The notes beneath the pieces were generated by a model. That model was given only the letters and a program-made list of their open reading frames with translations, had not been told where the DNA came from and did no database searches. From contig JBFMBL010000011.1 in NCBI GenBank assembly GCA_040755195.1, positions 5,754-69,753 of the forward strand: a stretch of DNA of 64,000 nucleotides, in the 5' to 3' direction. The DNA is from Bacillota bacterium (GTDB lineage Bacteria; Bacillota; Desulfotomaculia; Desulfotomaculales; Ammonificaceae). Positions 1-64,000 of the stretch are shown here, in pieces. Numbering within the stretch: position 1 is the stretch's first letter; each line of letters begins with the position of its first letter. A program made the translations under genes and the position numbers.

Positions 1-621
1 ATGGCGGCCCTCACGACTTTCGGGGCCGGGGTTCCGGCGCGGGTTTATTCCCGGCTGCTGGCGCTGCCGCTCGGCTTCCTGGTGGTGGGCGTGCTGGCCC
101 TGGTCCTGGGCAGCGGTCCCGGGGTCACCTGGGGGCTATCTCTGGCCGGAACCCGGGTGGGGGTGACAGCGACGGGGCTGGCGCTGGCGCTGCGGGTGGG
201 GCTGCGCGCGCTGACGGCGGTGAGTTGCCTTTATTTCCTGGCTCTGACCACGCCTCTGCCCGCGGTGCTCGGCGTCCTGCGGCGGGCGGGGGTGCCGGCG
301 CTGGCGCTGGAGATCGCGGCGCTCACCTACCGCTACCTTTTTGTGCTGCAGCGGGTGGCCCGGGGGATTTATATATCCCAGGCGGCACGGGGCGGTTACG
401 GTTCGGCCCGGGGGGCGCTCCGCTCCCTCGGGCTGCTTACGGGCCAGCTTTTTCTGATCACGCACCAGCGGGCGCAGGCGCTTTATACGGCGCTTCTGGC
501 GCGGGGCTACCAGGATACGCTGCTGGTGCCGCCGCGGAACTACCGCTGGTCCGGCAGGGCGGCGCTGCGCTTCGCGGGGCTGGCCGCGCTGCTGGTGTTG
601 CTGCGGGTGTTCGGGGGGTGA
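1..621 (+). CDS. cbiQ: Cobalt ECF transporter transmembrane component CbiQ, probably 5'-truncated by the window edge
   Basis: ORF ending at 621. Polytopic hydrophobic protein with an EcfT/CbiQ-like loop (ISQAARGGYGS). Sits beside cbiO and cobalamin genes. Confidence 0.7.
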   Translation: MAALTTFGAGVPARVYSRLLALPLGFLVVGVLALVLGSGPGVTWGLSLAGTRVGVTATGLALALRVGLRALTAVSCLYFLALTTPLPAVLGVLRRAGVPALALEIAALTYRYLFVLQRVARGIYISQAARGGYGSARGALRSLGLLTGQLFLITHQRAQALYTALLARGYQDTLLVPPRNYRWSGRAALRFAGLAALLVLLRVFGG

Positions 622-644
622 GGCGGTTTTTGGGAGGCGAAGAG

Positions 645-3600
645 ATGGTGCGGGTGCTCTTTTATACAGCGGTGGAAGGGGATCTCGGGCCGCTTTCCCG
701 GGCGGCGCAGGCGGTGCGGGAGGAGTACGGCCCGGTGATAGAGGTTCTGGCCCGGGCGCGGCGGGACGTTACCGGTACGGCGGGAGAAGAGGCACTGCTG
801 GCTGCGGCAACGAAAAGCGACTTCATTTTCCTGCACCTGATGGGCGGCCCGGAGGCGCTGCCGGGCTTTGACGGCCTGGTGCGTCTGGCGCGGGAGAAGG
901 GGATCCGGCTGCACGTTCAGCCCACGGCGGAGGAGGAGGACGCGGGGCTGCGGGCGGTAAGCACGGTAAGCGGCGCGGACTACGACCTGGTGCGCCGGTA
1001 CATCAGTTTCGGCGGGACGGAAAACATAGAGGCACTGCTCCACTGGTGTTTGTGGCGTATGGGTAAGGCGGCGGAAGCGCCGCCGGAACCGGTGCCGCTG
1101 CCCTGGGAAGGGATTTACCACCCGGCACTTAGGAAGCTGAGCGGTGGGTTGCTGGTAGCGCCGGAGGATTTCTGGCGGGCGGTTGACCCGGCAAAGCCGG
1201 TGGTGGCCCTGCTTTTCTACCAGAACTGGTGGGTGGCGGAGAACCTGGACTTTATCGATCTGCTGGTGGCGGCCTTGGAGGAAAGGGGAGCGGCGGCTTT
1301 GCCAGTTTTCCTTTACGCCTCGGCCAACGCGGCCCTCGGAAGCCGGGGGACCGCCTGGGTGGTGGAAAACTTCCTCTACCGGGACGGAAAACCGGCAGTA
1401 GATGCGGTCATCTCCACGCTAATGTTCGCCCAGACGCAGTCCACGCCTACTTACACGCGGGCGGCGGCGGAAAACTTCTACGCGCGGCTCGGGGTGCCGG
1501 TGATCAAGGCGGTGGCGGCGGTGACTGGCCGGGAGAAATGGACGCGGAGCCTGCAGGGGCTCGAACCGCTCGACGTGATTATGAGCATGGCGCTTCCGGA
1601 GTTCGACGGCCAGTTGATTACCGTCCCGGTGTCCTTCCGGGAGGAAGTGGCGCGGGACACCTTCACCGGGGCGACGGTGGTGCGCTACCTGCCGGAGCCG
1701 GAACGGACGGCGAAGGTGGCGGCTTTAGCGGTGAACTGGGCGCGACTGAGGCGGCTGCCGCCCGGAGAGCGGCGGGTGGCGGTTATCCTGCACAACTACC
1801 CGCCGCGCACCGACCGGATCGGCTGCGCCTTCGGGCTGGACACGCCGGCGAGTCTGCACCGGCTCCTTCTGCGGCTGCGCGACGCCGGTTTCCGGGTGGA
1901 AGGGCTACCGGCGGACGGGGAAGCCCTTTTCCGGCTGCTCCTCGACGGGATGACCAATGACGGATGCTGGCTGCCGCCGGAAGAGATGGCACGGCGGGCG
2001 GCGGGGAAGGTTCCGGCGGAAAGGTACGGGGCGTGGTTTGGCAAGCTGCCGGCGACGGTACGGGAGCGGCTGCAGAAAGACTGGGGTCCGCCGCCGGGGG
2101 AGGTTTTGAGCTATAACGGCGAACTGCTGGTTCCCGGCAGGCGTTTCGGCAATGTTTTCGTAGGGATTCAGCCGCCGCGGGGGTTTGATGCCCAGGTCGA
2201 GGCGGCTTACCACAGTCCGGACCTTTCGCCGCCTCACCAGTATCTTGCTTTTTACCGGTGGCTAAAGGAGGAGATTGGTGCCCACGTGGTGCTGCACCTC
2301 GGGAAGCACGGGACACTCGAGTGGTTGCCCGGAAAGGGAGCGGGACTTGCCGCGGCCTGCTTTCCGGACGCGGTGCTCGGGAATTTCCCGAACGTTTACC
2401 CCTATATCGTGAATAATCCAGGGGAGGGAACGCAGGCGAAGCGGCGCTCCTGGGCCTGCATCGTGGACCACCTGGTGCCGGTAATGACCGCCGCCGGGAG
2501 GTATGGGGAACTCGAGACCATCGAGACGCTCTGCCGGGAATACCAGGAGGTGCGGCAACTCGATCCGGGGAAGGCACCGGTCCTGGAGGAGAAGATCTGG
2601 GAGCAGGCGGCCCGGGCTTCCCTCGACCGGGATTTAGAGGTAACGCGGGCGGAGGCTTTTAGCGATTTCTCGGCTTTTTTAGAGCGGCTGCACGGGTACC
2701 TTCACGAGGTGGGAGATACCCTCATTAGGGACGGACTGCACATCCTGGGGTCGCCGCCGGAGGGGGAACGGCTCACGGAAATGCTCCTCTCACTCTGCCG
2801 CCTGCCGCACGGGGAGGTGTTGGCTTTGCGGGAGGCGGTGGCGGCTGCTTTAGGGGTTGAGTTTGCGGCCCTGGCGGCGGCGCCGGGGCGGTGGCTCCCG
2901 GAGCATAAGGTTACGGCGGCGGCCCTGCTGGAGATGGTGGAAGAAAAGAGCCGGGTGCTTTTGGCACGTTTTGCAACCGCCGGTTTTGCGGTCGAGGCGG
3001 CACCGGCGGTGGTGGCGGAGGTTCTCGGCAGGACGGCGCCGATCGTTCAGCGGGTGCTGGAATTTGTGGCGGCGGAAGCCCGGCCCCGGCTCCTGGCCAC
3101 GACGGAGGAGCTTGCGGCTTGCAAAGACGCGCTTTCCGGGCGGTACGTCCTGCCCGGTCCTTCCGGGGCGCCGACCCGGGGGCGGCTCGACGTTTTACCG
3201 ACGGGACGGAACTTTTACTCCATCGACCCGCAGGCGCTGCCCACCCGCGCGGCCTGGGAGGTGGGAAAGAGCCTGGGGGACGTGCTTTTAGCCCGGCATC
3301 TCACGGAAAGGGGCGAGTACCCGGAAAGCGTAGGGATGATAATCTGGGCGACGGTTGAGATGCGTACCGGCGGAGAAAACGTGGCCGAGGCACTCTACCT
3401 CTTAGGGGTGCAACCGGTCTGGGAAGAGGCAACCGGCCGGGTGCGGGGATTAGACGTGATTCCCCGGAAGGAACTCGGGCGGCCGCGGGTGGACGTGACG
3501 CTCAGGGTTTCCGGGCTCTTCCGCGATACCTTTCTTAACGTTATCCACCTTTTGGATGACGCGGTGCGGCTGGTGGCGGAACGGGAGGAGCCGGAGAACT

Positions 3601-4493
3601 TCGTCCGGCGGCACTTCCTCGCCGCGGCGGCGGTGGGGCGGGAGGCCGGCAAGGACGAGGCGACGGCCCGGGAGGAGGCACTTTTCCGGGTTTTCTCCGA
3701 CCCGCCGGGGGCCTACGGCGCGGGGGTCAGCCATCTGGTTGACAACAAGAACTGGAAGGATGCGAGTGATCTGGCGGCGGTTTACCTCACTTGGGGTGGT
3801 TACGCCTACGGGCGGAAGGTATATGCCCGGGAAGCAAAGGAGGTCTTCGCTAAGCGCCTGGCCGGGTTAAACTGTACGGTGAAGAACGAGGACAGCCGTG
3901 AGGTGGATATCTTTGACGACGATTGCTTTTACGCCTACCACGGAGGGATGATCGCCGCGGCGCGGGTCTTCGGCGCCGATCCGCTGAGCTTCAGCGGGGA
4001 CTCGTCCGATCCGCGGCGGGTGAGGGTTCGGACGGTGGCCGAGGAGGCGCGCCACCTCTTCCGGGCACGGGTGCTCAACCCGAAGTACATCGCGGGGATG
4101 AAACGCCACGGCTTCAAGGGTGCCGGGGACCTCTCCCGGATGGTGGACTACATCTTCGGCTGGGACGCCACGGCAAAGGTAATCGAAGGCTGGATGTACC
4201 GGGGGCTGGCGGAAAAGTATCTCTTCGATCCGGAGATGCGGGAGTGGTTTGCGAAGGTGAACCCCTGGGCGCTCGGGAACATCGCGGCGCGGCTCTTAGA
4301 GGCGGCGGCGCGGGGATTGTGGGCCCCCGCCCCCGAGGTGCTGGAAGGGATCAAGGAGGTCTACTTAGAGACGGAGGGCTGGATCGAGGAGCGGCTGGGC
4401 GACGTTCAAGGCGGCGCTGGCGGCCTCACCGCTGAAGGGATCGCCGGCCGGGGCGCCGGGATGCGGGAAAGTAAGGATGAACGGGAGAGTTGA
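645..4493 (+). CDS. cobN: CobN / Mg-chelatase H-family large chelatase subunit (cobaltochelatase-like)
   Basis: In-frame ATG at 645 (MVRVLFYTAVEG) inside ORF 225..4493. About 1280 aa with CobN-type blocks (VLHLGKHGTLEWLPGK, NPKYIAGMKRHGFKGAGD). Confidence 0.85.
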   Translation: MVRVLFYTAVEGDLGPLSRAAQAVREEYGPVIEVLARARRDVTGTAGEEALLAAATKSDFIFLHLMGGPEALPGFDGLVRLAREKGIRLHVQPTAEEEDAGLRAVSTVSGADYDLVRRYISFGGTENIEALLHWCLWRMGKAAEAPPEPVPLPWEGIYHPALRKLSGGLLVAPEDFWRAVDPAKPVVALLFYQNWWVAENLDFIDLLVAALEERGAAALPVFLYASANAALGSRGTAWVVENFLYRDGKPAVDAVISTLMFAQTQSTPTYTRAAAENFYARLGVPVIKAVAAVTGREKWTRSLQGLEPLDVIMSMALPEFDGQLITVPVSFREEVARDTFTGATVVRYLPEPERTAKVAALAVNWARLRRLPPGERRVAVILHNYPPRTDRIGCAFGLDTPASLHRLLLRLRDAGFRVEGLPADGEALFRLLLDGMTNDGCWLPPEEMARRAAGKVPAERYGAWFGKLPATVRERLQKDWGPPPGEVLSYNGELLVPGRRFGNVFVGIQPPRGFDAQVEAAYHSPDLSPPHQYLAFYRWLKEEIGAHVVLHLGKHGTLEWLPGKGAGLAAACFPDAVLGNFPNVYPYIVNNPGEGTQAKRRSWACIVDHLVPVMTAAGRYGELETIETLCREYQEVRQLDPGKAPVLEEKIWEQAARASLDRDLEVTRAEAFSDFSAFLERLHGYLHEVGDTLIRDGLHILGSPPEGERLTEMLLSLCRLPHGEVLALREAVAAALGVEFAALAAAPGRWLPEHKVTAAALLEMVEEKSRVLLARFATAGFAVEAAPAVVAEVLGRTAPIVQRVLEFVAAEARPRLLATTEELAACKDALSGRYVLPGPSGAPTRGRLDVLPTGRNFYSIDPQALPTRAAWEVGKSLGDVLLARHLTERGEYPESVGMIIWATVEMRTGGENVAEALYLLGVQPVWEEATGRVRGLDVIPRKELGRPRVDVTLRVSGLFRDTFLNVIHLLDDAVRLVAEREEPENFVRRHFLAAAAVGREAGKDEATAREEALFRVFSDPPGAYGAGVSHLVDNKNWKDASDLAAVYLTWGGYAYGRKVYAREAKEVFAKRLAGLNCTVKNEDSREVDIFDDDCFYAYHGGMIAAARVFGADPLSFSGDSSDPRRVRVRTVAEEARHLFRARVLNPKYIAGMKRHGFKGAGDLSRMVDYIFGWDATAKVIEGWMYRGLAEKYLFDPEMREWFAKVNPWALGNIAARLLEAAARGLWAPAPEVLEGIKEVYLETEGWIEERLGDVQGGAGGLTAEGIAGRGAGMRESKDERES

Positions 4494-4515
4494 GTATTTT
4501 GCGGGAGGGTTCTTG

Positions 4516-5964
4516 ATGCAAAAGGTGAAGAAAGTGGCATGTTTTTGGCTGGTATTCGTTCTTACTTTGGCCTTTTCGGGGGTTCCGGGAAGCGTTCTTC
4601 CACCGGCGCAGGCGGCGGGGATCACGGTGCTGGTTGACGGCAAGAAACTTTCCTGCGATACGCCGCCGGTGATTGAAGGGGGCCGCACGCTGGTACCGCT
4701 GCGGGCGATCTTTGAGGCGCTCGGGGCCGAGGTGGACTGGGACGGGGAAACCCGGACCGTGACCGGGAGAAAGGGAAGTACCGCCATTAAGCTGGTCATC
4801 GGCCCAAAAACGGCCTACGTAAACGGCGAGCCCGTTACCCTCGATGTGCCGGGGAAGATCATGAGCGGCCGGACGCTGGTGCCGCTGCGCTTCATCGGTG
4901 AGTCGCTGGGGGCTAAGGTGGGCTGGGACGGCGCGAAGCACACGGTGATGGTTTCCGCTGCGGCCGCACTTGCTGATAGTGCTTCCAGGCGGATCACCGT
5001 AACCGAGTATTTTGTTACCGCCACCGGCGAAATCGAGAAGCACGCGGTGCGGGTGCCCTGTCCGCCGAAGCGGGTGGCGGCGCTGGGCGGTTACGTCAAC
5101 GAAATGTTGAAGGCCCTCGGCGTTGAGAAGACGGTGGTGGCGGTTGACGACTGGACCAAAGATAAGGAACAGTGGCCGGATTTTGTGAACAAACTCCCTT
5201 CGGTGGGGAAGTCGTCCACGCCGAGCGTGGAGAAGATCCTGGCGCTCAAACCCGATCTGGTGATCGAAGGCTTCCTTAAACCCGAGATTCGCAGCCAGTT
5301 GCAGCGCGCGGGCATTCCGTCTCTGAAGATTTACGGTTATAAGACCGAGCTTATTCCCCGGGAGATTCGGACGCTGGGGCTTGTTTTCAACTGCCAGAAG
5401 CGGGCGGGCGAGTACGCCGGTTTTGTGGAAAAGCACTGGCGTACGGTTCAGGAGCGAACCGGAAAACTGACTACCCGCCAGAAGCCGAAGGTTTACTGGG
5501 AGTCCGGTATTTCTCCCTGGATACTACCCGGTCCCGGCTCGGGAGCCGACCCGCTGATCAAGTGGGCCGGCGGGATCAACCTCGGCGCCGAGCAGAGGAT
5601 CTCCTACCCGAGGGTAAGCGCGGAATGGGTCACGGCGAAGAATCCGGACGTGATTATCAAATACGTCAGCGCTCCGGAGGCCGGGTGGGAAGGAGATGTG
5701 GCGAAGCTGGAAAAGATCAGGCAGGAGATCATGCGCCACCCGGCGCTGCGGGGCACCAATGCAGTGAAGAAAGGCCGGGTCTACCTGATTAGCGCCAAGA
5801 TCGCTTGCGCGCCGCGGGGGGCGGCCGGAGAATACTACGTCGCCAAGTGGCTGCACCCGGAACTCTTTAAAGATATAGACCCGGAGGCGGTGCATAAGGA
5901 GATGCTCAAGAAGTTCTACGGGGAGGAACTAAAGGGCGTATGGGTTTACCCGGCGCCGAAGTAG
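4516..5964 (+). CDS. Secreted substrate-binding protein: two copper-amine-oxidase-N-like stalk repeats plus a FecB/BtuF-type periplasmic binding domain
   Basis: ATG 4516 with signal peptide (MQKVKKVACFWLVFVLTLAF...AQA). Tandem repeats GRTLVPLRAIFEALGAEVDWDG and GRTLVPLRFIGESLGAKVGWDG. The C-terminal ~330 aa resemble a class III binding protein. Confidence 0.75.
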   Translation: MQKVKKVACFWLVFVLTLAFSGVPGSVLPPAQAAGITVLVDGKKLSCDTPPVIEGGRTLVPLRAIFEALGAEVDWDGETRTVTGRKGSTAIKLVIGPKTAYVNGEPVTLDVPGKIMSGRTLVPLRFIGESLGAKVGWDGAKHTVMVSAAAALADSASRRITVTEYFVTATGEIEKHAVRVPCPPKRVAALGGYVNEMLKALGVEKTVVAVDDWTKDKEQWPDFVNKLPSVGKSSTPSVEKILALKPDLVIEGFLKPEIRSQLQRAGIPSLKIYGYKTELIPREIRTLGLVFNCQKRAGEYAGFVEKHWRTVQERTGKLTTRQKPKVYWESGISPWILPGPGSGADPLIKWAGGINLGAEQRISYPRVSAEWVTAKNPDVIIKYVSAPEAGWEGDVAKLEKIRQEIMRHPALRGTNAVKKGRVYLISAKIACAPRGAAGEYYVAKWLHPELFKDIDPEAVHKEMLKKFYGEELKGVWVYPAPK

Positions 5965-5981
5965 GGGGCGTGGCCTCCGGT

Positions 5982-6827
5982 ATGGTTTTAGAAACGGTAG
6001 ACCTCCACTACGCTTACCCCGACGGCACCCTGGCCCTGGAGGATTTAAACGTCGCTATTCCTGCGGGGGGCCGGGTTGCGCTGCTCGGCCCGAACGGGGC
6101 GGGAAAAACCACGCTTTTTCTGCTTCTGATCGGGATCCTGCGGCCTGCGGCCGGCAGGGTCCGCTTCGACGGGGAGGATTTGGGCGGCGGCCGGCGGAGC
6201 CTGGCCGGGCTGCGGCAGCGGGTGGGGCTGGTCTTCCAGGACCCGGAAGCACAAATTTTCGCACCGACGGTTTGGGAAGAAGTGGCTTTCGGCCCGGCTA
6301 ACCAGGGGCTGAGACGGGCGGCGGTGACGGAGCGGGTGGAGGCGGCGCTTGCGGCCGCAGACCTCCTGGAGTTGCGGGATAAGGCCACCCACTTTCTGAG
6401 CTACGGGCAGAAGAAGCGGCTCTGCCTGGCGGGGGTACTGGCGATGGCGCCGGAGGTGCTGCTCCTCGACGAGCCCACGGCGGGGCTCGACCCGGAGCAG
6501 ACGCGCCGGGTGGTGGGCATCCTTGACCAGTTGAGCCGGGCGGGCCGGACGCTGGTGTTAGCGACGCACGACGTGGACCTGGCCTACGCCTGGGCGGATA
6601 CGGTCTATATTTTCGGCCGGGGCCGGGTGCTGGAGGGCGGCGCGCCGGAAACGGTTTTTGCGGATGCGGCGCTGATGGAAAAGGCGAGCCTCAGGCGGCC
6701 GCTGCTGCTGGAAATTTTTCTGGCGCTGCGGGAGCGGGGTTTGCTGCCGCCGGGGGCGGCTGTGCCGCGGGTAAAAGAGGAACTCTGGAGTCTGTTGCCG
6801 GGAAAGGAGGTGATTGGTTATGGATAA
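5982..6827 (+). CDS. cbiO: Cobalt ECF/ABC transporter ATPase CbiO
   Basis: ATG 5982 (MVLETVDLHYAYPDG). Walker A GPNGAGKTT, signature LSYGQKKR, Walker B LLLDEP. Confidence 0.8.
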   Translation: MVLETVDLHYAYPDGTLALEDLNVAIPAGGRVALLGPNGAGKTTLFLLLIGILRPAAGRVRFDGEDLGGGRRSLAGLRQRVGLVFQDPEAQIFAPTVWEEVAFGPANQGLRRAAVTERVEAALAAADLLELRDKATHFLSYGQKKRLCLAGVLAMAPEVLLLDEPTAGLDPEQTRRVVGILDQLSRAGRTLVLATHDVDLAYAWADTVYIFGRGRVLEGGAPETVFADAALMEKASLRRPLLLEIFLALRERGLLPPGAAVPRVKEELWSLLPGKEVIGYG

Positions 6828-6987
6828 GGAAAAAGCTAAAAGTGGGGATCGAAAAAACACTGACAGTAAGAGTTCAAAGGCAAAATCCGAGCCCGTCTCT
6901 TACCGTCTGAAGTGCGCCAAGACAGCCAACGGACTGTCCCACTTTATAATGTACGGTGATGTACCCAAGGAAAAATCGCCGCTATAA
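6820..6987 (+). CDS. Candidate 55-aa Lys-rich precursor peptide for the adjacent radical SAM/SPASM enzyme
   Basis: Below the 60-aa cutoff, so absent from the supplied track. ATG 6820 overlaps the cbiO stop (ATGGATAA), with AGGAGG 9 nt upstream. Product is MDKEKAKSGDRKNTDSKSSKAKSEPVSYRLKCAKTANGLSHFIMYGDVPKEKSPL. It lies directly 5' of the SPASM gene. Confidence 0.45.
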   Translation: MDKEKAKSGDRKNTDSKSSKAKSEPVSYRLKCAKTANGLSHFIMYGDVPKEKSPL

Positions 6988-7013
6988 GCTTTGCGGGATG
7001 CAGAATAAAGAAT

Positions 7014-7109
7014 CAGGGCGCGGGGCGCAAGGTGTTGTGACGCCTGGCGCCCTGGTTCAAGGTCCAGAAATAATGGGAGTTCTTCGTGGCGCTTCGGGCC
7101 GCCGCCACG
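7014..7109 (+). promoter_or_regulatory. Two GC-rich hairpins between the small ORF and the radical SAM gene (possible attenuator or mRNA-stabilising structure)
   Basis: CAGGGCGC(7014-7021)/GCGCCCTG(7047-7054) with inner GGCG/CGCC. CGTGGCG(7085-7091)/CGCCACG(7103-7109) is followed by a short T-rich run. Confidence 0.35.
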
Positions 7110-7134
7110 GAGGAAAAATAGTTTTCGGGAGAGT

Positions 7135-8502
7135 ATGCGAATGCTAAACGATGTTCGGGATAAAAAAGGCTTGCTGTTGCGTGACATTGGCGAGAATCGG
7201 TTATTGGCGATTGATCCCGATAATGTTTTCTGGGGGATTATACCCAAGAAGCAAAATGCTGGTTCTTTGCCGCCCCAAGAAATAACATCGCTGTATGAGA
7301 CGGTAAAAAGTAAGTTAGACGTGCAAATGGACGAGTTCAGATTTGGTTCTGATTTAACCGCTATATATATAAACCCCACGGACAGGTGTAATGCCAATTG
7401 TTCTTATTGTTATATCCCGGCGGAAATCAGAAAAAATGGCAACCAGATGAATGAGGAACAACTTGAATATGTATTGAGGAAAATTGCTACCTATTTCAAG
7501 AGGAAAAAGACAGATACAAAACCGGTAATTGTATTCCATGCCAGTGAACCACTGTTAGCTAAAGATATTATCTTCAAGGCAATAAATGATCTTGACCATC
7601 GGTTTCATTTTGGGATCCAGACGAATGCGCTTTTGCTTGAAAAGCCGGATGTGGAATTTCTCAAGAAGCATAGAGTAGGCGTTGGCATCTCCCTGGACGC
7701 AATTGATCCTCAGGTAAACAACAGGCAGAGACCGGGCAGGGAGAGTAACGGAAACTTTGATAAAGCAGTACAGGCAATTGACTGGTTTGCCGGTTATGGG
7801 GGATTAAATGTAATTACCACCGTTACTAAGCTTAATGTCAGCTGTCTTCCAGAAATAGTAGAATTCCTGCATTCCAAAAAGGTTGGCTGCATCCTTCTTA
7901 ATCCGGTCAGATTAACCACAAAAACCGCGCGTAATTTACAGCCGCCCCAGGAGCTTTTGACCGGGTACTTTATAAAGGCGGTAGAGAAGGCAATGGAGTT
8001 ATCAGAATCCTCCAACCACAGAATTATCATCGGTAACTTTGCCAACATCATCTTGGGTATAGTCGCCCCGACCGCTCGCCGGCTGATGTGCGATATCTCT
8101 CCTTGCGGGGGAGGACGTTGCTTCTTAACAATTACCGCTTCCGGCAATATGATCCCCTGTGGCGAATTTATCGGGTTGGATGGGTTTTCGGGCGGGAATA
8201 TCTTTGATACCACAATTTCAAGGGCTATGCGGTCCAAGCCGTTCAAGGAGATCAGATCGCGGATAGTAGAGAAGATTGGCGAATGCCAAGCCTGTGATTT
8301 TAGAAATATATGCGGCGCGCCTTGCCCGGCGGAACTTTATTCACTCGGCAATATGTATCAGCCTTCAGTCTATTGTGAGTTCTATAAAGAAATAATCAGC
8401 TACGCTTTCAAAGTGGTAGCCGAAGATAAGGTTAAATACCTTCTTCGGGAGGAATCTTTAAGGAATCTTGAGTACGAGTACAATCTAAGTATCTCTGGGT
8501 AG
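7135..8502 (+). CDS. Radical SAM enzyme with C-terminal SPASM domain (peptide-modifying type)
   Basis: CNANCSYC (CX3CX2C) near the N-terminus. C-terminal CGGGRC...PC and CQACDFRNICGAPC (CX2CX5CX3C). Start is 7135 or 7141. Markedly AT-richer than its flanks. Confidence 0.85.
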   Translation: MRMLNDVRDKKGLLLRDIGENRLLAIDPDNVFWGIIPKKQNAGSLPPQEITSLYETVKSKLDVQMDEFRFGSDLTAIYINPTDRCNANCSYCYIPAEIRKNGNQMNEEQLEYVLRKIATYFKRKKTDTKPVIVFHASEPLLAKDIIFKAINDLDHRFHFGIQTNALLLEKPDVEFLKKHRVGVGISLDAIDPQVNNRQRPGRESNGNFDKAVQAIDWFAGYGGLNVITTVTKLNVSCLPEIVEFLHSKKVGCILLNPVRLTTKTARNLQPPQELLTGYFIKAVEKAMELSESSNHRIIIGNFANIILGIVAPTARRLMCDISPCGGGRCFLTITASGNMIPCGEFIGLDGFSGGNIFDTTISRAMRSKPFKEIRSRIVEKIGECQACDFRNICGAPCPAELYSLGNMYQPSVYCEFYKEIISYAFKVVAEDKVKYLLREESLRNLEYEYNLSISG

Positions 8503-8628
8503 TTATTCACGGTAATGTCGCCTGACAGCAGAGGAAAGGTTTGTGCTTCATAGTACTCACCCCTGTCTGTTTTGGCACGGCAGACGGCTTTTGGGTTTTG
8601 CAAAAATCTGTTTCGGGAGGATGTCTCA

Positions 8629-10371
8629 TTGAAGCGGCTGCGGGAAGGTTACACCACCGGGATGTGCGCGGCGGCGGCGGCCAAAGCGGCGGCGCTGCTC
8701 CTTTTTCACGCGGAGGCCCCGGCAGCGGTGGTAGTGACCACGCCGCTCGGCCGGGAGCTTACGCTTCCGGTGGCCGAAGCAGAGACGGGCGAGGGCTGGG
8801 CGCGGTGCGGGGTGGTAAAGGATGCGGGCGATGACCTGGACGCGACCCACGGGCTCACGGTTTACGCCACGGTGCGCCAGGCGGTGGAAATCGTCTTGCG
8901 GGGCGGCGAAGGGGTCGGGGTGGTCACGCGGCCAGGCTTGGCGGCGCCGGTGGGGGAACCGGCGATAAACCCGGCGCCGCAGGCGGTGATTATCCGGGAA
9001 GTGGCGGCGGTGCTGCCCCCGGGACAAGGGGCGGAGATCACCATCAGCGTACCGGGCGGGGAGAAGGCGGCGGACAAGACCTTCAATCCGCGCCTGGGGA
9101 TCGTCGGGGGGATTTCGATCCTGGGAACGACAGGAATTGTAAAGCCGATGTCTGAGGAGGCTTACCGGGATTCGCTGGCCTGCGCGGTGGACGTGGCGGC
9201 GGCGGAGGGATACCTCCGGCTGGTAATGGCGCCGGGGCGCACGGGAGAAAAGCTGGCGGTTGAACGCTACGGTTTTCCGGCGGCGGCGGTGGCGCAGATA
9301 GGCAATTTTGTGGGGTTCATGCTCGAACGTACGGCGGCGGCTGGAATCAAGGAGGTTTTGCTCTGGGGGCACCACGGGAAGCTGGTGAAGGTAGCCGGCG
9401 GCATCTTCAATACCCACAGCCATGTGGCGGATGGACGGCTCGAAATCCTTGCGGCTCTGGCGGCGATGGAAGGAGCGGCGGCGGAGACGGTGGTGCAGCT
9501 GCTGGACTGCGCTACGGCCGAGGAGGCGGTGCCTGTGCTGGCGGCGGCCGGGCTTGCGCAGGTCTTCGCGGCGGCGGCGGCGCGGGCGAGCCGGCGGGCA
9601 GCGGCTTTCGTTAAAGGAAGGCTGCGGGTGGGTACGGTGCTGCTCGACCGAAGCGGCGCGGTTTTGGGTTTGGACCCGGCGGCGCGGGAGATTGCGGCGG
9701 CGCTCGGGGTAAGTCTTCCGGCGATAGAACGCGGGCTTGCGCCCGGCGTTTACGTGGTAGGGCTGGGGCCGGGAGCGCCGGAGTATATAACCCCGGCAGC
9801 ATGGCGGTTTATCCGGGGGGTAAAGGTGCTGGTCGGCGGGAAAAAGGCGCTAACCTTTGTCAATCCACCGTCGGGAACGGAAACTTATACCATCACGCGC
9901 GACTACCGTGCACTTTTGGAACTAATCGCCTCCCGAAGCCGGGAAGTGCCGGTGGCGATTTTGGTTTCAGGTGATCCAGGGTTCTACAGTTTTTTAGGTA
10001 CATTGCGGCGATATCGGCCGGATTTGCCGGTGACGGTGGTTCCGGGGATCAGCACGGCGGCAGCGGCTTTCGCTCGTTTGGGAATGGGATACGAGGATGC
10101 GGTATTTGTAAGCCTTCACGGGCGGGAAAGCGGAGCGGGAACCCTGCTCGCGGCGGTGAAAAACTCTGCCAAGGTCCTGGCTTTTACCGACCCCCGGCAC
10201 CCCCCGCAACTGGTGGGGCGTCTCCTTACAGATCAGGGAATGGGAGAGCGGAAAGTATACGTTTTCTCCAATCTTTCGCTGCCTGCAGAAAAGTTTTTTG
10301 CGGGGCGGGCGGCAGAGTTGGCGGCATTTAAGGAAGAATTTTCTAACGCGGTGGTGGTTCTGATTGATTGA
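8629..10371 (+). CDS. cbiD: Fusion of CbiD (cobalt-precorrin-5B C1-methyltransferase) and CbiE (cobalt-precorrin-7 C5-methyltransferase)
   Basis: TTG 8629 with GGGAGG 8 nt upstream. N-terminal part has LREGYTTGMCAAAAAKAA (CbiD). The C-terminal ~200 aa have VYVVGLGPGAPEYITP...SGDPGFYS (CbiE-type) in the same ORF. Confidence 0.8.
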   Translation: MKRLREGYTTGMCAAAAAKAAALLLFHAEAPAAVVVTTPLGRELTLPVAEAETGEGWARCGVVKDAGDDLDATHGLTVYATVRQAVEIVLRGGEGVGVVTRPGLAAPVGEPAINPAPQAVIIREVAAVLPPGQGAEITISVPGGEKAADKTFNPRLGIVGGISILGTTGIVKPMSEEAYRDSLACAVDVAAAEGYLRLVMAPGRTGEKLAVERYGFPAAAVAQIGNFVGFMLERTAAAGIKEVLLWGHHGKLVKVAGGIFNTHSHVADGRLEILAALAAMEGAAAETVVQLLDCATAEEAVPVLAAAGLAQVFAAAAARASRRAAAFVKGRLRVGTVLLDRSGAVLGLDPAAREIAAALGVSLPAIERGLAPGVYVVGLGPGAPEYITPAAWRFIRGVKVLVGGKKALTFVNPPSGTETYTITRDYRALLELIASRSREVPVAILVSGDPGFYSFLGTLRRYRPDLPVTVVPGISTAAAAFARLGMGYEDAVFVSLHGRESGAGTLLAAVKNSAKVLAFTDPRHPPQLVGRLLTDQGMGERKVYVFSNLSLPAEKFFAGRAAELAAFKEEFSNAVVVLID

Positions 10372-10957
10372 TTTCCCGTTCGTTACGCCCGGTATCCCGG
10401 ACGAGTTTTTTCTCCGGAACGGCACACCACTTACCAGGGAGGAAGTTCGGGCGGTGGCGCTGGCCAAGCTGAGACTTTCACGGCAAGGCGTTTTTTGGGA
10501 TGTAGGCGCGGGTACGGGGTCGGTGGCGGTGGAGGCGGCGCGGCTTATGCCGGAGGGAAAGGTTTTCGCGGTCGAGGCGCGACCGGAGCGGATGGAACTG
10601 ATTGCAGCCAACCGGGAGCGTTTCGGGGTGGAAAACCTGACGGTGGTACCGGGGGAGGCGCCGGCGGCGCTGGCGGGTTTGCCGCGGCCGGACCGGGTGT
10701 TCATCGGGGGAAGCGGCAGCCGGCTCCCGGAGATCCTTGCGTTTTTACGCGCGGTGCTTCCGGTGGGCGGACGGCTGGCGCTAAGCGCGGTGACGCTGGA
10801 AACGCTGCAGGAAGGGTTGGTGGCGCTTCAGTGGCCGGAGTGGCGCGGGGAGGTCGTTTCTTTAACGCTGGCGCGGGGAGAGAATCTTGGCCGACGAAGG
10901 CTGCTGCGGGGTGAGAACCCGGTTTTTTTGGTGACAGCGGAGAGAGAGGAGGACTAA
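10364..10957 (+). CDS. cbiT: Cobalt-precorrin-6B C15-methyltransferase (decarboxylating) CbiT
   Basis: GTPLTREEVRAVALAKLRL and WDVGAGTGSVAVEAA. The ATG overlaps the previous stop. Confidence 0.85.
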   Translation: MIDFPFVTPGIPDEFFLRNGTPLTREEVRAVALAKLRLSRQGVFWDVGAGTGSVAVEAARLMPEGKVFAVEARPERMELIAANRERFGVENLTVVPGEAPAALAGLPRPDRVFIGGSGSRLPEILAFLRAVLPVGGRLALSAVTLETLQEGLVALQWPEWRGEVVSLTLARGENLGRRRLLRGENPVFLVTAEREED

Positions 10958-10958
10958 G

Positions 10959-11654
10959 GTGGCGGTTCTTTACGGGGTGGGGATAGGCCCGGGCGATCCG
11001 GAATTGTTAACTTTAAAGGCTTTAAGGGTGCTCCAGCAGGTACCGGTGATCTGCGCGCCTCATACCCGGCAGGAAGGGGAGAGCATCGCCGGGGAGATTG
11101 TGGCGGCGGTTTTAGGCCCGGAGGCGATGCAGGCCAAGGAGTTCCTCACGCTTCACTTCCCGATGACCCGGTTGAAGGCAGTCCTGGAAAAGGCCTGGGA
11201 AGAAGCGGCGCGGCAGGTGGCAAGCCGCCTCCGGGAAGGGGCCGACGTCGCCTTTGTAACCCTCGGCGACCCCTCTTTTTACAGCACCTATCCTTACCTT
11301 GAGCGGGCGGTGAAGGTGCTTTATCCAGGAGCACGTACCGCGGTTATCCCTGGAGTCACTGCTCTTGCTGCTTGTATGGCAGCCGGGGGGCGGTCCGTGC
11401 AGGGAAACGAGCGCCTGGCGGTGGTGCCGGTGACGGGAACGGAGGACCTGGAAAGGGTGGTTGAGGATTTCGACTGCACCGTGCTTTTAAAGGTGGGCAG
11501 GCATCTGGATAGGGTACGGGAGATGCTGGGGAGGATGGGTTTGAAAGAAAGCGCCCGGCTTTACGAGCGGTGCGGTTTGGAAGGGGCGCGGCAGGGACCC
11601 CTGGAAGAGTTTCAAGGGGCCGATTACCTTTCCCTGGTGGTGGTAAAAAAGTGA
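10959..11654 (+). CDS. cbiL: Cobalt-factor II C20-methyltransferase CbiL
   Basis: GTG start. LYGVGIGPGDPELLTLKA tetrapyrrole methylase signature. Confidence 0.85.
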   Translation: MAVLYGVGIGPGDPELLTLKALRVLQQVPVICAPHTRQEGESIAGEIVAAVLGPEAMQAKEFLTLHFPMTRLKAVLEKAWEEAARQVASRLREGADVAFVTLGDPSFYSTYPYLERAVKVLYPGARTAVIPGVTALAACMAAGGRSVQGNERLAVVPVTGTEDLERVVEDFDCTVLLKVGRHLDRVREMLGRMGLKESARLYERCGLEGARQGPLEEFQGADYLSLVVVKK

Positions 11655-12412
11655 ATCCGGTTTACTTTGTGGGAGCGGGACCTGGTGACCCGGAACTCAT
11701 TACGGTGAAGGGGACGCGGCTGCTAAAGGAAGCGGACGTGGTTGTTTATGCCGGCTCGCTCATTCCTCACGCGGTTTTGCGCTATATCCGCCCCGAGGCG
11801 ACGGTTTACAACAGCGCCGGGCTTGACCGGGAGGAAATTGCCCGGATCCTGATAGAGGCGGCGCGGGCAGGGAAAAAGGTGGTGCGGCTTAGCTCCGGCG
11901 ACCCCAGCCTTTACGGAGCCATTACCGAACTGATGGTGCCGCTCAATGAGGCTGGTGTTCCTTTCGAGGTTGTGCCGGGGGTGAGTTCTTTTCTGGCTGC
12001 GGCCGCCCGGCTTAAAAAAGAGTACACATTGCCCGGCGTGAGTCAGACCTTGATTCTGACCCGCCTTGCCGGCCGGACGCCGGTGCCGGAGACCGAGGGG
12101 CTTGCGGCGCTTGCCCGGCACCGGGCGAGCCTCTGCCTCTTTTTGAGCGTTCAGCAGGTGGAAGAGGTGGCGGCGGCTCTTGCCGCGGGTTACCCGCCGG
12201 ACACCCCGGTGGCGGTGGTGCAGAAGGTTACCTGGCCGGAAGAGAGGGTTATCCGCTGCCTCCTCCGGGATCTGGTGACGGAGGTAAAGAGAACCGGGAT
12301 AGAGAAGACCGCGCTTATCCTGGTAGGAGAGTTTTTAACGGGGCAGGGTGAGCCCTCACGCCTTTATGATCCGGAGTTCAGTCACGGGCACAGGCCGAAG
12401 GATGAAGGATGA
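11651..12412 (+). CDS. cbiF: Cobalt-precorrin-4 C11-methyltransferase CbiF
   Basis: GTG 11651 overlaps the cbiL stop (GTGA). VYFVGAGPGDPELITVKG and SGDPSLYGA. Confidence 0.85.
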   Translation: MNPVYFVGAGPGDPELITVKGTRLLKEADVVVYAGSLIPHAVLRYIRPEATVYNSAGLDREEIARILIEAARAGKKVVRLSSGDPSLYGAITELMVPLNEAGVPFEVVPGVSSFLAAAARLKKEYTLPGVSQTLILTRLAGRTPVPETEGLAALARHRASLCLFLSVQQVEEVAAALAAGYPPDTPVAVVQKVTWPEERVIRCLLRDLVTEVKRTGIEKTALILVGEFLTGQGEPSRLYDPEFSHGHRPKDEG

Positions 12413-12485
12413 AGGGTGAGGGATGAAAGGTTAAAGGAAGATATAGCTTTAGCCTTGGACTTTGAACGTTTTCCAGGAGGAGGAA

Positions 12486-13550
12486 ATGGAACGGGAAGGG
12501 CTGGCGGTGGTAGTTTTAAGCGCCAGGGGGTTTTCCCTGGGGGAACGGCTCGGTGGCTTCTTAGGGGACTGGAAGGTGGAGGTTTTTGCGCCGGCCAGGC
12601 TCGGTAGCGGCCGGCCTTATCAGTCGCTCAGGGCCTTGGTGTCAATGCTTTTCCCGCGCGTGGAGGGGATTGTTTTCATTGCCGCGGTCGGGGTTGCGGT
12701 ACGGCTCATCGCGCCACACTTGAAGGATAAGTTTCGCGACCCGCCGGTGGTGGTGTTGGACGAGGCAGGGCGCTTTGCGGTGAGCCTTCTCGGGGGGCAC
12801 CACGGCGGGAACGCGCTTGCTGAAAAGGTGGCGGCGGCAGTCGGCGCCCGCCCGGTGGTGACTACGGCCAGCGACGTTTTGGGCCGTCCGGCGATCGATG
12901 TTTTTGCGGCGCGGTTCAACCTGGGCCTCGAACCGCGCAGTCACCTGTCCTCGGTGGCGCGGGCGCTGACCGAAGGAGAGCGGGTGGCGATCCTTTGGGA
13001 TGAGGAGTTCCCGCTGATTGATTACCGCTGGCCGCCCGAGGTAGCGGTTTTTCCCTGGCAGCCGGGAACCGACTTCCCCGGGGGATTTGCCGCCTGGATA
13101 GTGGTTACCGACAGGGTTGTAGCTCCTCCGGCAGAACCTTTTCTCTTTCTACGGCCCCGGCGGTATGTGGTGGGAATAGGATGCCGGCGCAACACCCCGG
13201 TGGTTAAAATCCTGTACGCACTTGAGCAGGTGGCGGCAGCGGAAGGCTTTTCCCTGCAAGGCATCCGGGAACTTGCTACCATAGACCTCAAAAGAGATGA
13301 AAAAGGGTTGCTGGCGGCGGCAGAAGAATTGGGGTTACCGGTCCGTTTTCTGGATGTGGGGGCGCTGAAAGTGATAAAGACGAGGCTCGATCCTGGGATG
13401 ATTCAAGAGAGTGCCTTTGTAAAAGAGAAAGTCGGGGTGGAAAATGTATGCGAACTGGCGGCCTTAGCGGCGGGGGGAGAAAGACTTGTGGCGCCGAAGA
13501 CCGTTTTCCCCGGAATCACGGTGGCGGTGGCGGCGGCTCCCTGGCCGTAG
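12486..13550 (+). CDS. cbiG: Cobalt-precorrin-5A hydrolase CbiG
   Basis: ATG 12486 follows AGGAGGAGGAA. CbiG-like sequence (VGIGCRRNTP) and operon position. Confidence 0.8.
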   Translation: MEREGLAVVVLSARGFSLGERLGGFLGDWKVEVFAPARLGSGRPYQSLRALVSMLFPRVEGIVFIAAVGVAVRLIAPHLKDKFRDPPVVVLDEAGRFAVSLLGGHHGGNALAEKVAAAVGARPVVTTASDVLGRPAIDVFAARFNLGLEPRSHLSSVARALTEGERVAILWDEEFPLIDYRWPPEVAVFPWQPGTDFPGGFAAWIVVTDRVVAPPAEPFLFLRPRRYVVGIGCRRNTPVVKILYALEQVAAAEGFSLQGIRELATIDLKRDEKGLLAAAEELGLPVRFLDVGALKVIKTRLDPGMIQESAFVKEKVGVENVCELAALAAGGERLVAPKTVFPGITVAVAAAPWP

Positions 13551-14257
13551 TGGGGATCGGGCCCGGCAGAACAGCGGAAATGACGCCGCGTGCCGTAGAG
13601 GCGCTAAAAGAGGCCGAAGTCGTGGTGGGATACCGTACTTACCTTGAGCTGATAGACCAAATCCTTACCGGGAAAGAGATCATTGAAAGCGGGATGCGGG
13701 AGGAGGTGGCGCGGGCGCGGGAAGCGGTAGCGCGCGCCGTGGCGGGAGCGCGAGTGGTGGTTGTTTCGAGCGGGGACCCCGGGGTTTACGGAATGGCCGC
13801 GCCGGTTCTGGAAGCCGCCGAGACGGCCGGGGTGGCGGTGACGGTTGTGCCGGGGGTGACGGCGGCAACGGCGGCGGCGGCGCTTTTAGGGGCGCCGCTC
13901 GGGCACGACTTCGCCGTGATTAGCTTGAGCGATCTTTTGACTCCCTGGTCAGTTATTGAAAAACGGCTGCGGGCGGCGGTAGACGCCGACTTTGTCCTGG
14001 TTCTTTACAACCCGGCAAGTTCCCGGCGGCAGGAAAAATGGCGCCAGGCCCTGGCCGTTATCCGGGAGGGACGCCCGCCGGAAACGCCGGCAGGAGTAGT
14101 CTGGGACGCCGGCCGGGAGGGCGAGCGGAAAGTCGTCTGCGATCTCGCTACAATAGCGGATTTCCCGGTGGATATGCGGGCCACGGTGATCGTGGGCAAT
14201 TCCCAAACTTACGTGGCCAACGGCGTGATGATAACACCCCGGGGGTATAAGTGGTGA
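13550..14257 (+). CDS. cbiH: Cobalt-factor III / precorrin-3B C17-methyltransferase CbiH
   Basis: VVGIGPGRTAEMTPRAVEAL, VVGYRTY, SSGDPGVYGM. Start is uncertain (GTG 13550, CTG 13541 or ATG 13448). Confidence 0.8.
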   Translation: MGIGPGRTAEMTPRAVEALKEAEVVVGYRTYLELIDQILTGKEIIESGMREEVARAREAVARAVAGARVVVVSSGDPGVYGMAAPVLEAAETAGVAVTVVPGVTAATAAAALLGAPLGHDFAVISLSDLLTPWSVIEKRLRAAVDADFVLVLYNPASSRRQEKWRQALAVIREGRPPETPAGVVWDAGREGERKVVCDLATIADFPVDMRATVIVGNSQTYVANGVMITPRGYKW

Positions 14258-14521
14258 GTAACTATTCAGGTGTTTCGTCGTCGGGCGCGGCGATAGGCAA
14301 CGCATTGCTGCGTCAGCCCGCACGGAGCCGAATCCTCACCCAGCACTCAGTTACGCCTTGTAAGATACTACTTCTGAGGAAACGCATATTTGTCCGCCCC
14401 GCGAAACTACGCCTTCATAGCAATCTGAGTGCTGGGCTCCGGTTCGTCTCCGCGGTCTTCCTTGCACTGCATCACTTCTCGCCGCGTTCCGTCAGCGAAA
14501 TGCTGACGGCTGAATAGGTAC
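14258..14521 (-). mobile_element. Family A miniature inverted-repeat element, copy 1 (carries a nested family C hairpin)
   Basis: Terminal inverted repeats GTAACTATTCAG (14258-14269) and CTGAATAGGTAC (14510-14521). Perfect 8-bp direct repeats AGTGGTGA at 14250-14257 and 14522-14529. Confidence 0.8.
14339..14436. repeat. Family C hairpin module (98 bp) nested in family A copy 1
   Basis: Arms CCCAGCACTCAG and CTGAGTGCTGGG. It occupies exactly the position of the apical CGTAC...GTACG hairpin seen in the other family A copies. Confidence 0.7.
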
Positions 14522-14522
14522 A

Positions 14523-15356
14523 GTGGTGATTCTTCTTCTGGGAGGCACTACGGAAGGGAGAGAAGCGGCGCGCGCGCTTGCTTCCCGCGGCTGGCCGGTG
14601 GTGGTAAGCGTGGCTACGCCCTACGGGGCGGAACTGGCGCGCTGCGGGTTCGACGGGGAAGTGCTGGTCGGACGGCGGGATAGCTCTGGTTTTGCCGCGC
14701 TCATCGGGGAGCGCGGGGTCGAGGTCGTGGTTGACGCCACCCATCCCTTCGCCGTTGAGGCCCGGCGGAATGCCCGGCGGGCGGCGGTACAGTGCCAGGT
14801 GCCGTACTTGCGCTTCACCCGTCCGCCGGAGCCCTTACCGGCGCACCCGCTCATCCGGCTGGCGCCGGATTTTGCTGCTGCGGCACGCCTGGCGGCGGCG
14901 CACGGGCCGGTTATCTTTTTAACCACGGGGAGCAAGACCCTTCCCTTTTTTCTCCCGGCGGCGCGGGCAGCCGGCCGCCGTGTGGTGGCGCGGGTGTTGC
15001 CGGAGCCGGAAGTGATTGCCGCGTGCCGGGAGCAGGGTCTTCTGCCGCGCGATATCGTGGCGCTTCAGGGGCCGGTCACCGAAGAACTCAACCGGGCGCT
15101 TTTCCGGGCATACGGCGCGACCGTGGTGGTCACTAAGGAAAGCGGCGGTTCCGGGGGACAGGCGGCGAAAATCAAAGCCGCGCTTGACTTGGGCATTCCA
15201 TTGGTGGTGGTGCGGCGGCCGCCGGAGGAACCGGGGAGTTTTTATGAGGCAGCAGAGCTTATAAAAAGAGTGGATAAGTTGATTGGAGGGGAAGGATTTG
15301 GAGGGAATAGTGGTCCTCGGCCACGGCAGCCGGGCGGCGGTGGACGAAGCGAATAG
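14523..15356 (+). CDS. cbiJ: Cobalt-precorrin-6A reductase CbiJ
   Basis: GTG 14523 (MVILLLGGTTEGREAA). CobK/CbiJ family. The 3' end overlaps cbiX by about 60-74 nt. Confidence 0.8.
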   Translation: MVILLLGGTTEGREAARALASRGWPVVVSVATPYGAELARCGFDGEVLVGRRDSSGFAALIGERGVEVVVDATHPFAVEARRNARRAAVQCQVPYLRFTRPPEPLPAHPLIRLAPDFAAAARLAAAHGPVIFLTTGSKTLPFFLPAARAAGRRVVARVLPEPEVIAACREQGLLPRDIVALQGPVTEELNRALFRAYGATVVVTKESGGSGGQAAKIKAALDLGIPLVVVRRPPEEPGSFYEAAELIKRVDKLIGGEGFGGNSGPRPRQPGGGGRSE

Positions 15357-15687
15357 TTTTCTGGAATTGGTGGCGGGGGAAATCAAAAAGGTATTCGGCG
15401 CCGCCCGGGTGGAGCCGGCCTGGATGAATCCAAAGTCCCAGCGGCAAAATCTTTCCCAGGCGGTAGCCAAACTGGTAGCTGAAGGAGTAAAGAGGGTTGT
15501 CGTGGCGCCGGTCTTCCTGACGGACGGGCTGCACATTCGGAAGGACATTCCGGAAGACATGGCGGCGCTCAAGGAGCAGTACCCGGAGGTGGAGTTCCGG
15601 CTTGCCCGGCACCTCGGCTTTGACTCCCGGGTGGTGGCGATTTTAGCGGAGCGGATCGGGGAGGTGCGTGATGGAGTTTCTTGCTGA
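15283..15687 (+). CDS. cbiX: Small sirohydrochlorin cobaltochelatase CbiX(S)
   Basis: IVVLGHGSR and VVVAPVFLTDGLH. Start is ATG 15283 or TTG 15298. Confidence 0.75.
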   Translation: MEGKDLEGIVVLGHGSRAAVDEANSFLELVAGEIKKVFGAARVEPAWMNPKSQRQNLSQAVAKLVAEGVKRVVVAPVFLTDGLHIRKDIPEDMAALKEQYPEVEFRLARHLGFDSRVVAILAERIGEVRDGVSC

Positions 15688-16303
15688 CCCGCAAGCCATT
15701 GAAGCCCGGAGCATGGCGGCTATCGAGGAACTCCTCCGGCCCTGGAAATCTTCTTTTACCCCGGAGGAGTTTCTGGCGGCGCAAAGGGTGGTGCACACCA
15801 CCGGTGACGTGACGTGCATACAGGATTTGGTCTTCCGGCACGCTCCTCTCGATGCCGGAATCAATGCCTTACGCCGGGGGGTAACGGTTATTTGCGACGT
15901 GAAAATGGTCGCCGCCGGGATCCGCGCCCGGCTGCCGGAAGGGATCGCAGTACGGGTGGCGGTTGAGGAGCCGGGCGTAGCCGAGGATGCTGCCCGGCAA
16001 AAGGTCACGCGGGCGCTGGCGGGTATGCGGCGGCTGAGGGAAGCGCTGCCGGGAAGCATTGTGGCGGTGGGTAACGCCCCAACGGCCCTTTTCGGGGTGC
16101 TGGAACTTTGCGCGGCGGGGGTGCGTCCGGCGCTGGTCATCGGTACGCCCGTGGGTTTCGTCGGCGCGGTCGAGGCCAAGGAGGCGCTGCTCGCCGCCGA
16201 TTTGCCGGCGGTGGTTCTCCGGGGTACTCGGGGCGGCAGCGCCGTTGCCGCGGCGGTGGTGAACGTACTGGCTGTTCTGGCACGGCGGAAGAACCTTTCT
16301 TAA
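15668..16303 (+). CDS. cbiC: Cobalt-precorrin-8 methylmutase CbiC
   Basis: CobH/CbiC family sequence with the VVHTTGD motif. Confidence 0.85.
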   Translation: MMEFLADPQAIEARSMAAIEELLRPWKSSFTPEEFLAAQRVVHTTGDVTCIQDLVFRHAPLDAGINALRRGVTVICDVKMVAAGIRARLPEGIAVRVAVEEPGVAEDAARQKVTRALAGMRRLREALPGSIVAVGNAPTALFGVLELCAAGVRPALVIGTPVGFVGAVEAKEALLAADLPAVVLRGTRGGSAVAAAVVNVLAVLARRKNLS

Positions 16304-16338
16304 GCGACATCATAACGATTAATCGCCGCCACCGGGAA

Positions 16339-16549
16339 TGAAAACATGGACCCTTAAGCTGGTGACTTAGAAGCACTAACGTGACAAAGGCGGAACGCGG
16401 CGAGAAGTGATGCAGTGCAAGGAAGACCGGTAGAGACGAGCCGGAGCGTACATAAGAGGTACGTGAGGACCCGGCTTTGCCGGGCTGACGCAGCAATGCG
16501 TTACTTCTCGCCGCGCCCACCGAAAGAAGCAGCATCTTCCGAGGGAGGG
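16339..16549 (+). repeat. Family A structured repeat, cob-type copy 2
   Basis: Core CGGAACGCGGCGAGAAGT...ACTTCTCGCCGCGCCC (16391-16518). Its flanks are shared with the copy at 19874-20088. It ends in GAGGGAGGG. Confidence 0.7.
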
Positions 16550-16572
16550 CGGGGATTCTGGCGCGGGCGCTA

Positions 16573-18075
16573 ATGATTCAGGGGACGGCTTCGCACGTGG
16601 GCAAGAGTATACTGGCGACGGCCTTCTGCAGGATCTTCAAGCAGGACGGTTACCGGGTGGCGCCGTTCAAGGCGCAGAATATGGCCTTGAATGCCTATGT
16701 CACCGGTGACGGTGGGGAGATCGGCCGGGCTCAGGGGGTGCAGGCGGAAGCGTCGGGGGTTGCGGCAACAGTGGACATGAACCCTGTACTCCTGAAACCC
16801 AAACGAGATACAGTGGCCCAGGTGATTGTGCATGGACGGCCGGTCGGAGATTTTTCGGCCCGGGATTACCGGGAGGACTACTTGGAGAAGGCATGGAAGG
16901 TCGTGACGGAAAGCTTTGCGCGCCTCGCGGCGGAATACGAAATCATTGTTATCGAAGGAGCCGGCAGCCCGGCCGAAGTCAACCTGCGGGATAGAGACAT
17001 CGCCAATATGCGGGCGGCGGCGCTTGCCGATGCCCCGGTTATCCTGGTGGCGGACATTGACCGGGGGGGCGTATTCGCCCAACTTGTGGGGACAATTCAA
17101 CTTCTCCCCCCGGATGAGGCGGCGCGCGTCAGTGGCTTCGTTATTAACAAGTTCCGCGGCGATTCAAGCATTCTGGAGCCGGGCTTGCGCTTCCTGGAGG
17201 AAAACACCGGGCGGCCGGTGCTCGGGGTGCTTCCGTACCTTCCGGATCTGGGGGTGGCGGCGGAAGATTCGGTAAGCTTAAATGACGGGGTCGTACGTCC
17301 CAGCACTCACGTCCGTGAGTGCTGGGCGCTGGATATCGCGGTTGTGCGGCTGCCGCGGATCGCTAATTTTGACGATTTTGACCCGCTGCTGCTGGAACCG
17401 GATGTTTCGCTGCGCTTTGTCACCCACCCGGCGCTCCTGGGCATTCCGGATTTAGTCATTCTCCCCGGAACCAAGAATACAGTGGCCGACCTTCACTGGC
17501 TCTATGCAACCGGTTGGGCGGATGTCATCTCGCAAAGGGCGGGTTGCGGAACGCCGGTCCTAGGCGTCTGCGGCGGGTATCAGATGTTGGGGAAAGAGAT
17601 CAGAGACCCGGAGGGAAGCGAAGATAAGGCCGGAACCTTTTCCGGACTCGGGCTTCTCGACGTGGCTACGGTTTTCCTTCCGGAGAAAGTAACGGCACGT
17701 GTCCGCGGCGCGGTAACGGGAGCAGGAATGCTGGCGGAATTGAAGGGCGAAGAAGTGAACGGGTACGAGATTCACGCCGGCAAAACTGTTCCGGGAGCAG
17801 AGGCGGAACCGGCTTTTGTTTTGAAGCGAAGTCACGGTGAAACAACCGAGGGATCGATCCAGGGGGCGGTCTGGGGGACGTACCTTCACGGCCTTTTTGA
17901 AGCGGACGGGTTTCGCCGGGGGTTTCTAAATCTTTTGCGAAAGCGGCGGGGCTTGGCCCCCGAAGATTTTGGGATATCTTTTATTCGGTGTAAGGAGGCA
18001 AGTTTCGACCGGGTGGCGGCGACGGTGCGGGAACATTTGCGCCTGGATGAGGTTTACAGTTGGCTGAATCTTTAG
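16573..18075 (+). CDS. cobQ: Cobyric acid synthase CobQ/CbiP
   Basis: MIQGTASHVGKS P-loop-like N-terminus and C-terminal glutamine amidotransferase (GVCGGYQMLG). The true start may lie upstream of the first ATG. Confidence 0.9.
   Translation: MIQGTASHVGKSILATAFCRIFKQDGYRVAPFKAQNMALNAYVTGDGGEIGRAQGVQAEASGVAATVDMNPVLLKPKRDTVAQVIVHGRPVGDFSARDYREDYLEKAWKVVTESFARLAAEYEIIVIEGAGSPAEVNLRDRDIANMRAAALADAPVILVADIDRGGVFAQLVGTIQLLPPDEAARVSGFVINKFRGDSSILEPGLRFLEENTGRPVLGVLPYLPDLGVAAEDSVSLNDGVVRPSTHVRECWALDIAVVRLPRIANFDDFDPLLLEPDVSLRFVTHPALLGIPDLVILPGTKNTVADLHWLYATGWADVISQRAGCGTPVLGVCGGYQMLGKEIRDPEGSEDKAGTFSGLGLLDVATVFLPEKVTARVRGAVTGAGMLAELKGEEVNGYEIHAGKTVPGAEAEPAFVLKRSHGETTEGSIQGAVWGTYLHGLFEADGFRRGFLNLLRKRRGLAPEDFGISFIRCKEASFDRVAATVREHLRLDEVYSWLNL
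17299..17326. repeat. Minimal family C palindrome inside the cobQ coding sequence
   Basis: CCCAGCACTCAC-GTCC-GTGAGTGCTGGG. It encodes PSTHVRECW in the inter-domain linker of CobQ. Confidence 0.7.
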
Positions 18076-18113
18076 AGTCTTTGACGTCAAGATCCACGCA
18101 AGATGGCAAGAAG

Positions 18114-18347
18114 AATTAACCACAGAGACACAGAGAACACGGAGAGGAAAAACGGAAATATGGGTATTTATTTTATTTCTAAATCATGAAATTTCTGTTC
18201 TCTGTGAACTCTATGCCTCTGTGGTGACCCAGCACTCAACTTGCTGATCTTAAGACGTGGCGTTCTAAGTTCGTATTATGTACGATGTTACAAAGTAGTT
18301 TTAACGTGTCGTTGAGTGCTGGGTGGTTCCGGCTTGTCCGGGTTAGG
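18114..18347 (+). repeat. Family B intercistronic inverted-repeat element, copy 1 (carries a nested family C module)
   Basis: AATTAACCACAGAGACACAGAGAACA ... TGTTCTCTGTGAACTCTATGCCTCTGTGGTGA ... GGTTCCGGCTTGTCCGGGTTAGG. Homologous to 38450-38727 and 40264-40408. Confidence 0.7.
18228..18323. repeat. Family C hairpin module (96 bp) nested in family B copy 1
   Basis: Arms CCCAGCACTCAAC and GTTGAGTGCTGGG. It replaces the AATATTTT segment present in the other two family B copies. Confidence 0.7.
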
Positions 18348-18401
18348 ATGTCCTTCGAGAGTGAAGGGTTTTAACATCTTGTTCTGAAACAGGGGATTTT
18401 T

Positions 18402-19790
18402 ATGCGGCGGGTGATAATTGCCGGGGCCTCAAGCGGCGCCGGAAAAACGACTGTGGCCGTGGGCCTGATGGCGTCGTTAGCGGCGCAGGGGTTCACGGTC
18501 CAGGGCTTTAAGGCGGGACCTGACTACATCGATCCTGGTTTTCACATGGCGGCCACCGGGCGGCTTTCCCGCAACCTGGATACCTGGATGCTTTCGCCCG
18601 ATGCGGTGCGGGAGGTTTTCCTGCGGGGGTGCCGCGGGGCGGACATGGCTGTGGTTGAGGGGGTGATGGGCCTTTACGACGGGCTGGGGTCGGATAACGA
18701 GTTGGGGAGCACGGCGTACCTGGCCAAGGTCCTCCGGACGCCGGTAATTCTGGTGTTGGACGTTCGGGGAATGGCGGCTTCGGCGGCGGCGGTAGTGCTC
18801 GGCTTTAAGGAATACGATCCGGAGGTTACGCTGGCGGGGATCATCCTCTCTTTTGCCGGGAGCGAATCCCACTGCTCCTTGGTGCGGGAGGCGATAGAGG
18901 AGAAGACGGGCGTACCGGTTTTGGGGTGTCTGGTGCGTGATTCAACGCTGGCGTTGCCCGAACGACACCTGGGCCTGGTTCCGGTACATGAAACGGCGGG
19001 GGTGCGGGAGCAAATCAGTCGGTTGGCGGCAGCGGTTACCGCCGCAGTGAACCTCGACGCGGTGCTGCGAGTGACTGAGACGGCTGAACAGATGCCTGCG
19101 CCGGCGCAGACTGTTTTTCCGGCAGATCCGCAACTTCCCCGGGTGCGGCTCGCGGTTGCCCGTGATGCAGCTTTTAGTTTTTACTATCCGGAGAACCTGG
19201 ATCTCCTGGAAACGTATGGCGCAGAACTTGCCTTTTTCAGCCCCCTGGCCGACGGCGCCCTGCCACCCGGTACAGCCGGACTTTACCTCGGCGGCGGGTT
19301 CCCGGAGGTCTATGCCGCAGAACTCGCGGCTAATGTGAATTTGCGCTGTGCGATAAAGGAAGCGGTAGAGGCGGGGATGCCGGTACTGGCCGAGTGCGGT
19401 GGGCTGATGTATCTGAGTAAGGCTATCACATGCGACGGCGGATCTTGGGCGATGGCAGGGGTGCTGCCGGCAGAGGTGACGCTCACGCGAAAGCTCCAGC
19501 GCCTGGGATACGTGACGGCTGAGGCCCTGACGGATACCTGTCTTTTGCGGCGGGGAGAAACACTGCGGGGGCACGTCTTTCACTACTCTGCTCTTGCCTG
19601 GCGGGAAACGCCGCTTCCCGCCGCATACCGTTTTCGCTTTCACCGGGGAAGGTTACAGGAAGACGGCGCGGTTTACAAAAACGTGGTGGCTTCGTACCTG
19701 CACACGCACTTCATGAACCGGCCCGGGGCAGCGGCACGTTTTGTTGATTTTTGTGATTCACGCGCGAAAGACACGGGCAAACGACTTTGA
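18402..19790 (+). CDS. cbiA: Cobyrinate a,c-diamide synthase CbiA
   Basis: MRRVIIAGASSGAGKTT and a C-terminal amidotransferase domain (ECGGLMYL). Confidence 0.9.
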   Translation: MRRVIIAGASSGAGKTTVAVGLMASLAAQGFTVQGFKAGPDYIDPGFHMAATGRLSRNLDTWMLSPDAVREVFLRGCRGADMAVVEGVMGLYDGLGSDNELGSTAYLAKVLRTPVILVLDVRGMAASAAAVVLGFKEYDPEVTLAGIILSFAGSESHCSLVREAIEEKTGVPVLGCLVRDSTLALPERHLGLVPVHETAGVREQISRLAAAVTAAVNLDAVLRVTETAEQMPAPAQTVFPADPQLPRVRLAVARDAAFSFYYPENLDLLETYGAELAFFSPLADGALPPGTAGLYLGGGFPEVYAAELAANVNLRCAIKEAVEAGMPVLAECGGLMYLSKAITCDGGSWAMAGVLPAEVTLTRKLQRLGYVTAEALTDTCLLRRGETLRGHVFHYSALAWRETPLPAAYRFRFHRGRLQEDGAVYKNVVASYLHTHFMNRPGAAARFVDFCDSRAKDTGKRL

Positions 19791-19873
19791 ATCAGGATAG
19801 TATCTCGCCAAAAAGTTGCTGATCGTTTACAGAGGAGTCCTCCATGCCGCTAATAGCGGCACCACGAAATCTT

Positions 19874-20088
19874 GAAAATGGGTCGACCCGTAAGCTTGTT
19901 ACTTAGAAGCAGTAATGTAACAAAGGCGGAACGCCGTGAGAAGTGACGCAGTGCAAGGCAGACCGTCGGAGGCGAACCGGAGCGTACTGGGAGGTACGTG
20001 AGGATTCGGCTCGGGCGGTCTAACGCAGCAATGCGTTGCTTATCGCGGCGCCCACCGAAAGAAGTACTATCTATTTTCGAGGGAGGGG
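19874..20088 (+). repeat. Family A structured repeat, cob-type copy 3
   Basis: Core CGGAACGCCGTGAGAAGT...GCTTATCGCGGCGCCC. Its 3' GAGGGAGGGG serves as the Shine-Dalgarno sequence for cobT. Confidence 0.7.
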
Positions 20089-20092
20089 TTTT

Positions 20093-21157
20093 ATGCTTTT
20101 AGCTCAAACTGTAGCCTGTATCGGCGAACTCGACCGGGAGGCAATGGCCCGGGCGCAAACGCGGATGGATAGCCTTTTGAAACCTCCCGGGAGCTTAGGG
20201 CGGTTGGAGGAAATAGCGGTGAAGCTTGCCGGGATTACCGGGAAGCCTTTTCCGGTAATTAAAAAAAAGAGCGTAATCGTAATGGCGGGTGATCACGGCG
20301 TTGTGGCGGAAGGGGTGAGTGCGGCGCCCCAGGAGATCACTTATCAGATACTCCCGCGATTCGTTGACGGCACCGGAGGAATCGGTGTTTTGGCGCGTCA
20401 CGCCGGAGCCCGGGTGGTGGTGGTGGATATCGGCGTGGCACGACCGGTGGACCGGCCGGGGGTAATAGTGCGGAAAATCCGCGCCGGTACAGGGAATATC
20501 GCCCGCGGGCCCGCAATGACCCGGGAAGAAGCAGCGCAGGCGGTCAGCGTAGGGATTGAACTGTCCCAGGCGGAAATTCAAGATGGAGTAGACCTTATCG
20601 CGACCGGGGATATGGGTATCGGCAATACTACGCCTTCAAGCGCGATCTTATGTGTTATAGCCGGTATTCCAGTGGATGAAGCGGTGGGCCGAGGAACAAT
20701 GGTGAACGATGAGGTGCTGGAGCGGAAGCGCCGGGTGGTGGCCCAAGCTATGAGCGTCAATCAGCCGGATCCAACCGATCCCCTCGATGTCCTGGCTAAG
20801 GTCGGGGGGCTGGAGATCGCCGGCCTTGCCGGGGTTATTCTGGGCGCGGCGGCGCAGCGGGTCCCTGTGCTGCTCGATGGATTCATCACCGGAGCGGCGG
20901 CGCTGATTGCCGCCGGTTTGTGCCCCCGGGCCAGGGAGTTCATGCTGGCCTCGCACCTTTCCGAAGAGCGGGCGCACAGGCACATGCTGACGGCGCTGGG
21001 ACTTAAGCCTTTGCTGGATTTCAATCTCCGGCTTGGGGAAGGCACGGGGGCGGCGCTGGCAATGCCGGTGGTGGAAGCATCGGTAAAGGTCCTCAAGGAG
21101 ATGGCTACTTTCGGTGAAGCCGAAGTGAGCGATATGGACAGGGAGAAGTTGCTGTAA
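20093..21157 (+). CDS. cobT: Nicotinate-nucleotide--dimethylbenzimidazole phosphoribosyltransferase CobT
   Basis: ATG 20093, 5 nt after GAGGGAGGGG. LLKPPGSLGRLEE and GEGTGAA motifs. Confidence 0.9.
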   Translation: MLLAQTVACIGELDREAMARAQTRMDSLLKPPGSLGRLEEIAVKLAGITGKPFPVIKKKSVIVMAGDHGVVAEGVSAAPQEITYQILPRFVDGTGGIGVLARHAGARVVVVDIGVARPVDRPGVIVRKIRAGTGNIARGPAMTREEAAQAVSVGIELSQAEIQDGVDLIATGDMGIGNTTPSSAILCVIAGIPVDEAVGRGTMVNDEVLERKRRVVAQAMSVNQPDPTDPLDVLAKVGGLEIAGLAGVILGAAAQRVPVLLDGFITGAAALIAAGLCPRAREFMLASHLSEERAHRHMLTALGLKPLLDFNLRLGEGTGAALAMPVVEASVKVLKEMATFGEAEVSDMDREKLL

Positions 21158-21207
21158 AAAAACCCGAAAGGTGGACGGAAAAGGAGCGGTGCGTTATGCG
21201 GTGTGTT

Positions 21208-22158
21208 ATGAAGAAGATACCGGTTCTGTTAGTGGCGCTTGTTTTGCTTGCCGGTGTTACCGGTTGTGGGCGGCAGTCGATCGGGGAAAAGATGCGGTCG
21301 AGCGGTGATCATCGGGAGAATACGGCTTTGGTCACCTTGACCGATAGCTTAAACCGTACGGTGACGATTAAAAAAAGACCGGAGCGCATCGTTTCCCTTG
21401 CGCCAAGTAACACTGAAATTCTGTTTGCCCTCGGTCTGGGCGATAAGGTTGTGGGGGTTACCAAGTATTGTGATTTTCCGGCGGAAGCCGGGAAAAAGCC
21501 GCAAATCGGTGGCTTTTCCGATCCGAACCTGGAGAAGATCCTGGCTTGCCGGCCGGATTTGGTTTTGGCTACCGAAAAGCACCAGGAAATGATAGCTGCC
21601 TTGGAGAAGCAGGGTATTGACGTCCTGGTGGTGTCGCCTAAGACAGTGGCAAGTGTTTTAGAAAACATCAAGATGGTGGGGAAGGCCACGGACGCGGGTG
21701 CGGCTGCCGATACTGTAGTGAGTGGTTTGCAGAAAAGGATCGATGCCGTTACCGCTAAAGTTCAACCTGTTCCGGCAAATAAGCGGCCCAAGGTTTTTTA
21801 CGAACTCTGGCATGAGCCTTTGATGACCGCGGGACCGGGAACATTTATTGACGATCTCATTAAACTGGCCGGTGGAGTCAATGCGGCAGCCGATGCCGGT
21901 AAAGGGTACCCGGAATACAGCCTGGAAATGCTGCTGGCCAAAAACCCCGATGTCCTGATTAACTCTTACGGGCACGGGAAGGGAAATCCGACAAAAGAAG
22001 ATATAAAGGCGCGTAAGGGATGGGGTGCCCTCAACTGTGTTAAGAACGACCGGATTTACACTGTTAACGCCGACCTGGTAAATCGCTCCGGGCCGCGTAT
22101 TGTTGAAGGCCTTGAGGCTTTTGCCGGGGCGATTCACCCGGAACTTTTCAATCAGTAG
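21208..22158 (+). CDS. Lipoprotein substrate-binding protein of a BtuF/FecB-type (corrinoid or iron-chelate) ABC importer
   Basis: ATG 21208, lipobox LLAGVTGC, class III binding-protein sequence (IVSLAPSNTEILFALGL). Confidence 0.8.
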   Translation: MKKIPVLLVALVLLAGVTGCGRQSIGEKMRSSGDHRENTALVTLTDSLNRTVTIKKRPERIVSLAPSNTEILFALGLGDKVVGVTKYCDFPAEAGKKPQIGGFSDPNLEKILACRPDLVLATEKHQEMIAALEKQGIDVLVVSPKTVASVLENIKMVGKATDAGAAADTVVSGLQKRIDAVTAKVQPVPANKRPKVFYELWHEPLMTAGPGTFIDDLIKLAGGVNAAADAGKGYPEYSLEMLLAKNPDVLINSYGHGKGNPTKEDIKARKGWGALNCVKNDRIYTVNADLVNRSGPRIVEGLEAFAGAIHPELFNQ

Positions 22159-22168
22159 GAAGCGAACG

Positions 22169-23203
22169 GTGGAACAGATAAACCGGAAGATACCGGTGGT
22201 ACTTCTGGCAGTAATCCTGGCCATAACGATTGTTGCAGCTACCGGCGCCGGGGCGGTGGCCATTCCGGCGAAGGAGATCATTACCGTCTTGGTAAGAAAG
22301 CTTCCCCTGGTTGGTAACCATGTAGATCCCTCCGCCCCACCGGTGCATGAGACCATCATTATGGTGGTCAGGCTCCCCCGCGTGGTGTTGGCGGCGTTCG
22401 TCGGGGCGGCGTTATCCGCCGCCGGGGTAGTACTCCAGGCGCTTTTTCGCAATCCGCTTGCCGATCCATACCTAATCGGAGCGTCTTCAGGAGCGGCGTT
22501 GGGAGGCTGTCTGTCTATATTGATCTACCCTGGCTTTCTTACGGGGGATTTTGGGGCCCTGCCTGTTTTGGCCTTCGGCGGAGCGCTTGGCGCTATGGCA
22601 ATTGTTTTCGGCCTGGCCCGGATCGGGAACAGGGTAGCCATTGGCGCGCTGATCCTCGCCGGGATTGCAGTAGGTTCTTTTCTGAGCGCCGTCGTCTCAT
22701 TGCTCATTTTCACCAGCGGTGACCGGCTTCATCCGTTGGTTTACTGGCTGATGGGAAGTTTCTCCGCTCGCAATTGGGGCCACGTGACGATGGCCCTACC
22801 TTACATTACCGTTGCGCTTGTCGTGCTGCTCCTGTTTACCCGAGAACTGAACGCCCTGTTGCTGGGTGAAGAAAGCGCCCGGTACCTTGGCGTTGAGGTC
22901 GAAACGGTAAAAAAGCTGCTGCTGGCCGCCGCCACGCTCTTAACGGCTGCATCTGTGGCTGCCGCGGGGCCCATTGGTTTTGTGGGGCTCGTCGTCCCAC
23001 ACATAATGCGGCTGTTCCTTGGACCGGACCACCGATTGCTCCTGCCGGGCGCTGTTTTGGCCGGGGCAGCCTTCCTGGTCGGTGCGGATCTTCTGGCGCG
23101 GCTGGTTATGGCTCCCGGCGAGATACCGGTGGGTATTGTTACGGCAGTTTGCGGCGGCCCGTTTTTCGCTTACCTTTTATGGCGTAGACGGATCGAAATC
23201 TAG
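22169..23203 (+). CDS. FecCD/BtuC-family ABC permease
   Basis: GTG 22169. Polytopic FecCD-like sequence, directly downstream of the binding protein. Confidence 0.8.
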   Translation: MEQINRKIPVVLLAVILAITIVAATGAGAVAIPAKEIITVLVRKLPLVGNHVDPSAPPVHETIIMVVRLPRVVLAAFVGAALSAAGVVLQALFRNPLADPYLIGASSGAALGGCLSILIYPGFLTGDFGALPVLAFGGALGAMAIVFGLARIGNRVAIGALILAGIAVGSFLSAVVSLLIFTSGDRLHPLVYWLMGSFSARNWGHVTMALPYITVALVVLLLFTRELNALLLGEESARYLGVEVETVKKLLLAAATLLTAASVAAAGPIGFVGLVVPHIMRLFLGPDHRLLLPGAVLAGAAFLVGADLLARLVMAPGEIPVGIVTAVCGGPFFAYLLWRRRIEI

Positions 23204-23214
23204 GGGGAAGGCAC

Positions 23215-23988
23215 TTGGCTTCTTTGGTGCTGGAAAACATCAGCTTCGGTTACCATGCGAAAGACATTATTACAGACATCAGCATCGAGATCCCCGCAGG
23301 CACACTTCTGGGCTTGATCGGACCGAACGGTGCAGGAAAGACCACTTTGCTGAAGATCATCGCCCGGTTGCTGCGTCCCGGAACCGGCCGGGTGATTCTG
23401 GACGGCTGCAACATCCATAAACTGAAACAAATTGAAGTGGCCCGCCGCGTGGCTGTTGTACCTCAGGATAACCAACTGGATTTTGCCTTTACCGTCGAGC
23501 AAGTGGTGTTAATGGGTCGTTACCCGCATCTCAACCGTTTGCAGCAGGAAGGGAAAGTGGACCTCGCTATTGCACACCGGGCGATGCAAGCCACGGCAAC
23601 CGACCATCTTGCCAAGCGGCCGGTGACGACTTTGAGCGGTGGTGAACGCCAACGGGTGGCCATTGCCCGTGCTTTGGTTCAGGAGCCGGAAATACTGCTG
23701 CTCGACGAACCTACGGCGCACCTCGATATCGCCCACCAGGCACAGACTATCGAGCTGGCTTACCGCCTCAACCGCGAACAAGGCCTTACCGTTATTGCTG
23801 CCCTGCACGACCTGAACCTTGCGGCGGCTTATCTGGACCGGTTGCTTCTCCTCGAGAACGGGCGCATCGCCGCTTTTGGCTCACCGGCTGCGGTGCTCAC
23901 CCCCGAAAAGATATGCGCCGCTTACGGCATTAACGTCCTTGTAACCCGGCACCCCCGGCGAAACTGTCCCCAGGTAATGCTGTTTTGA
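23215..23988 (+). CDS. BtuD/FepC-type ABC ATPase
   Basis: GPNGAGKTTLLK, LSGGERQR, LLLDEPT. Confidence 0.8.
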   Translation: MASLVLENISFGYHAKDIITDISIEIPAGTLLGLIGPNGAGKTTLLKIIARLLRPGTGRVILDGCNIHKLKQIEVARRVAVVPQDNQLDFAFTVEQVVLMGRYPHLNRLQQEGKVDLAIAHRAMQATATDHLAKRPVTTLSGGERQRVAIARALVQEPEILLLDEPTAHLDIAHQAQTIELAYRLNREQGLTVIAALHDLNLAAAYLDRLLLLENGRIAAFGSPAAVLTPEKICAAYGINVLVTRHPRRNCPQVMLF

Positions 23989-24040
23989 GGGGCGTTACGG
24001 GGAAAATTTGTTTAAATCAACGAAGTTTTGCAGCGGTCTC

Positions 24041-24577
24041 CTAAGGCTTTATGCGGAGGGGGATACCGCAAACCAAAAGGTAGACCATGTCCGCCGCGGC
24101 GGCAACCTGCTGATTCACACGACCCAAGATATCCCGGTAAAGCCTCCCTAAAGGATAAGCCGGTACGACGCCCATCCCCACTTCATTGGTTACCGCCACG
24201 CATGGTCCTTGCCGCTTGCTGATTTCGGTCAGGAAACCTTCCACGCGACCGTCAACCTCCGCCGGAGTAAGACCACCCGCAAGAAGATTGGCCACCCATA
24301 CCCCGATGCAGTCAACCAGTAATACCGCCTCTCGGGGCACCGTCAGGATCGCCCGTGACAGATCAAGGGGTTCTTCCACCGTCTCCCAACCTGCCGGACG
24401 CCGCGCCCGGTGTTCGGCTATACGCGCCCTCATCTCTTCGTCGGTCGCAACAGCCGTGGCCACGTAAACCACCCGGGGAGCTTTGCTGATCAACGACTCC
24501 GCAAAAGTACTCTTGCCGCTGCGGACACCCCCGGTTACCATGAAGATTTTCCCGTGATCGGCATCCCGAGCCTCCAT
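24041..24577 (-). CDS. cobU: Adenosylcobinamide kinase / adenosylcobinamide-phosphate guanylyltransferase CobU
   Basis: P-loop VTGGVRSGKSTFAE. Size and context fit. Confidence 0.85.
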   Translation of the reverse strand: MEARDADHGKIFMVTGGVRSGKSTFAESLISKAPRVVYVATAVATDEEMRARIAEHRARRPAGWETVEEPLDLSRAILTVPREAVLLVDCIGVWVANLLAGGLTPAEVDGRVEGFLTEISKRQGPCVAVTNEVGMGVVPAYPLGRLYRDILGRVNQQVAAAADMVYLLVCGIPLRIKP

Positions 24578-24669
24578 CCTGTACCCAACCTTTCTTCAAC
24601 AATTTCCGCCACGAAGGTAAACAGTATAAGGTACAAACCTTCGTTCGCTAAGAATCCATCACTTTTTTA

Positions 24670-25785
24670 TCAATAACCTTGTGCCAATACCGCACGTAAA
24701 CCTTCAACCAAACAACGGTTTTCCGCACGAAGGCGTACCGCTATTCGGATGTACCAATCCTCTAAACCGGCGAAATTACTTACATCACGAACCAAAATCC
24801 GCTTCTCCGCCAACCGGCGAGTTATCGCGCCCGTTCTCAGTCCTGTGCTATGGATATCGACAAGCAGAAAATTGGCTGTTCCGGGTATTACACGGACACC
24901 GGGCAAATCATTGAGCGCCTTTTTTAAAAACTCCCGCTCCGCAGCGACGACCCGTCTCGACTTATCAATGTATTCCCCGTCAGCGACGGCCGCTGCGCCC
25001 GCAACCTGCGCCAGTGTGTTAACATTCCAAGGCGGAACCACGGCCTTGATCTTCGCCAGGACTGCCGGGGCCGCCACCAACACGCCGAGGCGCAACCCGG
25101 CTAACCCGAAAAACTTGGTCAGGGAGTACAAAATCATTACATGATGATACCGGTGAAGAAAACCGATCGCCGTCAACGCTTCCCTCTCCGGCAGAAAATC
25201 CAGGAAGGCTTCGTCAACCACCAAAAACGCGCCGGCCCGCGCCGATTCCCTAACCAGTGCAGCCAATTCTTCATGCGGAACCACGTGTCCGGTGGGATTA
25301 TTAGGATGGCACAGAAACAGCGCATTCGCTCCTGGAAGAATCGCCGTCAGTCTCGGAAGACTAATCCTAAAGTCTTCCCCCGGTAGTAAAGGCGTAGTGT
25401 ACACCTTTCCTCCCCAGGCCGTCACACTACCCGCGTACTCTGAAAAGGTGGGTACCGGAATTACCGCCCGTTTAATTCCAAGCGCCGCCACCAACAGGTT
25501 AATCAGTTCCGCCGTGCCGTTTCCAGGCAAAAGCCACTCCGCCGGCGCCCCAAGATAATCCGCCAGCGCCCCCTTGAGCGCCCGGCAATCAGGGTCAGGG
25601 TACCGCCAGAGCCGGTCGAGCGCCGCTTTTACGGCTTCCAAAGCGCACGCCGAAGGACCCAGCGGATTGATGTTGCTGCTGAAATCCAGATATTCTTCCG
25701 GTTTTCCGCCAAATTCCCGGCATGCCTGCCAGACGTTTCCTCCATGAAGCGGTTTAGGGTATGAACAATTTTCTCCCGGAAACAT
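24670..25785 (-). CDS. cobD: L-threonine-O-3-phosphate decarboxylase CobD (aminotransferase class I/II fold)
   Basis: HGGN...SSNINPLGP N-terminus. Located between cobU and cobS. Confidence 0.8.
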   Translation of the reverse strand: MFPGENCSYPKPLHGGNVWQACREFGGKPEEYLDFSSNINPLGPSACALEAVKAALDRLWRYPDPDCRALKGALADYLGAPAEWLLPGNGTAELINLLVAALGIKRAVIPVPTFSEYAGSVTAWGGKVYTTPLLPGEDFRISLPRLTAILPGANALFLCHPNNPTGHVVPHEELAALVRESARAGAFLVVDEAFLDFLPEREALTAIGFLHRYHHVMILYSLTKFFGLAGLRLGVLVAAPAVLAKIKAVVPPWNVNTLAQVAGAAAVADGEYIDKSRRVVAAEREFLKKALNDLPGVRVIPGTANFLLVDIHSTGLRTGAITRRLAEKRILVRDVSNFAGLEDWYIRIAVRLRAENRCLVEGLRAVLAQGY

Positions 25786-25822
25786 AATAACCTCTTTTAT
25801 GTAGTATTGAAAAAAACATTCC

Positions 25823-26566
25823 CTACCTTAAGAGAACCAACCCCCCGGCAAGCGCTGCAACTTCGAGGATTTCATTGACGGCGCCGTAAGTATCGCCGGT
25901 AAGACCCCCGAGCCGGCGACTAAAAAAAAGTCCCAATAACGTAGCGATGGCAAAGGAGGCGGCAGATATGAAGCAACCGGCAAACCCGCCGATACCAAAA
26001 CCTATGGCCAGCGTCAGCGCCGTCGCCGTAACAACCTCCCGCCATCCGGTATACTTCTTGTAGAACATCCCCTGACCCTTCGGCCGGACGTACGGGAAAA
26101 GGTCGATCGCCCAGACCACACCACAACGGCTCACGACCGGCGCCAGCAAAATCAACCGCCAGGCCGATCCTGAAAGGGACTGAAACAGAGCAAACCGCAG
26201 GAAAAGAAGGGATATCGCCCCCATCACCCCAAAGGCCCCTACCCGGCTGTCCCGCATAATCTCCAGGCGGCGCTCGGCATTCCCGCCCCCGAAGCCGTCC
26301 AACGTGTCCATAAAACCGTCCAGGTGCATCCCGCCGGTTACGACAAGCCCCCCGGCAACCATCAGGGCTGCCGTCACCGGTGACGACCATATCAAACTAC
26401 CGCCGTAATAAATACCTGTTAAAATGGCTCCTACCAGCAAACCCACCAACGGGAAAAAAGCCGTCCCGCGTCCGAAGACCTCCGCATCGAAGGAAACGTT
26501 TCCTACCGGCAGGCGGGTTAGGTTCTGTACCGCCAAGAGAAAACCCCGCCAAAGCCTGATTTTCAT
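25823..26566 (-). CDS. cobS: Adenosylcobinamide-GDP ribazoletransferase (cobalamin synthase) CobS
   Basis: Polytopic protein, MKIRLWRGFLLAVQNLTRLPV N-terminus typical of CobS. Confidence 0.85.
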   Translation of the reverse strand: MKIRLWRGFLLAVQNLTRLPVGNVSFDAEVFGRGTAFFPLVGLLVGAILTGIYYGGSLIWSSPVTAALMVAGGLVVTGGMHLDGFMDTLDGFGGGNAERRLEIMRDSRVGAFGVMGAISLLFLRFALFQSLSGSAWRLILLAPVVSRCGVVWAIDLFPYVRPKGQGMFYKKYTGWREVVTATALTLAIGFGIGGFAGCFISAASFAIATLLGLFFSRRLGGLTGDTYGAVNEILEVAALAGGLVLLR

Positions 26567-26575
26567 CCTTCCGCC

Positions 26576-27541
26576 TCACCCCGCCCAATACCAGAAAACC
26601 ACCCGGATTCCAAACCCCAAAACCAGCGCCAAAAAAGTCACCACGTAAAGCACCCGCACCGCAGCCGCGATATGTTCCGGACTGAGCGGCGCCAGTGGTT
26701 CGCCGAGGTAAGGGCGGAAAGATATAACGCCCCGGTAGCTGCTCGGCCCGCCGAACTGCACCCCCAAAAACCCGGCCATCGCCGCCTCCGGAATCCCGCT
26801 GTTTGGGCTCGGGTGCTTGCGCCCGTCCCGGCGCATCACCCGCCAAACCCGCCGCCAATCGCCTCGCCTAAGAAAAGCGGCCAAAGTAATAAGCAAACCT
26901 GTCAGCCGCGCGGGAACAAAGTTTAAAAGGTCGTCGAGACGCGCCGATGCCCAGCCAAGATGGCGGTAATGCTGATCCCGATAGCCTACCATGGAATCAA
27001 GGGTGTTAACCGCACGGTAGGCAAGCGCCAGCGGCGCCCCACCGGCAAAAGCGTAGAAAAGCGGCGCCACCACGGCGTCTACGGTGTTTTCAGCTACGCT
27101 TTCGACCGCCGCTCTTACAACCCCTTCAGCATCCAGTTGCGCCGTATCTCGTCCCACAATTGCAGCGACTTGCTCCCGCGATATCGCAAGGTTGCCGGCA
27201 ACAAGCGGTCGCCGGACCGCTTCGGCAGCCGCGGACAGGCCTTTGACCGCCATGGACATCGCTACCAGATAGACTTCAGCTAGAAATCCCGCTTCCCGGT
27301 GCCACTGGTATAAAAGCGTCAAACCTTTAGCTGCAACCATATAGGCCCCGACAGGCACAATAACCGCCAAAAAGACCCCGCCAACCCATAAGCCGGCCGG
27401 CCCACCCGCCAACCGGCGGATTAACCGCTCAAAGAACCAAATCACCCGGCCTAAAAGCCGCACCGGGTGGGGTAGCCAGGGCGGATCGCCGACCAAAAGA
27501 TCAAAGACAAAGGCGCTTAAGACAACAAAGATGTTTTGCAT
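26576..27541 (-). CDS. cbiB: Adenosylcobinamide-phosphate synthase CbiB
   Basis: FDLLVGDPPWLPHPVRLLG signature of CbiB/CobD membrane proteins. Confidence 0.85.
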   Translation of the reverse strand: MQNIFVVLSAFVFDLLVGDPPWLPHPVRLLGRVIWFFERLIRRLAGGPAGLWVGGVFLAVIVPVGAYMVAAKGLTLLYQWHREAGFLAEVYLVAMSMAVKGLSAAAEAVRRPLVAGNLAISREQVAAIVGRDTAQLDAEGVVRAAVESVAENTVDAVVAPLFYAFAGGAPLALAYRAVNTLDSMVGYRDQHYRHLGWASARLDDLLNFVPARLTGLLITLAAFLRRGDWRRVWRVMRRDGRKHPSPNSGIPEAAMAGFLGVQFGGPSSYRGVISFRPYLGEPLAPLSPEHIAAAVRVLYVVTFLALVLGFGIRVVFWYWAG

Positions 27542-27663
27542 CTTAACTTTCGCATTTGATATTACTTTTGAAGATAAAGAAAGTCATTTTGCTTGCCATC
27601 GATTATAATAGACATTCTTAAGACAATCCAGGTTCGGTCACGTCTTAGATTACGCCAAGCTTA

Positions 27664-29487
<1,824 letters not shown>

Positions 29488-29542
29488 GTTTTAGTCCTCC
29501 TTGAGCACGGTGATATACTTCGACCGCGCTAATTTTTGTCAC

Positions 29543-29580
29543 CTAAAAAAAGAAAGCGCCGGGCATTAAAGCACGGCGCT
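29543..29580 (-). terminator. Terminator-like hairpin plus U-run between the glmS ribozyme and the glmS start
   Basis: Minus strand reads AGCGCCG-tgctttaatgcc-CGGCGCT followed by TTCTTTTTTT. It lies about 55 nt upstream of the glmS ATG. Confidence 0.4.
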
Positions 29581-29599
29581 GTTTTTGCAAAACAAAAGA

Positions 29600-29790
29600 T
29601 GCGTATGCGCGTGAAAAGCCATACTCTGCCGAATCGCCACCTGGTGCTTTTGTCCCGGCGGTTACCCGCCGGTTTTGTGACACCGCTTACGGCCGTGGCC
29701 GGCCGGGAGGCACCCGCCGAATAGACCTCGATAAGCCTCCCCCTCGTCAACTGTCTTTGGTGCGATGATGAACTTCACCTGGCTGTTTCA
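29600..29790 (-). ncRNA. glmS ribozyme (GlcN6P-dependent), boundaries approximate
   Basis: Minus strand reads GACGAGGGGGAGGCTTATCGAGGTCTATTCGGCGGGTGCCTCCCGGCC...GCCGTAAGC...GGGACAAAAGCACC. This matches the conserved ribozyme core as I remember it from Bacillus and Thermoanaerobacter, and it lies directly 5' of glmS. Confidence 0.8.
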
Positions 29791-29892
29791 GAAGTCAGAA
29801 GCCAGAAGTCGGAAGTCCGAAAATTTAGGGGAAATTCGCATAGCGAATTTCTACAAAGATTCTGACCTCTGACATCCTGCATCCGACATCCG
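29789..29892. repeat. Heptad-periodic imperfect inverted repeat around a central hairpin
   Basis: CAGAAGT CAGAAGC CAGAAGT CGGAAGT ... GAAATTCGC-ata-GCGAATTTC ... TCTGACC TCTGACA TCCTGCA TCCGACA. Confidence 0.6.
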
Positions 29893-29990
29893 TTTCTGCC
29901 ATGCTCGTTCCTGATCGCACCCGAAGGTTTAACTTTCAACCTCCACAAACAGTTCTGGCGCTTGCAAATTGTCAGTTAAGAAACCTCATT

Positions 29991-31346
29991 TTAAACCGAT
30001 ATTTCACCTCCTTCAAGCGTGTGGACCACTCCCACCAGTTCATCTACAACCTGAAGGGTCAATTCTGCGTCGCGCGCCTCCACCATAACCCTGATCAGCG
30101 ATTCCGTGCCCGAAGCCCGAACCAGCACCCGGCCTTCGCCGCCGAGACGCGCTTCCTGCTGCTTTATCGCCTCGTTTAACACCGGACTGTTGAGTATCCG
30201 TTCCTTCTCGTTCACCCGCACGTTCTTCAACAGCTGTGGGTAACGCTCGAATTCGGCTGCGAGTTCCCCGAGCGACTTCCCGGTTTCCCGCATCACCTTT
30301 AAAAGGTTCAGCGCGGTAATAAGCCCGTCGCCGGTGGTATTCTGGCCCAGGAAAATGATGTGCCCGGATTGCTCCCCGCCCAGACAGGCGCCGGTTCGCA
30401 GCATTTCCTCCAAAACATAACGGTCGCCGACCCTGGTCACCGAAGCGTTAATCCCGGAAGAGGCAAGTGCCCGGAGCAGCCCGAGATTGGACATCACGGT
30501 CACCACAACCGTGTTTAAGGGCAGTTCACCTTTCTCGTTCAGATAACGCGCACAGGCCAGGATGATGGCGTCACCGTCGACTATGTTTCCTTTTTCGTCC
30601 ACGGCGATCAACCGGTCCGCATCACCGTCAAAAGCCAGGCCCAGGGCGGCACCTGAAGAAAAGACCAGTTCCTGAAGCGTCTGCGGTTTGGTAGAGCCAC
30701 AGCCGTTGTTGATGTTAAGCCCGTCCGGCCTGGTTCCCGCAGCGACGACTTCCGCCCCCAGAGCCTTCAACACCCGCGGCGCGATGTCGTACGCCGCTCC
30801 ATGGGCGCAATCCACCGCGATCCGGAGCCCTCTGAGTTCCTTCGGCCCGGTTTCGAGGGCGTGGTTTACATAACGTTGAACAGCATCGTGCATCGTTAAA
30901 GCCCGGCCGATATTGCCTCCGACCGGTGAAGGAATCCCGTTCATGTTTCTTAAAATGAGTCCTTCAATTTCTTCTTCGGCTGCGTCCGGCAGTTTATAAC
31001 CGTCGGGGCCGAAGAACTTTATCCCGTTGTCCGGTGCAGGGTTATGCGAGGCAGAAATCATTATTCCGCCCGCCGCTTTGAGATCCCGGGTAAGATAAGC
31101 CACCGCCGGCGTGGGCACGACTCCCAGAAGAAGCGCGTCGGCGCCCGCGGAAAGTATCCCCGCGACTAGCGCCGCTTCCAGCATTTCTCCTGAGGCGCGG
31201 GTATCACGCCCCACAACTATTCCTTTGGTCCCGGTTTCCCGGGTAAGGATATACGCGCCGGCCCGACCGAGTTGAAACGCCAGCAATGGGCCAAGCTCCT
31301 TGTTGGCAACGCCCCGGACACCATCAGTGCCAAAAAGAATACCCAC
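29991..31346 (-). CDS. glmM: Phosphoglucosamine mutase GlmM
   Basis: GTG 31346 gives (M)GILFGTDGVRGVAN, with a GAAGGGGG ribosome-binding site. Active-site loop SASHNP. Confidence 0.9.
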   Translation of the reverse strand: MGILFGTDGVRGVANKELGPLLAFQLGRAGAYILTRETGTKGIVVGRDTRASGEMLEAALVAGILSAGADALLLGVVPTPAVAYLTRDLKAAGGIMISASHNPAPDNGIKFFGPDGYKLPDAAEEEIEGLILRNMNGIPSPVGGNIGRALTMHDAVQRYVNHALETGPKELRGLRIAVDCAHGAAYDIAPRVLKALGAEVVAAGTRPDGLNINNGCGSTKPQTLQELVFSSGAALGLAFDGDADRLIAVDEKGNIVDGDAIILACARYLNEKGELPLNTVVVTVMSNLGLLRALASSGINASVTRVGDRYVLEEMLRTGACLGGEQSGHIIFLGQNTTGDGLITALNLLKVMRETGKSLGELAAEFERYPQLLKNVRVNEKERILNSPVLNEAIKQQEARLGGEGRVLVRASGTESLIRVMVEARDAELTLQVVDELVGVVHTLEGGEISV

Positions 31347-31468
31347 GTGCGCAAAAGCCCCCTTCGGCCAAACTTTATAACGACAAAGTTCCGGTGTCAA
31401 CGATAATTTATTCTATGCGGCAAGAAAATAGTTGGTTAGTCTGGAGGACGGCTGTAATAAGCTGTGGG

Positions 31469-33046
31469 TTACAGGTTCTCCTCACCTTCTGCCTTCAGGA
31501 GACCGTAGGCAAAGCTGTCCGCAAGCGCCTGCCAGCTCGCTTCGATGATATTCGGAGAAACTCCTACCGTAACCCAGGACCGGTGCCCGTCGGCCGTTTC
31601 GATAAGCACCCGGACCAGAGCGCCCGTCCCGGCGGTTTCATTTAAGACCCGCACCTTGTAGTCGGTAAGCCGCATGTTTTTTATATCGGGGTAAAACTGC
31701 TCAAGGGCTTTGCGGAGTGCGTTGTCGAGAGCGTTGACGGGGCCGTTGCCTTCGGCGGCTGTGTGAACCATCTTATCTCCTACCCGGAGCTTGATCGTGG
31801 CTTCGGAATGAACGGTCCCGCCTTCCTTCAGCTCATTGAGAATACGGAGGCTTTCCAGCAGGAAGGGTTTCTGATAGCCGTTTGAGGCCTTCATAAGCAG
31901 CAGTTCGAAGGAACCCTCGGCGCTTTCAAACTGGAACCCCTGGTGTTCGAGTTCTTTCAACTGTGCCAGGACCTGGCGGGCTGATTCCCCTTGTGTAGGC
32001 AGGTCAAGGTTCAGCTCGCGGATCTTGTGAATCATGTTTGAAAGTCCGGACAACTCTGAAACCAGCACCCGGCGGCGGTTGCCGACCGCTTCCGGGTTTA
32101 TATGCTCGTAAGTTAGCGGGTCTTTCATCAGCGCGCTGACGTGCAGACCGGCTTTACTGGCGAAGGCGCTCATCCCGACGTAAGGCTGCTGCGGGTTCGG
32201 GTGAACGTTGGCAACCTCGCTGACATAGCGGGAAAGCTCCACCAGACGCTGTATTCTTTCCGCCGGAATGGTAGAAATATCGCATTTCAACGAAAGATTG
32301 GGCACCACCACACAAAGGTCCGCATTCCCGCAGCGCTCGCCGTATCCGTTTACCGTTCCCTGTACATGGCTCGCGCCGGCCTGAACGGCCGCCAGGGTAT
32401 TCGCCACCGCCATCCCGGTGTCGTTGTGCGCGTGAACACCTACCGGGAGGTTGAATTTCCCGCACACCAACTCCACCACCGGGCCGATCTCCCACGAAAG
32501 CATGCCGCCGTTGGTGTCGCAGAGGACCAGGGCGGTTGCGCCGCCGGCGGCAGCCGCTTCAAGCGTGGCCAGGGCATACCCGGGGTTGGCTTTATAACCG
32601 TCGAAGAAATGTTCGGCGTCGTAGATCACAGCGAGTCCCTGCTCCCGCAGATAAGCGATCGATTCCCGGATCATCGCCAGGTTTTCTTCAAGGGTGGTAC
32701 CGAGCGCCCGGGTCACGTGAAAGTCCCAGCTCTTCCCGACAAGTGTAGCTGTTTTGGCGCCTGATTGCAGAATTACCGCCAGGTTCTCGTCATCGGCCGG
32801 ACGGACGTTCTTCTTCCTGGTGGCGCCGAACGCCGCAACCTGCGCGTTTTCAAGCCTGAGTTCGCGAACACGGGCAAAATACTCCATGTCCTTGGGGTTG
32901 GAGCCGGGGTAGCCCCCTTCGACGTAATGAAAGCCCATCCGGTCGAGCTTTTGCGTGATTTTCAATTTATCTTCAACGGAAAAGGAGATCCCTTCCGTCT
33001 GCGCTCCATCACGTAGCGTGGTATCATAAATCTCTACTGCACGCAT
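31469..33046 (-). CDS. cimA: LeuA-family synthase, citramalate synthase (CimA) type
   Basis: MRAVEIYDTTLRDGAQTEGISFS, 525 aa with a LeuA-dimer-like C-terminus. Could instead be a second isopropylmalate synthase. Confidence 0.7.
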   Translation of the reverse strand: MRAVEIYDTTLRDGAQTEGISFSVEDKLKITQKLDRMGFHYVEGGYPGSNPKDMEYFARVRELRLENAQVAAFGATRKKNVRPADDENLAVILQSGAKTATLVGKSWDFHVTRALGTTLEENLAMIRESIAYLREQGLAVIYDAEHFFDGYKANPGYALATLEAAAAGGATALVLCDTNGGMLSWEIGPVVELVCGKFNLPVGVHAHNDTGMAVANTLAAVQAGASHVQGTVNGYGERCGNADLCVVVPNLSLKCDISTIPAERIQRLVELSRYVSEVANVHPNPQQPYVGMSAFASKAGLHVSALMKDPLTYEHINPEAVGNRRRVLVSELSGLSNMIHKIRELNLDLPTQGESARQVLAQLKELEHQGFQFESAEGSFELLLMKASNGYQKPFLLESLRILNELKEGGTVHSEATIKLRVGDKMVHTAAEGNGPVNALDNALRKALEQFYPDIKNMRLTDYKVRVLNETAGTGALVRVLIETADGHRSWVTVGVSPNIIEASWQALADSFAYGLLKAEGEENL

Positions 33047-33066
33047 TTATCCCTTATACCTCCGAT

Positions 33067-33244
33067 GCAACCATTCAAGTGCTTCCGTGGGGCGCGGCGA
33101 TAAGCGGCGCATAACTTCGTCAGGCCCTACCGGCCAGGTCCTCACGTATTCCCGTATACGCTCCGGCCTGTCCGGTTGTGCCTTCCTTGTTCTACTTGCT
33201 TCTGGCCGCGTTCCGTAAGTGTTAGGCGACAGATGAATAGTTAC
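33067..33244 (-). mobile_element. Family A miniature inverted-repeat element, copy 4
   Basis: Termini GCAACCATTCAAG and ATGAATAGTTAC. Perfect 8-bp direct repeats CCTCCGAT at 33059-33066 and 33245-33252. Confidence 0.8.
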
Positions 33245-33371
33245 CCTCCGATAACGGTCGTCTGTCGCCAGTTGTCGGTGGTTAATTTCTCATTTCTTTT
33301 TGCACCGACCAGCTAACTCAGCAAAAACACTGCATTCTGCCTTCTATATTCTGAATTCTGACTTCTGTATT

Positions 33372-33860
33372 CTACTTCTTAAGCCTTGCTGCTACGTAGG
33401 GTATGAGCCCCCCCGCCGCTATAATAGCCTGCATGAACGGGGGAATCGGCCGGGCCTGGTACTCCTGTCCGGTACCGGCCACGCTGATCCTGCCTGTGTC
33501 GAGTTCGATACGCACCCGGCTTCCCGGCGGGATTGACTCCGCTTCCGAACATTCGAGAATGGGAAGCCCGATGTTGAACGCGTTGCGGTAAAATATCCGG
33601 GCGAAGCTTCCGGCCACCACGCAGGCCACACCGGCGGCCTTTATGGCCACAGGCGCGTGCTCCCGCGAGGAACCACACCCGAAGTTGGCTCCGGCCACTA
33701 TCACGTCGCCGGGTTGAACGCGTCCGGCGAATGTGGGATCGGCGTCCTCCATGCAGTGCAGCGCCAGCTCCGCCGGGTCGCTGGTGTTAAGGTAACGGGC
33801 CGGGATGATGAGGTCCGTATCGACGTTATCGCCGAATTTAAAGACGTTTCCTTCGTTCAT
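33372..33860 (-). CDS. leuD: 3-isopropylmalate dehydratase small subunit LeuD
   Basis: [16 protein letters not shown] and [13 protein letters not shown] motifs. Confidence 0.85.
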
Positions 33861-35138
33861 CTAGCTCACCTCTTCCGGGCTTGCAATCCGCCCCATAATC
33901 GCAGATGCCGCAGCCACCGCGGGATTGGCGAGATAGACCTCGCTTTCCGGATGCCCCATACGCCCCACGAAATTGCGGTTGGTCGTCGAGACGGCGCGCT
34001 CGCCTTTGGCCAGGATCCCCATGTGCCCGCCTAAACACGGCCCGCACGTAGGCGTGGAAAAGACGGCGCCGGCGGCGACAAAGGTTTCAATAAGTCCTTC
34101 CTTCAGCGCCTGGCGATAGATCTCCTGGGTTCCCGGAATTACTATCATCCGCACGCTCCTGTGGACCTTTCTGCCGCTTAAGACCAGGGCCGCCAGGCGC
34201 AGGTCGTCCATCCGCCCGTTGGTACACGACCCGACTACGACCTGGTCGATTTCAATATTCCCCGCCTTGCTTACCGGTCTGACGTTGTCCGGTAAATGCG
34301 GGAAGGCCACGCAGGGCTCAAGATTGCTCACGTCAAATTCATAAACCTTTTTGTAATTAGCGTCGGGGTCACTCGCAAACACGCGGTACGGACGCCGGGC
34401 ACGGTCCCGGGCGTACGATTCGGTTTTGTCGTCGGCGGCGATGATCCCGTTTTTCGCGCCGGCCTCAACCGCCATGTTGCACATGGTGAACCGCCCGTCC
34501 ATGGAAAGCTTTTCTATTACCGGCCCGCAGAACTCCATTGCGCAGTAAAGCGCCCCTTCCACCCCGATTTTCCCTATGGTGTGGAGAATGAGGTCCTTAC
34601 CCCCGACCCAGGGCCCCGGTTCGCCGGTGTAAACGAACTTCAGGGACTCCGGTACCTTGAACCAGGTTTCGCCCAGTGCCATCGCCGCGGCCAGGTCGGT
34701 GGACCCCACACCGGTGGCGAAAGCGCCGAGCGCCCCGTAAGTGCAGGTATGGGAATCGGCCCCGATGATCACATCGCCGGGTCCCACCAGCCCCTGTTCG
34801 GGCAGGAGGCAGTGTTCTATGCCCATCCGTCCGACCTCGAAGTAGTTCGGCAGGTCGTGACGCCGGGCGAACTCCCGCATGACCTTCGCCTGCTCCGCCG
34901 ACTTGATGTCCTTGTTGGGCGTAAAATGATCGGGGACCATAACCACCGCCGCCGGGTCAAATATCGGCACGCCGACCCGCTCGAACTCCCGGATCGCCAA
35001 GGGCGCGGTGATGTCGTTGCCCAGAAGCACGTCGACTTTGGCGCTGATCAGTTCACCCGGTTCAACGTATTCCTTGCCGGCATGCGCCGCAAGAATCTTC
35101 TCCGTAACCGTCTGTGGAACCCGCTGCAACAGTTTCAC
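33861..35138 (-). CDS. leuC: 3-isopropylmalate dehydratase large subunit LeuC
   Basis: Aconitase-family sequence ([22 protein letters not shown]). GTG start. Confidence 0.85.
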
Positions 35139-35175
35139 CTCGATTTTTTCTTATCCTGATGGACCTTTGGAGGTC

Positions 35176-35226
35176 CGTTCAACGTTCAACGTTCAAGGTT
35201 CAACGTTTCTGTATTCTGTATTCTGA
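35176..35226. repeat. Tandem heptads (CGTTCAA x4 variant, then TCTGTAT x2) in the leuA-leuC spacer
   Basis: CGTTCAA CGTTCAA CGTTCAA GGTTCAA CGTTTCTGTATTCTGTATTCTGA. Confidence 0.6.
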
Positions 35227-36762
35227 TTAAACCTCAGGCCGAATCCTAGGCCCGTTCGTATCCGCCACCATTTTGTTTAAGGCGTCGATATAAGCCCGCG
35301 CGCTCGCCTCGAGAACGTCGGTGCTGATGCCCCGTCCCAGAAACGTCTGGCCCTTTTCGCTTTTAATGCGTACCATCACGCTTCCCACGGCGTCCTTACC
35401 TCCGGTTACCGCATCGATGCCGTAGGCCTCGAGGGTGCACTTAAATCCGGTTATCTTGTCGATGGCCTTGTAAATCGCGTCCACCGGCCCGTTCCCACAG
35501 GCGGCCTCCTCGACAGCATTGCCGCTGATCAGCAACCCGAGGGTGGCTGTCGGAACCACGGTAGTCCCGCTCGAGATGTGGAGGTAGTTGAGCTCGAAGG
35601 TCGGCGGTATCTTGCGGATCTCCTCCTCCATCAGCACCTGCAGATCGTCGTCGGTAATGGTCTTTTTACGGTCGCAGAGTTCCTTAAACCGGGCGAAGGC
35701 CTCATTTAATTCGTCTTCCGTAAGGGTATAACCCAACTCCGCCAGCCGCGTCTTGAAGGCATGTCGTCCGGACAGCTTCCCGAGTACGATCCGTGACTGT
35801 GGAATGCCGATGACTTTCGGGTCAATTATTTCATAGGTCGTCGGTTCCTTTAACACCCCGTCCTGATGGATCCCTGATTCATGGGCAAAGGCATTCTTCC
35901 CGACAACGGCTTTATTCGGCTGGACAGCCATTCCGGTCAAAGCGGTCACGAGCTTGGACGTGCGGAAGATTTCCTCCGTCCTGATTCCGGTCTCCATCTG
36001 ATACAGCGAGCGCCTGGCGTAAAGACCCATCACCAGTTCTTCAAGGGCCGCATTCCCGGCTCTTTCACCGATACCGTTTACCGCTACCTCTGCCTGTCTT
36101 GCGCCGTTTCGTATCGCCGCCAGCGTATTTGCAACCGCCAGGCCCAGGTCGTTGTGACAGTGTACGCTTATAATCGCTTTTTCAATCCCGGGCGTCCTTT
36201 CCCGGATGGTCCGGATGAATTCCCCGAACTCCTCGGGAACCGCGTAGCCGACGGTATCGGGGATGTTTAAAACCGTGGCCCCGGCTTCGATCGCCGCCGC
36301 CAGCACCTGACACAAGTAATCGATGTCGGAACGCGAGGCGTCCATCGCCGAAAACTCCACATCGGAAGTGTACCCCTTCGCCCGCTTCACCGATTCCCGC
36401 GCGGCTTCCAACACCTGCTCCCGGCTCATCTTCAGCTGGTGCTTCAAATGAATGTCCGAGGTGGAGATGAAGGTGTGGATCCGTGGCTGTTCCGCCCCTT
36501 GCAAGGCCTCCCACGCCCGGTCGATATCCGCAAACCTCGCCCGAGCCAGGGCGGCAATCGTTGAACCCTTAACGTTCCGGGCGATTTCTGTAACAGCGGC
36601 AAAGTCGCCGGGCGAGGCTATCGGGAAACCGGCCTCGATTATGTCAACCCCGAGGCGCACCAACTGCCTGGCTATCTGCACCTTTTCCTTTACGTTCAGG
36701 TTTACCCCGGGCGATTGTTCACCATCCCGGAGGGTAGTGTCGAAGATGTAAATACGTTCCAT
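35227..36762 (-). CDS. leuA: 2-isopropylmalate synthase LeuA
   Basis: [35 protein letters not shown]. Confidence 0.9.
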
Positions 36763-36780
36763 TCCTGTGTCCCTCCAGAT

Positions 36781-38439
36781 TTAATCTATAGCCTCATCAA
36801 GACCGCTGCCTGCCAGAACCATGGGATAAACGTTTTCTTCCGGCTCAATCAGGCAGTTTACAAGCGCCGGACCATCCTTCGCCAGGACTTCTTCCACTAT
36901 CCCATCAAAAGCCGCGGCGCTGTCCACCGTATAGCCGGCCAGGCCGTAAACCCCGGCGAGGGCGGCAAAATCGGGGACAAAGCTGAAATCCACCCCGGAG
37001 TAACGCTTATCGCAGTAAAACTCCTGCAACTGCCGGACCATTCCGAGCCGCTTGTTGTTCAGGATAAAAATCTTCACGGTAAGGCCTTGCTCGGCCAGCG
37101 TGCCGAGTTCGGTCATCATCATCTGGAAACTTCCGTCCCCGCTCACCAGGATCACCTGTTTGTCGGGGCAGCCGAATTTCGCCCCGACGGAAGCCGGAAG
37201 GCCGTATCCCATGCATCCCAGACCGCCCGAGGTAACAAGCGTGCGGGGATGTTTGAAGCAAAAATACTGCGCCACCCACATCTGGTGCTGCCCGACATCG
37301 GTTACCACGACACAGTCCCCCCGGGTCAGGAAACTGAGCCGCTCAATGACATACTGGGGCTTAAAGCCCGATTCCCGTCCGTAGTCCAGAGGATAATCGC
37401 GCTTGTACCTTGCGACGGTCTCCAGCCAGTCTCCGCTTTCGCGCGGCGACAAGAGCGGGAGCAGCGCCGATAATACCTGTTTCACGTCGCCGACGATCGG
37501 CAGGTTCGGGCGGACATTCTTACCGATTTCCGCCGGGTCGACGTCCACGTGAATCACACGGGCGTTTGGAGCAAACTTTTCCACCGTTCCGGTAACCCTG
37601 TCCGCAAACCGTACCCCCAGCCCGATCAAGAGATCGGAGTTGGTTATTGCCAGATTCGCGTAACGGGTGCCGTGAAGACCCGCCATACCAAGGAACAGCC
37701 TGTGATCACCCGGAAAACCGCCGAGCCCCATCAGGGTTGACGCCACCGGCGCCGAAATTGTTTCCGCAAGCCTTATCAACTCCGGCGCGGCGCCGCTGCT
37801 TACAACCCCGCCACCCGCAAGAATCACGGGTTTGCTGGATTCGAAAATCATCTTTGCCGCCTGGGCTACCTGCGCCGGGTGCCCCTTGTACGTAGGTTTA
37901 TAACCCTTGAGTTGGACCTTTTCCGGGTATTCAAACTCAGTTGTGGCCCCGGTCACATCCCGCGGGAGGTCGATCAGCACCGGTCCCGGCCGGCCGGTCC
38001 GGGCAAGGTGAAAGGCCTTTTTAATCACGGAAGGAACCGCCGACGGGTCTTTTACCAGGAAGTTATGCTTGGTGATAGGCATTGTAATGCCTGTGATATC
38101 CACTTCTTGAAACGCGTCGGTGCCTACCTGAACCGTTGGAACCTGTCCGGTAAATAGTACTATCGGGATTGAATCCATATACGCGGTGGCAATCCCGGTG
38201 ACCAGGTTCGTGGCCCCTGGGCCGGAGGTGGCAAAACATACCCCGACCCGGCCGGTCACCCGGGCGTATCCGTTGGCGGCATGTACGGCGCCCTGCTCGT
38301 TGCGCACCAGGACATGTTTGATCTTGGCGCCGTAAAGCGCGTCATAAACCGGAAGCACCGCCCCGCCGGGGTAGCCGAAAACCAGCTCTACCCCTTCCTT
38401 CTCAAGACACCGGATGACCGCTTCACCGACGGTAATCAT
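36781..38439 (-). CDS. Acetolactate synthase large (catalytic) subunit, second copy without an adjacent small subunit
   Basis: ATG 38439 follows AGGAGG. TPP-enzyme sequence GYPGGAVLPVYDAL...GGLGCMGYGLPA. Confidence 0.85.
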   Translation of the reverse strand: MITVGEAVIRCLEKEGVELVFGYPGGAVLPVYDALYGAKIKHVLVRNEQGAVHAANGYARVTGRVGVCFATSGPGATNLVTGIATAYMDSIPIVLFTGQVPTVQVGTDAFQEVDITGITMPITKHNFLVKDPSAVPSVIKKAFHLARTGRPGPVLIDLPRDVTGATTEFEYPEKVQLKGYKPTYKGHPAQVAQAAKMIFESSKPVILAGGGVVSSGAAPELIRLAETISAPVASTLMGLGGFPGDHRLFLGMAGLHGTRYANLAITNSDLLIGLGVRFADRVTGTVEKFAPNARVIHVDVDPAEIGKNVRPNLPIVGDVKQVLSALLPLLSPRESGDWLETVARYKRDYPLDYGRESGFKPQYVIERLSFLTRGDCVVVTDVGQHQMWVAQYFCFKHPRTLVTSGGLGCMGYGLPASVGAKFGCPDKQVILVSGDGSFQMMMTELGTLAEQGLTVKIFILNNKRLGMVRQLQEFYCDKRYSGVDFSFVPDFAALAGVYGLAGYTVDSAAAFDGIVEEVLAKDGPALVNCLIEPEENVYPMVLAGSGLDEAID

Positions 38440-38449
38440 CGTTTCGCCT

Positions 38450-38727
38450 CCTAAACCCGGACAAGCCGGAACCAAAATATTTCACCACAGAGGCACAGAG
38501 TTCACAGAGAACAGAAATATAAAAATGGCATCCATTCGGGACTAAAATCCAATAGCCAGAAGCCAGAATATATGGAAAAACCATGAATTACTTGCTTTCC
38601 ATTAAAATTCTCAGCTTCGTGTCCTTCGTACTCTTCGTGGTTAAAAACCGTCTATTTTGATTTTCATGATGGTAACCAAATCTCCGTCTTTTCCCTCTCT
38701 GTGTTCTCTGTGTCTCTGTGGTTAATT
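38450..38727 (-). repeat. Family B intercistronic inverted-repeat element, copy 2 (long form)
   Basis: CCTAAACCCGGACAAGCCGGAACCAAAATATTTCACCACAGAGGCACAGAGTTCACAGAGAAC ... CTCTCTGTGTTCTCTGTGTCTCTGTGGTTAATT. Confidence 0.7.
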
Positions 38728-38747
38728 CCTCTTCTTATTCTTCACCG

Positions 38748-39740
38748 TTATTTTTTCAGCCAGGACATCATCTGGCGCAGTTCCTTGCCGATCTCTTCTA
38801 TCTGGTGAGCGCGCTCCCGCCGGCGGACGGCCTGGAGCACCGGCTGGTTGGCCTGGTTCTCCAGCACCCACTCACGGGCGAATTCACCGTTCTGGATCTC
38901 GTCCAGGATGCACCGCATTTCCTCCCGCACCCCTTCATCAATAACCCGGGGGCCGCTTCTGTAGTCCCCGTACTCCGCCGTGTTGCTCACCCTGCGGCGC
39001 ATCTCGGTAAGACCGCCTTCATAAATCAGGTCGACAATTAGCTTCAACTCGTGCAAACACTCAAAGTAGGCGATTTCCGGGGCGTAGCCCGCTTCCACCA
39101 GTGTTTCGAAGCCGGCCTTGATCAACTCCGATACACCGCCGCAAAGCACGCACTGTTCGCCGAAAAGGTCGGTTTCCGTCTCTTCGCGGAAGGTGGTCTC
39201 GAAAACACCCGCCCGCGTCAAACCTATCGCTTTCGCGTAGGCCAGCGCAAGATCCCGCGCCCTGCCGGAATAATCCTGGTGCACGGCGATCAAGCCGGGA
39301 ACCCCGGCGCCCTCTGTGTAGAGCCGCCGGAGCATCGGACCCGGGCTCTTGGGCGCCACCATGAAGACGTCGACATCCTTCGGCGGCTGTATCTGGCCGA
39401 AGTGTATATTAAATCCGTGTGAAAACATAAGGGCTTTCCCGGTGGTGAGATGAGGCGCTATTTCTTCCCGGTAAACCCTCGCCTGCTGCTCATCCGGTAT
39501 AAGCATCTGGATTACTTGAGCCTGGCGGGCGGCATCCGCAACAGTCGCCAAAGCCAGACCATCCGCCTGCACCCTTTCTGCGGAAGAGCTTGAGACCCTG
39601 AGTCCGACAACGACATTTATTCCGCTGTCCTTCAGGTTCAGAGCCTGGGCCCTCCCCTGGCTCCCGTAACCCATTACGGCAACCACTTTGTCTGCTAAAA
39701 CATCCAAACCCGCATCCCGGTCATAATAAACACGAATCAT
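38748..39740 (-). CDS. ilvC: Ketol-acid reductoisomerase IlvC
   Basis: [21 protein letters not shown] and the typical class I KARI sequence. Confidence 0.95.
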
Positions 39741-40252
39741 TCTACTGCCTCCTTGCCATTCATTGTAATATCCTTGGTGCCCCGGAGCATGGCCACCTTC
39801 CCGGTCCGTACCAGCTCCTTGACCCCGAAAGGCTTGAGCGCGTTTTCCAACGCGTTTACCTTCCCCTCATCCCCCGTGACCTCAACGATCATCGTCTTCC
39901 GCCCTATATCCACGATGTGCGCCCGGAAGATTTCCACTATCTGAATAACCTCCGCCCGCCTCGACGGGTCCGCGCTTACCTTGAGCAACGCCAGTTCCCG
40001 GTCGACGTGCTCTTCCTTGGTCACATCCTGCACCTTCAATACCTCGACCAGCTTGCGGAGCTGCTTGATGACCTGCTCGAGCACCCGGTCGTCCCCTTCC
40101 ACCACGATGGTCATCCGGGAAACCGCGGGGTTTTCCGTCCGGCCCACCGCAAGGCTGTCGATATTGAACCCGCGGCGGCTGAAAAGTCCCGCCACCCGGG
40201 CCAGAACCCCGGGGTTGTTTTCTACAAGAACGGCTAAGGTATGGCGCATCAC
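39737..40252 (-). CDS. ilvN: Acetolactate synthase small (regulatory) subunit IlvN
   Basis: [34 protein letters not shown] domain. Confidence 0.9.
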
Positions 40253-40263
40253 AAATATACCTC

Positions 40264-40408
40264 CCTAACCCGGACAAGCCGGAACCAAAATACTCCACCA
40301 CAGAGTCACAGAGTTCACAGAGAATATTAATATCAAGATAAACAACAAAAATGAATACCCATATTTCCGTTTTTCCCCTCCGTGTGCTCTGTGCCTCTGT
40401 GGTTAATT
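40264..40408 (-). repeat. Family B intercistronic inverted-repeat element, copy 3 (short form)
   Basis: CCTAACCCGGACAAGCCGGAACCAAAATACTCCACCACAGAGTCACAGAGTTCACAGAGAA ... CGTGTGCTCTGTGCCTCTGTGGTTAATT. Confidence 0.7.
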
Positions 40409-40421
40409 TTTGCTGCCATTT

Positions 40422-42095
40422 TTAACCTAACATCTTTTCCAAAGATTCGCCGGGCGGAACCATCGGCACCACGTTTTCTTCACGTTCGATTACGAAGTCA
40501 AGGAACACCGGTTTTGAAGAAGCGATAGCCTGTTCGAGCGCCGGTCCCACTTCCGCCGGTTTGGTCACCCGGATTCCCTCCGCGCCATAGGCCTCGGCCA
40601 CCTTGACAAAGTCCGGACCGTAGATCTCGGTATGCGAATAGCGGCGCTTGTAGAAAAGCTCCTGCCACTGTCGCACCATACCCAGGAACCCGTTGTCCAT
40701 AATGGCCACGTTAACCGGCAGGTCGTTGCTGACGACCGTCGCCAGCTCTTGAATGTTCATCTGAATCGAACCGTCGCCGGCGATGTCAAAAACCGTTTCT
40801 TCCGGGCAGGCCACCTGTACCCCTATCGCGGCGGGGAACCCGAAGCCCATCGTCCCCAGTCCGCCAGAAGAAATAAAGGAGCGAGGCCGCGTATAGGTAT
40901 AAAACTGGGCCGCCCACATCTGATTTTGTCCAACTTCGGTGGTTATTCGGGCTTTCCCCCCGGTTATCCGGTCGAGTTCCTTAATGATGTACTGCGGTTT
41001 CAACCCGTTTTCCTCAAACTGAAGCGGATATTCCTTTTTCCAGATGTTTATTTTGTCTATCCAGGCCGGGTGCGACGCGCCCTTGAGCGCTTCAAGCAGC
41101 TTCCGGAGCACCACCCGGACGTCTCCCGTTACCGGCACGTCCACGCGGACGTTCTTGGAAACCTCCGCTTCATCGATATCGATATGGACTATTTTCGCCT
41201 CGGGCGCAAAGGTCTCCACCTTACCTGTCACCCGGTCGTCAAACCGCGCCCCCACCGCGATCAGAACATCGCACTCACAGATGGCGTAATTCGCGTAACG
41301 CGTCCCGTGCATCCCCAGCATTCCGAGTGAAAGCGGGTGATTACCGGGAAAACCGCCGATGCCCATAAGCGTCGTGGTCACCGGCGCCATAATCAACTCG
41401 GCAAGCTGCCGCAACTCCTCGGCGGCGCCCGAAATGATCACACCGCCCCCGGCGTAAATCACCGGACGCTGGGCGGAAGCGATCAGACCGGCGGCCGCGA
41501 GCACCGCAGCGGGGTCCGGGTCGAGCACCGGTTTGTATCCAGGCAGGTCCACCGGACCCGGGTCCACATACACAGCCTTACCAGCCGAAACATCTTTGGG
41601 CACGTCGATCAGGACGGGACCGGGACGGCCGGTGGTTGCGATATGAAACGCTTCCTTTACGGTCCGCGCAAGGTCTTTAACATCCTTAACCAAAAAATTG
41701 TGTTTCGTCACCGGAAGCGTAATGCCGGTAATATCCGCTTCCTGAAATGAATCCCTGCCGATCAGGTCGGTTGACACCTGCCCGGTAAACGCCACGAGGG
41801 GGCTCGAGTCCATGAAAGCCGTTGCAATTCCCGTGACCAGGTTTGTGGCCCCCGGTCCGGAAGTGGCCATGCATACCCCGGGCCGGCCGGTCGCGCGGGC
41901 GTAGCCGTCGGCGGCATGTGCCGCGGCCTGCTCGTGACGCATCAGGATGTGCCGGATGTCCGCATCGTACAGCGCGTCATAAATCGGCAACACCGACCCG
42001 CCCGGATAACCGAAGATGACCTCGGCTCCTTCCCTCTTCAGACTCTTAATCAGGATGTCTCCACCGGATATTTTTTTCAAGAACCCCACCCCCAT
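40422..42095 (-). CDS. ilvB: Acetolactate synthase large subunit IlvB
   Basis: TPP enzyme ([27 protein letters not shown]) immediately upstream of ilvN. Exact start uncertain. Confidence 0.9.
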
Positions 42096-42107
42096 CTCAG
42101 TTAGTGC

Positions 42108-43778
42108 TTATCCACCGCGTGAAGAAAAGACCGCACCTTTGCTGGCCGAAGAGACCATACCGGCATAGCGGCCCAGGTAACCATGCGAAATCTTGGACTC
42201 CCAGGACGGTAAGGACGCAAGCCGGGCATCAATCTCGGCCTCATCCAGCAGCACCTCAAGCCGCCGCCCGGGGATGTCTATCTCGATCTCATCACCGTTG
42301 CGCAGCGCCGCAATCGGCCCTCTCGCCGCCGCCTCGGGAGAAATGTGCCCGATGGCCGCCCCGCGGGAAGCACCCGAAAAACGCCCGTCGGTGAGCAGCG
42401 CCACGTCCTTGTCCCGGCCGAGCCCCGCCAGCGTTGCGGTCGCGGTAAGCATCTCCCTCATTCCCGGGCCGCCGCGCGGCCCCTCGTAACGGACTACAAG
42501 GACGTCCCCCTGCTCGAATGCGCCGTTCATAATCGCCTCAACCGCGTCTTCCTCGCTGTCGAAAACACGCGCGGGCCCTTTGTGCTGCAGCATCTCCGGC
42601 GCTACCGCCGCCTGCTTGACCACCGCGCCCTCGGGCGCCAGGTTACCGAAAAGGACCGCCAGTCCGCCTGTGGGACTGTAAGCTTCCGAAATCGACCTGA
42701 TTACCTCCGGACGGCGTACCGCCCGCCCGTTTATATTATCTTTCACCGCCCGCCCCGTAACCGTAAGCGCTTCCGTATCCATCAGCCCGGCGCCGGTTAG
42801 TACGTTCATAACGGCGGGGATTCCCCCGGCCTCATCCAGATCCTGAAGGTGGAAAGGCCCCGCCGGGTCCAAACGGCACAGGTTCGGTGTTTTCGCGCTG
42901 AGCTCGTTTATCTCCCGGAGGTCGATTTCCACGCCGGCTTCATGGGCGATCGCCGTCAGGTGAAGGATGGTGTTGGTCGAGCAGCCGAGCGCCATGTCGA
43001 CCGTAAAGGCGTTTCTAACCGCTGCCGGCGTAAAGATCCGCGAGGGAGTGAGGTTTTCCTTGACCATCTCCACCGCCCGCATCCCCGAAATCTTCGCCAG
43101 GCGGCGCCGCGCCGCGCTCACCGCAGGGATCGTCCCGTTGCCGGGCAGCGCCATACCGAGGGCCTCGGTAAGACAGTTCATCGAATTCGCCGTAAACATT
43201 CCGGCGCACGAGCCGCAGCCGGGGCAGGCGACCTCTTCCAGCTCCGCAAGCTCCTCCGTGGTCATGGAACCCGCCTTCACCTTACCCACGGCCTCGAACA
43301 CGCTGTTCAAGGAAACGTTCCGTCCGTGAAAACGCCCCGCAAGCATCGGGCCGCCGCTTACCATGATCGCCGGAATGTTAAGCCTCGCCGCGGCTATCAT
43401 CATCCCGGGAACGATCTTGTCGCACGCCGTCACAAAAACAAGCCCGTCAAAGGCGTGGGCCTCCACCATCACCTCCACGCTGTCGGCGATAAGCTCGCGG
43501 GAGGCCAGGGAGTATTTCATACCGCGGTGGTTCATGGCGATCCCGTCACAAACCCCGATGGTTGGAAATTCGACCGGCACGCCCCCGGCCATGCGCACTC
43601 CGGCCTTCACCGCTTCGGTAATATCCCTGAGGTGAATATGCCCGGGAATTATTTCGTTAAAGGAGTTGACCACCCCGATGATCGGACGGTCGAACTCCGC
43701 GTCCGTAAAACCCAGCGCCTTAAAAAGCGAGCGGTGCGGCGCTTTTTCAAGCCCTTTCTTTACCGTGTCACTCCGCAA
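42108..43778 (-). CDS. ilvD: Dihydroxy-acid dehydratase IlvD
   Basis: [31 protein letters not shown], typical IlvD sequence. Confidence 0.95.
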
Positions 43779-43795
43779 AATCTAACCCCCTTTTT

Positions 43796-44128
43796 GAGAT
43801 GTGAGAGGTGTGAGGTTGGAGGTGAGAATTCCTGTGGATTCTCACTTCTCACTTCCCGATCTCAGGATCAAGTACTTCCATCCGAAACTTTCAACGGAAG
43901 GTTCGCAACTGTTTATTGAATCGTAACCCGTAACTCCCTTTTCCGGCTCTTCAATCCGGAACTCCGGACTTTTGACTTATGACTCGGGACTCGCAACTCA
44001 GGGCTCGCATTGATATTTCCAATTCCTCACCCCGGACTGAGGATTTTCGAATTTCGACTCAGGATTTGATTCGCGACCTTCCCTGCCTGGATTCCGGACT
44101 TAGGACTGAGGACTTTCGACTTAGGACT
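43796..44128. repeat. Low-complexity ilvE-ilvD spacer made of short-period imperfect inverted and tandem motifs
   Basis: GTGAGAGGTGTGAGGTTGGAGGTGAGAAT/ATTCTCACTTCTCACTTCC palindrome, then GGACT(C/T/G)(G/A)GG-type units (GACTCGGGACTCGCAACTCAGGG, GGACTTAGGACTGAGGACTTTCGACTTAGGAC). Confidence 0.55.
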
Positions 44129-45007
44129 TTATTTAAAGATTTCCGGCCCGTCAACCTTCGTCAACTCGCGAAACGCCCGGATCAACTCCCAGGTGATCGG
44201 ACCCGGGCGACCGTCGCCGATGGGCCGTGCGTCCACCTTGACCACGGGGATCACCTCTGCGCCGGTACCCGTCAGGAAGCACTCGTCGGCGATGAAGATA
44301 TCGTGCCTGGTGAAAACCTTTTCCGCGACGGGGATTCCCTTTTCGCGCGCCAGGTCTATTACCGTGTTTCTGGTTATGCCCTCAAGAGCGCCCAAAAACA
44401 ACGGCGGCGTAATCAGCGTGCCGTTTTTTATGATGAAGATATTGTCCGCCGAAGCCTCGGCAACATACCCGTCAGCGGTAAGCATAATCGCCTCCTGGGC
44501 AGCGCTGAGGTGCGATTCGATCTTCGCCATTATATTGTTCAAGTAGTTAAGCGATTTAATCCGCGGGTTCAGCGCCTCCGGGATGTTGCGCCGGGTGGAA
44601 ACCGTAACGACATCCAGACCTTTCTCATATAATTCCTTCGGATAAAGCTGGATTGTAGCCGCGATGCAAAAAACCGTAGGTTTTGAACATTTATTCGGGT
44701 CAAGCCCCAGATCGCCCTTCCCGCGCGTCACCACAAGCCTGATGTACCCGTCCCGGATGTTGTTCCGGCGGCACGACTCCAAAACGACCTCCTGCATCTG
44801 CTCTTTATCAAGCGGGATCTCGAGAAGAATTGATTTAGCCGACTCGTAGAGCCGGTTAAGGTGCGCCTGGAGCTTGAAGACCCGGCCGTGATAAGCCCTG
44901 ATCCCCTCGAAAACACCGTCACCGTACAACAGCCCGTGGTCGAAAACGGAGACCGCAGCCTTTTCCTCGGGAACGAATTCGCCATCCATGTAGATTAAGA
45001 GCCCCAT
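44129..45007 (-). CDS. ilvE: Branched-chain amino-acid aminotransferase IlvE
   Basis: ATG 45007 follows AAGGAGGAAG. VFDHGLLYGDGVFEGIRAY, class IV aminotransferase. Confidence 0.9.
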   Translation of the reverse strand: MGLLIYMDGEFVPEEKAAVSVFDHGLLYGDGVFEGIRAYHGRVFKLQAHLNRLYESAKSILLEIPLDKEQMQEVVLESCRRNNIRDGYIRLVVTRGKGDLGLDPNKCSKPTVFCIAATIQLYPKELYEKGLDVVTVSTRRNIPEALNPRIKSLNYLNNIMAKIESHLSAAQEAIMLTADGYVAEASADNIFIIKNGTLITPPLFLGALEGITRNTVIDLAREKGIPVAEKVFTRHDIFIADECFLTGTGAEVIPVVKVDARPIGDGRPGPITWELIRAFRELTKVDGPEIFK

Positions 45008-45047
45008 ACGTTTCTTCCTCCTTGGCTTGATAAAACTATAAACTAAA

Positions 45048-45537
45048 GCCTCCCGCCCGGTCCGCACTTAGTGCTTGACCAGGGACGAGAGGCTAAAACC
45101 TCCGCGGTACCACCCCGGTTGCCGCTACCTCACGGTAAAACGGCCTCTTTGGTGTGTCGTGTTCAACACACGGCTTTGGTAACGGGATACCATCCCGGAA
45201 CAGGCTACTGGGAACGTAAACATTCAGGTGCTCCCGAGGGGCGCGGCAATAAGCGGCGCATAACTTCGTCAGGCTTGCCGGCCAGGTCCTCACGTATTTC
45301 CGTATACGCTCCGGCCTGTCCGGCTGCGCCTTCCTCGTTCTACTTGCTTCTTGCCGCGTTCCGCAAACGTTAGGTGACGACTGAATAGTTACTACTCGGG
45401 ACCTAACATCCTTTTCGCCCTTCGACTCGGGGGTGATTAAGAAACGCGCTCCAGCACCGGCTCGCACCAAACCCGGCTCGCTTTGCAGCAAGACAGCGAT
45501 CCTTCGTCCCCGTCTTCGTCTTTAACGGCTATGATTT
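45048..45537 (-). promoter_or_regulatory. T-box leader (candidate Leu specifier CUU), interrupted by family A copy 5
   Basis: Minus strand has a Stem I distal AGCGAGCCGGGTTTGGTGCGAGCCGG, the T-box sequence AACCGGGGTGGTACCGCGG (45102-45120), and an F-box-like CCGTTA. Terminator hairpin GCCTCTCGTCCCTGGTC...GACCGGGCGGGAGGC (45048-45093) is followed by TTTAGTTTATAGTTTTAT. Confidence 0.75.
45216..45392 (-). mobile_element. Family A miniature inverted-repeat element, copy 5, inside the T-box leader
   Basis: Termini GTAAACATTCAG (45216-45227) and CTGAATAGTTAC (45381-45392). Flanked by a decayed direct repeat, TACTGGGA (45206-45213) versus TACTCGGGA (45393-45401). Confidence 0.7.
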
Positions 45538-45543
45538 CTCCCA

Positions 45544-45573
45544 AGTATACAAAAAACATCCGCCACATGTCAA
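45544..45573 (-). promoter_or_regulatory. Sigma-70-like promoter for the T-box/ilv operon
   Basis: Minus strand TTGACA (45573-45568), 18 nt spacer, TATACT (45549-45544). Confidence 0.5.
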
Positions 45574-45616
45574 GTATAATTGTGCCAACTTCTGTTTTAT
45601 GAGCTAATTAAATTTA

Positions 45617-46348
45617 TTAACCCGGCCGGGCATTCCTAATGCCTTCGGCCCCCGTCTCTGTGACCGGCTCCAGTAAAGCCAGAACCGGCAGGTGGTCCGA
45701 AGCCTCGCTGTCGATCCTTTTTACCTCACGTACCACCCAGTGCGGCGACACGAAAACAAAATCGATCCTCTCTTCGGGTTTACCCGCCGGAAAGGTGGCA
45801 AAGGTTCGGTCTATTTCCAACGCCGCATCTCTGACCCGTGCGTAGAGAGGCGCAAGCTCGTCGGCGTCCTGCAGGCAGTTGAAATCCCCGGTCAGGATAA
45901 ACGGGTGGGTTATCTCATTTAAAACCTCGATTATTCTTCCAACCTGCATACTGCGTGCTTCTATGCTGAGACCAAGGTGTGTGGTTAAAAAACTCCATTT
46001 TGCGCCGGAATCAACCACCGTGACCTCGATCAGGCCTCTTTGCTCCCCTTTCCCCGGTAAAACCCAGCGTTTGAACCCGCGCACCGGCAACCCGGTCAGG
46101 ACCGCATTCCCGAAAAGCGGCAACCCGGCGGCTTTTAATGTTGCGCCGAAAAAAGGCCTCATCTTGAGACGCCGCCCGAGGGTAACCGCCTGGCAGCGGA
46201 AACCGCTGCGTGGTGAATAGCCGTCGACCTCCTGGAGCGCCACAATGTCTGCGCCGGAAGCCGCAATAACCGCAGCCACCCGGCCGAGAGAAACCTTATC
46301 GTCAAGCCCCTTTCCGTGCCGTATGTTGTAAGTCAACACCTTGAGCAT
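45617..46348 (-). CDS. Endonuclease/exonuclease/phosphatase (EEP) family protein
   Basis: MLKVLTYNIRHGKG...IVALQEVD...SDHLPV motifs. Start is ATG 46348 or 46363. Confidence 0.75.
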   Translation of the reverse strand: MLKVLTYNIRHGKGLDDKVSLGRVAAVIAASGADIVALQEVDGYSPRSGFRCQAVTLGRRLKMRPFFGATLKAAGLPLFGNAVLTGLPVRGFKRWVLPGKGEQRGLIEVTVVDSGAKWSFLTTHLGLSIEARSMQVGRIIEVLNEITHPFILTGDFNCLQDADELAPLYARVRDAALEIDRTFATFPAGKPEERIDFVFVSPHWVVREVKRIDSEASDHLPVLALLEPVTETGAEGIRNARPG

Positions 46349-46436
46349 GTTGGCATTCCCCACTGACTCTTACCGGTAACCTCGCCTGTTAATGATAGGT
46401 TATGTAAACTTAATCCGCCGGGTGTGCCTTATGTTT

Positions 46437-46466
46437 AACGTTCAAGGTTCAACGTTCAACGTTCGG
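46437..46466. repeat. Second CGTTCAA heptad array
   Basis: AACGTTCAAGGTTCAACGTTCAACGTTCGG, the same unit and variant (GGTTCAA) as at 35176. Confidence 0.6.
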
Positions 46467-46528
46467 CGTATAGGCAACAAGAAGAAAAAGACCGTAACCC
46501 TGTTGGTAGTCAGGTGCCGTTTGATTAC

Positions 46529-47128
46529 TCAAGGTTTGGAAACAAACTTGCTTCCTTTTATAACATACCGCCAAAGGTAGTGCTTGGCCTCACCCGCATA
46601 ATCGATGTTGATCCGCGGCGTCGCCTCTACAGCGGCGTCCTCAACGTCCTCCCCGGTCGTTAAATACAGTTCGTCGCCGCACAGATCTGCTCCGTAATGC
46701 CTGGCCGTGATGCCCATGGCCGTGCAAAGCTTACCCGGCCCGTTGCACAGGTTTATCGTCTTGTCCGTCCTGCGGCGTTTCTTCATCAAATCGATGCCGT
46801 CGACGGGCTCCAGAGCCCGGACTAATACCACCTCGGGCCTGTCCTGAACACTGGTGACGATATTAAAACAGTAGTACATCCCGTAAATCAGAAAAATATA
46901 AGCGTATCCCCCGGGCCCGTATTGAATCCTCGTTCGCGATGAGCGTATGCCCTTGTAAGAGTGCGCGGCGGCATCGCCGGGACCCATATACGCTTCCACC
47001 TCGACTATCTTGCCCGTGGTTTTTCCCTCATCCGAATCGTGTACCAGATGCTTCCCGAGTAATTCCCTGGTCACGGTCAGGGTATCGCGGCAGTAAAACG
47101 CGCGGGGCAGTTTCATCCCATCATGCAC
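46529..47128 (-). CDS. DNA-3-methyladenine glycosylase (Mpg/AAG family)
   Basis: GKIVEVEAYMGPGDAAAHSYKG and GGYAYIFLIYGMYYCFNIV. Confidence 0.85.
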   Translation of the reverse strand: MHDGMKLPRAFYCRDTLTVTRELLGKHLVHDSDEGKTTGKIVEVEAYMGPGDAAAHSYKGIRSSRTRIQYGPGGYAYIFLIYGMYYCFNIVTSVQDRPEVVLVRALEPVDGIDLMKKRRRTDKTINLCNGPGKLCTAMGITARHYGADLCGDELYLTTGEDVEDAAVEATPRINIDYAGEAKHYLWRYVIKGSKFVSKP

Positions 47129-47195
47129 CTTTAACGATAGATTTCAAGAGTCCCGCTTCCCGCCCTCAAAAGACCGGCGGCTTCGAAACTTCAGG

Positions 47196-47540
47196 TTATT
47201 CCTCAACCCCGGCCAGGCGGGCTACGGCATGGTAATCGCACTCTTCCGGGGCAGCCGGGTCGTTGAAGAAGGATTCGAATTCATCCTCAAAAGTAAAATC
47301 GGGGAAACCATCAGGGCCGTGTACGACCGCCATCTGTCCAAAGCCCAGCCACATTTCACGCAATTCCTCGTCGCCGTGCTTCCGCCGGATGTCTTCGATG
47401 CTGTGCCTGATAAATCTCCTGGCGTATTCCACCGCCGATCCGCTGTCCCGAAAGCCCGAAACCTTGTAGCTCTCCTCCCCCTCGTAGGTGTGGAAATTGT
47501 CGATAACAACCACCACCCAGACACCTCCGGAATCACTCAT
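47196..47540 (-). CDS. Hypothetical acidic protein
   Basis: 114-aa ORF with no family recognised. Confidence 0.5.
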   Translation of the reverse strand: MSDSGGVWVVVVIDNFHTYEGEESYKVSGFRDSGSAVEYARRFIRHSIEDIRRKHGDEELREMWLGFGQMAVVHGPDGFPDFTFEDEFESFFNDPAAPEECDYHAVARLAGVEE

Positions 47541-47647
47541 ACAATCACCAAAACCTCCTTAGCGAGAGACAAGACTCACCAGTTTTAAAACGTCAACTTT
47601 AATGGATTTCCAATCGGCGGCCTTCTTCCTCCAGCCGCAGATTGGAC

Positions 47648-48154
47648 TTATTCAAATTGTAGCACCGGATATTCCATTATTACGAGAGTCCGTTTATTAC
47701 CAGCTTTTTCCGTCAACCTGACCGCCGCCGATGAACCGCCGGCGCTTGTCACCGTAACCGTCTGTGTATCGCCGTCCCAGCTCACATCGGCGCCCAGCGC
47801 CTCAGACACGAAGCGAAAGGGCGCCAGAGTACGACCGTTTACGATCTTCGGGGGAACGTCGAGGTATACGGGGGCGCCGCCGGCATAAGCCGTTGTCACA
47901 CCTATGGTCACCACCGCCGTCTTTTCCGCTTTAGTTATTGTAACGGTCCGCGTAGTTCCGTCCCACACCGTTTCCCCACCGAGGGCCGCGGCGACGGCTC
48001 TCAAGGGCACCAGAACCCGGCCCCGCTCGATTATCGGCGGCTGATCCAAAGACAGCGGGGCGCCGTCCACAACCACTCCCGGCGCGGCGCAGGCCGTCCC
48101 CGCCGCCGCAAGCATCACCATTAGTACCGCAAAAATCACGGTTGTTTTTCGCAT
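47648..48154 (-). CDS. Secreted copper-amine-oxidase-N-like (stalk) domain protein
   Basis: Signal peptide MRKTTVIFAVLMVMLAAAGTACA. Repeats GRVLVPLRAVAAALGGETVWDG and GRTLAPFRFVSEALGADVSWDG. Confidence 0.7.
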   Translation of the reverse strand: MRKTTVIFAVLMVMLAAAGTACAAPGVVVDGAPLSLDQPPIIERGRVLVPLRAVAAALGGETVWDGTTRTVTITKAEKTAVVTIGVTTAYAGGAPVYLDVPPKIVNGRTLAPFRFVSEALGADVSWDGDTQTVTVTSAGGSSAAVRLTEKAGNKRTLVIMEYPVLQFE

Positions 48155-48394
48155 TATATCCCTCCCGGCAATCCAGCCTGCAGTCTTCGAAAGTCGCCCA
48201 ACCCTCCTTATCCGATTAAAATTCCCGAGCGGGGTCCACCGGCGTTGCGCCTTCTCTGCCCCGCGAACATTACATTTTTATAACACCGCCCGCCGTTAAA
48301 AAATAACACCCTTGGCAAAAGATTTTCAGGCATTCTTTTCGGCCCGCGCCTGCAAACGCTGCCGCACTGATTTCTTCCTTTACCAAATAAAAAC

Positions 48395-48437
48395 ACCCCG
48401 GTGCTGTCAGGCTGTGGAATCCGACAGACAACGGGGT
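48395..48437. terminator. Bidirectional terminator-like hairpin
   Basis: ACCCCG..CTGTC...GACAG..CGGGGT, flanked by a T-run on the plus strand (ATTCTTTT) and on the minus strand (GTTTTTATTT). It lies downstream of the minus-strand ABC ATPase. Confidence 0.5.
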
Positions 48438-48540
48438 ATTCTTTTCGACACTCGGTGGAATTGATAATAAAGCGACAGGAAGCGTGGCCGAGTCAGGCTT
48501 CGTTTAAGGATAACCGCCGGGATTCGTCCCGGCGGAATTT

Positions 48541-49248
48541 TCAAACAGCATTCGAATAAGCTGATTCCGAATCAGAAACCTTTTTCAGACTTCCATCTTC
48601 AAACCGGTAAACCACATCTGCCTCTTCCGCCACCTCATGCGAATGGCTCACAACAACTACACACTTGTTATATACATGAGCCAGTTCCTTGAATATTTCT
48701 ACTATTTCCCTTGCCGTACGCATGTCAAGATTTCCGGTGGGTTCATCCGCAAGTATTACCTCCGTATTACCGGCCAACGCCCGCGCTATCGCAACCCTTT
48801 GCTGCTGCCCGCCGGAGAGCTGCATGACATTTCGTTTTGCCTCATTCTCCTTGAGCCCAAGATCGTTTAACAACTTCAAAGCCCGTTGTTTACGTTCACC
48901 CTTATATGAACCCGAAAGCTCCATCGCCATGATAACATTTTCCAGCGCCGTCATGTAATTTATGAGATTATAGTTTTGAAAAATCAAAGAAACATTTTCC
49001 CTGCGGTATCTTGTAAGGCCTATCTTCTTAATATCCTGACCACCAAAAAGAACCCTGCCTTTCTGTGGGACGTCCAGGGCTCCGGCGAGAGCCAAAGACG
49101 TAGTTTTTCCGGAACCGGAAGGCCCGACTATTGTATAAAAGACACCTTTTTCGAAAGAAACACTGGCGTTTTTTAGAACATCCACCCGTTGCCCGCCGTT
49201 TGAATAGCCGAACGTAACATCATCAAATTCAAGCACCGCTTCCATCAT
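48541..49248 (-). CDS. MacB/LolD-type ABC ATPase (apparently orphaned)
   Basis: GPSGSGKTT, LSGGQQQRVAIARAL, ILADEPTGNLD. Confidence 0.8.
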   Translation of the reverse strand: MMEAVLEFDDVTFGYSNGGQRVDVLKNASVSFEKGVFYTIVGPSGSGKTTSLALAGALDVPQKGRVLFGGQDIKKIGLTRYRRENVSLIFQNYNLINYMTALENVIMAMELSGSYKGERKQRALKLLNDLGLKENEAKRNVMQLSGGQQQRVAIARALAGNTEVILADEPTGNLDMRTAREIVEIFKELAHVYNKCVVVVSHSHEVAEEADVVYRFEDGSLKKVSDSESAYSNAV

Positions 49249-49258
49249 ATCAGCCCCC

Positions 49259-49684
49259 TCATAGCGCCTTTGTCAAAATAGCATTCGGTTTGTAACGCAT
49301 TACTGTACCGGCCGGCAGTATTGTACCGGCAATTAATATAAGTAAACCCGCGGCTGACATTTGTTCCACCTCTGCGCCGGTGACTTGAATACTAAGAGAG
49401 TCGATAGGCTGGTAGTTTCGCTCGAACAGCCTTCCGAAGCGGCCCCCTTGCATCTGGGAAAAGCCTCTGCCGGCGCCTGCCGCAATATTACTGTCTCCTT
49501 GATCCTGTACCACCTGAATCTCACGTTCCAGTAACATATCACCCACACCCTGAGCTATGAATTTTCCGCTGAACACCGACAAGCCGAAAGCCACTACAGC
49601 AACCACCAGTACTTCCGCCAGATACTGGGTAATAATTTTCACCTTTCCTTCGCCCATTGACAAAAGCACGCCTGTTTCATACAT
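49259..49684 (-). pseudogene. C-terminal fragment of an FtsX-type ABC permease
   Basis: Only the last ~140 aa are present (GVLLSMGEGKVKIITQYLAEVLVV...VMRYKPNAILTKAL). There is an in-frame stop 12 codons upstream. The N-terminal ~2/3 is replaced by the neighbouring gene. Confidence 0.5.
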
Positions 49685-49709
49685 TCTCCTGTAACAGTCA
49701 CATCGGGTA

Positions 49710-50213
49710 TTACAAAATCACCGCCTGAATAACTACAGGAGTACCAACGGAAACATAGTCATAAATTTCATTTACATCTGCATTAGCCAGCCCCACGCAC
49801 CCCCAGGTCCAATCGCCGGGTCCGTTGGTATCATTGCCTCCATGAATTCCGATCCCACCTCCAAGAGGAGTATACTGAGGCGGAATTTGCCCGCTGTTTG
49901 TGGCACCGACTATGTAATCATAAGTCGCCTGGTCTATCAAACCCGAATTCAAACCCCGCCGGGCGTCATCAATGTTTGGGTAACTGAGCCGCATCCACCT
50001 GGTACCGAGATATTGGTCCGGCGGCGAAAATACCGATTTTTCAGCGATATAGAAAGATCCCTCCGGCGTTTTATGATCCCCCGCCACCTGTTTATCCTCC
50101 AGTCCGCTGTCTCCGATTTCCACCTGGTATGACTTGAGCGGGGTCGCACCCGAATACAGGGTCAATAGGCGGCCGGTTTTGTTTACGACTATCTTCAGAT
50201 TGGGAACCGGCAC
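49710..50213 (-). CDS. L,D-transpeptidase (YkuD) catalytic domain, separated from its LysM part by an in-frame stop
   Basis: GIHGGN...WGCVGL active-site region. The upstream same-frame ORF ends ...YPGQTLQIPG...GQY-TAA (50276-50274). No signal peptide is left. Confidence 0.6.
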   Translation of the reverse strand: MPVPNLKIVVNKTGRLLTLYSGATPLKSYQVEIGDSGLEDKQVAGDHKTPEGSFYIAEKSVFSPPDQYLGTRWMRLSYPNIDDARRGLNSGLIDQATYDYIVGATNSGQIPPQYTPLGGGIGIHGGNDTNGPGDWTWGCVGLANADVNEIYDYVSVGTPVVIQAVIL

Positions 50214-50273
50214 GGAAATCCCCTTTTCCTGCAGAATTGATGCCAGCGGCTGACCGGAGGTTTCATCCTTGTT

Positions 50274-50560
50274 TTAGTACTGACCTTCATTATTCGAACC
50301 TGCCGGTTCCGGTTTCACGCCGGGAATCTGCAGGGTTTGCCCGGGATAAACAACATCAATTTCCAACCCGTCAAAAGACTTAACACCTCTATTGCCTTCA
50401 ACACGCCTCAACAAGGCCTGAACCCTGGCAGCCAGTATTTTAAAGACTGAACGGTTTTGCAATATACTCGTCCGCGCCGAGGTCAAAGCCGAAAAGCTCA
50501 CGGATTCTTCTCCTCTTGCAGTCAGAATGATAATGGGAATTCCATCTCCAAAGCAATGGC
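50274..50560 (-). pseudogene. Chimeric remnant: OmpR-type response-regulator fragment (double frameshift) fused to the C-terminal end of a LysM domain
   Basis: IPIIILTARGEE and ILAARVQALLRR lie in one frame, while GFDLGADEYIAKPFS lies in another. The winged-helix start KSFDGLEIDVV runs directly into YPGQTLQIPG. Confidence 0.5.
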
Positions 50561-51032
50561 AATTGCCGGAACAGATACAAGCAGTATTACCCGCTTCTTT
50601 AGTGTATACAATAACCGGCTTTTAAAAAGCCGGCGGAATCCCTCATTTGAGACTGAAGAAAAGTGACTCCTTGTGGTAAAATTGTTGCATAGTAAGCGAC
50701 GAATGGAAGTTCAACATCAAGGTTGAAGAAGTACTGCTATCCGATGCTCCGCCGTTTAGACCGGCGATCACTGCCAGCCGTGGCGCGGCACCGGAACAGT
50801 ACCCGGATTTCTGGGAAGAAGAGGAAGACAACGGTTTTGAATATACCTTAAACGGCGAACCGCCCAATAACCGCAAACCCTTGATACACTAATGGTTGTA
50901 CGGCGGCCTTTAGCCGGAGAAACCGGCGGGGGTTAAAAGCCCCGACCGTAAATGCTCAGTAAACCCCACAGGTATTTTTTGACGGAATGCGGTTAGAAGT
51001 ATGCATGTCACGAATTGAAAGATATGGGATAT

Positions 51033-51060
51033 TTGTTAACCACGTGCTCCGTTGTATACT
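51033..51060 (+). promoter_or_regulatory. Sigma-70-like promoter
   Basis: TTGTTA (51033-51038), 16 nt spacer, TATACT (51055-51060) followed by ATAAT. Confidence 0.45.
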
Positions 51061-51092
51061 ATAATCATAAAGAAGAGAGTAGGAGAAGCCGA

Positions 51093-51308
51093 ATGAAAAT
51101 TATCGGTAGGAGAGACCCTGAGAAGCCCGTGCCCTTTGTGGAATACTGGAACACTTTTGTTGAGTTTTCTTTGGCGCTTCACGGTGGGGGATTTCCCATA
51201 CCGCGGGGCGTTTGGCGTTTCAGGAATTTTGAGGAGGCAAAAGAATGGGAGGACCGGATGCTCCTGGGGGAGAAACCCGCAGCAGGCCCCCCGCTAAAGA
51301 GGATCTGA
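51093..51308 (+). CDS. Hypothetical 71-aa protein
   Basis: ATG 51093 follows GTAGGAGAAG (MKIIGRRDPEKPVPFVEYW...). Overlaps the next gene by 64 nt. Confidence 0.4.
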   Translation: MKIIGRRDPEKPVPFVEYWNTFVEFSLALHGGGFPIPRGVWRFRNFEEAKEWEDRMLLGEKPAAGPPLKRI

Positions 51309-51745
51309 AAAACATCTGTAAAAGGTTCAGGGAGTTAGGCGTAAAGTACATCCTCGTCGGAGGAGTAGCCGTCAACCTTTACGGCAGGCCCAGGATGACA
51401 CATGACATTGATTTCCTGGTCGATCCTTCGCCGGAAAATATTAAGAAAGCAAAAGAGGCTTTAATGGTACTTGAAGACGGAGCAGCGCGCGACTTGCGGC
51501 CGGATGACCTGGAAAAATACGGAGTAGTTAGAATCGCGGACGAGGTTGTAGTGGATTTGATTGGCAAAATCGGTGACGTCAACACGGATAACGCGGGAAC
51601 TGTTTACTTTGACCTGGAGGGTGAGCGGATAGTTGTCGCCGATCTTGACACCTTGATTGAAACAAAAAAGGGTTTGAGGGAACGGGACAAAGAGGACCTT
51701 TTTTTCTTATTACTGAAAAGGCAAAAAATCACCCCAAATACCTAA
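51245..51745 (+). CDS. Nucleotidyltransferase-fold protein
   Basis: ATG 51245 lies 7 nt after GAGGAGG. Motif LVGGVAVNLYGRPRMTHDIDFLV (GG..A...R.T.D.D). Confidence 0.55.
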   Translation: MGGPDAPGGETRSRPPAKEDLKNICKRFRELGVKYILVGGVAVNLYGRPRMTHDIDFLVDPSPENIKKAKEALMVLEDGAARDLRPDDLEKYGVVRIADEVVVDLIGKIGDVNTDNAGTVYFDLEGERIVVADLDTLIETKKGLRERDKEDLFFLLLKRQKITPNT

Positions 51746-52129
51746 TTTTAAGGTTCATTCAGGATGGTATAAAAAGATATAAATCAAATCCTTGAACCAT
51801 ACGGAAATAATTCAGCGCTTAGAAATCTGAAACATCAAGGCTACCCGCCGGAAACGCTGCGCTTATTCCCGCCCAACTTTGCTCGATCCTCAGATTTGTT
51901 CAGTATAAGGTAACTCCGCTGCAACTCCTTTCAAAGCCGCAGAAATAAAGGCCGAACCGCGGGTTATAGCGCGATTCGGCGCGGGTGAGCAAACCTGTAA
52001 GCCGAGTTCTCCGGAAGAAACACCCAAGGGTCTCTTAGCGCACGTCTTCAAGGAGTTACAAGGGTTTAAGGGTCCGCATGCCGTGCGGGCCCGCAAAAAT
52101 CTACATTCACCAAACCTTGGAGGTGTGTT

Positions 52130-52249
52130 ATGTCGCAGTTACCTGAAATTATCCGCGAGTTCCTGCGTTACCTGCGGGTGGAGAAAAACGCCTCCCCCCT
52201 CACCCTGGCGGCCTACCGTTCGGACATCAAGCCCCTCGATGATCCATAG
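52130..52249 (+). pseudogene. N-terminal 39-codon remnant of a XerC/XerD-type tyrosine recombinase
   Basis: MSQLPEIIREFLRYLRVEKNASPLTLAAYRSDIKPLDDP-stop. This is the SAM-like core-binding motif only; no catalytic domain follows. Confidence 0.55.
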
Positions 52250-52401
52250 CCTAAGCGCAAGGATTGGCGGCGTCAGTTAGAACATCACTGATAACCACGG
52301 TCGCCGTGCTTCATCCGGAGAAAAGGGTTACAGGATCATCGGACAGCGACCTGAAGAAACCCTTTTGCTCCATGATAACGTAGCCAACACTGCCGGATAG
52401 A

Positions 52402-52429
52402 TTGACTTTGAAATTGACAATGTTATAAT
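52402..52429 (+). promoter_or_regulatory. Sigma-70-like promoter of the mntA-hepT operon
   Basis: TTGACT (52402-52407), 16 nt spacer, TATAAT (52424-52429). TTGAC repeats nearby could be operators. Confidence 0.55.
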
Positions 52430-52467
52430 AGTAAATAGTTGGTAGTTGACTTTTTGAGGGGTTAGCT

Positions 52468-52761
52468 ATGGGCGGTATTAACGAACAACTAACAATTAAA
52501 CGCGAAGAAGTTCTGCGTATAGCTGCGCGGCATGGCGCTTATAATGTTCGTATTTTCGGCTCAACGGCGCGAGGTGAAGCCGGGCCGGGTAGCGACGTGG
52601 ACTTTGTGGTAGATCTGGAGCCCGATCGAAGCCTCTTTGATCTCGGCGGCTTGTTGATGGATCTGCAGGCTCTATTGGGATGTAAGGTTGACGTGGTAAC
52701 GGAGCAGGGATTGCACTGGTACATTCGCGATCAAATCTTGGCGGAGGCTAAGCAGTTATGA
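52468..52761 (+). CDS. mntA: MNT-type nucleotidyltransferase antitoxin MntA (type VII TA)
   Basis: [23 protein letters not shown] minimal NTase motif. Confidence 0.85.
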
Positions 52762-53084
52762 AGGACGATAAACTTTATCTGGTCCATATTAGCGAATGTA
52801 TTGGGCGCATTGAGAAATATGTTGTGGACGGCAAAGAGGTATTTATGACCTCGACGCTCATTCAGGATGCGGTGCTACGCAACCTGCAAACCTTAGCAGA
52901 ATCAACACAGCGTCTTTCCGGTGCTTCAAAAGCGGCCCATCCGGAAGTTGATTGGTATAAAATCTCGGGTTTTCGGAATGTACTGGTTCATGATTATTTA
53001 GGTGTGGATTTGGAGAGAGTTTGGAAAGTGATTGAGCGTGATTTGCCAGGTTTAAAACGTTCAATTATTTCTATGCTGAAGTAG
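52758..53084 (+). CDS. hepT: HEPN (DUF86) toxin HepT
   Basis: ATGA overlap with mntA. R-x4-H-x-Y motif (FRNVLVHDY). Confidence 0.85.
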
Positions 53085-53243
53085 CGAACCCGCAGGTCCC
53101 TTTGCTGCACAGGTAAAGTGGCAAAATGAACGACGCACAAGAATATGGAGTGTTTTTAAAAATCCGGTCTGTCGACTCTTTTGGGGTCTCTGCCGGTGAA
53201 CCTTTCGGCGTGCCCGTAGTCCATAAACTACCGGCACACGGGT

Positions 53244-54431
53244 TTACCGAAGAAACGTGTAAGGATCCTTTATATCTACTTTCTTCCCTTCGGGCTCGGC
53301 ATGTCTTCTTCTACCCAACACCGGATCATTCCTGGCCACTATAGGATCAAACCAATCTGCCTTGTCCCTGGCCCAGGCAAGCCATTCAATCATCCGTAAC
53401 CGTTTTTCCTCGTCCGCTTCGTTGTGAAGTCCCGCTTCTATAGCTGCAATATACTCCCGGATAATACAGGCTGTATGCCAATCCGTGGCTGCATTCTCTA
53501 AGGCTGCAACTCTTTCGAACTCTTCTTGCTGGCGTAAAGCGCGTTGATACCTGCGTTCTGCTTCCTCTTGCCGGCGCCGTTCTTCCCGTTCACGATCCTC
53601 GCGGGCCACACGGATCCTCTCCGATGTCTCAAACAACTCAACAATGGCATCGCCTAACAGTGAATCCAGAGTCCTAGTTTTAGTGTCTCGGAAGTTTCTG
53701 CGCTTGGCATATCGGTCGTCCAAAAAAAGCGTGAGTCCGTCGGACTCCTTCATGATGATCCGTATCTTTTCGCTTCGGACAAGGGCGTAAGTATTGCCGT
53801 CACGTCCGTCTACAACGACCGTACAATCCAGTGATTCCAGCGTTCGTACGAATGCATCCATCAAACGGTATGCCCGATGCATGGAGTCGCCTGACACACG
53901 TAGCTCGAGTACGTGCTTATCGGGTTCTTGCTTGTTTCTGTGACTTAAATAAGAAAGCCCGCTTCCATAGAAATCATACCTTTTCCTTTCACGTTCCCGC
54001 TTTTTTCTAAGCGCCATTTCATCACGGTGTTCGACAATCAGAGAGTGGGGTCGCCGTAACTGTTCGCTAATCTCGATGCTCGCACAGACATCCAATATTT
54101 TCTGGCGTTCAGCTTCATCAAAGAAAGTAAGTATCGCTTTCCCACCATCTGCTGTTTTCTCTGTACCGATTATTGACACCTCGGAGCGGTTACCGTAGAT
54201 AATTTTGGGGCCTTTATGGGGTGGGAGAGGAGTTTTTTTCATCTTCCCACCGGCACGAAGCTTCGCCCAGTAACCACGAGGAGGTACAGGGATGTTCATT
54301 CGTTTACACACCTTGCGCAACGCGACATTTGATACACCATAGCGTTTGGACACAATGGTCACAGGCTCAGCCCAGACTTCTTTATAGAGTTTTTCGCGTT
54401 CATACACATTTTCAGCCAATTCTTGCACCAC
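53244..54431 (-). CDS. Conserved hypothetical protein with N-terminal HTH-like motif and Arg/Glu-rich coiled-coil region
   Basis: YGVSNVALRKVCKRMNIPVPPRGYWAKL N-terminal motif, REDREREERRRQEEAERRYQRALRQQEE segment. Confidence 0.65.
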   Translation of the reverse strand: MVQELAENVYEREKLYKEVWAEPVTIVSKRYGVSNVALRKVCKRMNIPVPPRGYWAKLRAGGKMKKTPLPPHKGPKIIYGNRSEVSIIGTEKTADGGKAILTFFDEAERQKILDVCASIEISEQLRRPHSLIVEHRDEMALRKKRERERKRYDFYGSGLSYLSHRNKQEPDKHVLELRVSGDSMHRAYRLMDAFVRTLESLDCTVVVDGRDGNTYALVRSEKIRIIMKESDGLTLFLDDRYAKRRNFRDTKTRTLDSLLGDAIVELFETSERIRVAREDREREERRRQEEAERRYQRALRQQEEFERVAALENAATDWHTACIIREYIAAIEAGLHNEADEEKRLRMIEWLAWARDKADWFDPIVARNDPVLGRRRHAEPEGKKVDIKDPYTFLR

Positions 54432-54594
54432 CTTCTTTAACTAGGCGATATACTCAGCTACACTCCGCTTTCTCTTACGTCGATTTCCTACAATTGTAGC
54501 AAAGTAAGGGGGCTTGAAAAAGCCGAAAAAGATCCTTTATGCTTTAAGGTAATTGTGTTCCAGGTTTTTCCATGACATCTTCCATCGGTTTCGG

Positions 54595-55977
54595 TTAAAA
54601 AGAAACAGTTCGCGTCTCCTGGTCCCAGTTCGGCTTCAGGCCCAAGTTCTCGGAGACAAAGCGCAGGGGTATGAATGTCCTCCCGTTCCGCACCTCCGGG
54701 GCCACCTGCAGGGGGACCACCTGCCCGTCCACCACAGCCTCTTTCCCGCCGCTGCGCAGGACCACCTCACGCCCGTTCAACAGGACCGTAGCCTTTCGCT
54801 CCCGCTGGTCCCAGAATACGGTTGCACCGAGGTGCTCAAGAACGCCGCGCACCGGCACCATCGTCGTCCCCGGCCTCGAGAGATAACCGTTCACCGGCAG
54901 GAGTGTACCGCCAACGCGGATGCGAACGCTATCCTCCCCGTCAACCGTGACGACAATACAGTTTGAGAGCTTACGACCCGGGCGCACCTTGTACTCCCCG
55001 CTGTAATAGAGCCCGCACGAAGCGTTGCCGTCCAACCCGATCGCGTCCCTGAGCCCGAGCTTCTGCACCGTCCGGGCCATCTCGGCCATGGTCACGCCGG
55101 AAACCGTGCCCATCGTAAGCGTGCCGTCAGGTTTGACGCCGATGAAGCTCCAGGAAGCCTTCGTGAAGAACTTGGGCTCTTTCATCTGGTCGGCGGCCAG
55201 GTCGAGAACGTCTTTGCCGTCGCGCACCAGGAGCGGGCCCGCCTGGACGATGTGCCGGACGTCATCCCAGTCCAGCCGGTTCCCTTTTTCGTCGGCGAAA
55301 GTGTACCGCAGCTGCACCGAATCCCCTACGGCGAACCGGGAGGCTATCTCCCCCGCGCCCCGGCCGAACCCGATAACGTAGCCGTCGGATGGGATCTGCA
55401 CGGGGCCCGCCTGTATCGCAGCCACCCTGCCCTGCCGTATGGTGACAGTCGTGCCGGCAGGCGCCTGTATCGCCTGACCGAAGCTGGGTGTGAAGATAAC
55501 CACGGCCTGCGGGTCTTCGACGTTCCGGTTGACGTCCCAGGCGTACCAGTTATTCGGCCACGTTTCGATGCCGTTGATACCGCCTTCTATCCTCACGCGC
55601 AGCCGCGCCACCTTCACCCTGCCGTCCGCCGTGATGCCGACAGCCCCGCCGGCGTTCCCCGCCCGGTACAGCACCCCGTCAGCCATAATAGTGCCCCACG
55701 AGGTCATGTCGCTGTATGCGTTGAAGAAGGTGCCGTTCACCGCCGCTAAGGCGCCTGAGGCCTTCGCCATCGACGCAAGGTCGGCGGTCTGCCCTGTCCT
55801 GCCGTTCGCCAGCATAGGCCGTATCTGAACCCCGGGACTGGAGAGGTCGACGTTTACCATGCTGATCGGATGGCCGTCAACTTCGACGGCATAAAAAGAA
55901 GCCGGCACACCGGCCGATGCGGGTGTGCCGGGGAAAAACATGAATAGAGCTATAACGATTGAAAGCAACTGTCTCAA
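54595..55977 (-). CDS. Secreted phosphodiester glycosidase (DUF2233/NAGPA-like) with C-terminal stalk domain
   Basis: Signal peptide. AAVNGTFFNAY, IVQAGPLLVRDGK, AIGLDGNASCGLYY. C-terminal TTMVPVRGVLEHLGATVFWDQ repeats. Confidence 0.75.
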   Translation of the reverse strand: MRQLLSIVIALFMFFPGTPASAGVPASFYAVEVDGHPISMVNVDLSSPGVQIRPMLANGRTGQTADLASMAKASGALAAVNGTFFNAYSDMTSWGTIMADGVLYRAGNAGGAVGITADGRVKVARLRVRIEGGINGIETWPNNWYAWDVNRNVEDPQAVVIFTPSFGQAIQAPAGTTVTIRQGRVAAIQAGPVQIPSDGYVIGFGRGAGEIASRFAVGDSVQLRYTFADEKGNRLDWDDVRHIVQAGPLLVRDGKDVLDLAADQMKEPKFFTKASWSFIGVKPDGTLTMGTVSGVTMAEMARTVQKLGLRDAIGLDGNASCGLYYSGEYKVRPGRKLSNCIVVTVDGEDSVRIRVGGTLLPVNGYLSRPGTTMVPVRGVLEHLGATVFWDQRERKATVLLNGREVVLRSGGKEAVVDGQVVPLQVAPEVRNGRTFIPLRFVSENLGLKPNWDQETRTVSF

Positions 55978-56032
55978 GATACTCCCCCTCTCAATCCTTT
56001 TTGCTGCTGCCTGACGTCCACAACTTTACCTT

Positions 56033-56404
56033 TCATACGCCGCGGGACTCGCAGCTATCTCCGCCGTTTTCGGCTAATGGGGCATCAACCTGATAACCGA
56101 AATGGGATTCTTTTTTGTGTATTTTTTTCCAGAAATCATGCACGTCGCACATCTCCAAAACCCACAGCAAGGCACGGATCACCAGGAAGATCATCCCTCC
56201 CACTATTGCACAGAGAAGTATAACTCCACCCAGGAGACCCATTACCGGACTGACCACCGCGGCCTCGCACCCGTTAGCCGGGACTTCCCACGGTTCGACC
56301 TGCTCTCCGGTGTACGGGTCTTCGCCGTAATTTTCTATCCAATTTTCTCTGAACGCCCTGCCGCTGATAACGTTTCTCGCGTATTCGTCCGCCGTCCAAC
56401 TCAT
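56033..56404 (-). CDS. Small membrane protein (hypothetical)
   Basis: AAAGGGG ribosome-binding site. TM segment VVSPVMGLLGGVILLCAIVGGMIFLVIRALLWVL. 83 nt downstream of the RNase H-like gene. Confidence 0.5.
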   Translation of the reverse strand: MSWTADEYARNVISGRAFRENWIENYGEDPYTGEQVEPWEVPANGCEAAVVSPVMGLLGGVILLCAIVGGMIFLVIRALLWVLEMCDVHDFWKKIHKKESHFGYQVDAPLAENGGDSCESRGV

Positions 56405-56487
56405 TATATTTCAGCCCCTTTCTTAGCTACTCCACCCTACTCTGTTATATCAGCTATCTCGAAGAATCCCGTCTCAGATAATACACG

Positions 56488-56898
56488 CTATACCGCGGTG
56501 TCTATAGCAACTATTTGGCGACACAAGGCGTCGGCCTGCTTGTTCAGATACCGCGGCAGCCATACAAACTCAATATTAAGTTGACATCCTACAAGGATCG
56601 CCAGTATACCCCGGATAGCTCTCTTGTAGTTGGGATTGCGGCACTTCCCACCGTTTAAATACAGTACGGCCGCCAGACTATCAGAATATAGAATGACGTC
56701 CGAAATGCCACGTTTAGCTGCATATGCAACTGCCAATTTGATCGCCTCTAACTCGCCCTGAAGCGAATCAATAACCGAGATTCGCCACGCCTTCGCACTG
56801 AGTACAGCTCCGTTGCCGGCCTGGACAACAAACCCGACATAGCAAGGGCTCCCTGCCCGTAAAGGGCGAAAACAACAATCACAATATATACGAATCAA
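56488..56898 (-). CDS. RNase HI-like (RVT_3-type) domain protein
   Basis: DEDD-type positions: IYCDCC, GELEAIKLA, LYSDSL, LPRYLNKQADALC. TTG start. Confidence 0.7.
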   Translation of the reverse strand: MIRIYCDCCFRPLRAGSPCYVGFVVQAGNGAVLSAKAWRISVIDSLQGELEAIKLAVAYAAKRGISDVILYSDSLAAVLYLNGGKCRNPNYKRAIRGILAILVGCQLNIEFVWLPRYLNKQADALCRQIVAIDTAV

Positions 56899-57145
56899 CG
56901 GGGCACCTCCTTATATTCAGGTCTTGGTAGAAAAAGCTTTCCTGCGTTCTTCTGAAATCTGCACGGCAGAGAGGTACGTAGTGAATCCGCTAACTGAATA
57001 GACTATAACCTCTTGCCGGAAGAACAGCGCTTGCCGCTGTTTATATCGGGTTATAAAGCTAAATTTATTTGGTTTCTTCCTCCTTCCCGAGACTTCAAAG
57101 GAGCGCGTAAATATCTAGGTACTAAGTGAAAATCCCTCTTATTTT

Positions 57146-57173
57146 ATTATATCCTATTATAGAATATAGTCAA
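57146..57173 (-). promoter_or_regulatory. Strong sigma-70-like promoter driving the RNase H-like gene through a ~240-nt leader
   Basis: Minus strand TTGACT (57173-57168), 16 nt spacer, TATAAT (57151-57146). Confidence 0.55.
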
Positions 57174-57220
57174 TAAATATTTAACTATTATTATGTAAAA
57201 AATAATCTTTACCGTCTTGT

Positions 57221-57248
57221 TTGACGCCAAAGATTCTGTTATTATACT
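57221..57248 (+). promoter_or_regulatory. Divergent sigma-70-like promoter for the XRE regulator
   Basis: TTGACG (57221-57226), 16 nt spacer, TATACT (57243-57248). Confidence 0.5.
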
Positions 57249-57294
57249 CAATAAAGCGTTAATTATATTTTTACTTTTGCTAGGGGTTGATAAG

Positions 57295-57711
57295 GTGGGC
57301 CGGCCAACCGGGAAAGAACTATCCGCATACCTCTTCGGTAAACGGCTTAGGCTCTTGCGGGAGTCAATGGGGGGTATTAACCAATCCGAATTAGGCGCTA
57401 TGCTGGGTTTGAAGCCGTACCTCGTTCACAGGTACGAGCACGGCAACAACGGCAACCTGCCAAGGCCGAAAACGCTTAAGAAGATCGCGGACTTCTTCGG
57501 CGTCTCGCTTGAATGGCTGCTCTCGCTGGCAGATAACCTTAACGAACCTTTACCTGTAGCTCCGGATCATCTGGCTGAGCTAAAATCACGGTACTATCTG
57601 ACTCTCGCGCTCCGCTGCAGATCTGTTCCTGAAACAAAAATGCCGGAAGCGGTGGAGGAATTAGAGAGGTTTACAAAACTACTGGTTGCTTGGGCCAAGG
57701 GTAAAGATTAA
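57295..57711 (+). CDS. XRE-family helix-turn-helix transcriptional regulator
   Basis: GTG 57295 follows AGGGG. LFGKRLRLLRESMGGINQSELGAMLGLKPYLVHRYEHG. The track start at 57217 lies inside the promoter. Confidence 0.75.
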   Translation: MGRPTGKELSAYLFGKRLRLLRESMGGINQSELGAMLGLKPYLVHRYEHGNNGNLPRPKTLKKIADFFGVSLEWLLSLADNLNEPLPVAPDHLAELKSRYYLTLALRCRSVPETKMPEAVEELERFTKLLVAWAKGKD

Positions 57712-57773
57712 ATGTAGGGTTCAAGCGGAGATCATTTTGGAAGTGCTACGTTGCGAGTAATATCCTGCGGCGG

Positions 57774-58109
57774 CTATTCTTCTGATTTCCTTAAAACCAC
57801 CTCTGCTTGCGCTTCAAAGAAGAGTTCCGCGTCTTTGCGGTTGATTTCCTCATAGACGGCATATCCTTCTTCAAGATCCTTTTCATATACGGCATCCTCC
57901 TCGTTGTCCCAGTCCGAGAAGGTTGGTTCGGCCAGTTTCAAAAAGCTGTTAAGCTCGATATGATCGGTGATGCGCCCAAACAGTTCCCTAAGTTCCTCAG
58001 GTGTAAGTTCATTAATCGCCTCAAGAATCTTTTCCTCTTTCCTTGACACAACGATCACCCCACACAATGACAACATATTTGTATATTCCGGCCCAAATCG
58101 TCCACCCAT
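57774..58109 (-). CDS. Small acidic hypothetical protein (start uncertain, possibly GTG near 58040)
   Basis: ORF with EKILEAINELTPEELRELFGRI and a very acidic C-terminal half. Confidence 0.45.
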   Translation of the reverse strand: MGGRFGPEYTNMLSLCGVIVVSRKEEKILEAINELTPEELRELFGRITDHIELNSFLKLAEPTFSDWDNEEDAVYEKDLEEGYAVYEEINRKDAELFFEAQAEVVLRKSEE

Positions 58110-58364
58110 TCCGATTTAAGTTCTGTCGGCTCATTCTGGAGAAAAACGCCCATTCCCTTCCTCACTCCGCCAAGCCGTCACTGGCATACCTTCCTCGTGC
58201 GCCCCGGTCCGTCTAACCATATACCCTACCATGTCTCCCCCGGCTTAACGTCCGAGGAAATCACGGCCGACTGTCCAGCCCTTTTACCGCCGCCAAACGG
58301 CGAACACAACCGCGAACCGCCCTCTCTTCCCCATCCTCACTGGGCTTAGCGTTGTTCAACGCTC

Positions 58365-58907
58365 CTAAAACCCGCGGGGAGGGAACTTGGCGAGTTGTTG
58401 CTGCAGACTTTCTACCCATGCCTCAAGTTCATTGGGAGTGCATTCTAGATCCACGTAAAGATCTTCTTCCACTTCATGGCTAGGCGCCCACGACGGTCGG
58501 TTTTCTAATTCGAAGAACACTTGCAACACTATAGATCCATTATTTCTTCCTTTAAATTTAAAAGATAGATTCGGCTCAACAAAATTGATTTCGGTTTCAG
58601 CCTCATTACCGCTTTTGATAGCGCTGATCCAACTAATAAGCGATATAATCTCCACAGTTGAAAGACACGGATCTATGGTCTGCCAACTTCTTCCCCTGAT
58701 TGCCGCAAACGTTGAAATCATCAGCCAGTTTGAATCATCTTTGTCATGAGCAATTTCGGGAAACTGATAGTTTACAATCTTAATACTGAACTGGTTGCCA
58801 TTTGGTCCGTGTAGAATAACCTCTGATGGGAAATTGTTTGGATTATCTCGTTTCTTTACCATGACCTCGGGTTTACCCGTACCCTTATCTATTATTGGAA
58901 TTAACAT
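58365..58907 (-). CDS. Hypothetical protein, possibly a WapI-like immunity protein
   Basis: Pattern FSIKIVNYQFPE...DDSNWLMIS...W...L...E...L..WI resembles my memory of the WapI/YxxG immunity family. Not verified. Confidence 0.4.
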   Translation of the reverse strand: MLIPIIDKGTGKPEVMVKKRDNPNNFPSEVILHGPNGNQFSIKIVNYQFPEIAHDKDDSNWLMISTFAAIRGRSWQTIDPCLSTVEIISLISWISAIKSGNEAETEINFVEPNLSFKFKGRNNGSIVLQVFFELENRPSWAPSHEVEEDLYVDLECTPNELEAWVESLQQQLAKFPPRGF

Positions 58908-59010
58908 TCACTGTTCTGTAAAAAATATCGTTTACCCTGCAAAACCGCCAGTTGTTCACCTTCACTGCCACGTTCCAAGAGCCCTTCTGCCCAAGGAAAT
59001 CTCCCCCCGC

Positions 59011-59784
59011 TTATCTCGTACAATATGTTCTCATGAACTGGTCGGTAATGCGTCCCATGCGTTCATCAAGAATGCTATACACCCTCTGCTTTATATTTTC
59101 CGGCACTCCGCCGTAAAAGGCCTGCGCTATTCCCCCGGTTATACACGCCAGCGTATCTGTATCACCACCCAGGGAAACCGCAGTTCTAATTGCGTCTTCA
59201 AAATCGACAGAGTCAATAAAGGCTCGTATCGCCTGCGGCACGGTTCCTTGAGACGATTCGTCGAAGTAATACGACGGGCGGATCTCATCGACGTGTTTAC
59301 TGAGGTCGTAGCCAAAGGTCGTCTCGGTGTACACCTTAATGTCCTCTTTACTGCTTCCGGTGCGCGCAAGGAAAATGGCAACCGCGGCTGCCCGACCACC
59401 CTTGATCCCTTCCGGGTGGTTGTGCGTGATCTCTGTGAATTCCTTTGCCTTTTTAAGCACTGACTCGAGCGTATCGAACGCGAACCCGACCGGGCTGATA
59501 CGCATTGCCGCACCGTTTCCCCAACTGTTGTACGGTTCCGTTTGACTGCTCATTGCCCAGGCGGAAAAACGGCCGCCATATCCGCAGTTCGGGTACCAAC
59601 GGAAGAACTTCTTCAGATTCGCCTCGTACGGTTCACCGGTGAGGATGGAATCCGCAAGGGCAACGGTTAGCACAGTATCATCGGTAAAGAAGCAATGCCT
59701 CGAAAAAAGGGGGAAGTCCTTCGTCTTAATATTGTTCCACTCGTATACCGACCCGATAATATCGCCGGCAATCGCACCCATCAT
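59011..59784 (-). CDS. ADP-ribosylglycohydrolase family protein
   Basis: ATG 59784 follows GGGGAG. MMGAIAGDIIGSVYE, FFTDDTVLTVALA, GGDTDTLACITGGIAQAFYG. Confidence 0.8.
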   Translation of the reverse strand: MMGAIAGDIIGSVYEWNNIKTKDFPLFSRHCFFTDDTVLTVALADSILTGEPYEANLKKFFRWYPNCGYGGRFSAWAMSSQTEPYNSWGNGAAMRISPVGFAFDTLESVLKKAKEFTEITHNHPEGIKGGRAAAVAIFLARTGSSKEDIKVYTETTFGYDLSKHVDEIRPSYYFDESSQGTVPQAIRAFIDSVDFEDAIRTAVSLGGDTDTLACITGGIAQAFYGGVPENIKQRVYSILDERMGRITDQFMRTYCTR

Positions 59785-59943
59785 CGCTACGTCTCCCCAA
59801 CTTAACCCATAAAACATGCTACTGAATTGTTTCTATAATGAAGATAATGCTTGTCAATTTACCCATATTATTTATAACATTCTTTATAATGTTAGACAAA
59901 ACCTGTATCTACTTTTAATTACTCAAAAAACGGAGGGAAAACA

Positions 59944-61149
59944 GTGGCATCGTCGTTTGGCTGGGTAGATTATTCGGAAACGGAACGCCGGCGGATGATA
60001 GAGCTGATAAGTCGCTTTGGTGAGCAGGATACGCGGGACGAGCTGGGAATCGGCACAGTCCGTGACGCTTTTGCAGACCTAATGTTTCCGGGTACCAGCA
60101 CCATCCAAACCAGGGCCAGGTACATGCTCTTCATACCATGGATCTATATCGCGCACGAAAGACGCAGGACCCCGACGGGCGAAGTCAGAGGTAAGGCCCG
60201 GCAGGATGAGGTGTCCCTTATATACGCCCTCCTCAAGACCGCAGACACCGACGGGGTGATCGGCAAGGAGGCCAAGGCTGGCCTTCAGCGCCTTCCCAGC
60301 ACGATATACTGGTCTGGTCTCGGGGTATGGGGGATCAGACGTTTCGAAGGCTCGCAGGAACAGTATCACCGTTCCTTGTCTCGCTGGTACATCCGGAAAG
60401 CGAACCTGCGGAAAGAGGACGGGGAGTTCCTCGACGGCATCCTCAGAGAAAACTGGGATCCGGCTATTCCGCCCCAGCCCGAAGGATTTCCACATTCCGC
60501 CTCATTGGAACTGACCAAGGAAGAAGCCGTCTACCTTTACGACCGGATAGTCAAAAACTGTAATAACAGCGTTCTGGCACACCTTGTAGACAAAACGCGG
60601 CCCGCGGAAGTTAAATTCCCATGGATGCATCCCGAGTTGGCTTCATTCCCGCCCAACCTTCGCGAGCAGATTGAACACGCACGCAACTTTTCCGAGGCAA
60701 TGCACGGCGCCGCCCTGCTGTACAACCTCATGCTGGCGGAGCAAAAAAGAGATAACGAGCTTATCATTGAATACGAAGCCGCACTAACCGAATGGTCCGG
60801 AAGACTCGCCAGACGCCCGGAACTCCGCGCGTGGGACCGCCGGCGCTTCTGGGAAACCGTCGAACAACAAAACGCCGCTATCCCCTATTCCACCCGGCGC
60901 TTTGTCGACAGATGGCTGGACAGCGCCCTGCTTCGCTTCGGATCGGAAATGGTCGGGGATAAAAGCGCCCGCGACCTGATAGCGGAGCGGGAATACACAT
61001 TAAAACGGAGCCGGGCGCGACTGCAAAACCGGCGCGCCCTCGACAATTGGAACGGAGCGGCGGGGACCGCACAACTCAATTACCGCTGGCGGGTCGTAAA
61101 CAGCATTGTCAATGACATTCTGCGCGGATTGGAGGGCAACAATGCTTAA
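59944..61149 (+). CDS. DUF6361-like protein, first gene of a three-gene putative defence operon
   Basis: GTG 59944 follows GGAGGG. N-terminus GWVDYSETERRRMIELI...DELGIGTVRDAFADLMFPGTSTIQTRARYMLFIPWIY matches my recollection of DUF6361. Confidence 0.6.
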   Translation: MASSFGWVDYSETERRRMIELISRFGEQDTRDELGIGTVRDAFADLMFPGTSTIQTRARYMLFIPWIYIAHERRRTPTGEVRGKARQDEVSLIYALLKTADTDGVIGKEAKAGLQRLPSTIYWSGLGVWGIRRFEGSQEQYHRSLSRWYIRKANLRKEDGEFLDGILRENWDPAIPPQPEGFPHSASLELTKEEAVYLYDRIVKNCNNSVLAHLVDKTRPAEVKFPWMHPELASFPPNLREQIEHARNFSEAMHGAALLYNLMLAEQKRDNELIIEYEAALTEWSGRLARRPELRAWDRRRFWETVEQQNAAIPYSTRRFVDRWLDSALLRFGSEMVGDKSARDLIAEREYTLKRSRARLQNRRALDNWNGAAGTAQLNYRWRVVNSIVNDILRGLEGNNA

Positions 61150-62977
61150 CCCCGATTCTCGTATTATGTATGCGGAGGCTCTCCGCCCGCCTGAAGGTTA
61201 TACTCTGGACAAAGCCGTTGCCACAACGTTTTCCCTTGACCTGACCACTGTCCTTATTGTCCCCCTGTCTTTAGCGGCCTTCGAATGCAGCAGTTTCGAG
61301 AACCCGGACCCGCTGATAATTATCGAAGCACTGCGCAGGACCGCGCAAAAGGTTACCGTCTTTTGTCAAGAAGGACAGATAAAGGTCCCTGCATCCGATA
61401 CTCCCCTCTATTCACAACTGGAATCAACCGTCGTGGAAGTCAACTCTCCTAACGCCGGAGGAGTTTTTCACCCAAAGACGTGGCTGCTGCGGTTTGTTTC
61501 AGAAGGACAACCGGTACTCTACCGGTTCCTCTGCCTTTCGCGCAACCTGACGTTCGACCGCTCATGGGACACCATTCTTACCCTTGACGGGTATGTGGGT
61601 AACAGGCGTTTCGCCCGCAACCGCCCGCTGGCCGATTTTCTGAAAGCGCTGCCGTCCCTGGCGAAACGCCCTTCGGAGGAACTTGCCGCCGGCATAAGCA
61701 ATCTTGCGGATGAGCTGATGAGGGTTAACTTCGAGCCGCCCGACGGGTTTAACGACTTCAGCTTTCGCCCCATAGGAATACCGGGGTACCGGCGTTTTTC
61801 AATTCCATCCCCCTACAACCGTCTTCTGGTCGTGTCTCCGTTTTTGAAGAGCGGCGTGCTTGAAAGACTTCTGGCCGAATGCAGCGGCCGGGTTATCCTT
61901 ATTTCGCGGCAGGAGAGCCTGGACGAGCTGCCGGAAAAGCTCAAAGAAAGGTTTTCGGCGGTATACATTCTGGACGACGCAGCCGATATTAAAACCATCG
62001 CCGGTGACGTTGACGCCGCAAAGGACAGCGACTCCGACCCACCGTTGTCGGGACTCCATGCCAAGCTTTTCGTCGCCGAAACCGGTTTGGAAGCAAGGGT
62101 CTGGACCGGCTCGGCCAATGCCACCAACAGCGCGTTTAATAACCGGAATGTCGAGTTTATGGTTCAGCTTAACGGAAAGCGGAAGGATGCCGGCATAGAC
62201 CGCTTCCTTGGATCAGAAGAAGACAAGGAATGTTTTAGAAACATGCTCCTGCCGTACCGGAATGGAAGCGTCAGTGACCCCAACGCCGAGTTGATTAGTA
62301 AAATGGAAGCCCTGCTCGATGCCGCCAAAGAGGAACTCTCCGGCCTGGACCTTACCCTGGAAGCCTTCCCGGCGGGAGAGCAGGTATACGACCTGTGTTT
62401 ATCCGCCGGAAGACCCTTTACGAAGGACAGCGTCAGCATCCGGTGCCGGCCGGTAACGTTAAAGCCCGCCCAGGCGCTGACAATCGACGCCCTGGGACCC
62501 GGCAGCAAGCTTGTGTTTCACCGGCTCTCGCCGGTATCCCTTACCGGCTTTATGGCTTTTGAGCTGAGCACCGCATCAGGCGGACTGACAAGGTCGACGC
62601 GTTTTGTCTTCAACCTTCCGTTTACCGGAGGACCGGCTGACCGGGCGGAACTGGTGCTGCATCACGTCATTTCCGACACAGACCGGTTTATCCGCTATAT
62701 CCTTCTACTCCTGTATGACGGGGAAACATCTTCGACCGATATAGCCTCTCTGACTCGAAGTCATAGCAACGGTGAAAGCCGCTTCGTTCAGAGCCCCTGG
62801 CAGCAGCCCGTCCTTGAAGAGATGGTCAGGGCGTACAGCAGAAACCCCGAAAAGCTGAAGAGGATTCACAAACTGGTTGACGATCTAAGGCGGCCGGGCG
62901 GGCGCAATGTGATTCCCGACGAGTTCGACGACATCTGGAACGCCTTTATGGAGGGTTTAAAAAATGAACAACGATAA
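61142..62977 (+). CDS. Phospholipase D-superfamily (two HKD-like motifs) putative nuclease
   Basis: ATG 61142 overlaps the upstream stop (ATGCTTAA), with a GGAGGG ribosome-binding site. Motif 1 FHPKTWLL...SRNLT (HPK at 61469-61477). Motif 2 GLHAKLFV...GSANATN (62057-62128). Confidence 0.8.
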   Translation: MLNPDSRIMYAEALRPPEGYTLDKAVATTFSLDLTTVLIVPLSLAAFECSSFENPDPLIIIEALRRTAQKVTVFCQEGQIKVPASDTPLYSQLESTVVEVNSPNAGGVFHPKTWLLRFVSEGQPVLYRFLCLSRNLTFDRSWDTILTLDGYVGNRRFARNRPLADFLKALPSLAKRPSEELAAGISNLADELMRVNFEPPDGFNDFSFRPIGIPGYRRFSIPSPYNRLLVVSPFLKSGVLERLLAECSGRVILISRQESLDELPEKLKERFSAVYILDDAADIKTIAGDVDAAKDSDSDPPLSGLHAKLFVAETGLEARVWTGSANATNSAFNNRNVEFMVQLNGKRKDAGIDRFLGSEEDKECFRNMLLPYRNGSVSDPNAELISKMEALLDAAKEELSGLDLTLEAFPAGEQVYDLCLSAGRPFTKDSVSIRCRPVTLKPAQALTIDALGPGSKLVFHRLSPVSLTGFMAFELSTASGGLTRSTRFVFNLPFTGGPADRAELVLHHVISDTDRFIRYILLLLYDGETSSTDIASLTRSHSNGESRFVQSPWQQPVLEEMVRAYSRNPEKLKRIHKLVDDLRRPGGRNVIPDEFDDIWNAFMEGLKNEQR

Positions 62978-64000
62978 CTGCCGGCGTCCCGACGTCGCAG
63001 CGATCATGGCAGGTCTTAAGGATTTCCAGCGGCGTTCGGCCGAATATGTTTTCAGACGTTTTTATCTGGACGAAAACCCTGCCGGCCGCTTCCTTGTCGC
63101 CGATGAAGTCGGCCTGGGGAAAACCCTCGTCGCCCGCGGGATCATTGCCAGGACCGTTGATTTTTTGTGGGACAGGGTTCCGCGCATCGACATCATCTAT
63201 CTCTGCGCAAACAGCGAGATCGCGCGCCAGAACATCAACCGGCTGAACATTTTGGAGGACCAGGAGTTTGCGCTTTCCTCCCGGATCACACTTCTCCCGC
63301 TCAAAGTCGGACACCTGAACCATAATCATGTTAACTTCGTCTCTTTTACGCCAGGTACGTCCCTCGACTTAAAATACAGCACAGGCACTATGGATGAGAG
63401 GGCGCTCCTTTACCGCCTGTTGGAAGAAGAATGGGGTTTCGGCCGGCGCACAGGCCCGATCAACCTGCTTCAATGCAGCGCCGGTAAAGATAACTGGCGA
63501 AGATATCTAAAAAGTTTTACCGGCTCTATCGACCAGGAGCTTAAATCCGGATTTATCGAGGCAATCCGCAGCCGGAGCGATATCCGGGAACGATTCCTGG
63601 GTCTCGCAGAAAGGTTTCAATATTTTCGCAAACACCTTCCCGGAGACGACCAGAAAGATCGAAACATGCTGATCGGTGAACTGCGGGGCATTCTGGCTCA
63701 ATGCAGCATCAGCGCACTTGAACCGGACCTTATCATCCTGGACGAGTTCCAGAAATTCAAACACATACTGGACGGAGAGGACCAGGTCAGCACCCTGGCG
63801 CGGCAGTTGTTCAACTACTGCGACCGGAACAACAAGGCCAGGGTTTTGCTGCTGTCCGCCACGCCGTACAAAATGTACACCATGGATCACGAAGCCGGCG
63901 AAGAGGACCACTACGCAGACTTTATCCGTACCGTGGGGTTCCTTCTCGACTCGCCCGCGGAAACCGAGGAATTCCGCAAAGAACTCAGGAACTACCGCAA
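62964..64000 (+). CDS. SF2 helicase-like ATPase (5' part only, runs off the window)
   Basis: Not in the track because no stop lies inside the window; I translated it by hand with no stops to 64000. ATG 62964 overlaps the PLD gene by 14 nt. Motif I ADEVGLGKT (63111-63125), motif II ILDEFQ (63741-63752), motif III LLSATP. Confidence 0.8.
   Translation, partial: MNNDNCRRPDVAAIMAGLKDFQRRSAEYVFRRFYLDENPAGRFLVADEVGLGKTLVARGIIARTVDFLWDRVPRIDIIYLCANSEIARQNINRLNILEDQEFALSSRITLLPLKVGHLNHNHVNFVSFTPGTSLDLKYSTGTMDERALLYRLLEEEWGFGRRTGPINLLQCSAGKDNWRRYLKSFTGSIDQELKSGFIEAIRSRSDIRERFLGLAERFQYFRKHLPGDDQKDRNMLIGELRGILAQCSISALEPDLIILDEFQKFKHILDGEDQVSTLARQLFNYCDRNNKARVLLLSATPYKMYTMDHEAGEEDHYADFIRTVGFLLDSPAETEEFRKELRNYR

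Follow-up and report, generated by a model that had tools for sequence, protein, structure and literature searches.

A transposase-less mobile repeat within distal Stem II of the T-box leader of ilvE, an insertion that the switch probably tolerates

The leader of ilvE in this genome (G000) is a T-box riboswitch in which a transposase-less mobile repeat (MITE) of 177 bp interrupts Stem II. It is found on the minus strand of the window, i.e., the whole stretch of 64,000 nucleotides that was analyzed. The explanation that accounts best for the observations, and that can be held with good confidence, is that an isoleucine-responsive, transcription-terminating T-box controls ilvE, and probably also ilvD and ilvB, and that the MITE in distal Stem II is tolerated. 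The leader is not a new kind of system or regulator; it is a case of a tolerated insertion.

The Rfam covariance model RF00230 matches positions 45525-45078 of the minus strand over model positions 1-219 (47.1 bits, E-value 3.4e-9), and a search of the whole genome returns the same match for the ilvE leader as that of the window. The alignment runs from end to end, with 202 nt within Stem II left unaligned, and all the conserved T-box elements are intact (Table 1). By the RF00230 alignment and the comparison of 27 orthologous leaders, Stem I has its K-turn, specifier loop, AG bulge and distal loop; the specifier AUC is followed, at the 3' end of its loop, by a purine (A); and Stem II has its S-turn (GAA/AGUA) and the IIA/B F-box CCGUUA, the two strands of Stem II being set about 200 nt apart by the insert. 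The T-box sequence has its UGGN bulge, and the antiterminator to which it belongs is in competition with an intrinsic terminator. The score is below the RF00230 gathering score of 93 bits, as are those of most insert-free orthologous leaders, so that T-box scores in this lineage are low even without an insert. Insert-free orthologs were also taken as the control for the effect of the insert on the score: since the insert-free leader of G002, a species of the same genus, scores 58.5 bits, the cost of the insert is only about 11 bits. The preliminary description, which had placed a family A element in the middle of an ilvE T-box leader, is borne out by the RF00230 match and by the comparison with orthologs, and the promoter, AGCGA bulge, GGUGCGA distal loop, F-box, T-box sequence and long terminator are all found on the minus strand where it had placed them.

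Table 1. Features of the ilvE leader, its insert and the genes downstream (window coordinates).
Feature	Position	Strand	Basis or remark
Sigma-70-type promoter	TTGACA 45573-45568, 18-nt spacer, TATACT 45549-45544	-	Consensus match 11/12
Stem I: K-turn (GACGAAGA / CGAG), specifier loop, AGCGA bulge, distal loop GGUUUGGUGCGAGCC	45519-45425	-	RF00230 alignment
Specifier AUC (Ile)	45437-45435, then conserved purine A 45434	-	Codon position of the model
Stem II lower helix, 5' strand GAAGGGC	45423-45417	-	Pairs with GCCUGUUC in RF00230 alignment
S-turn GAA	45416-45414	-	Invariant in 27 leaders
Original Stem II apex hairpin GGAUGUUAGGUCC	45411-45399	-	Overlaps left direct repeat GTCCCGAGTA (45402-45393)
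Family A MITE, 177 nt	45392-45216	-	Between S-turn strands GAA and AGUA
MITE core, rod-shaped, covarying	about 45358-45242	-	Alignment of family copies
Right direct repeat GTTCCCAGTA	45215-45206	-	Includes S-turn AGUA 45209-45206
Stem II lower helix, 3' strand GCCUGUUC	45205-45198	-	RF00230 alignment, 27 leaders
Stem IIA/B pseudoknot element with F-box: CGGGAUGGUAUCCCGUUA	45197-45180	-	RF00230 alignment
F-box CCGUUA	45185-45180	-	Nearly invariant in 27 leaders
Conserved linker hairpin GUGUGUUGAACACGACACAC	45171-45152	-	RF00230 alignment, 27 leaders
Stem III	45145-45121	-	RF00230 alignment, 27 leaders
T-box sequence GGGGUGGUACCGCGG	45116-45102, UGGU bulge 45112-45109	-	RF00230 alignment
T-box sequence plus antiterminator	45116-45078	-	RF00230 alignment
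Terminator: 5' arm AGCCUCUCGUCCCUGGUC, 3' arm GGACCGGGCGGGAGGCU, U-rich tail	45094-45077; 45063-45047; tail to 45029	-	Sequence
Shine-Dalgarno AAGGAGG	45023-45017	-	Precedes ilvE
ilvE, branched-chain amino acid aminotransferase	ATG at 45007, to 44129	-	NCBIfam
ilvD, dihydroxy-acid dehydratase	43778-42108	-	NCBIfam; follows ilvE
ilvB, acetolactate synthase large subunit	42095-40422	-	NCBIfam; follows ilvD

The 27 orthologous leaders that were aligned are those of G000 and of 26 related genomes, and across them the columns of Stem I, the distal loop of which contains GGUGCGA, are invariant, as is GGUGGUACCGCG in the T-box sequence. A consensus scan of 44950-45700 found no promoter-like site other than that at 45573-45544, and both of its hexamers are invariant in G000, G001 (the closest species) and G002. 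The terminator is predicted in the minimum-energy folds of the same three leaders; a simple terminator scan did not call it at 45094-45047 because its loop is too long for that scan. The Stem II region, insert included, spans 244 nt (45423-45180).

Two points of the preliminary description have to be amended. It had read the specifier as CUU-A (Leu, 45441-45438), while the actual specifier at the codon position of the model is AUC-A (Ile, 45437-45434), with AUC in 26 of the 27 orthologous leaders and GUC in one. The CUU candidate was rejected, being off the codon position of the model, variable among the orthologs and devoid of a C as third base. T-boxes with a Stem II are expected to have a specifier ending in C (PMC7583486), and AUC agrees with this “C rule.” The cognate tRNA-Ile(GAU) was not found in this 94%-complete assembly, a point that counts against the preferred explanation. 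The second point regards the place of the insert, described as lying between Stem I and Stem III: the linear order is right, but the element is not a spacer, as Stem II had gone unrecognized in that first reading and the insert falls between its S-turn strands, inside distal Stem II and above the S-turn. It is to the right-hand of the two direct-repeat copies that the AGUA of the other leaders corresponds in the alignment.

The insert is a MITE. Positions 45216-45392 correspond exactly to one copy of the family A repeat, bounded on the minus strand by inverted ends of 12 bp, GTAACTATTCAG on the left (45392-45381) and CTGAATGTTTAC on the right (45227-45216), the consensus of the right end in other inverted-end copies being CTGAATAGTTAC. 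Family A gives about 120 nhmmer hits in the 2.7-Mb genome, 51 of which are full length, each of about 180 nt; the copies are dispersed and without coding capacity. Most of the 21 inverted-end copies are flanked by exact 8-bp target duplications (e.g., TCCTAAAA, TAATGAGC, and ATCGGAGG). At the ilvE leader the duplication has decayed, its two copies being identical at eight of ten positions when read as 10-mers abutting the element ends. The inverted termini and the decayed direct repeats reported in the preliminary description are both confirmed, and empty sites exist in relatives, since 25 of 26 orthologous leaders, including that of G002, are without the element. A consensus scan of the MITE detected no internal promoter or terminator, and neither in the window nor at eight loci from other taxa did an Rfam family match the insert at gathering or E-value thresholds. 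With regard to the parent insertion sequence, no pair of ends 0.4-4 kb apart with matching duplications was found in the assembly, nor any transposase adjoining family A ends at its contig edges.

Folded in isolation, the MITE RNA is predicted to form a rod with paired ends (-73 kcal/mol), which supports, for the element folded alone, the earlier proposal that it folds on itself and that its inverted termini bring the flanks together. It was also considered whether the family A segment could itself be the true Stem I/II. This was rejected, as the covariance model leaves the segment as an unaligned insertion and as 25 of the 26 orthologous leaders lack it.

Evidence for the preferred explanation comes from related genomes. 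A T-box precedes ilvE in 26 of them, and 25 of these leaders are insert-free (241-283 nt, 46.6-94.1 bits); the insert recurs only in G001, the IlvE of which is 95% identical to that of G000, and its right-hand junction is the same in both species. A scan of metagenomes for IlvE yielded a best match of only 71% identity, hence no further members of the G000/G001 clade. Between the two species, the T-box parts are identical at 284 of 307 positions (92.5%; 63 of 66 at 45393-45475 and 126 of 138 at 45078-45215), vs. 92 of 134 four-fold degenerate sites in ilvE (68.7%; Fisher p = 7.7e-10). The MITE, identical at 122 of 176 positions (69.3%), is indistinguishable from neutral sites (p = 0.90). Purifying selection on the T-box parts that flank the insert is thus strong, and since the T-box has stayed conserved around it, the switch carrying the MITE is probably still functional. 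It would retain its response to tRNA-Ile, and the MITE itself would be functionally neutral. G001 lacks exactly 18 nt, namely the old apex and the left duplication, and reads GAA-AAGG-(MITE hairpin)-GUGCC-CG-AGUA, that is, a continuous Stem II capped directly by the MITE.

A further family copy, at a distance of 12 kb, shares 88.6% identity with the MITE of G000, and the MITE cores of G000 and G001 differ at 17 of 36 pairs, nine of which show double compensatory changes. This unexpected divergence points to gene conversion or, with lower probability, to two independent insertion events. In the latter case, the argument that the T-box was conserved after insertion would be weaker.

It can be proposed that the MITE was acquired in distal Stem II by an ancestor of G000 and G001. 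Transcription would begin at the 45573-45544 promoter, and Stem I would use its AUC specifier and distal loops to bind tRNA-Ile, with an S-turn formed by GAA (45416-45414) and AGUA (45209-45206), the latter coming from the right-hand repeat of the duplicated target. In the antiterminator, the UGGU bulge would then pair with the 3' end of uncharged tRNA and block the terminator at 45094-45047. Co-transcribed with the leader, the MITE is expected to fold on its own as a rod with paired inverted ends; it would thus form a long continuation of the tip of Stem II, directed away from the face that binds the tRNA. The sequencing runs that contain the sequence are DNA metagenomes only, with no RNA-seq run among them.

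The preliminary description had left two alternatives, either a riboswitch that tolerates its insert or an altered regulation. Tolerance is favored over alteration by the T-box identity of 92.5% against a neutral 69%. It is nevertheless conceivable, although unlikely, that the insert delays and misfolds Stem II, such that the S-turn no longer braces the codon-anticodon helix and more termination or read-through occurs than in the ancestral leader. The conservation of the flanks would then reflect only Stem I, the discriminator and the terminator, as in T-boxes of the glyQS type without Stem II; functional T-boxes without Stem II do exist (PMC7583486). Equilibrium folding models spanning the leader up to the F-box are consistent with such a defect: if the MITE is left out, the lower helix of Stem II pairs with a probability of about 0.5-0.66, and if it is present, of only about 0.1-0.15, in G000 and G001 alike, and in the model of G000 the old apex (GGAUGUUAGGU) pairs with ACCUAACGUUU inside the MITE. 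During transcription, moreover, the 5' strand of Stem II must wait for about 215 nt before its partner is made, which counts against tolerance. The deletion in G001 and scattered gaps in a metagenome contig at 45359-45407 indicate a junction that is still being remodeled, which could compensate a cost. However, the Stem II strands, the GAA/AGUA S-turn and the IIA/B F-box are conserved between G000 and G001, which would be unexpected if Stem II had become useless, and the same G001 deletion restores a canonical continuous Stem II.

A further possibility, improbable though somewhat less so than those that follow, is that the 125-nt core of family A is more than passive cargo of the MITE, namely a structured RNA (or single-stranded DNA) module that is strand-specific, has not been described before, may be present in several phyla and gives the ilvE T-box an extra property. 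Slightly less probable again is co-option proper, in which the core would have been recruited as a functional RNA module (a protein-binding or stabilizing rod) providing a second input or a role in processing or stability, and turning the leader into a composite regulator. In favor of co-option, the core covaries strongly: 95% of the cells in the alignment are paired, 24 of 36 pairs show compensatory changes, and the covariation score of 0.41 (0.19 in shuffles) is reached by none of 500 shuffles. The structure is conserved between the two species in spite of a sequence divergence of 31%, with 32 and 34 of the 36 pairs kept in G000 and G001, respectively, and the unpaired motifs GGAGCGUA, UACGUGAG, and CUGAC are invariant. 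As G-U pairs outnumber A-C pairs by 97 to 13, the structure appears to be selected on one strand, the same strand as that transcribed in the ilvE leader. The core would travel in two vehicles, the MITE with inverted ends and an orientation-locked element of about 250 nt that lies upstream of a start codon and supplies the Shine-Dalgarno sequence. Copies of this second type have no inverted ends and always lie in sense immediately ahead of a gene (23 sense, 0 antisense), with an AGGGAGG Shine-Dalgarno at their end. Core homologs were also found in other phyla. When the genomes of all species were scanned for the motif CGGAGCGTA-N(7-12)-TACGTGAG, at least 119 loci were returned, about 400 being expected by chance by our own estimate, and among the matches listed only about nine loci fit the family model beyond the motif.

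Several observations speak against co-option. The identity of the insert equals the neutral rate, the 25 orthologous T-boxes work without it, and the MITE-type copies show no orientation preference relative to genes (13 on the same strand, 8 on the opposite one). Neither an associated protein gene nor an Rfam family was found. In addition, the G-U bias and the covariation could be inherited from master copies or kept for a single-stranded transposition intermediate. If the reading of the core as a module were nonetheless true, the copy in Stem II would add, beyond tolerance, a property such as protein binding, transcript stabilization or processing.

Finally, a repeat-induced chimeric join, as might be feared in a 118-contig assembly from groundwater metagenomes with about 120 copies of the family and with short-read contigs that break inside the repeat, is very improbable, because assembled contigs in runs X1 and X4, which come from two independent studies, bridge unique flank and MITE at both junctions with 0-1 differences, the separately assembled G001 has the insert at the same place, and decayed direct repeats flank it. 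No empty-site allele was seen in four metagenomes, as judged from assembled contigs, which cannot prove absence. A variant junction was seen in run X5.

The explanation by tolerance is in line with what is known of other T-boxes. [quoted passage not shown] At 244 nt, the Stem II region of the ilvE leader exceeds this range, and the excess is a recognizable transposable element. [quoted passage not shown] In contrast, the ileS T-boxes act on translation, whereas the ilvE leader has an intrinsic terminator, and the B. subtilis ilv-leu leader reads Leu where the ilvE leader reads Ile. Of the five T-boxes in this genome, two besides that of ilvE also carry about 100 nt at the tip of Stem II and still score 105 and 96 bits. 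The glmS ribozyme has a long peripheral-loop insert as well, and at least two of these three inserts contain repeat-family sequence.

Repeats within T-box-controlled leaders are already known from pneumococcus. The trp T boxes of Streptococcus pneumoniae still work with a BOX repeat between them (Croucher et al., 2011; PMC3049150); like the MITE, BOX is small, transposase-less, folding and co-transcribed, and regulation apparently survives it, but it lies between two complete T boxes, whereas the MITE lies inside one and splits the strands of its Stem II. Stem Sa of the staphylococcal glyS T-box (PMC9177973) is likewise an extra structured segment confined to one lineage and compatible with function. 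It is part of the terminator/antiterminator domain and shows none of the hallmarks of a mobile element, unlike the present insert with its inverted ends, target duplication and many copies. With prokaryotic MITEs such as Correia/NEMIS, RUP, and ERIC, family A shares terminal inverted repeats, a target duplication of fixed length (here 8 bp), the lack of coding capacity, copies by the tens, presence or absence between relatives and a hairpin when transcribed. It differs from them in that no autonomous partner was found in the assembly, that the core is more conserved than the ends, and that this one-strand covarying core is common to a second, end-less and orientation-specific type.

A MITE that enters the tip of Stem II and is then retained shows concretely how some, at least, of the lineage-specific T-box insertions that lack an explanation can have originated, and in the sister species the junction was tidied after the insertion. 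Regarding annotation, isoleucine control of ilvE-ilvD-ilvB would escape it, as a genuine T-box with an insert scores far below the Rfam threshold. The leader is also a natural experiment in which distal Stem II carries at least 177 extra nucleotides while the remaining switch is under purifying selection, which may be useful for engineering T-box modules.

The leader preceding ilvE, ilvD and ilvB aligns with the Rfam T-box model RF00230 at 45525-45078 (-) over the entire model (47.1 bits, E 3.4e-9), and a whole-genome search with this model gives an identical match. The score is below the Rfam gathering score of 93 because 202 nt in the Stem II loop are left unaligned. Between the promoter and the long terminator, the minus strand carries a K-turn, an AGCGA bulge, the distal loop GGUUUGGUGCGAGCC, a Stem II lower helix (GAAGGGC / GCCUGUUC) with adjoining GAA and AGUA, the IIA/B element with the F-box CCGUUA, Stem III, and GGGGUGGUACCGCGG with a UGGU bulge. 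Regarding the specifier, the preliminary description had proposed a Leu codon, CUU; this triplet lies 3 bases upstream, in columns that vary among the 27 leaders compared, and the specifier is instead the Ile codon AUC (45437-45435), which sits at the codon position of the model, ahead of A and the closing CCCC helix. AUC is found in 26 of 27 aligned orthologous ilvE leaders, and GUC in the remaining one. No tRNA-Ile(GAU) was found in the 94%-complete assembly, the gene presumably lying within an unassembled rRNA operon. AUC ends in C, in line with the third-base preference that the Stem II S-turn imposes on the codon (PMC7583486).

Features of the ilvE leader, other structured leaders and family A relatives (window positions unless a contig, C, or extracted locus, L, is named)
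Feature	Position	Strand	Score	Remarks
Sigma-70-type promoter, TTGACA-18 nt-TATACT	45573-45544	-		11/12 consensus positions; sole strong one
Terminator, long, then U-rich tail	45094-45047	-		ilvE leader
glmS ribozyme (RF00234)	29973-29631	-	90 bits	183 nt in P1 loop
Phe (UUC) T-box before DAHP synthase gene	C29:29242-29589 (L031 343-690)		105 bits	
T-box with AUC specifier	C6:25745-26134 (L032 346-735)		96 bits	Stem II leaves 94 nt unaligned, Stem III 77 nt
Second-type family A element	16349-16537	+		Shares MITE core
Second-type family A element	19885-20072	+		Shares MITE core
Second-type copy, example	C91:4009-4187			
Second-type copy, example	C3:30502-30676			
ileS T-box with core homologs behind it, uncultured Pelotomaculum assembly	L036 6151-6829			Three tandem partial antisense copies

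The insert is a MITE of repeat family A. Iterated nhmmer with 45200-45410 as query yields about 120 matches, of which 51 are full length, across the genome of 2.73 Mb. Inverted ends of 12 bp (GTAACTATTCAG / CTGAATAGTTAC) are found in 21 full-length copies, including the insert, most of them flanked by exact 8-bp target duplications. The right inverted end of the insert has two mismatches, and its flanking repeats have decayed to 8/10 identity (GTCCCGAGTA at 45402-45393 vs GTTCCCAGTA at 45215-45206). The copies with inverted ends are not biased in orientation with respect to the genes beside them (13 on the same strand, 8 on the opposite one). No autonomous partner element turned up in the assembly among pairs of ends 0.4-4 kb apart or next to ends at contig edges. 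In the sense of the leader, the isolated insert RNA is predicted to fold as a rod of -73 kcal/mol with its inverted ends paired, which agrees with the earlier suggestion that these ends would bring the flanks together.

The 125-nt core of family A was analyzed from 36 non-redundant copies. In its consensus structure 95% of cells are paired and 24 of 36 pairs show compensatory changes; the covariation score of 0.41 was reached by 0 of 500 shuffles (0.19 in shuffles) and falls to 0.05-0.11 when the partners are slid. G-U pairs outnumber A-C pairs (97 vs 13) and the core fold would therefore be selected on one strand, namely the one transcribed in the ilvE leader. The same covarying core occurs in a second type of about 30 full-length copies devoid of inverted ends. 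At the 5' end these copies are longer by about 60 conserved nt, which include AGGGAG-N5-ATG, a GCCGC/GCGGC hairpin with ACCA after it, and GAAAATGTAGACCCGTAAGC; their 3' tail ends in AGGGAGG (TATTTTCGAGGGAGG) immediately before the start codon. Between co-oriented genes, they are found 23 times in sense and never in antisense, sometimes in tandem, and the second type thus looks like an orientation-locked intercistronic element providing the gene's Shine-Dalgarno sequence. Core homologs matching over more than the search motif are present in several other assemblies among the matches listed, including 'Candidatus Desulfopertinax', a Bacillus species and the Pelotomaculum assembly, where the copies sit between the terminator of an ileS T-box (118 bits, AUC specifier) and the ileS start; weaker matches (E 1e-5 to 2e-5) come from Nitrospirae, Gammaproteobacteria and Binatia assemblies. 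Neither a common neighbouring gene nor an Rfam family was found for these homologs. On this core rest two readings that are both unlikely: one in which the insert has been co-opted by the leader, and the boldest one, in which the core would be a strand-specific structured RNA or single-stranded DNA module that gives the T-box an extra property.

As to its position, the insert had been placed between Stem I and the Stem III/antiterminator part. From the flanks and the relatives, the pre-insertion Stem II can be reconstructed as GAAGGGC-GAA-AAGG-AUGUUAGG-UCCCG-AGUA-GCCUGUUC, into which the MITE inserted on the 3' side of the small apical hairpin, ahead of the S-turn 3' strand, with duplication of CCCGAGUA. 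The AGUA beside the lower helix now comes from the right-hand duplicate and aligns with the AGUA of all orthologs. The insert therefore lies within Stem II, distal to the S-turn, and not in spacer sequence separating Stem I from Stem III. In support of a distal Stem II that is tolerant of inserts, the T-box review regards the mid-stem S-turn as the part of this domain that matters most for function and points out unexplained insertions across all T-box domains (PMC7583486). The Stem II region reaches 244 nt in the ilvE leader, in contrast to 10-200 nt in T-boxes generally (PMC7583486).

IlvE is present in 32 of 40 related genomes, 26 of which have a T-box upstream of the gene. In 25 relatives the leader (241-283 nt, 46.6-94.1 bits) has no insert, among them the same-genus relative G002 (IlvE 79% identical; 270 nt, 58.5 bits). 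The closest species, G001 (IlvE 95% identical), has a family A element in the same place (435 nt, 49.1 bits), as in the present genome, G000 (448 nt, 47.1 bits). From the scores of G002 and G000, the insert would cost the T-box of this lineage about 11 bits, and this distribution dates the insertion, as judged from sequence, after the split from G002. G000 and G001 have in common the right-hand junction, made of the element end, GU(U/G) and CCC(G)AGUAGCC. The left side of G001 lacks exactly 18 nt, corresponding to the old apex and the left duplication, and its Stem II reads GAA-AAGG-[MITE hairpin]-GUGCC-CG-AGUA, a continuous helix with the MITE as cap. Contigs from two independent studies (metagenome runs X1 and X4) span both junctions of the insert, and no empty-site form was seen in metagenome contigs. 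Among sequencing runs, the sequence turned up in DNA metagenomes only and in no RNA-seq run. A 686-nt contig of a third run, X5, matches the window at 45292-45700 with about 98% identity but is short of 24 nt, scattered over the former apex of Stem II and the left arm of the MITE (45359-45407), apparently a third left-junction form besides those of G000 and G001. Upstream of the common promoter (above 45585), G001 has a CTCTGTGCCTCTGTGG-type sequence resembling the family B repeats of the window, whereas G000 has unrelated AT-rich sequence.

Between G000 and G001, the T-box sequence flanking the insert is identical at 284 of 307 positions (92.5%), compared with 92 of 134 four-fold degenerate ilvE sites (68.7%; Fisher p = 7.7e-10). 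The IIA/B element and the two strands of Stem II belong to this conserved sequence. The MITE, with 122 of 176 (69.3%), does not depart from these sites (p = 0.90). If the insertion preceded the G000/G001 split, selection has maintained the T-box while it carried the MITE, which is the chief ground for regarding the switch as quite probably still working and simply tolerating its insert. The two MITE cores are more divergent than expected: 17 of 36 pairs differ, and of these 12 remain canonical, in 9 cases by a change in each partner. The G000 insert is 88.6% identical to the copy at 33069-33244; such a pattern is compatible with gene conversion between copies or with selection acting on the fold. 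Two separate insertions, in G000 and in G001, could also account for it but are less likely, since the junction is identical in both and no separate target duplication is seen in G001. In equilibrium folding models, the lower helix of Stem II pairs with a probability of about 0.5-0.66 if the MITE is left out and of 0.1-0.15 if it is present, which counts only weakly against function because such models leave out the S-turn, tertiary contacts and folding during transcription.

Among the five T-boxes of the genome, two besides that of ilvE are also extended at the tip of Stem II by long inserts. In the Phe T-box, the insert is a family C hairpin module of about 100 nt with arms CCCAGCACTCAG / CTGAGTGCCGGG. 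Family C comprises about 95 modules or sites of 60-118 bp in the genome (e.g., 14339-14436 and 18228-18323), with near-perfect 12-bp inverted arms, CCCAGCACTCA(G/A)...(C/T)TGAGTGCTGGG, and interiors falling into several unrelated sequence groups; its modules are nested in family A copies, where they replace the apical CGUAC hairpin, and in a T-box. The inserts of the C6 T-box have no other copies in the genome. Part of the P1-loop insert of the glmS ribozyme is a palindromic repeat, about 110 nt long (GGATGTCGGATGCAGGATGTCAGAGG...CTTCTGGCTTCTGACTTCTGA, positions 84-195 of the ribozyme stretch), with many further genome copies (24 BLAST matches). Peripheral loops of structured leader RNAs thus appear as sites where hairpin repeats persist. 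In four relatives (G021, G030, G026 and G040), a ykkC-type RNA (Guanidine-I model; L015, L017, L022 and L024) lies between the ilvE T-box and ilvE, at 52-68 bits and above the gathering score in only one of the four; no ykkC-type element was found in the window. ppGpp-binding ykkC variants occur beside branched-chain amino acid genes.

The closest published case found is the pneumococcal trp leader, where a BOX repeat lies between two T boxes and regulation is retained (PMC3049150). Lineage-specific T-box insertions are known, e.g., stem Sa (PMC9177973), and a relation between MITEs and riboswitches appears as speculation only in a MITE review (PMC10969869). By sequence comparison, the ilvE leader is an Ile T-box in which a recognizable MITE insertion accounts for the oversized Stem II, and the comparative evidence that the switch was kept after this insertion is unusually good.

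Follow-up and report, generated by a model that had tools for sequence, protein, structure and literature searches.

At its 3' end, the window (the whole 64,000-nucleotide stretch of DNA that was analysed) very probably carries a complete, intact ZacA-ZacB-ZacC Azaca operon, which lies in an accessory region of low GC content in the genome of an uncultured Bacillota and would work as the split restriction enzyme outlined below. Azaca is a published three-protein anti-phage system, listed in PMC10952713 among the systems of Millman et al. 2022 that have a PLD domain, and by sequence the trio in the window is an intact copy of it. Thus, the trio is an ordinary further example of a known system, and no new kind of system. 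On its own the locus is of little weight: PADLOC and DefenseFinder would label it Azaca, and the system is already published and partly characterised biochemically.

The assignment is carried by family profiles. The PADLOC models of ZacA, ZacB and ZacC were matched over their full lengths (E 1e-142, 3e-179 and 0, the last with the complete ZacC from the overlapping contig L001), and no other defence family came near these scores in the PADLOC profile search of the three proteins. The sequence-only reading had proposed a candidate anti-phage system and had tentatively given the name Azaca to a trio of DUF6361, PLD and helicase genes. The full-length family matches support the former, and that name is correct, since the three models match end to end. 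In the Pfam and PADLOC searches which that reading had put forward as a check, the DUF6361 and DEAD domains scored above their cut-offs and the Zac families were matched. The public record labels the genes only as 'DUF6361 family protein', 'phospholipase D family protein' and 'helicase-related protein'. The sequences are divergent, with at most 59% (ZacA) and 53% (ZacB) identity to anything outside their own population; measured against the nearest database neighbours outside the trio's own 90%-identity cluster, the values are 57-59% for ZacA and 53% for ZacB.

All three genes lie on the forward strand and are translationally coupled. The first, zacA (59944-61149), has a GTG start and encodes 401 amino acids, zacB (61142-62977) starts with ATG and encodes 611, and zacC starts at 62964 and runs past position 64000, so that the window holds the first 345 of its 1067 codons and a further 2167 nt lie beyond. 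The overlaps of 8 nt between zacA and zacB (61142-61149) and of 14 nt between zacB and zacC (62964-62977) are as had been read from the sequence alone. A GGAGG box stands 6-9 nt upstream of each start (59932-59936, 61131-61135 and 62950-62954). The zacB reading frame can be extended to a TTG at 61106; the ATG at 61142 is preferred because a GGAGG box precedes it.

Between zacA and a divergent ADP-ribosylglycohydrolase gene lies a forward-strand spacer of 126 nt (59818-59943), the presumed promoter region, with a GC content of 27% as against 54-57% in the genes. The operon had been said to have its own AT-rich promoter region, and this stands for the base composition but not for the promoter: the forward strand of the spacer has one weak sigma-70-like match (TTGTCA-18-TAACAT, 59851-59880), and such matches are not above chance (2 found, compared with 2.4 expected from shuffled sequence). 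What might point to promoter function is the AT-richness of the spacer, and nothing beyond it. At the other end, the helicase gene is cut by the window edge, as had been noted, and the full gene was taken from contig L001, which has zero mismatches to window positions 51981-64000. On that contig, the sequence at the zacC stop codon has a weak hairpin that resembles a terminator, and no further forward-strand gene follows. The operon ends at zacC, and no other gene belongs to it.

The signature gene of Azaca, zacA, encodes a DUF6361 protein. ZacA scores 223.9 bits against Pfam PF19888 (DUF6361; cut-off 25, E 4e-66), which bears out the DUF6361-like call made for the first gene, and 474.5 bits against the PADLOC ZacA model (E 9.5e-143, profile positions 1-395 of 396). 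Its AlphaFold2 model is confident and all-helical (pLDDT 88.1, pTM 0.85). A Foldseek search found no relatives of this fold, the best E values being 0.9 in the PDB and 0.8 in the viral BFVD, and no PDB entry was matched by sequence or profile. ZacA is predicted to have an orphan all-helical fold, and this is a new observation here.

The second protein, ZacB, matches the PADLOC ZacB model from position 1 to 585 of 586 (595.6 bits, E 3e-179), and its score against Pfam PLDc_2 is 19.8 bits, under the cut-off of 27, as is the case for most homologues. A single chain carries two motifs, H110-x-K112...N135 and H306-x-K308...G323-S324-x-N326. The motif residues are identical to those of the window copy in at least 95% of 69 ZacB sequences, and they are invariant, H110/K112 and H306/K308 included, in an alignment of 72 sequences. 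The canonical Asp at the K+5 position is replaced by Arg117 in the first motif and by Glu313 in the second, so the ZacB motifs are of the HKN type and neither is a strict HxK(x)4D. The earlier term 'double-HKD PLD' was therefore essentially right in its two intact motifs, but not in the strict sense of HKD. The structural model (pLDDT 83.5) has a double-PLD fold followed by a C-terminal beta-sandwich and a helical region. Foldseek ranks Tdp1 first (E 3e-7, about 430 aligned columns), and after it come SauUSI, the NgoAVII R protein and BfiI. Sequence identity in the Tdp1 match is 11-12%, with a TM-score of 0.32-0.47. The second PLD lobe resembles the PLD domain of SauUSI both by fold (E 7.6e-4) and by the ZacB alignment profile (E 9e-4). 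These models predict that ZacB is a single-chain double-PLD fold whose nearest structural matches are Tdp1 and restriction nucleases of the PLD type, SauUSI among them, again a new observation.

The part of ZacC in the window (345 aa) already matches the PADLOC ZacC model at profile positions 5-334 of 1019 (383.7 bits, E 7e-115), and the full-length protein of 1067 aa extends this to positions 5-1016 (1142.9 bits, E 0). The window part contains a Walker A motif (G50-L-G-K53-T54), DEFQ at 260-263 and SAT at 298-300. In Pfam it matches DEAD with 31.7 bits (cut-off 26), and its ResIII score of 20.7 bits is below the cut-off of 22.5. Helicase_C lies at residues 887-943, with motif V intact and motif VI reading Q935-R-x-G-R-x-x-R942, and both motifs are of the SF2, SNF2/RapA-like kind. 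Walker A, DEFQ, SAT and motifs V and VI are common to at least 95% of 58 ZacC orthologues. The SF2 helicase call is thus upheld, with all SF2 motifs intact in the full protein.

The operon stands at the end of a stretch (48001-59817) with a GC content of 50%, as against 59% for positions 1-47000. This stretch includes an MNT/HepT toxin-antitoxin pair (52468-53084) and a WapI-family immunity-like gene (58365-58907), in agreement with the earlier description of a low-GC accessory stretch with a toxin-antitoxin pair and immunity-like genes. The island also holds gene fragments, namely an FtsX-like piece, an AbiEii-like piece and the N-terminal piece of an integrase. Two DNA-repair genes, an ExoIII-like gene and a methylpurine glycosylase gene, lie about 13 kb upstream of the trio. 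In a relative with 99% identity, the trio adjoins Iet, a GajB-like helicase, PDC-S46 and a type III methyltransferase. The locus documents a divergent, intact Azaca of an uncultured Bacillota lineage within a variable island of defence and accessory genes.

Across genomes, the order A-B-C on one strand is kept in 59 of the 60 that have enough downstream sequence, and these come from many bacterial and archaeal phyla; the trio is syntenic, a point that the sequence-only reading had proposed to check. There is no conserved fourth gene, and any given flanking gene recurs in at most 6 of these 59 loci. The distribution is patchy and crosses phyla, with variable flanks; among the carriers of the cassette are anaerobic Bacillota, Methanothrix archaea and members of many other phyla. 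Homologues of ZacA are found on 48 plasmids, and on a Cronobacter plasmid the same trio adjoins a tyrosine recombinase. A truncated Azaca remnant occurs elsewhere, in L030. The zacABC genes form a complete cassette of their own, which is passed between phyla and plasmids. This comparison describes Azaca as strictly three-gene, self-contained and horizontally mobile, without a linked methyltransferase.

Given the gene fragments in the surrounding island, and the fact that a truncated Azaca exists in L030, the window copy might be thought a remnant without function that decays together with the genomic island around it. This is highly improbable: all three reading frames are full length against the profiles, every catalytic residue is conserved, and the frames are kept in three independent copies with 99% identity. 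Comparison of the window copy with two 99%-identical copies gives more codons with synonymous than with non-synonymous differences (28 to 16 and 42 to 23), and zacABC is under purifying selection.

The same low standing is given to the proposal that the trio is a housekeeping DNA-repair module, in which a Tdp1-like phosphodiesterase and a helicase clear protein-DNA adducts and immunity plays no part. Tdp1 is the best structural match of ZacB, with both lobes aligned (E 3e-7), and the upstream ExoIII-like and glycosylase genes would suit such a function. However, a repair module sits poorly with patchy cross-phylum spread, variable flanks and plasmid carriage, with a low-GC accessory setting next to toxin-antitoxin and immunity-like genes, and with the defence genes beside the trio in the 99%-identical relative. 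Moreover, homologous operons protect against phage by experiment, as reported in bioRxiv 10.1101/2025.07.10.664194.

That preprint describes two active homologues, BmAzaca (Bacillus) and KpAzaca, and protection by Azaca against T4 of more than 10^6-fold. According to the same source, degradation of T4 dsDNA by BmAzaca requires all three proteins, the Walker A motif of ZacC and the PLD active site of ZacB; the cut site is degenerate (5' A|NT), with almost no sequence specificity; and purified BmAzaca prefers T4 DNA, which is modified with glucosyl-hydroxymethylcytosine (glucosyl-hmC). This preference is a correlation with glucosyl-hmC, short of demonstrated modification dependence. It suggests that targeting by Azaca is modification-dependent, which for the window copy would hold by analogy with the Bacillus homologue.

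The predicted structures, a Tdp1-like double PLD for ZacB and an orphan fold for ZacA, provide mechanism hypotheses for the Azaca family. ZacC would load on, or translocate along, incoming DNA using ATP, and the ZacABC complex would recognise phage DNA by one of its features, most probably a bulky hypermodified base. ZacB might then cut via a covalent phosphohistidine intermediate between its two HxK lobes, with ZacA as an adaptor or sensor subunit. In the preprint, however, mutants of conserved ZacA residues were unaffected in complex formation and in cleavage in vitro, which leaves the sensor role without support. The whole would be a split, modification-dependent (type IV-like) restriction enzyme. 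It counts against this mechanism that T-even-like hypermodified phages are, to our knowledge, not known for the uncultured Bacillota host of the window. Such a nuclease needs no cognate methyltransferase, which would explain why none is present in the window between 52 and 64 kb. The sequence-only reading had found no methyltransferase and had left self/non-self discrimination unexplained; the absence stands for this interval, and the discrimination is partly answered by the published preference of BmAzaca for T4 DNA.

It is possible, if unlikely, that the Azaca operon instead acts by abortive infection or indiscriminate DNA degradation. A phage cue sensed by ZacA or ZacC, for example a protein or a replication intermediate, would trigger a non-specific PLD nuclease that also degrades host DNA, with no modification-dependent discrimination. 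The highly degenerate published cut site would agree with this, as would the behaviour of Hachiman, a related nuclease-helicase system that degrades DNA indiscriminately once triggered (PMC12278908), and a ZacA fold with no known relative leaves room for a sensor role. However, in the substrate panel of bioRxiv 10.1101/2025.07.10.664194 purified BmAzaca alone preferred T4 DNA, apparently without the addition of a phage factor, which argues that discrimination lies in the DNA substrate itself.

On a more speculative reading, which is unlikely, ZacA would be a sensor or specificity subunit of a new type, and Azaca would recognise a wider range of phage DNA features than glucosyl-hmC. It is suggested because the cassette occurs in phyla where T-even-like phages are not expected and because the ZacA fold has no relative. 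If true, Azaca would be a widespread surveillance nuclease of three subunits, driven by ATP, that recognises its targets on a new principle.

Compared with published Azaca, the window copy has the same three families, gene order, tight coupling and intact PLD HxK and SF2 Walker A and B motifs; it differs in its divergent sequence and in its origin from the metagenome-assembled genome of an uncultured Bacillota. DISARM (DrmABC and a methyltransferase) and Mokosh (MkoA/B/C) are likewise defence systems with a PLD-family nuclease and a helicase. Since all three share this pairing, and since models of DrmD, DpdE and BrxH match part of the C-terminal helicase lobe of ZacC weakly, one might assign the trio to a DISARM-like or Mokosh-like family other than Azaca. 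This is extremely unlikely, because ZacC-specific scores are 20 times higher than those for DrmD, the window has no linked methyltransferase or DUF1998 gene, and the 59 syntenic loci have no conserved fourth gene. At E <= 0.01, the PADLOC DrmA, DrmB, DrmC and Mko models matched none of the window proteins, and the Mko models did not match full-length ZacC. Full ZacC has a 50-residue partial match to one DrmA model (E 8.6e-10) and a partial match to DrmD over about 50 residues of the C-terminal lobe (NCBIfam DrmD 53 bits, cut-off 610). The DISARM or Mokosh logic that had been invoked earlier holds as an analogy of nuclease and helicase but not as a family, the Drm and Mko matches being short and partial at most.

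In DISARM, the DrmA helicase comes with DUF1998 and a methyltransferase and without DUF6361; neither the core of DrmA and DrmB (DUF1998) with the DrmC PLD nuclease nor the methyltransferase was found with the trio in the window. Mokosh has an Upf1-like SF1 helicase (COG1112) and no DUF6361, whereas the ZacC motifs are SF2. The PLD fold of Tdp1, like that of ZacB, is pseudo-dimeric within a single chain and carries two HxK...N (HKN) motifs. Tdp1, a repair enzyme of eukaryotes, works on its own, whereas ZacB depends on ZacA and ZacC and has about 230 additional aa at its C-terminus.

SauUSI (PDB 7clg), an ATP-dependent, modification-dependent type IV enzyme, also couples a nuclease of the PLD family to an SF2 ATPase and works without a methyltransferase. 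SauUSI dimerises to build its active site. Its domains all lie on one polypeptide, with one PLD domain in each chain and a separate domain for target recognition; the window has three genes in place of such a polypeptide, and only the PLD lobe is similar. In Azaca, the functions are spread over three proteins, with a two-lobed PLD in one chain and an extra DUF6361 subunit.

Three forward-strand genes at the end of the window lie where the sequence-only reading had placed them, and their coordinates and both of their overlaps were read directly from the sequence. The first, zacA (59944-61149), has a GTG start, encodes a DUF6361 protein of 401 aa and ends in TAA at 61147-61149. The second, zacB (61142-62977), has an ATG start, encodes a phospholipase D (PLD) nuclease of 611 aa and ends in TAA at 62975-62977, while the third, the SF2 helicase gene zacC, starts with ATG at 62964 and runs past the window end, with 345 codons inside the window. 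The ATG of zacB lies within the end of zacA (an 8-nt overlap), and that of zacC within the end of zacB (14 nt). Since a GGAGG box precedes every start codon by 6-9 nt, translational coupling in a Gram-positive host fits this arrangement. Between zacA and a divergent ADP-ribosylglycohydrolase gene is a spacer of 126 nt (59818-59943) with a GC content of 27%, compared with 54-57% in the zac genes. The claim that the operon has its own AT-rich promoter region holds for the AT-richness, but the promoter itself is presumed, since the sole sigma-70-like match on the + strand of the spacer is no better than chance.

The helicase had been described as cut off by the window end. A Logan contig, L001, matches 51981-64000 of the window with zero mismatches and continues for a further 2457 nt, which gives a complete ZacC of 1067 aa with its Helicase_C lobe at residues 887-943, and about 570 aa separating motifs III and V. 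The zacC stop codon coincides with a weak hairpin and T-run, and no obvious further gene is present in the 290 nt past it. When this copy is compared with two others of 99% identity, found in sister samples (contigs L083 and L085), nearly all of the differences fall in zacC (L001 10984-14187; 37-56 codons), whereas zacA differs at 1 codon and zacB at 6-8. Within ZacC, amino-acid changes are densest near residues 450-478 (both copies), 675-743 (L085 only) and 955-1024.

General family databases recognise the trio unevenly. Pfam DUF6361 matches ZacA at 223.9 bits (cut-off 25), PLDc_2 matches ZacB below its cut-off, and ZacC has only weak matches, to DEAD (31.7 bits, over the cut-off of 26), ResIII (under its cut-off) and Helicase_C. 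Pfam by itself is not decisive for ZacB or ZacC. ZacA and ZacB lack an NCBIfam model, and the NCBIfam matches to ZacC are all sub-threshold. The exact proteins are deposited at NCBI as MEW6172338-MEW6172340, on a 73,842-bp contig of a 'Bacillota bacterium' MAG, where ZacA is called just a 'DUF6361 family protein', ZacB a 'phospholipase D family protein' and ZacC a 'helicase-related protein'. It is the PADLOC defence-system profiles that settle the identity of the trio. The ZacA profile matches over positions 1-395 of 396 (E 9.5e-143), the ZacB profile over 1-585 of 586 (E 3e-179), and the ZacC profile over 5-334 of 1019 in the truncated frame (E 7e-115) and end to end in the full-length protein (1142.9 bits). 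The name Azaca, which had been tentatively put forward for such a trio, is thus correct, and the profile matches support its reading as a candidate anti-phage system. The word Azaca is absent from the text of the Millman et al. 2022 preprint, where system names sit in figures and tables, and the system is therefore credited to that work via secondary sources.

The catalytic motifs are well conserved in alignments of 69 ZacB and 58 ZacC orthologues. In ZacB, H110-P-K112, R134-N135, H306-x-K308 and G323-S324-x-N326 are as in the window in at least 95% of the orthologues. The same holds in ZacC for the N-terminal Walker A motif (G50-L-G-K53-T54), DEFQ (260-263) and SAT (298-300), and for the C-terminal motifs V (T905-S...G911-L-D913) and VI (Q935-R-x-G-R-x-x-R942). 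All three reading frames are kept in the two 99%-identical copies, and the codon differences from them are more often synonymous than non-synonymous (28:16 and 42:23). For these reasons, the Azaca copy in the window looks functional. The locus is an intact and otherwise ordinary member of the published system.

Conservation of gene order was examined by scanning a ZacA alignment against one genome per GTDB species, which gave 583 relatives, of which the best 80 were fetched. These 80 come from Bacillota, Chloroflexota, Acidobacteriota, Planctomycetota, Pseudomonadota, Actinomycetota, Cyanobacteria and Methanothrix-type archaea. In sixty of their loci the sequence extends 5.3 kb or more past zacA, and in 59 of these zacB and zacC follow immediately on the same strand. 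The sole exception is a remnant in an Anaerolineae MAG (L030 1717-3193), where an intact zacA is followed by a zacB cut after ~83 codons and then by unrelated sequence; zacC is absent. Within 4 kb of the 59 syntenic loci there is no conserved fourth gene or methyltransferase, in line with the earlier remark that none is visible upstream, and the commonest flanking gene occurs in at most 6 of the 59. The cassette thus stands by itself, with no methyltransferase linked to it. In addition, 48 plasmids carry ZacA homologues; in a Cronobacter IncFIB plasmid, an overlapping zacABC trio adjoins a tyrosine recombinase.

Up to about 47 kb, the window carries housekeeping genes (acetolactate synthase-like, dihydroxy-acid dehydratase, aminotransferase, ExoIII-like and methylpurine glycosylase). 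In this part, the GC skew of the + strand flips sign at ~23000-24000, with a cumulative maximum at about 23-24 kb, which could mark a gene-orientation switch or a replication landmark. A lone GC dip to 44.6% is found at 7001-8000, amid 60-70% GC.

The low-GC accessory stretch described upstream of the operon is borne out: at 48-60 kb, GC drops to about 50%. An FtsX-like fragment (49259-49684), an AbiEii-like nucleotidyltransferase fragment (51245-51745) and a 39-aa N-terminal piece of an integrase (about 52130-52249) suggest a decaying mobile island 5' of Azaca. They are followed on the + strand by the overlapping toxin-antitoxin pair MNT (NTP_transf_2)/HepT (52468-53084), in which MNT has a match to PDC-S09, a candidate defence family in PADLOC (E 2e-38). 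A stand-alone RVT_3 (RNase H-like) protein of 136 aa (56488-56898, - strand) adjoins an XRE-family regulator (57217-57711) with weak matches to the PADLOC CapH and HTH defence regulators. A gene of the WapI family, immunity-like but lacking a visible toxin partner, and the ADP-ribosylglycohydrolase gene occupy 58365-59817 on the - strand; an ABC ATPase, a YkuD protein and a NAGPA/copper-amine-oxidase-domain protein are also found in the stretch. The ADP-ribosylglycohydrolase gene accompanies Azaca at 99% identity in all three sister-sample contigs (L001, L083 and L085). Among the best 80 of the 583 loci, there were 0 matches to it, the WapI or XRE genes or a 111-aa ORF beside Azaca.

The 99.1%-identical relative L083 has different DNA just past zacC, which places Azaca at a variable defence-island junction. 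Its island (L083 7661-17344) contains a GajB-like UvrD helicase, IetS and IetA, a type III methyltransferase and PDC-S46, the last split over two ORFs, possibly by a frameshift. Because the window genome and L083 cease to be similar 38 nt past the zacC stop, this island is not attributable to the former.

The predicted structures point to both familiar and orphan components. The ZacB model (pLDDT 83.5) matches tyrosyl-DNA phosphodiesterase 1 (Tdp1) in Foldseek (E 3e-7, about 430 aligned columns), followed by three restriction enzymes, SauUSI, NgoAVII and BfiI, through their PLD nuclease domains; by profile, the only match among PDB sequences is a marginal one to SauUSI (E 9e-4). In Tdp1, a PLD enzyme, one chain forms a pseudo-dimer and carries two HKN motifs. 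Given these resemblances, the description of ZacB as a double-HKD PLD is essentially right as to its two lobes and motifs, but the motifs are of the Tdp1-like HxK...N form, with Arg117 and Glu313 at the canonical Asp positions. A Tdp1-like fold would also suit a housekeeping role in DNA repair, which is nevertheless unlikely in view of the patchy and mobile distribution of Azaca and a genomic context that points to defence. The only detectable solved relative of ZacC, by sequence or profile, is the SNF2-type ATPase RapA, with the match confined to motifs V and VI. The AlphaFold2 model of ZacA is confident (pLDDT 88.1, pTM 0.85) and almost wholly helical; it has no significant Foldseek match, the best E-value being 0.9 among 350,542 PDB chains and 0.8 in the viral BFVD set, and sequence and profile searches of the PDB gave no match.

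The biochemistry of homologues is described in a recent preprint (bioRxiv 10.1101/2025.07.10.664194), which reports that Azaca operons protect >10^6-fold against T4. Purified Bacillus ZacABC (BmAzaca) is reported there to favour T4 double-stranded DNA, with cleavage that starts at 10 nM and depends on ZacA, ZacB and ZacC together, on the Walker A motif of ZacC and on the active site of the nuclease. According to the same source, mutation of conserved ZacA residues left complex formation and cleavage unaffected, and the authors name glucosyl-hydroxymethylcytosine as a possible cue. The reported cut site is degenerate (5' A|NT). By analogy with these homologues and from the fold results, we infer that a three-step model is most likely for the window copy. 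ZacC would engage DNA in an ATP-dependent manner, the ZacABC complex would recognise a feature of phage DNA, probably a bulky base modification, and ZacB would then cut by way of a phosphohistidine intermediate that arises between the two lobes of the protein. ZacA may serve as an obligatory adaptor or sensor, with a fold class lacking known relatives. The main rival account has Azaca act by activation-dependent, indiscriminate degradation (abortive infection). The residual novelty is in the Azaca family at large, namely the orphan ZacA fold and the sensing step, rather than in the window locus.

The proposed likeness to DISARM and Mokosh extends to the idea of a PLD nuclease paired with a helicase, which is all that Azaca has in common with them. 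At E <= 0.01, the window proteins match none of the DrmA, DrmB, DrmC and Mko models. The full-length ZacC has one DrmA match of 50 residues (E 8.6e-10), and its C-terminal lobe matches DrmD, DpdE and BrxH over only about 50 residues; such matches are far under the curated cut-offs (53 bits versus 610 for DrmD in NCBIfam). The logic proposed for Azaca would instead be a split version of a SauUSI-like type IV restriction enzyme, which would explain the absence of a methyltransferase.
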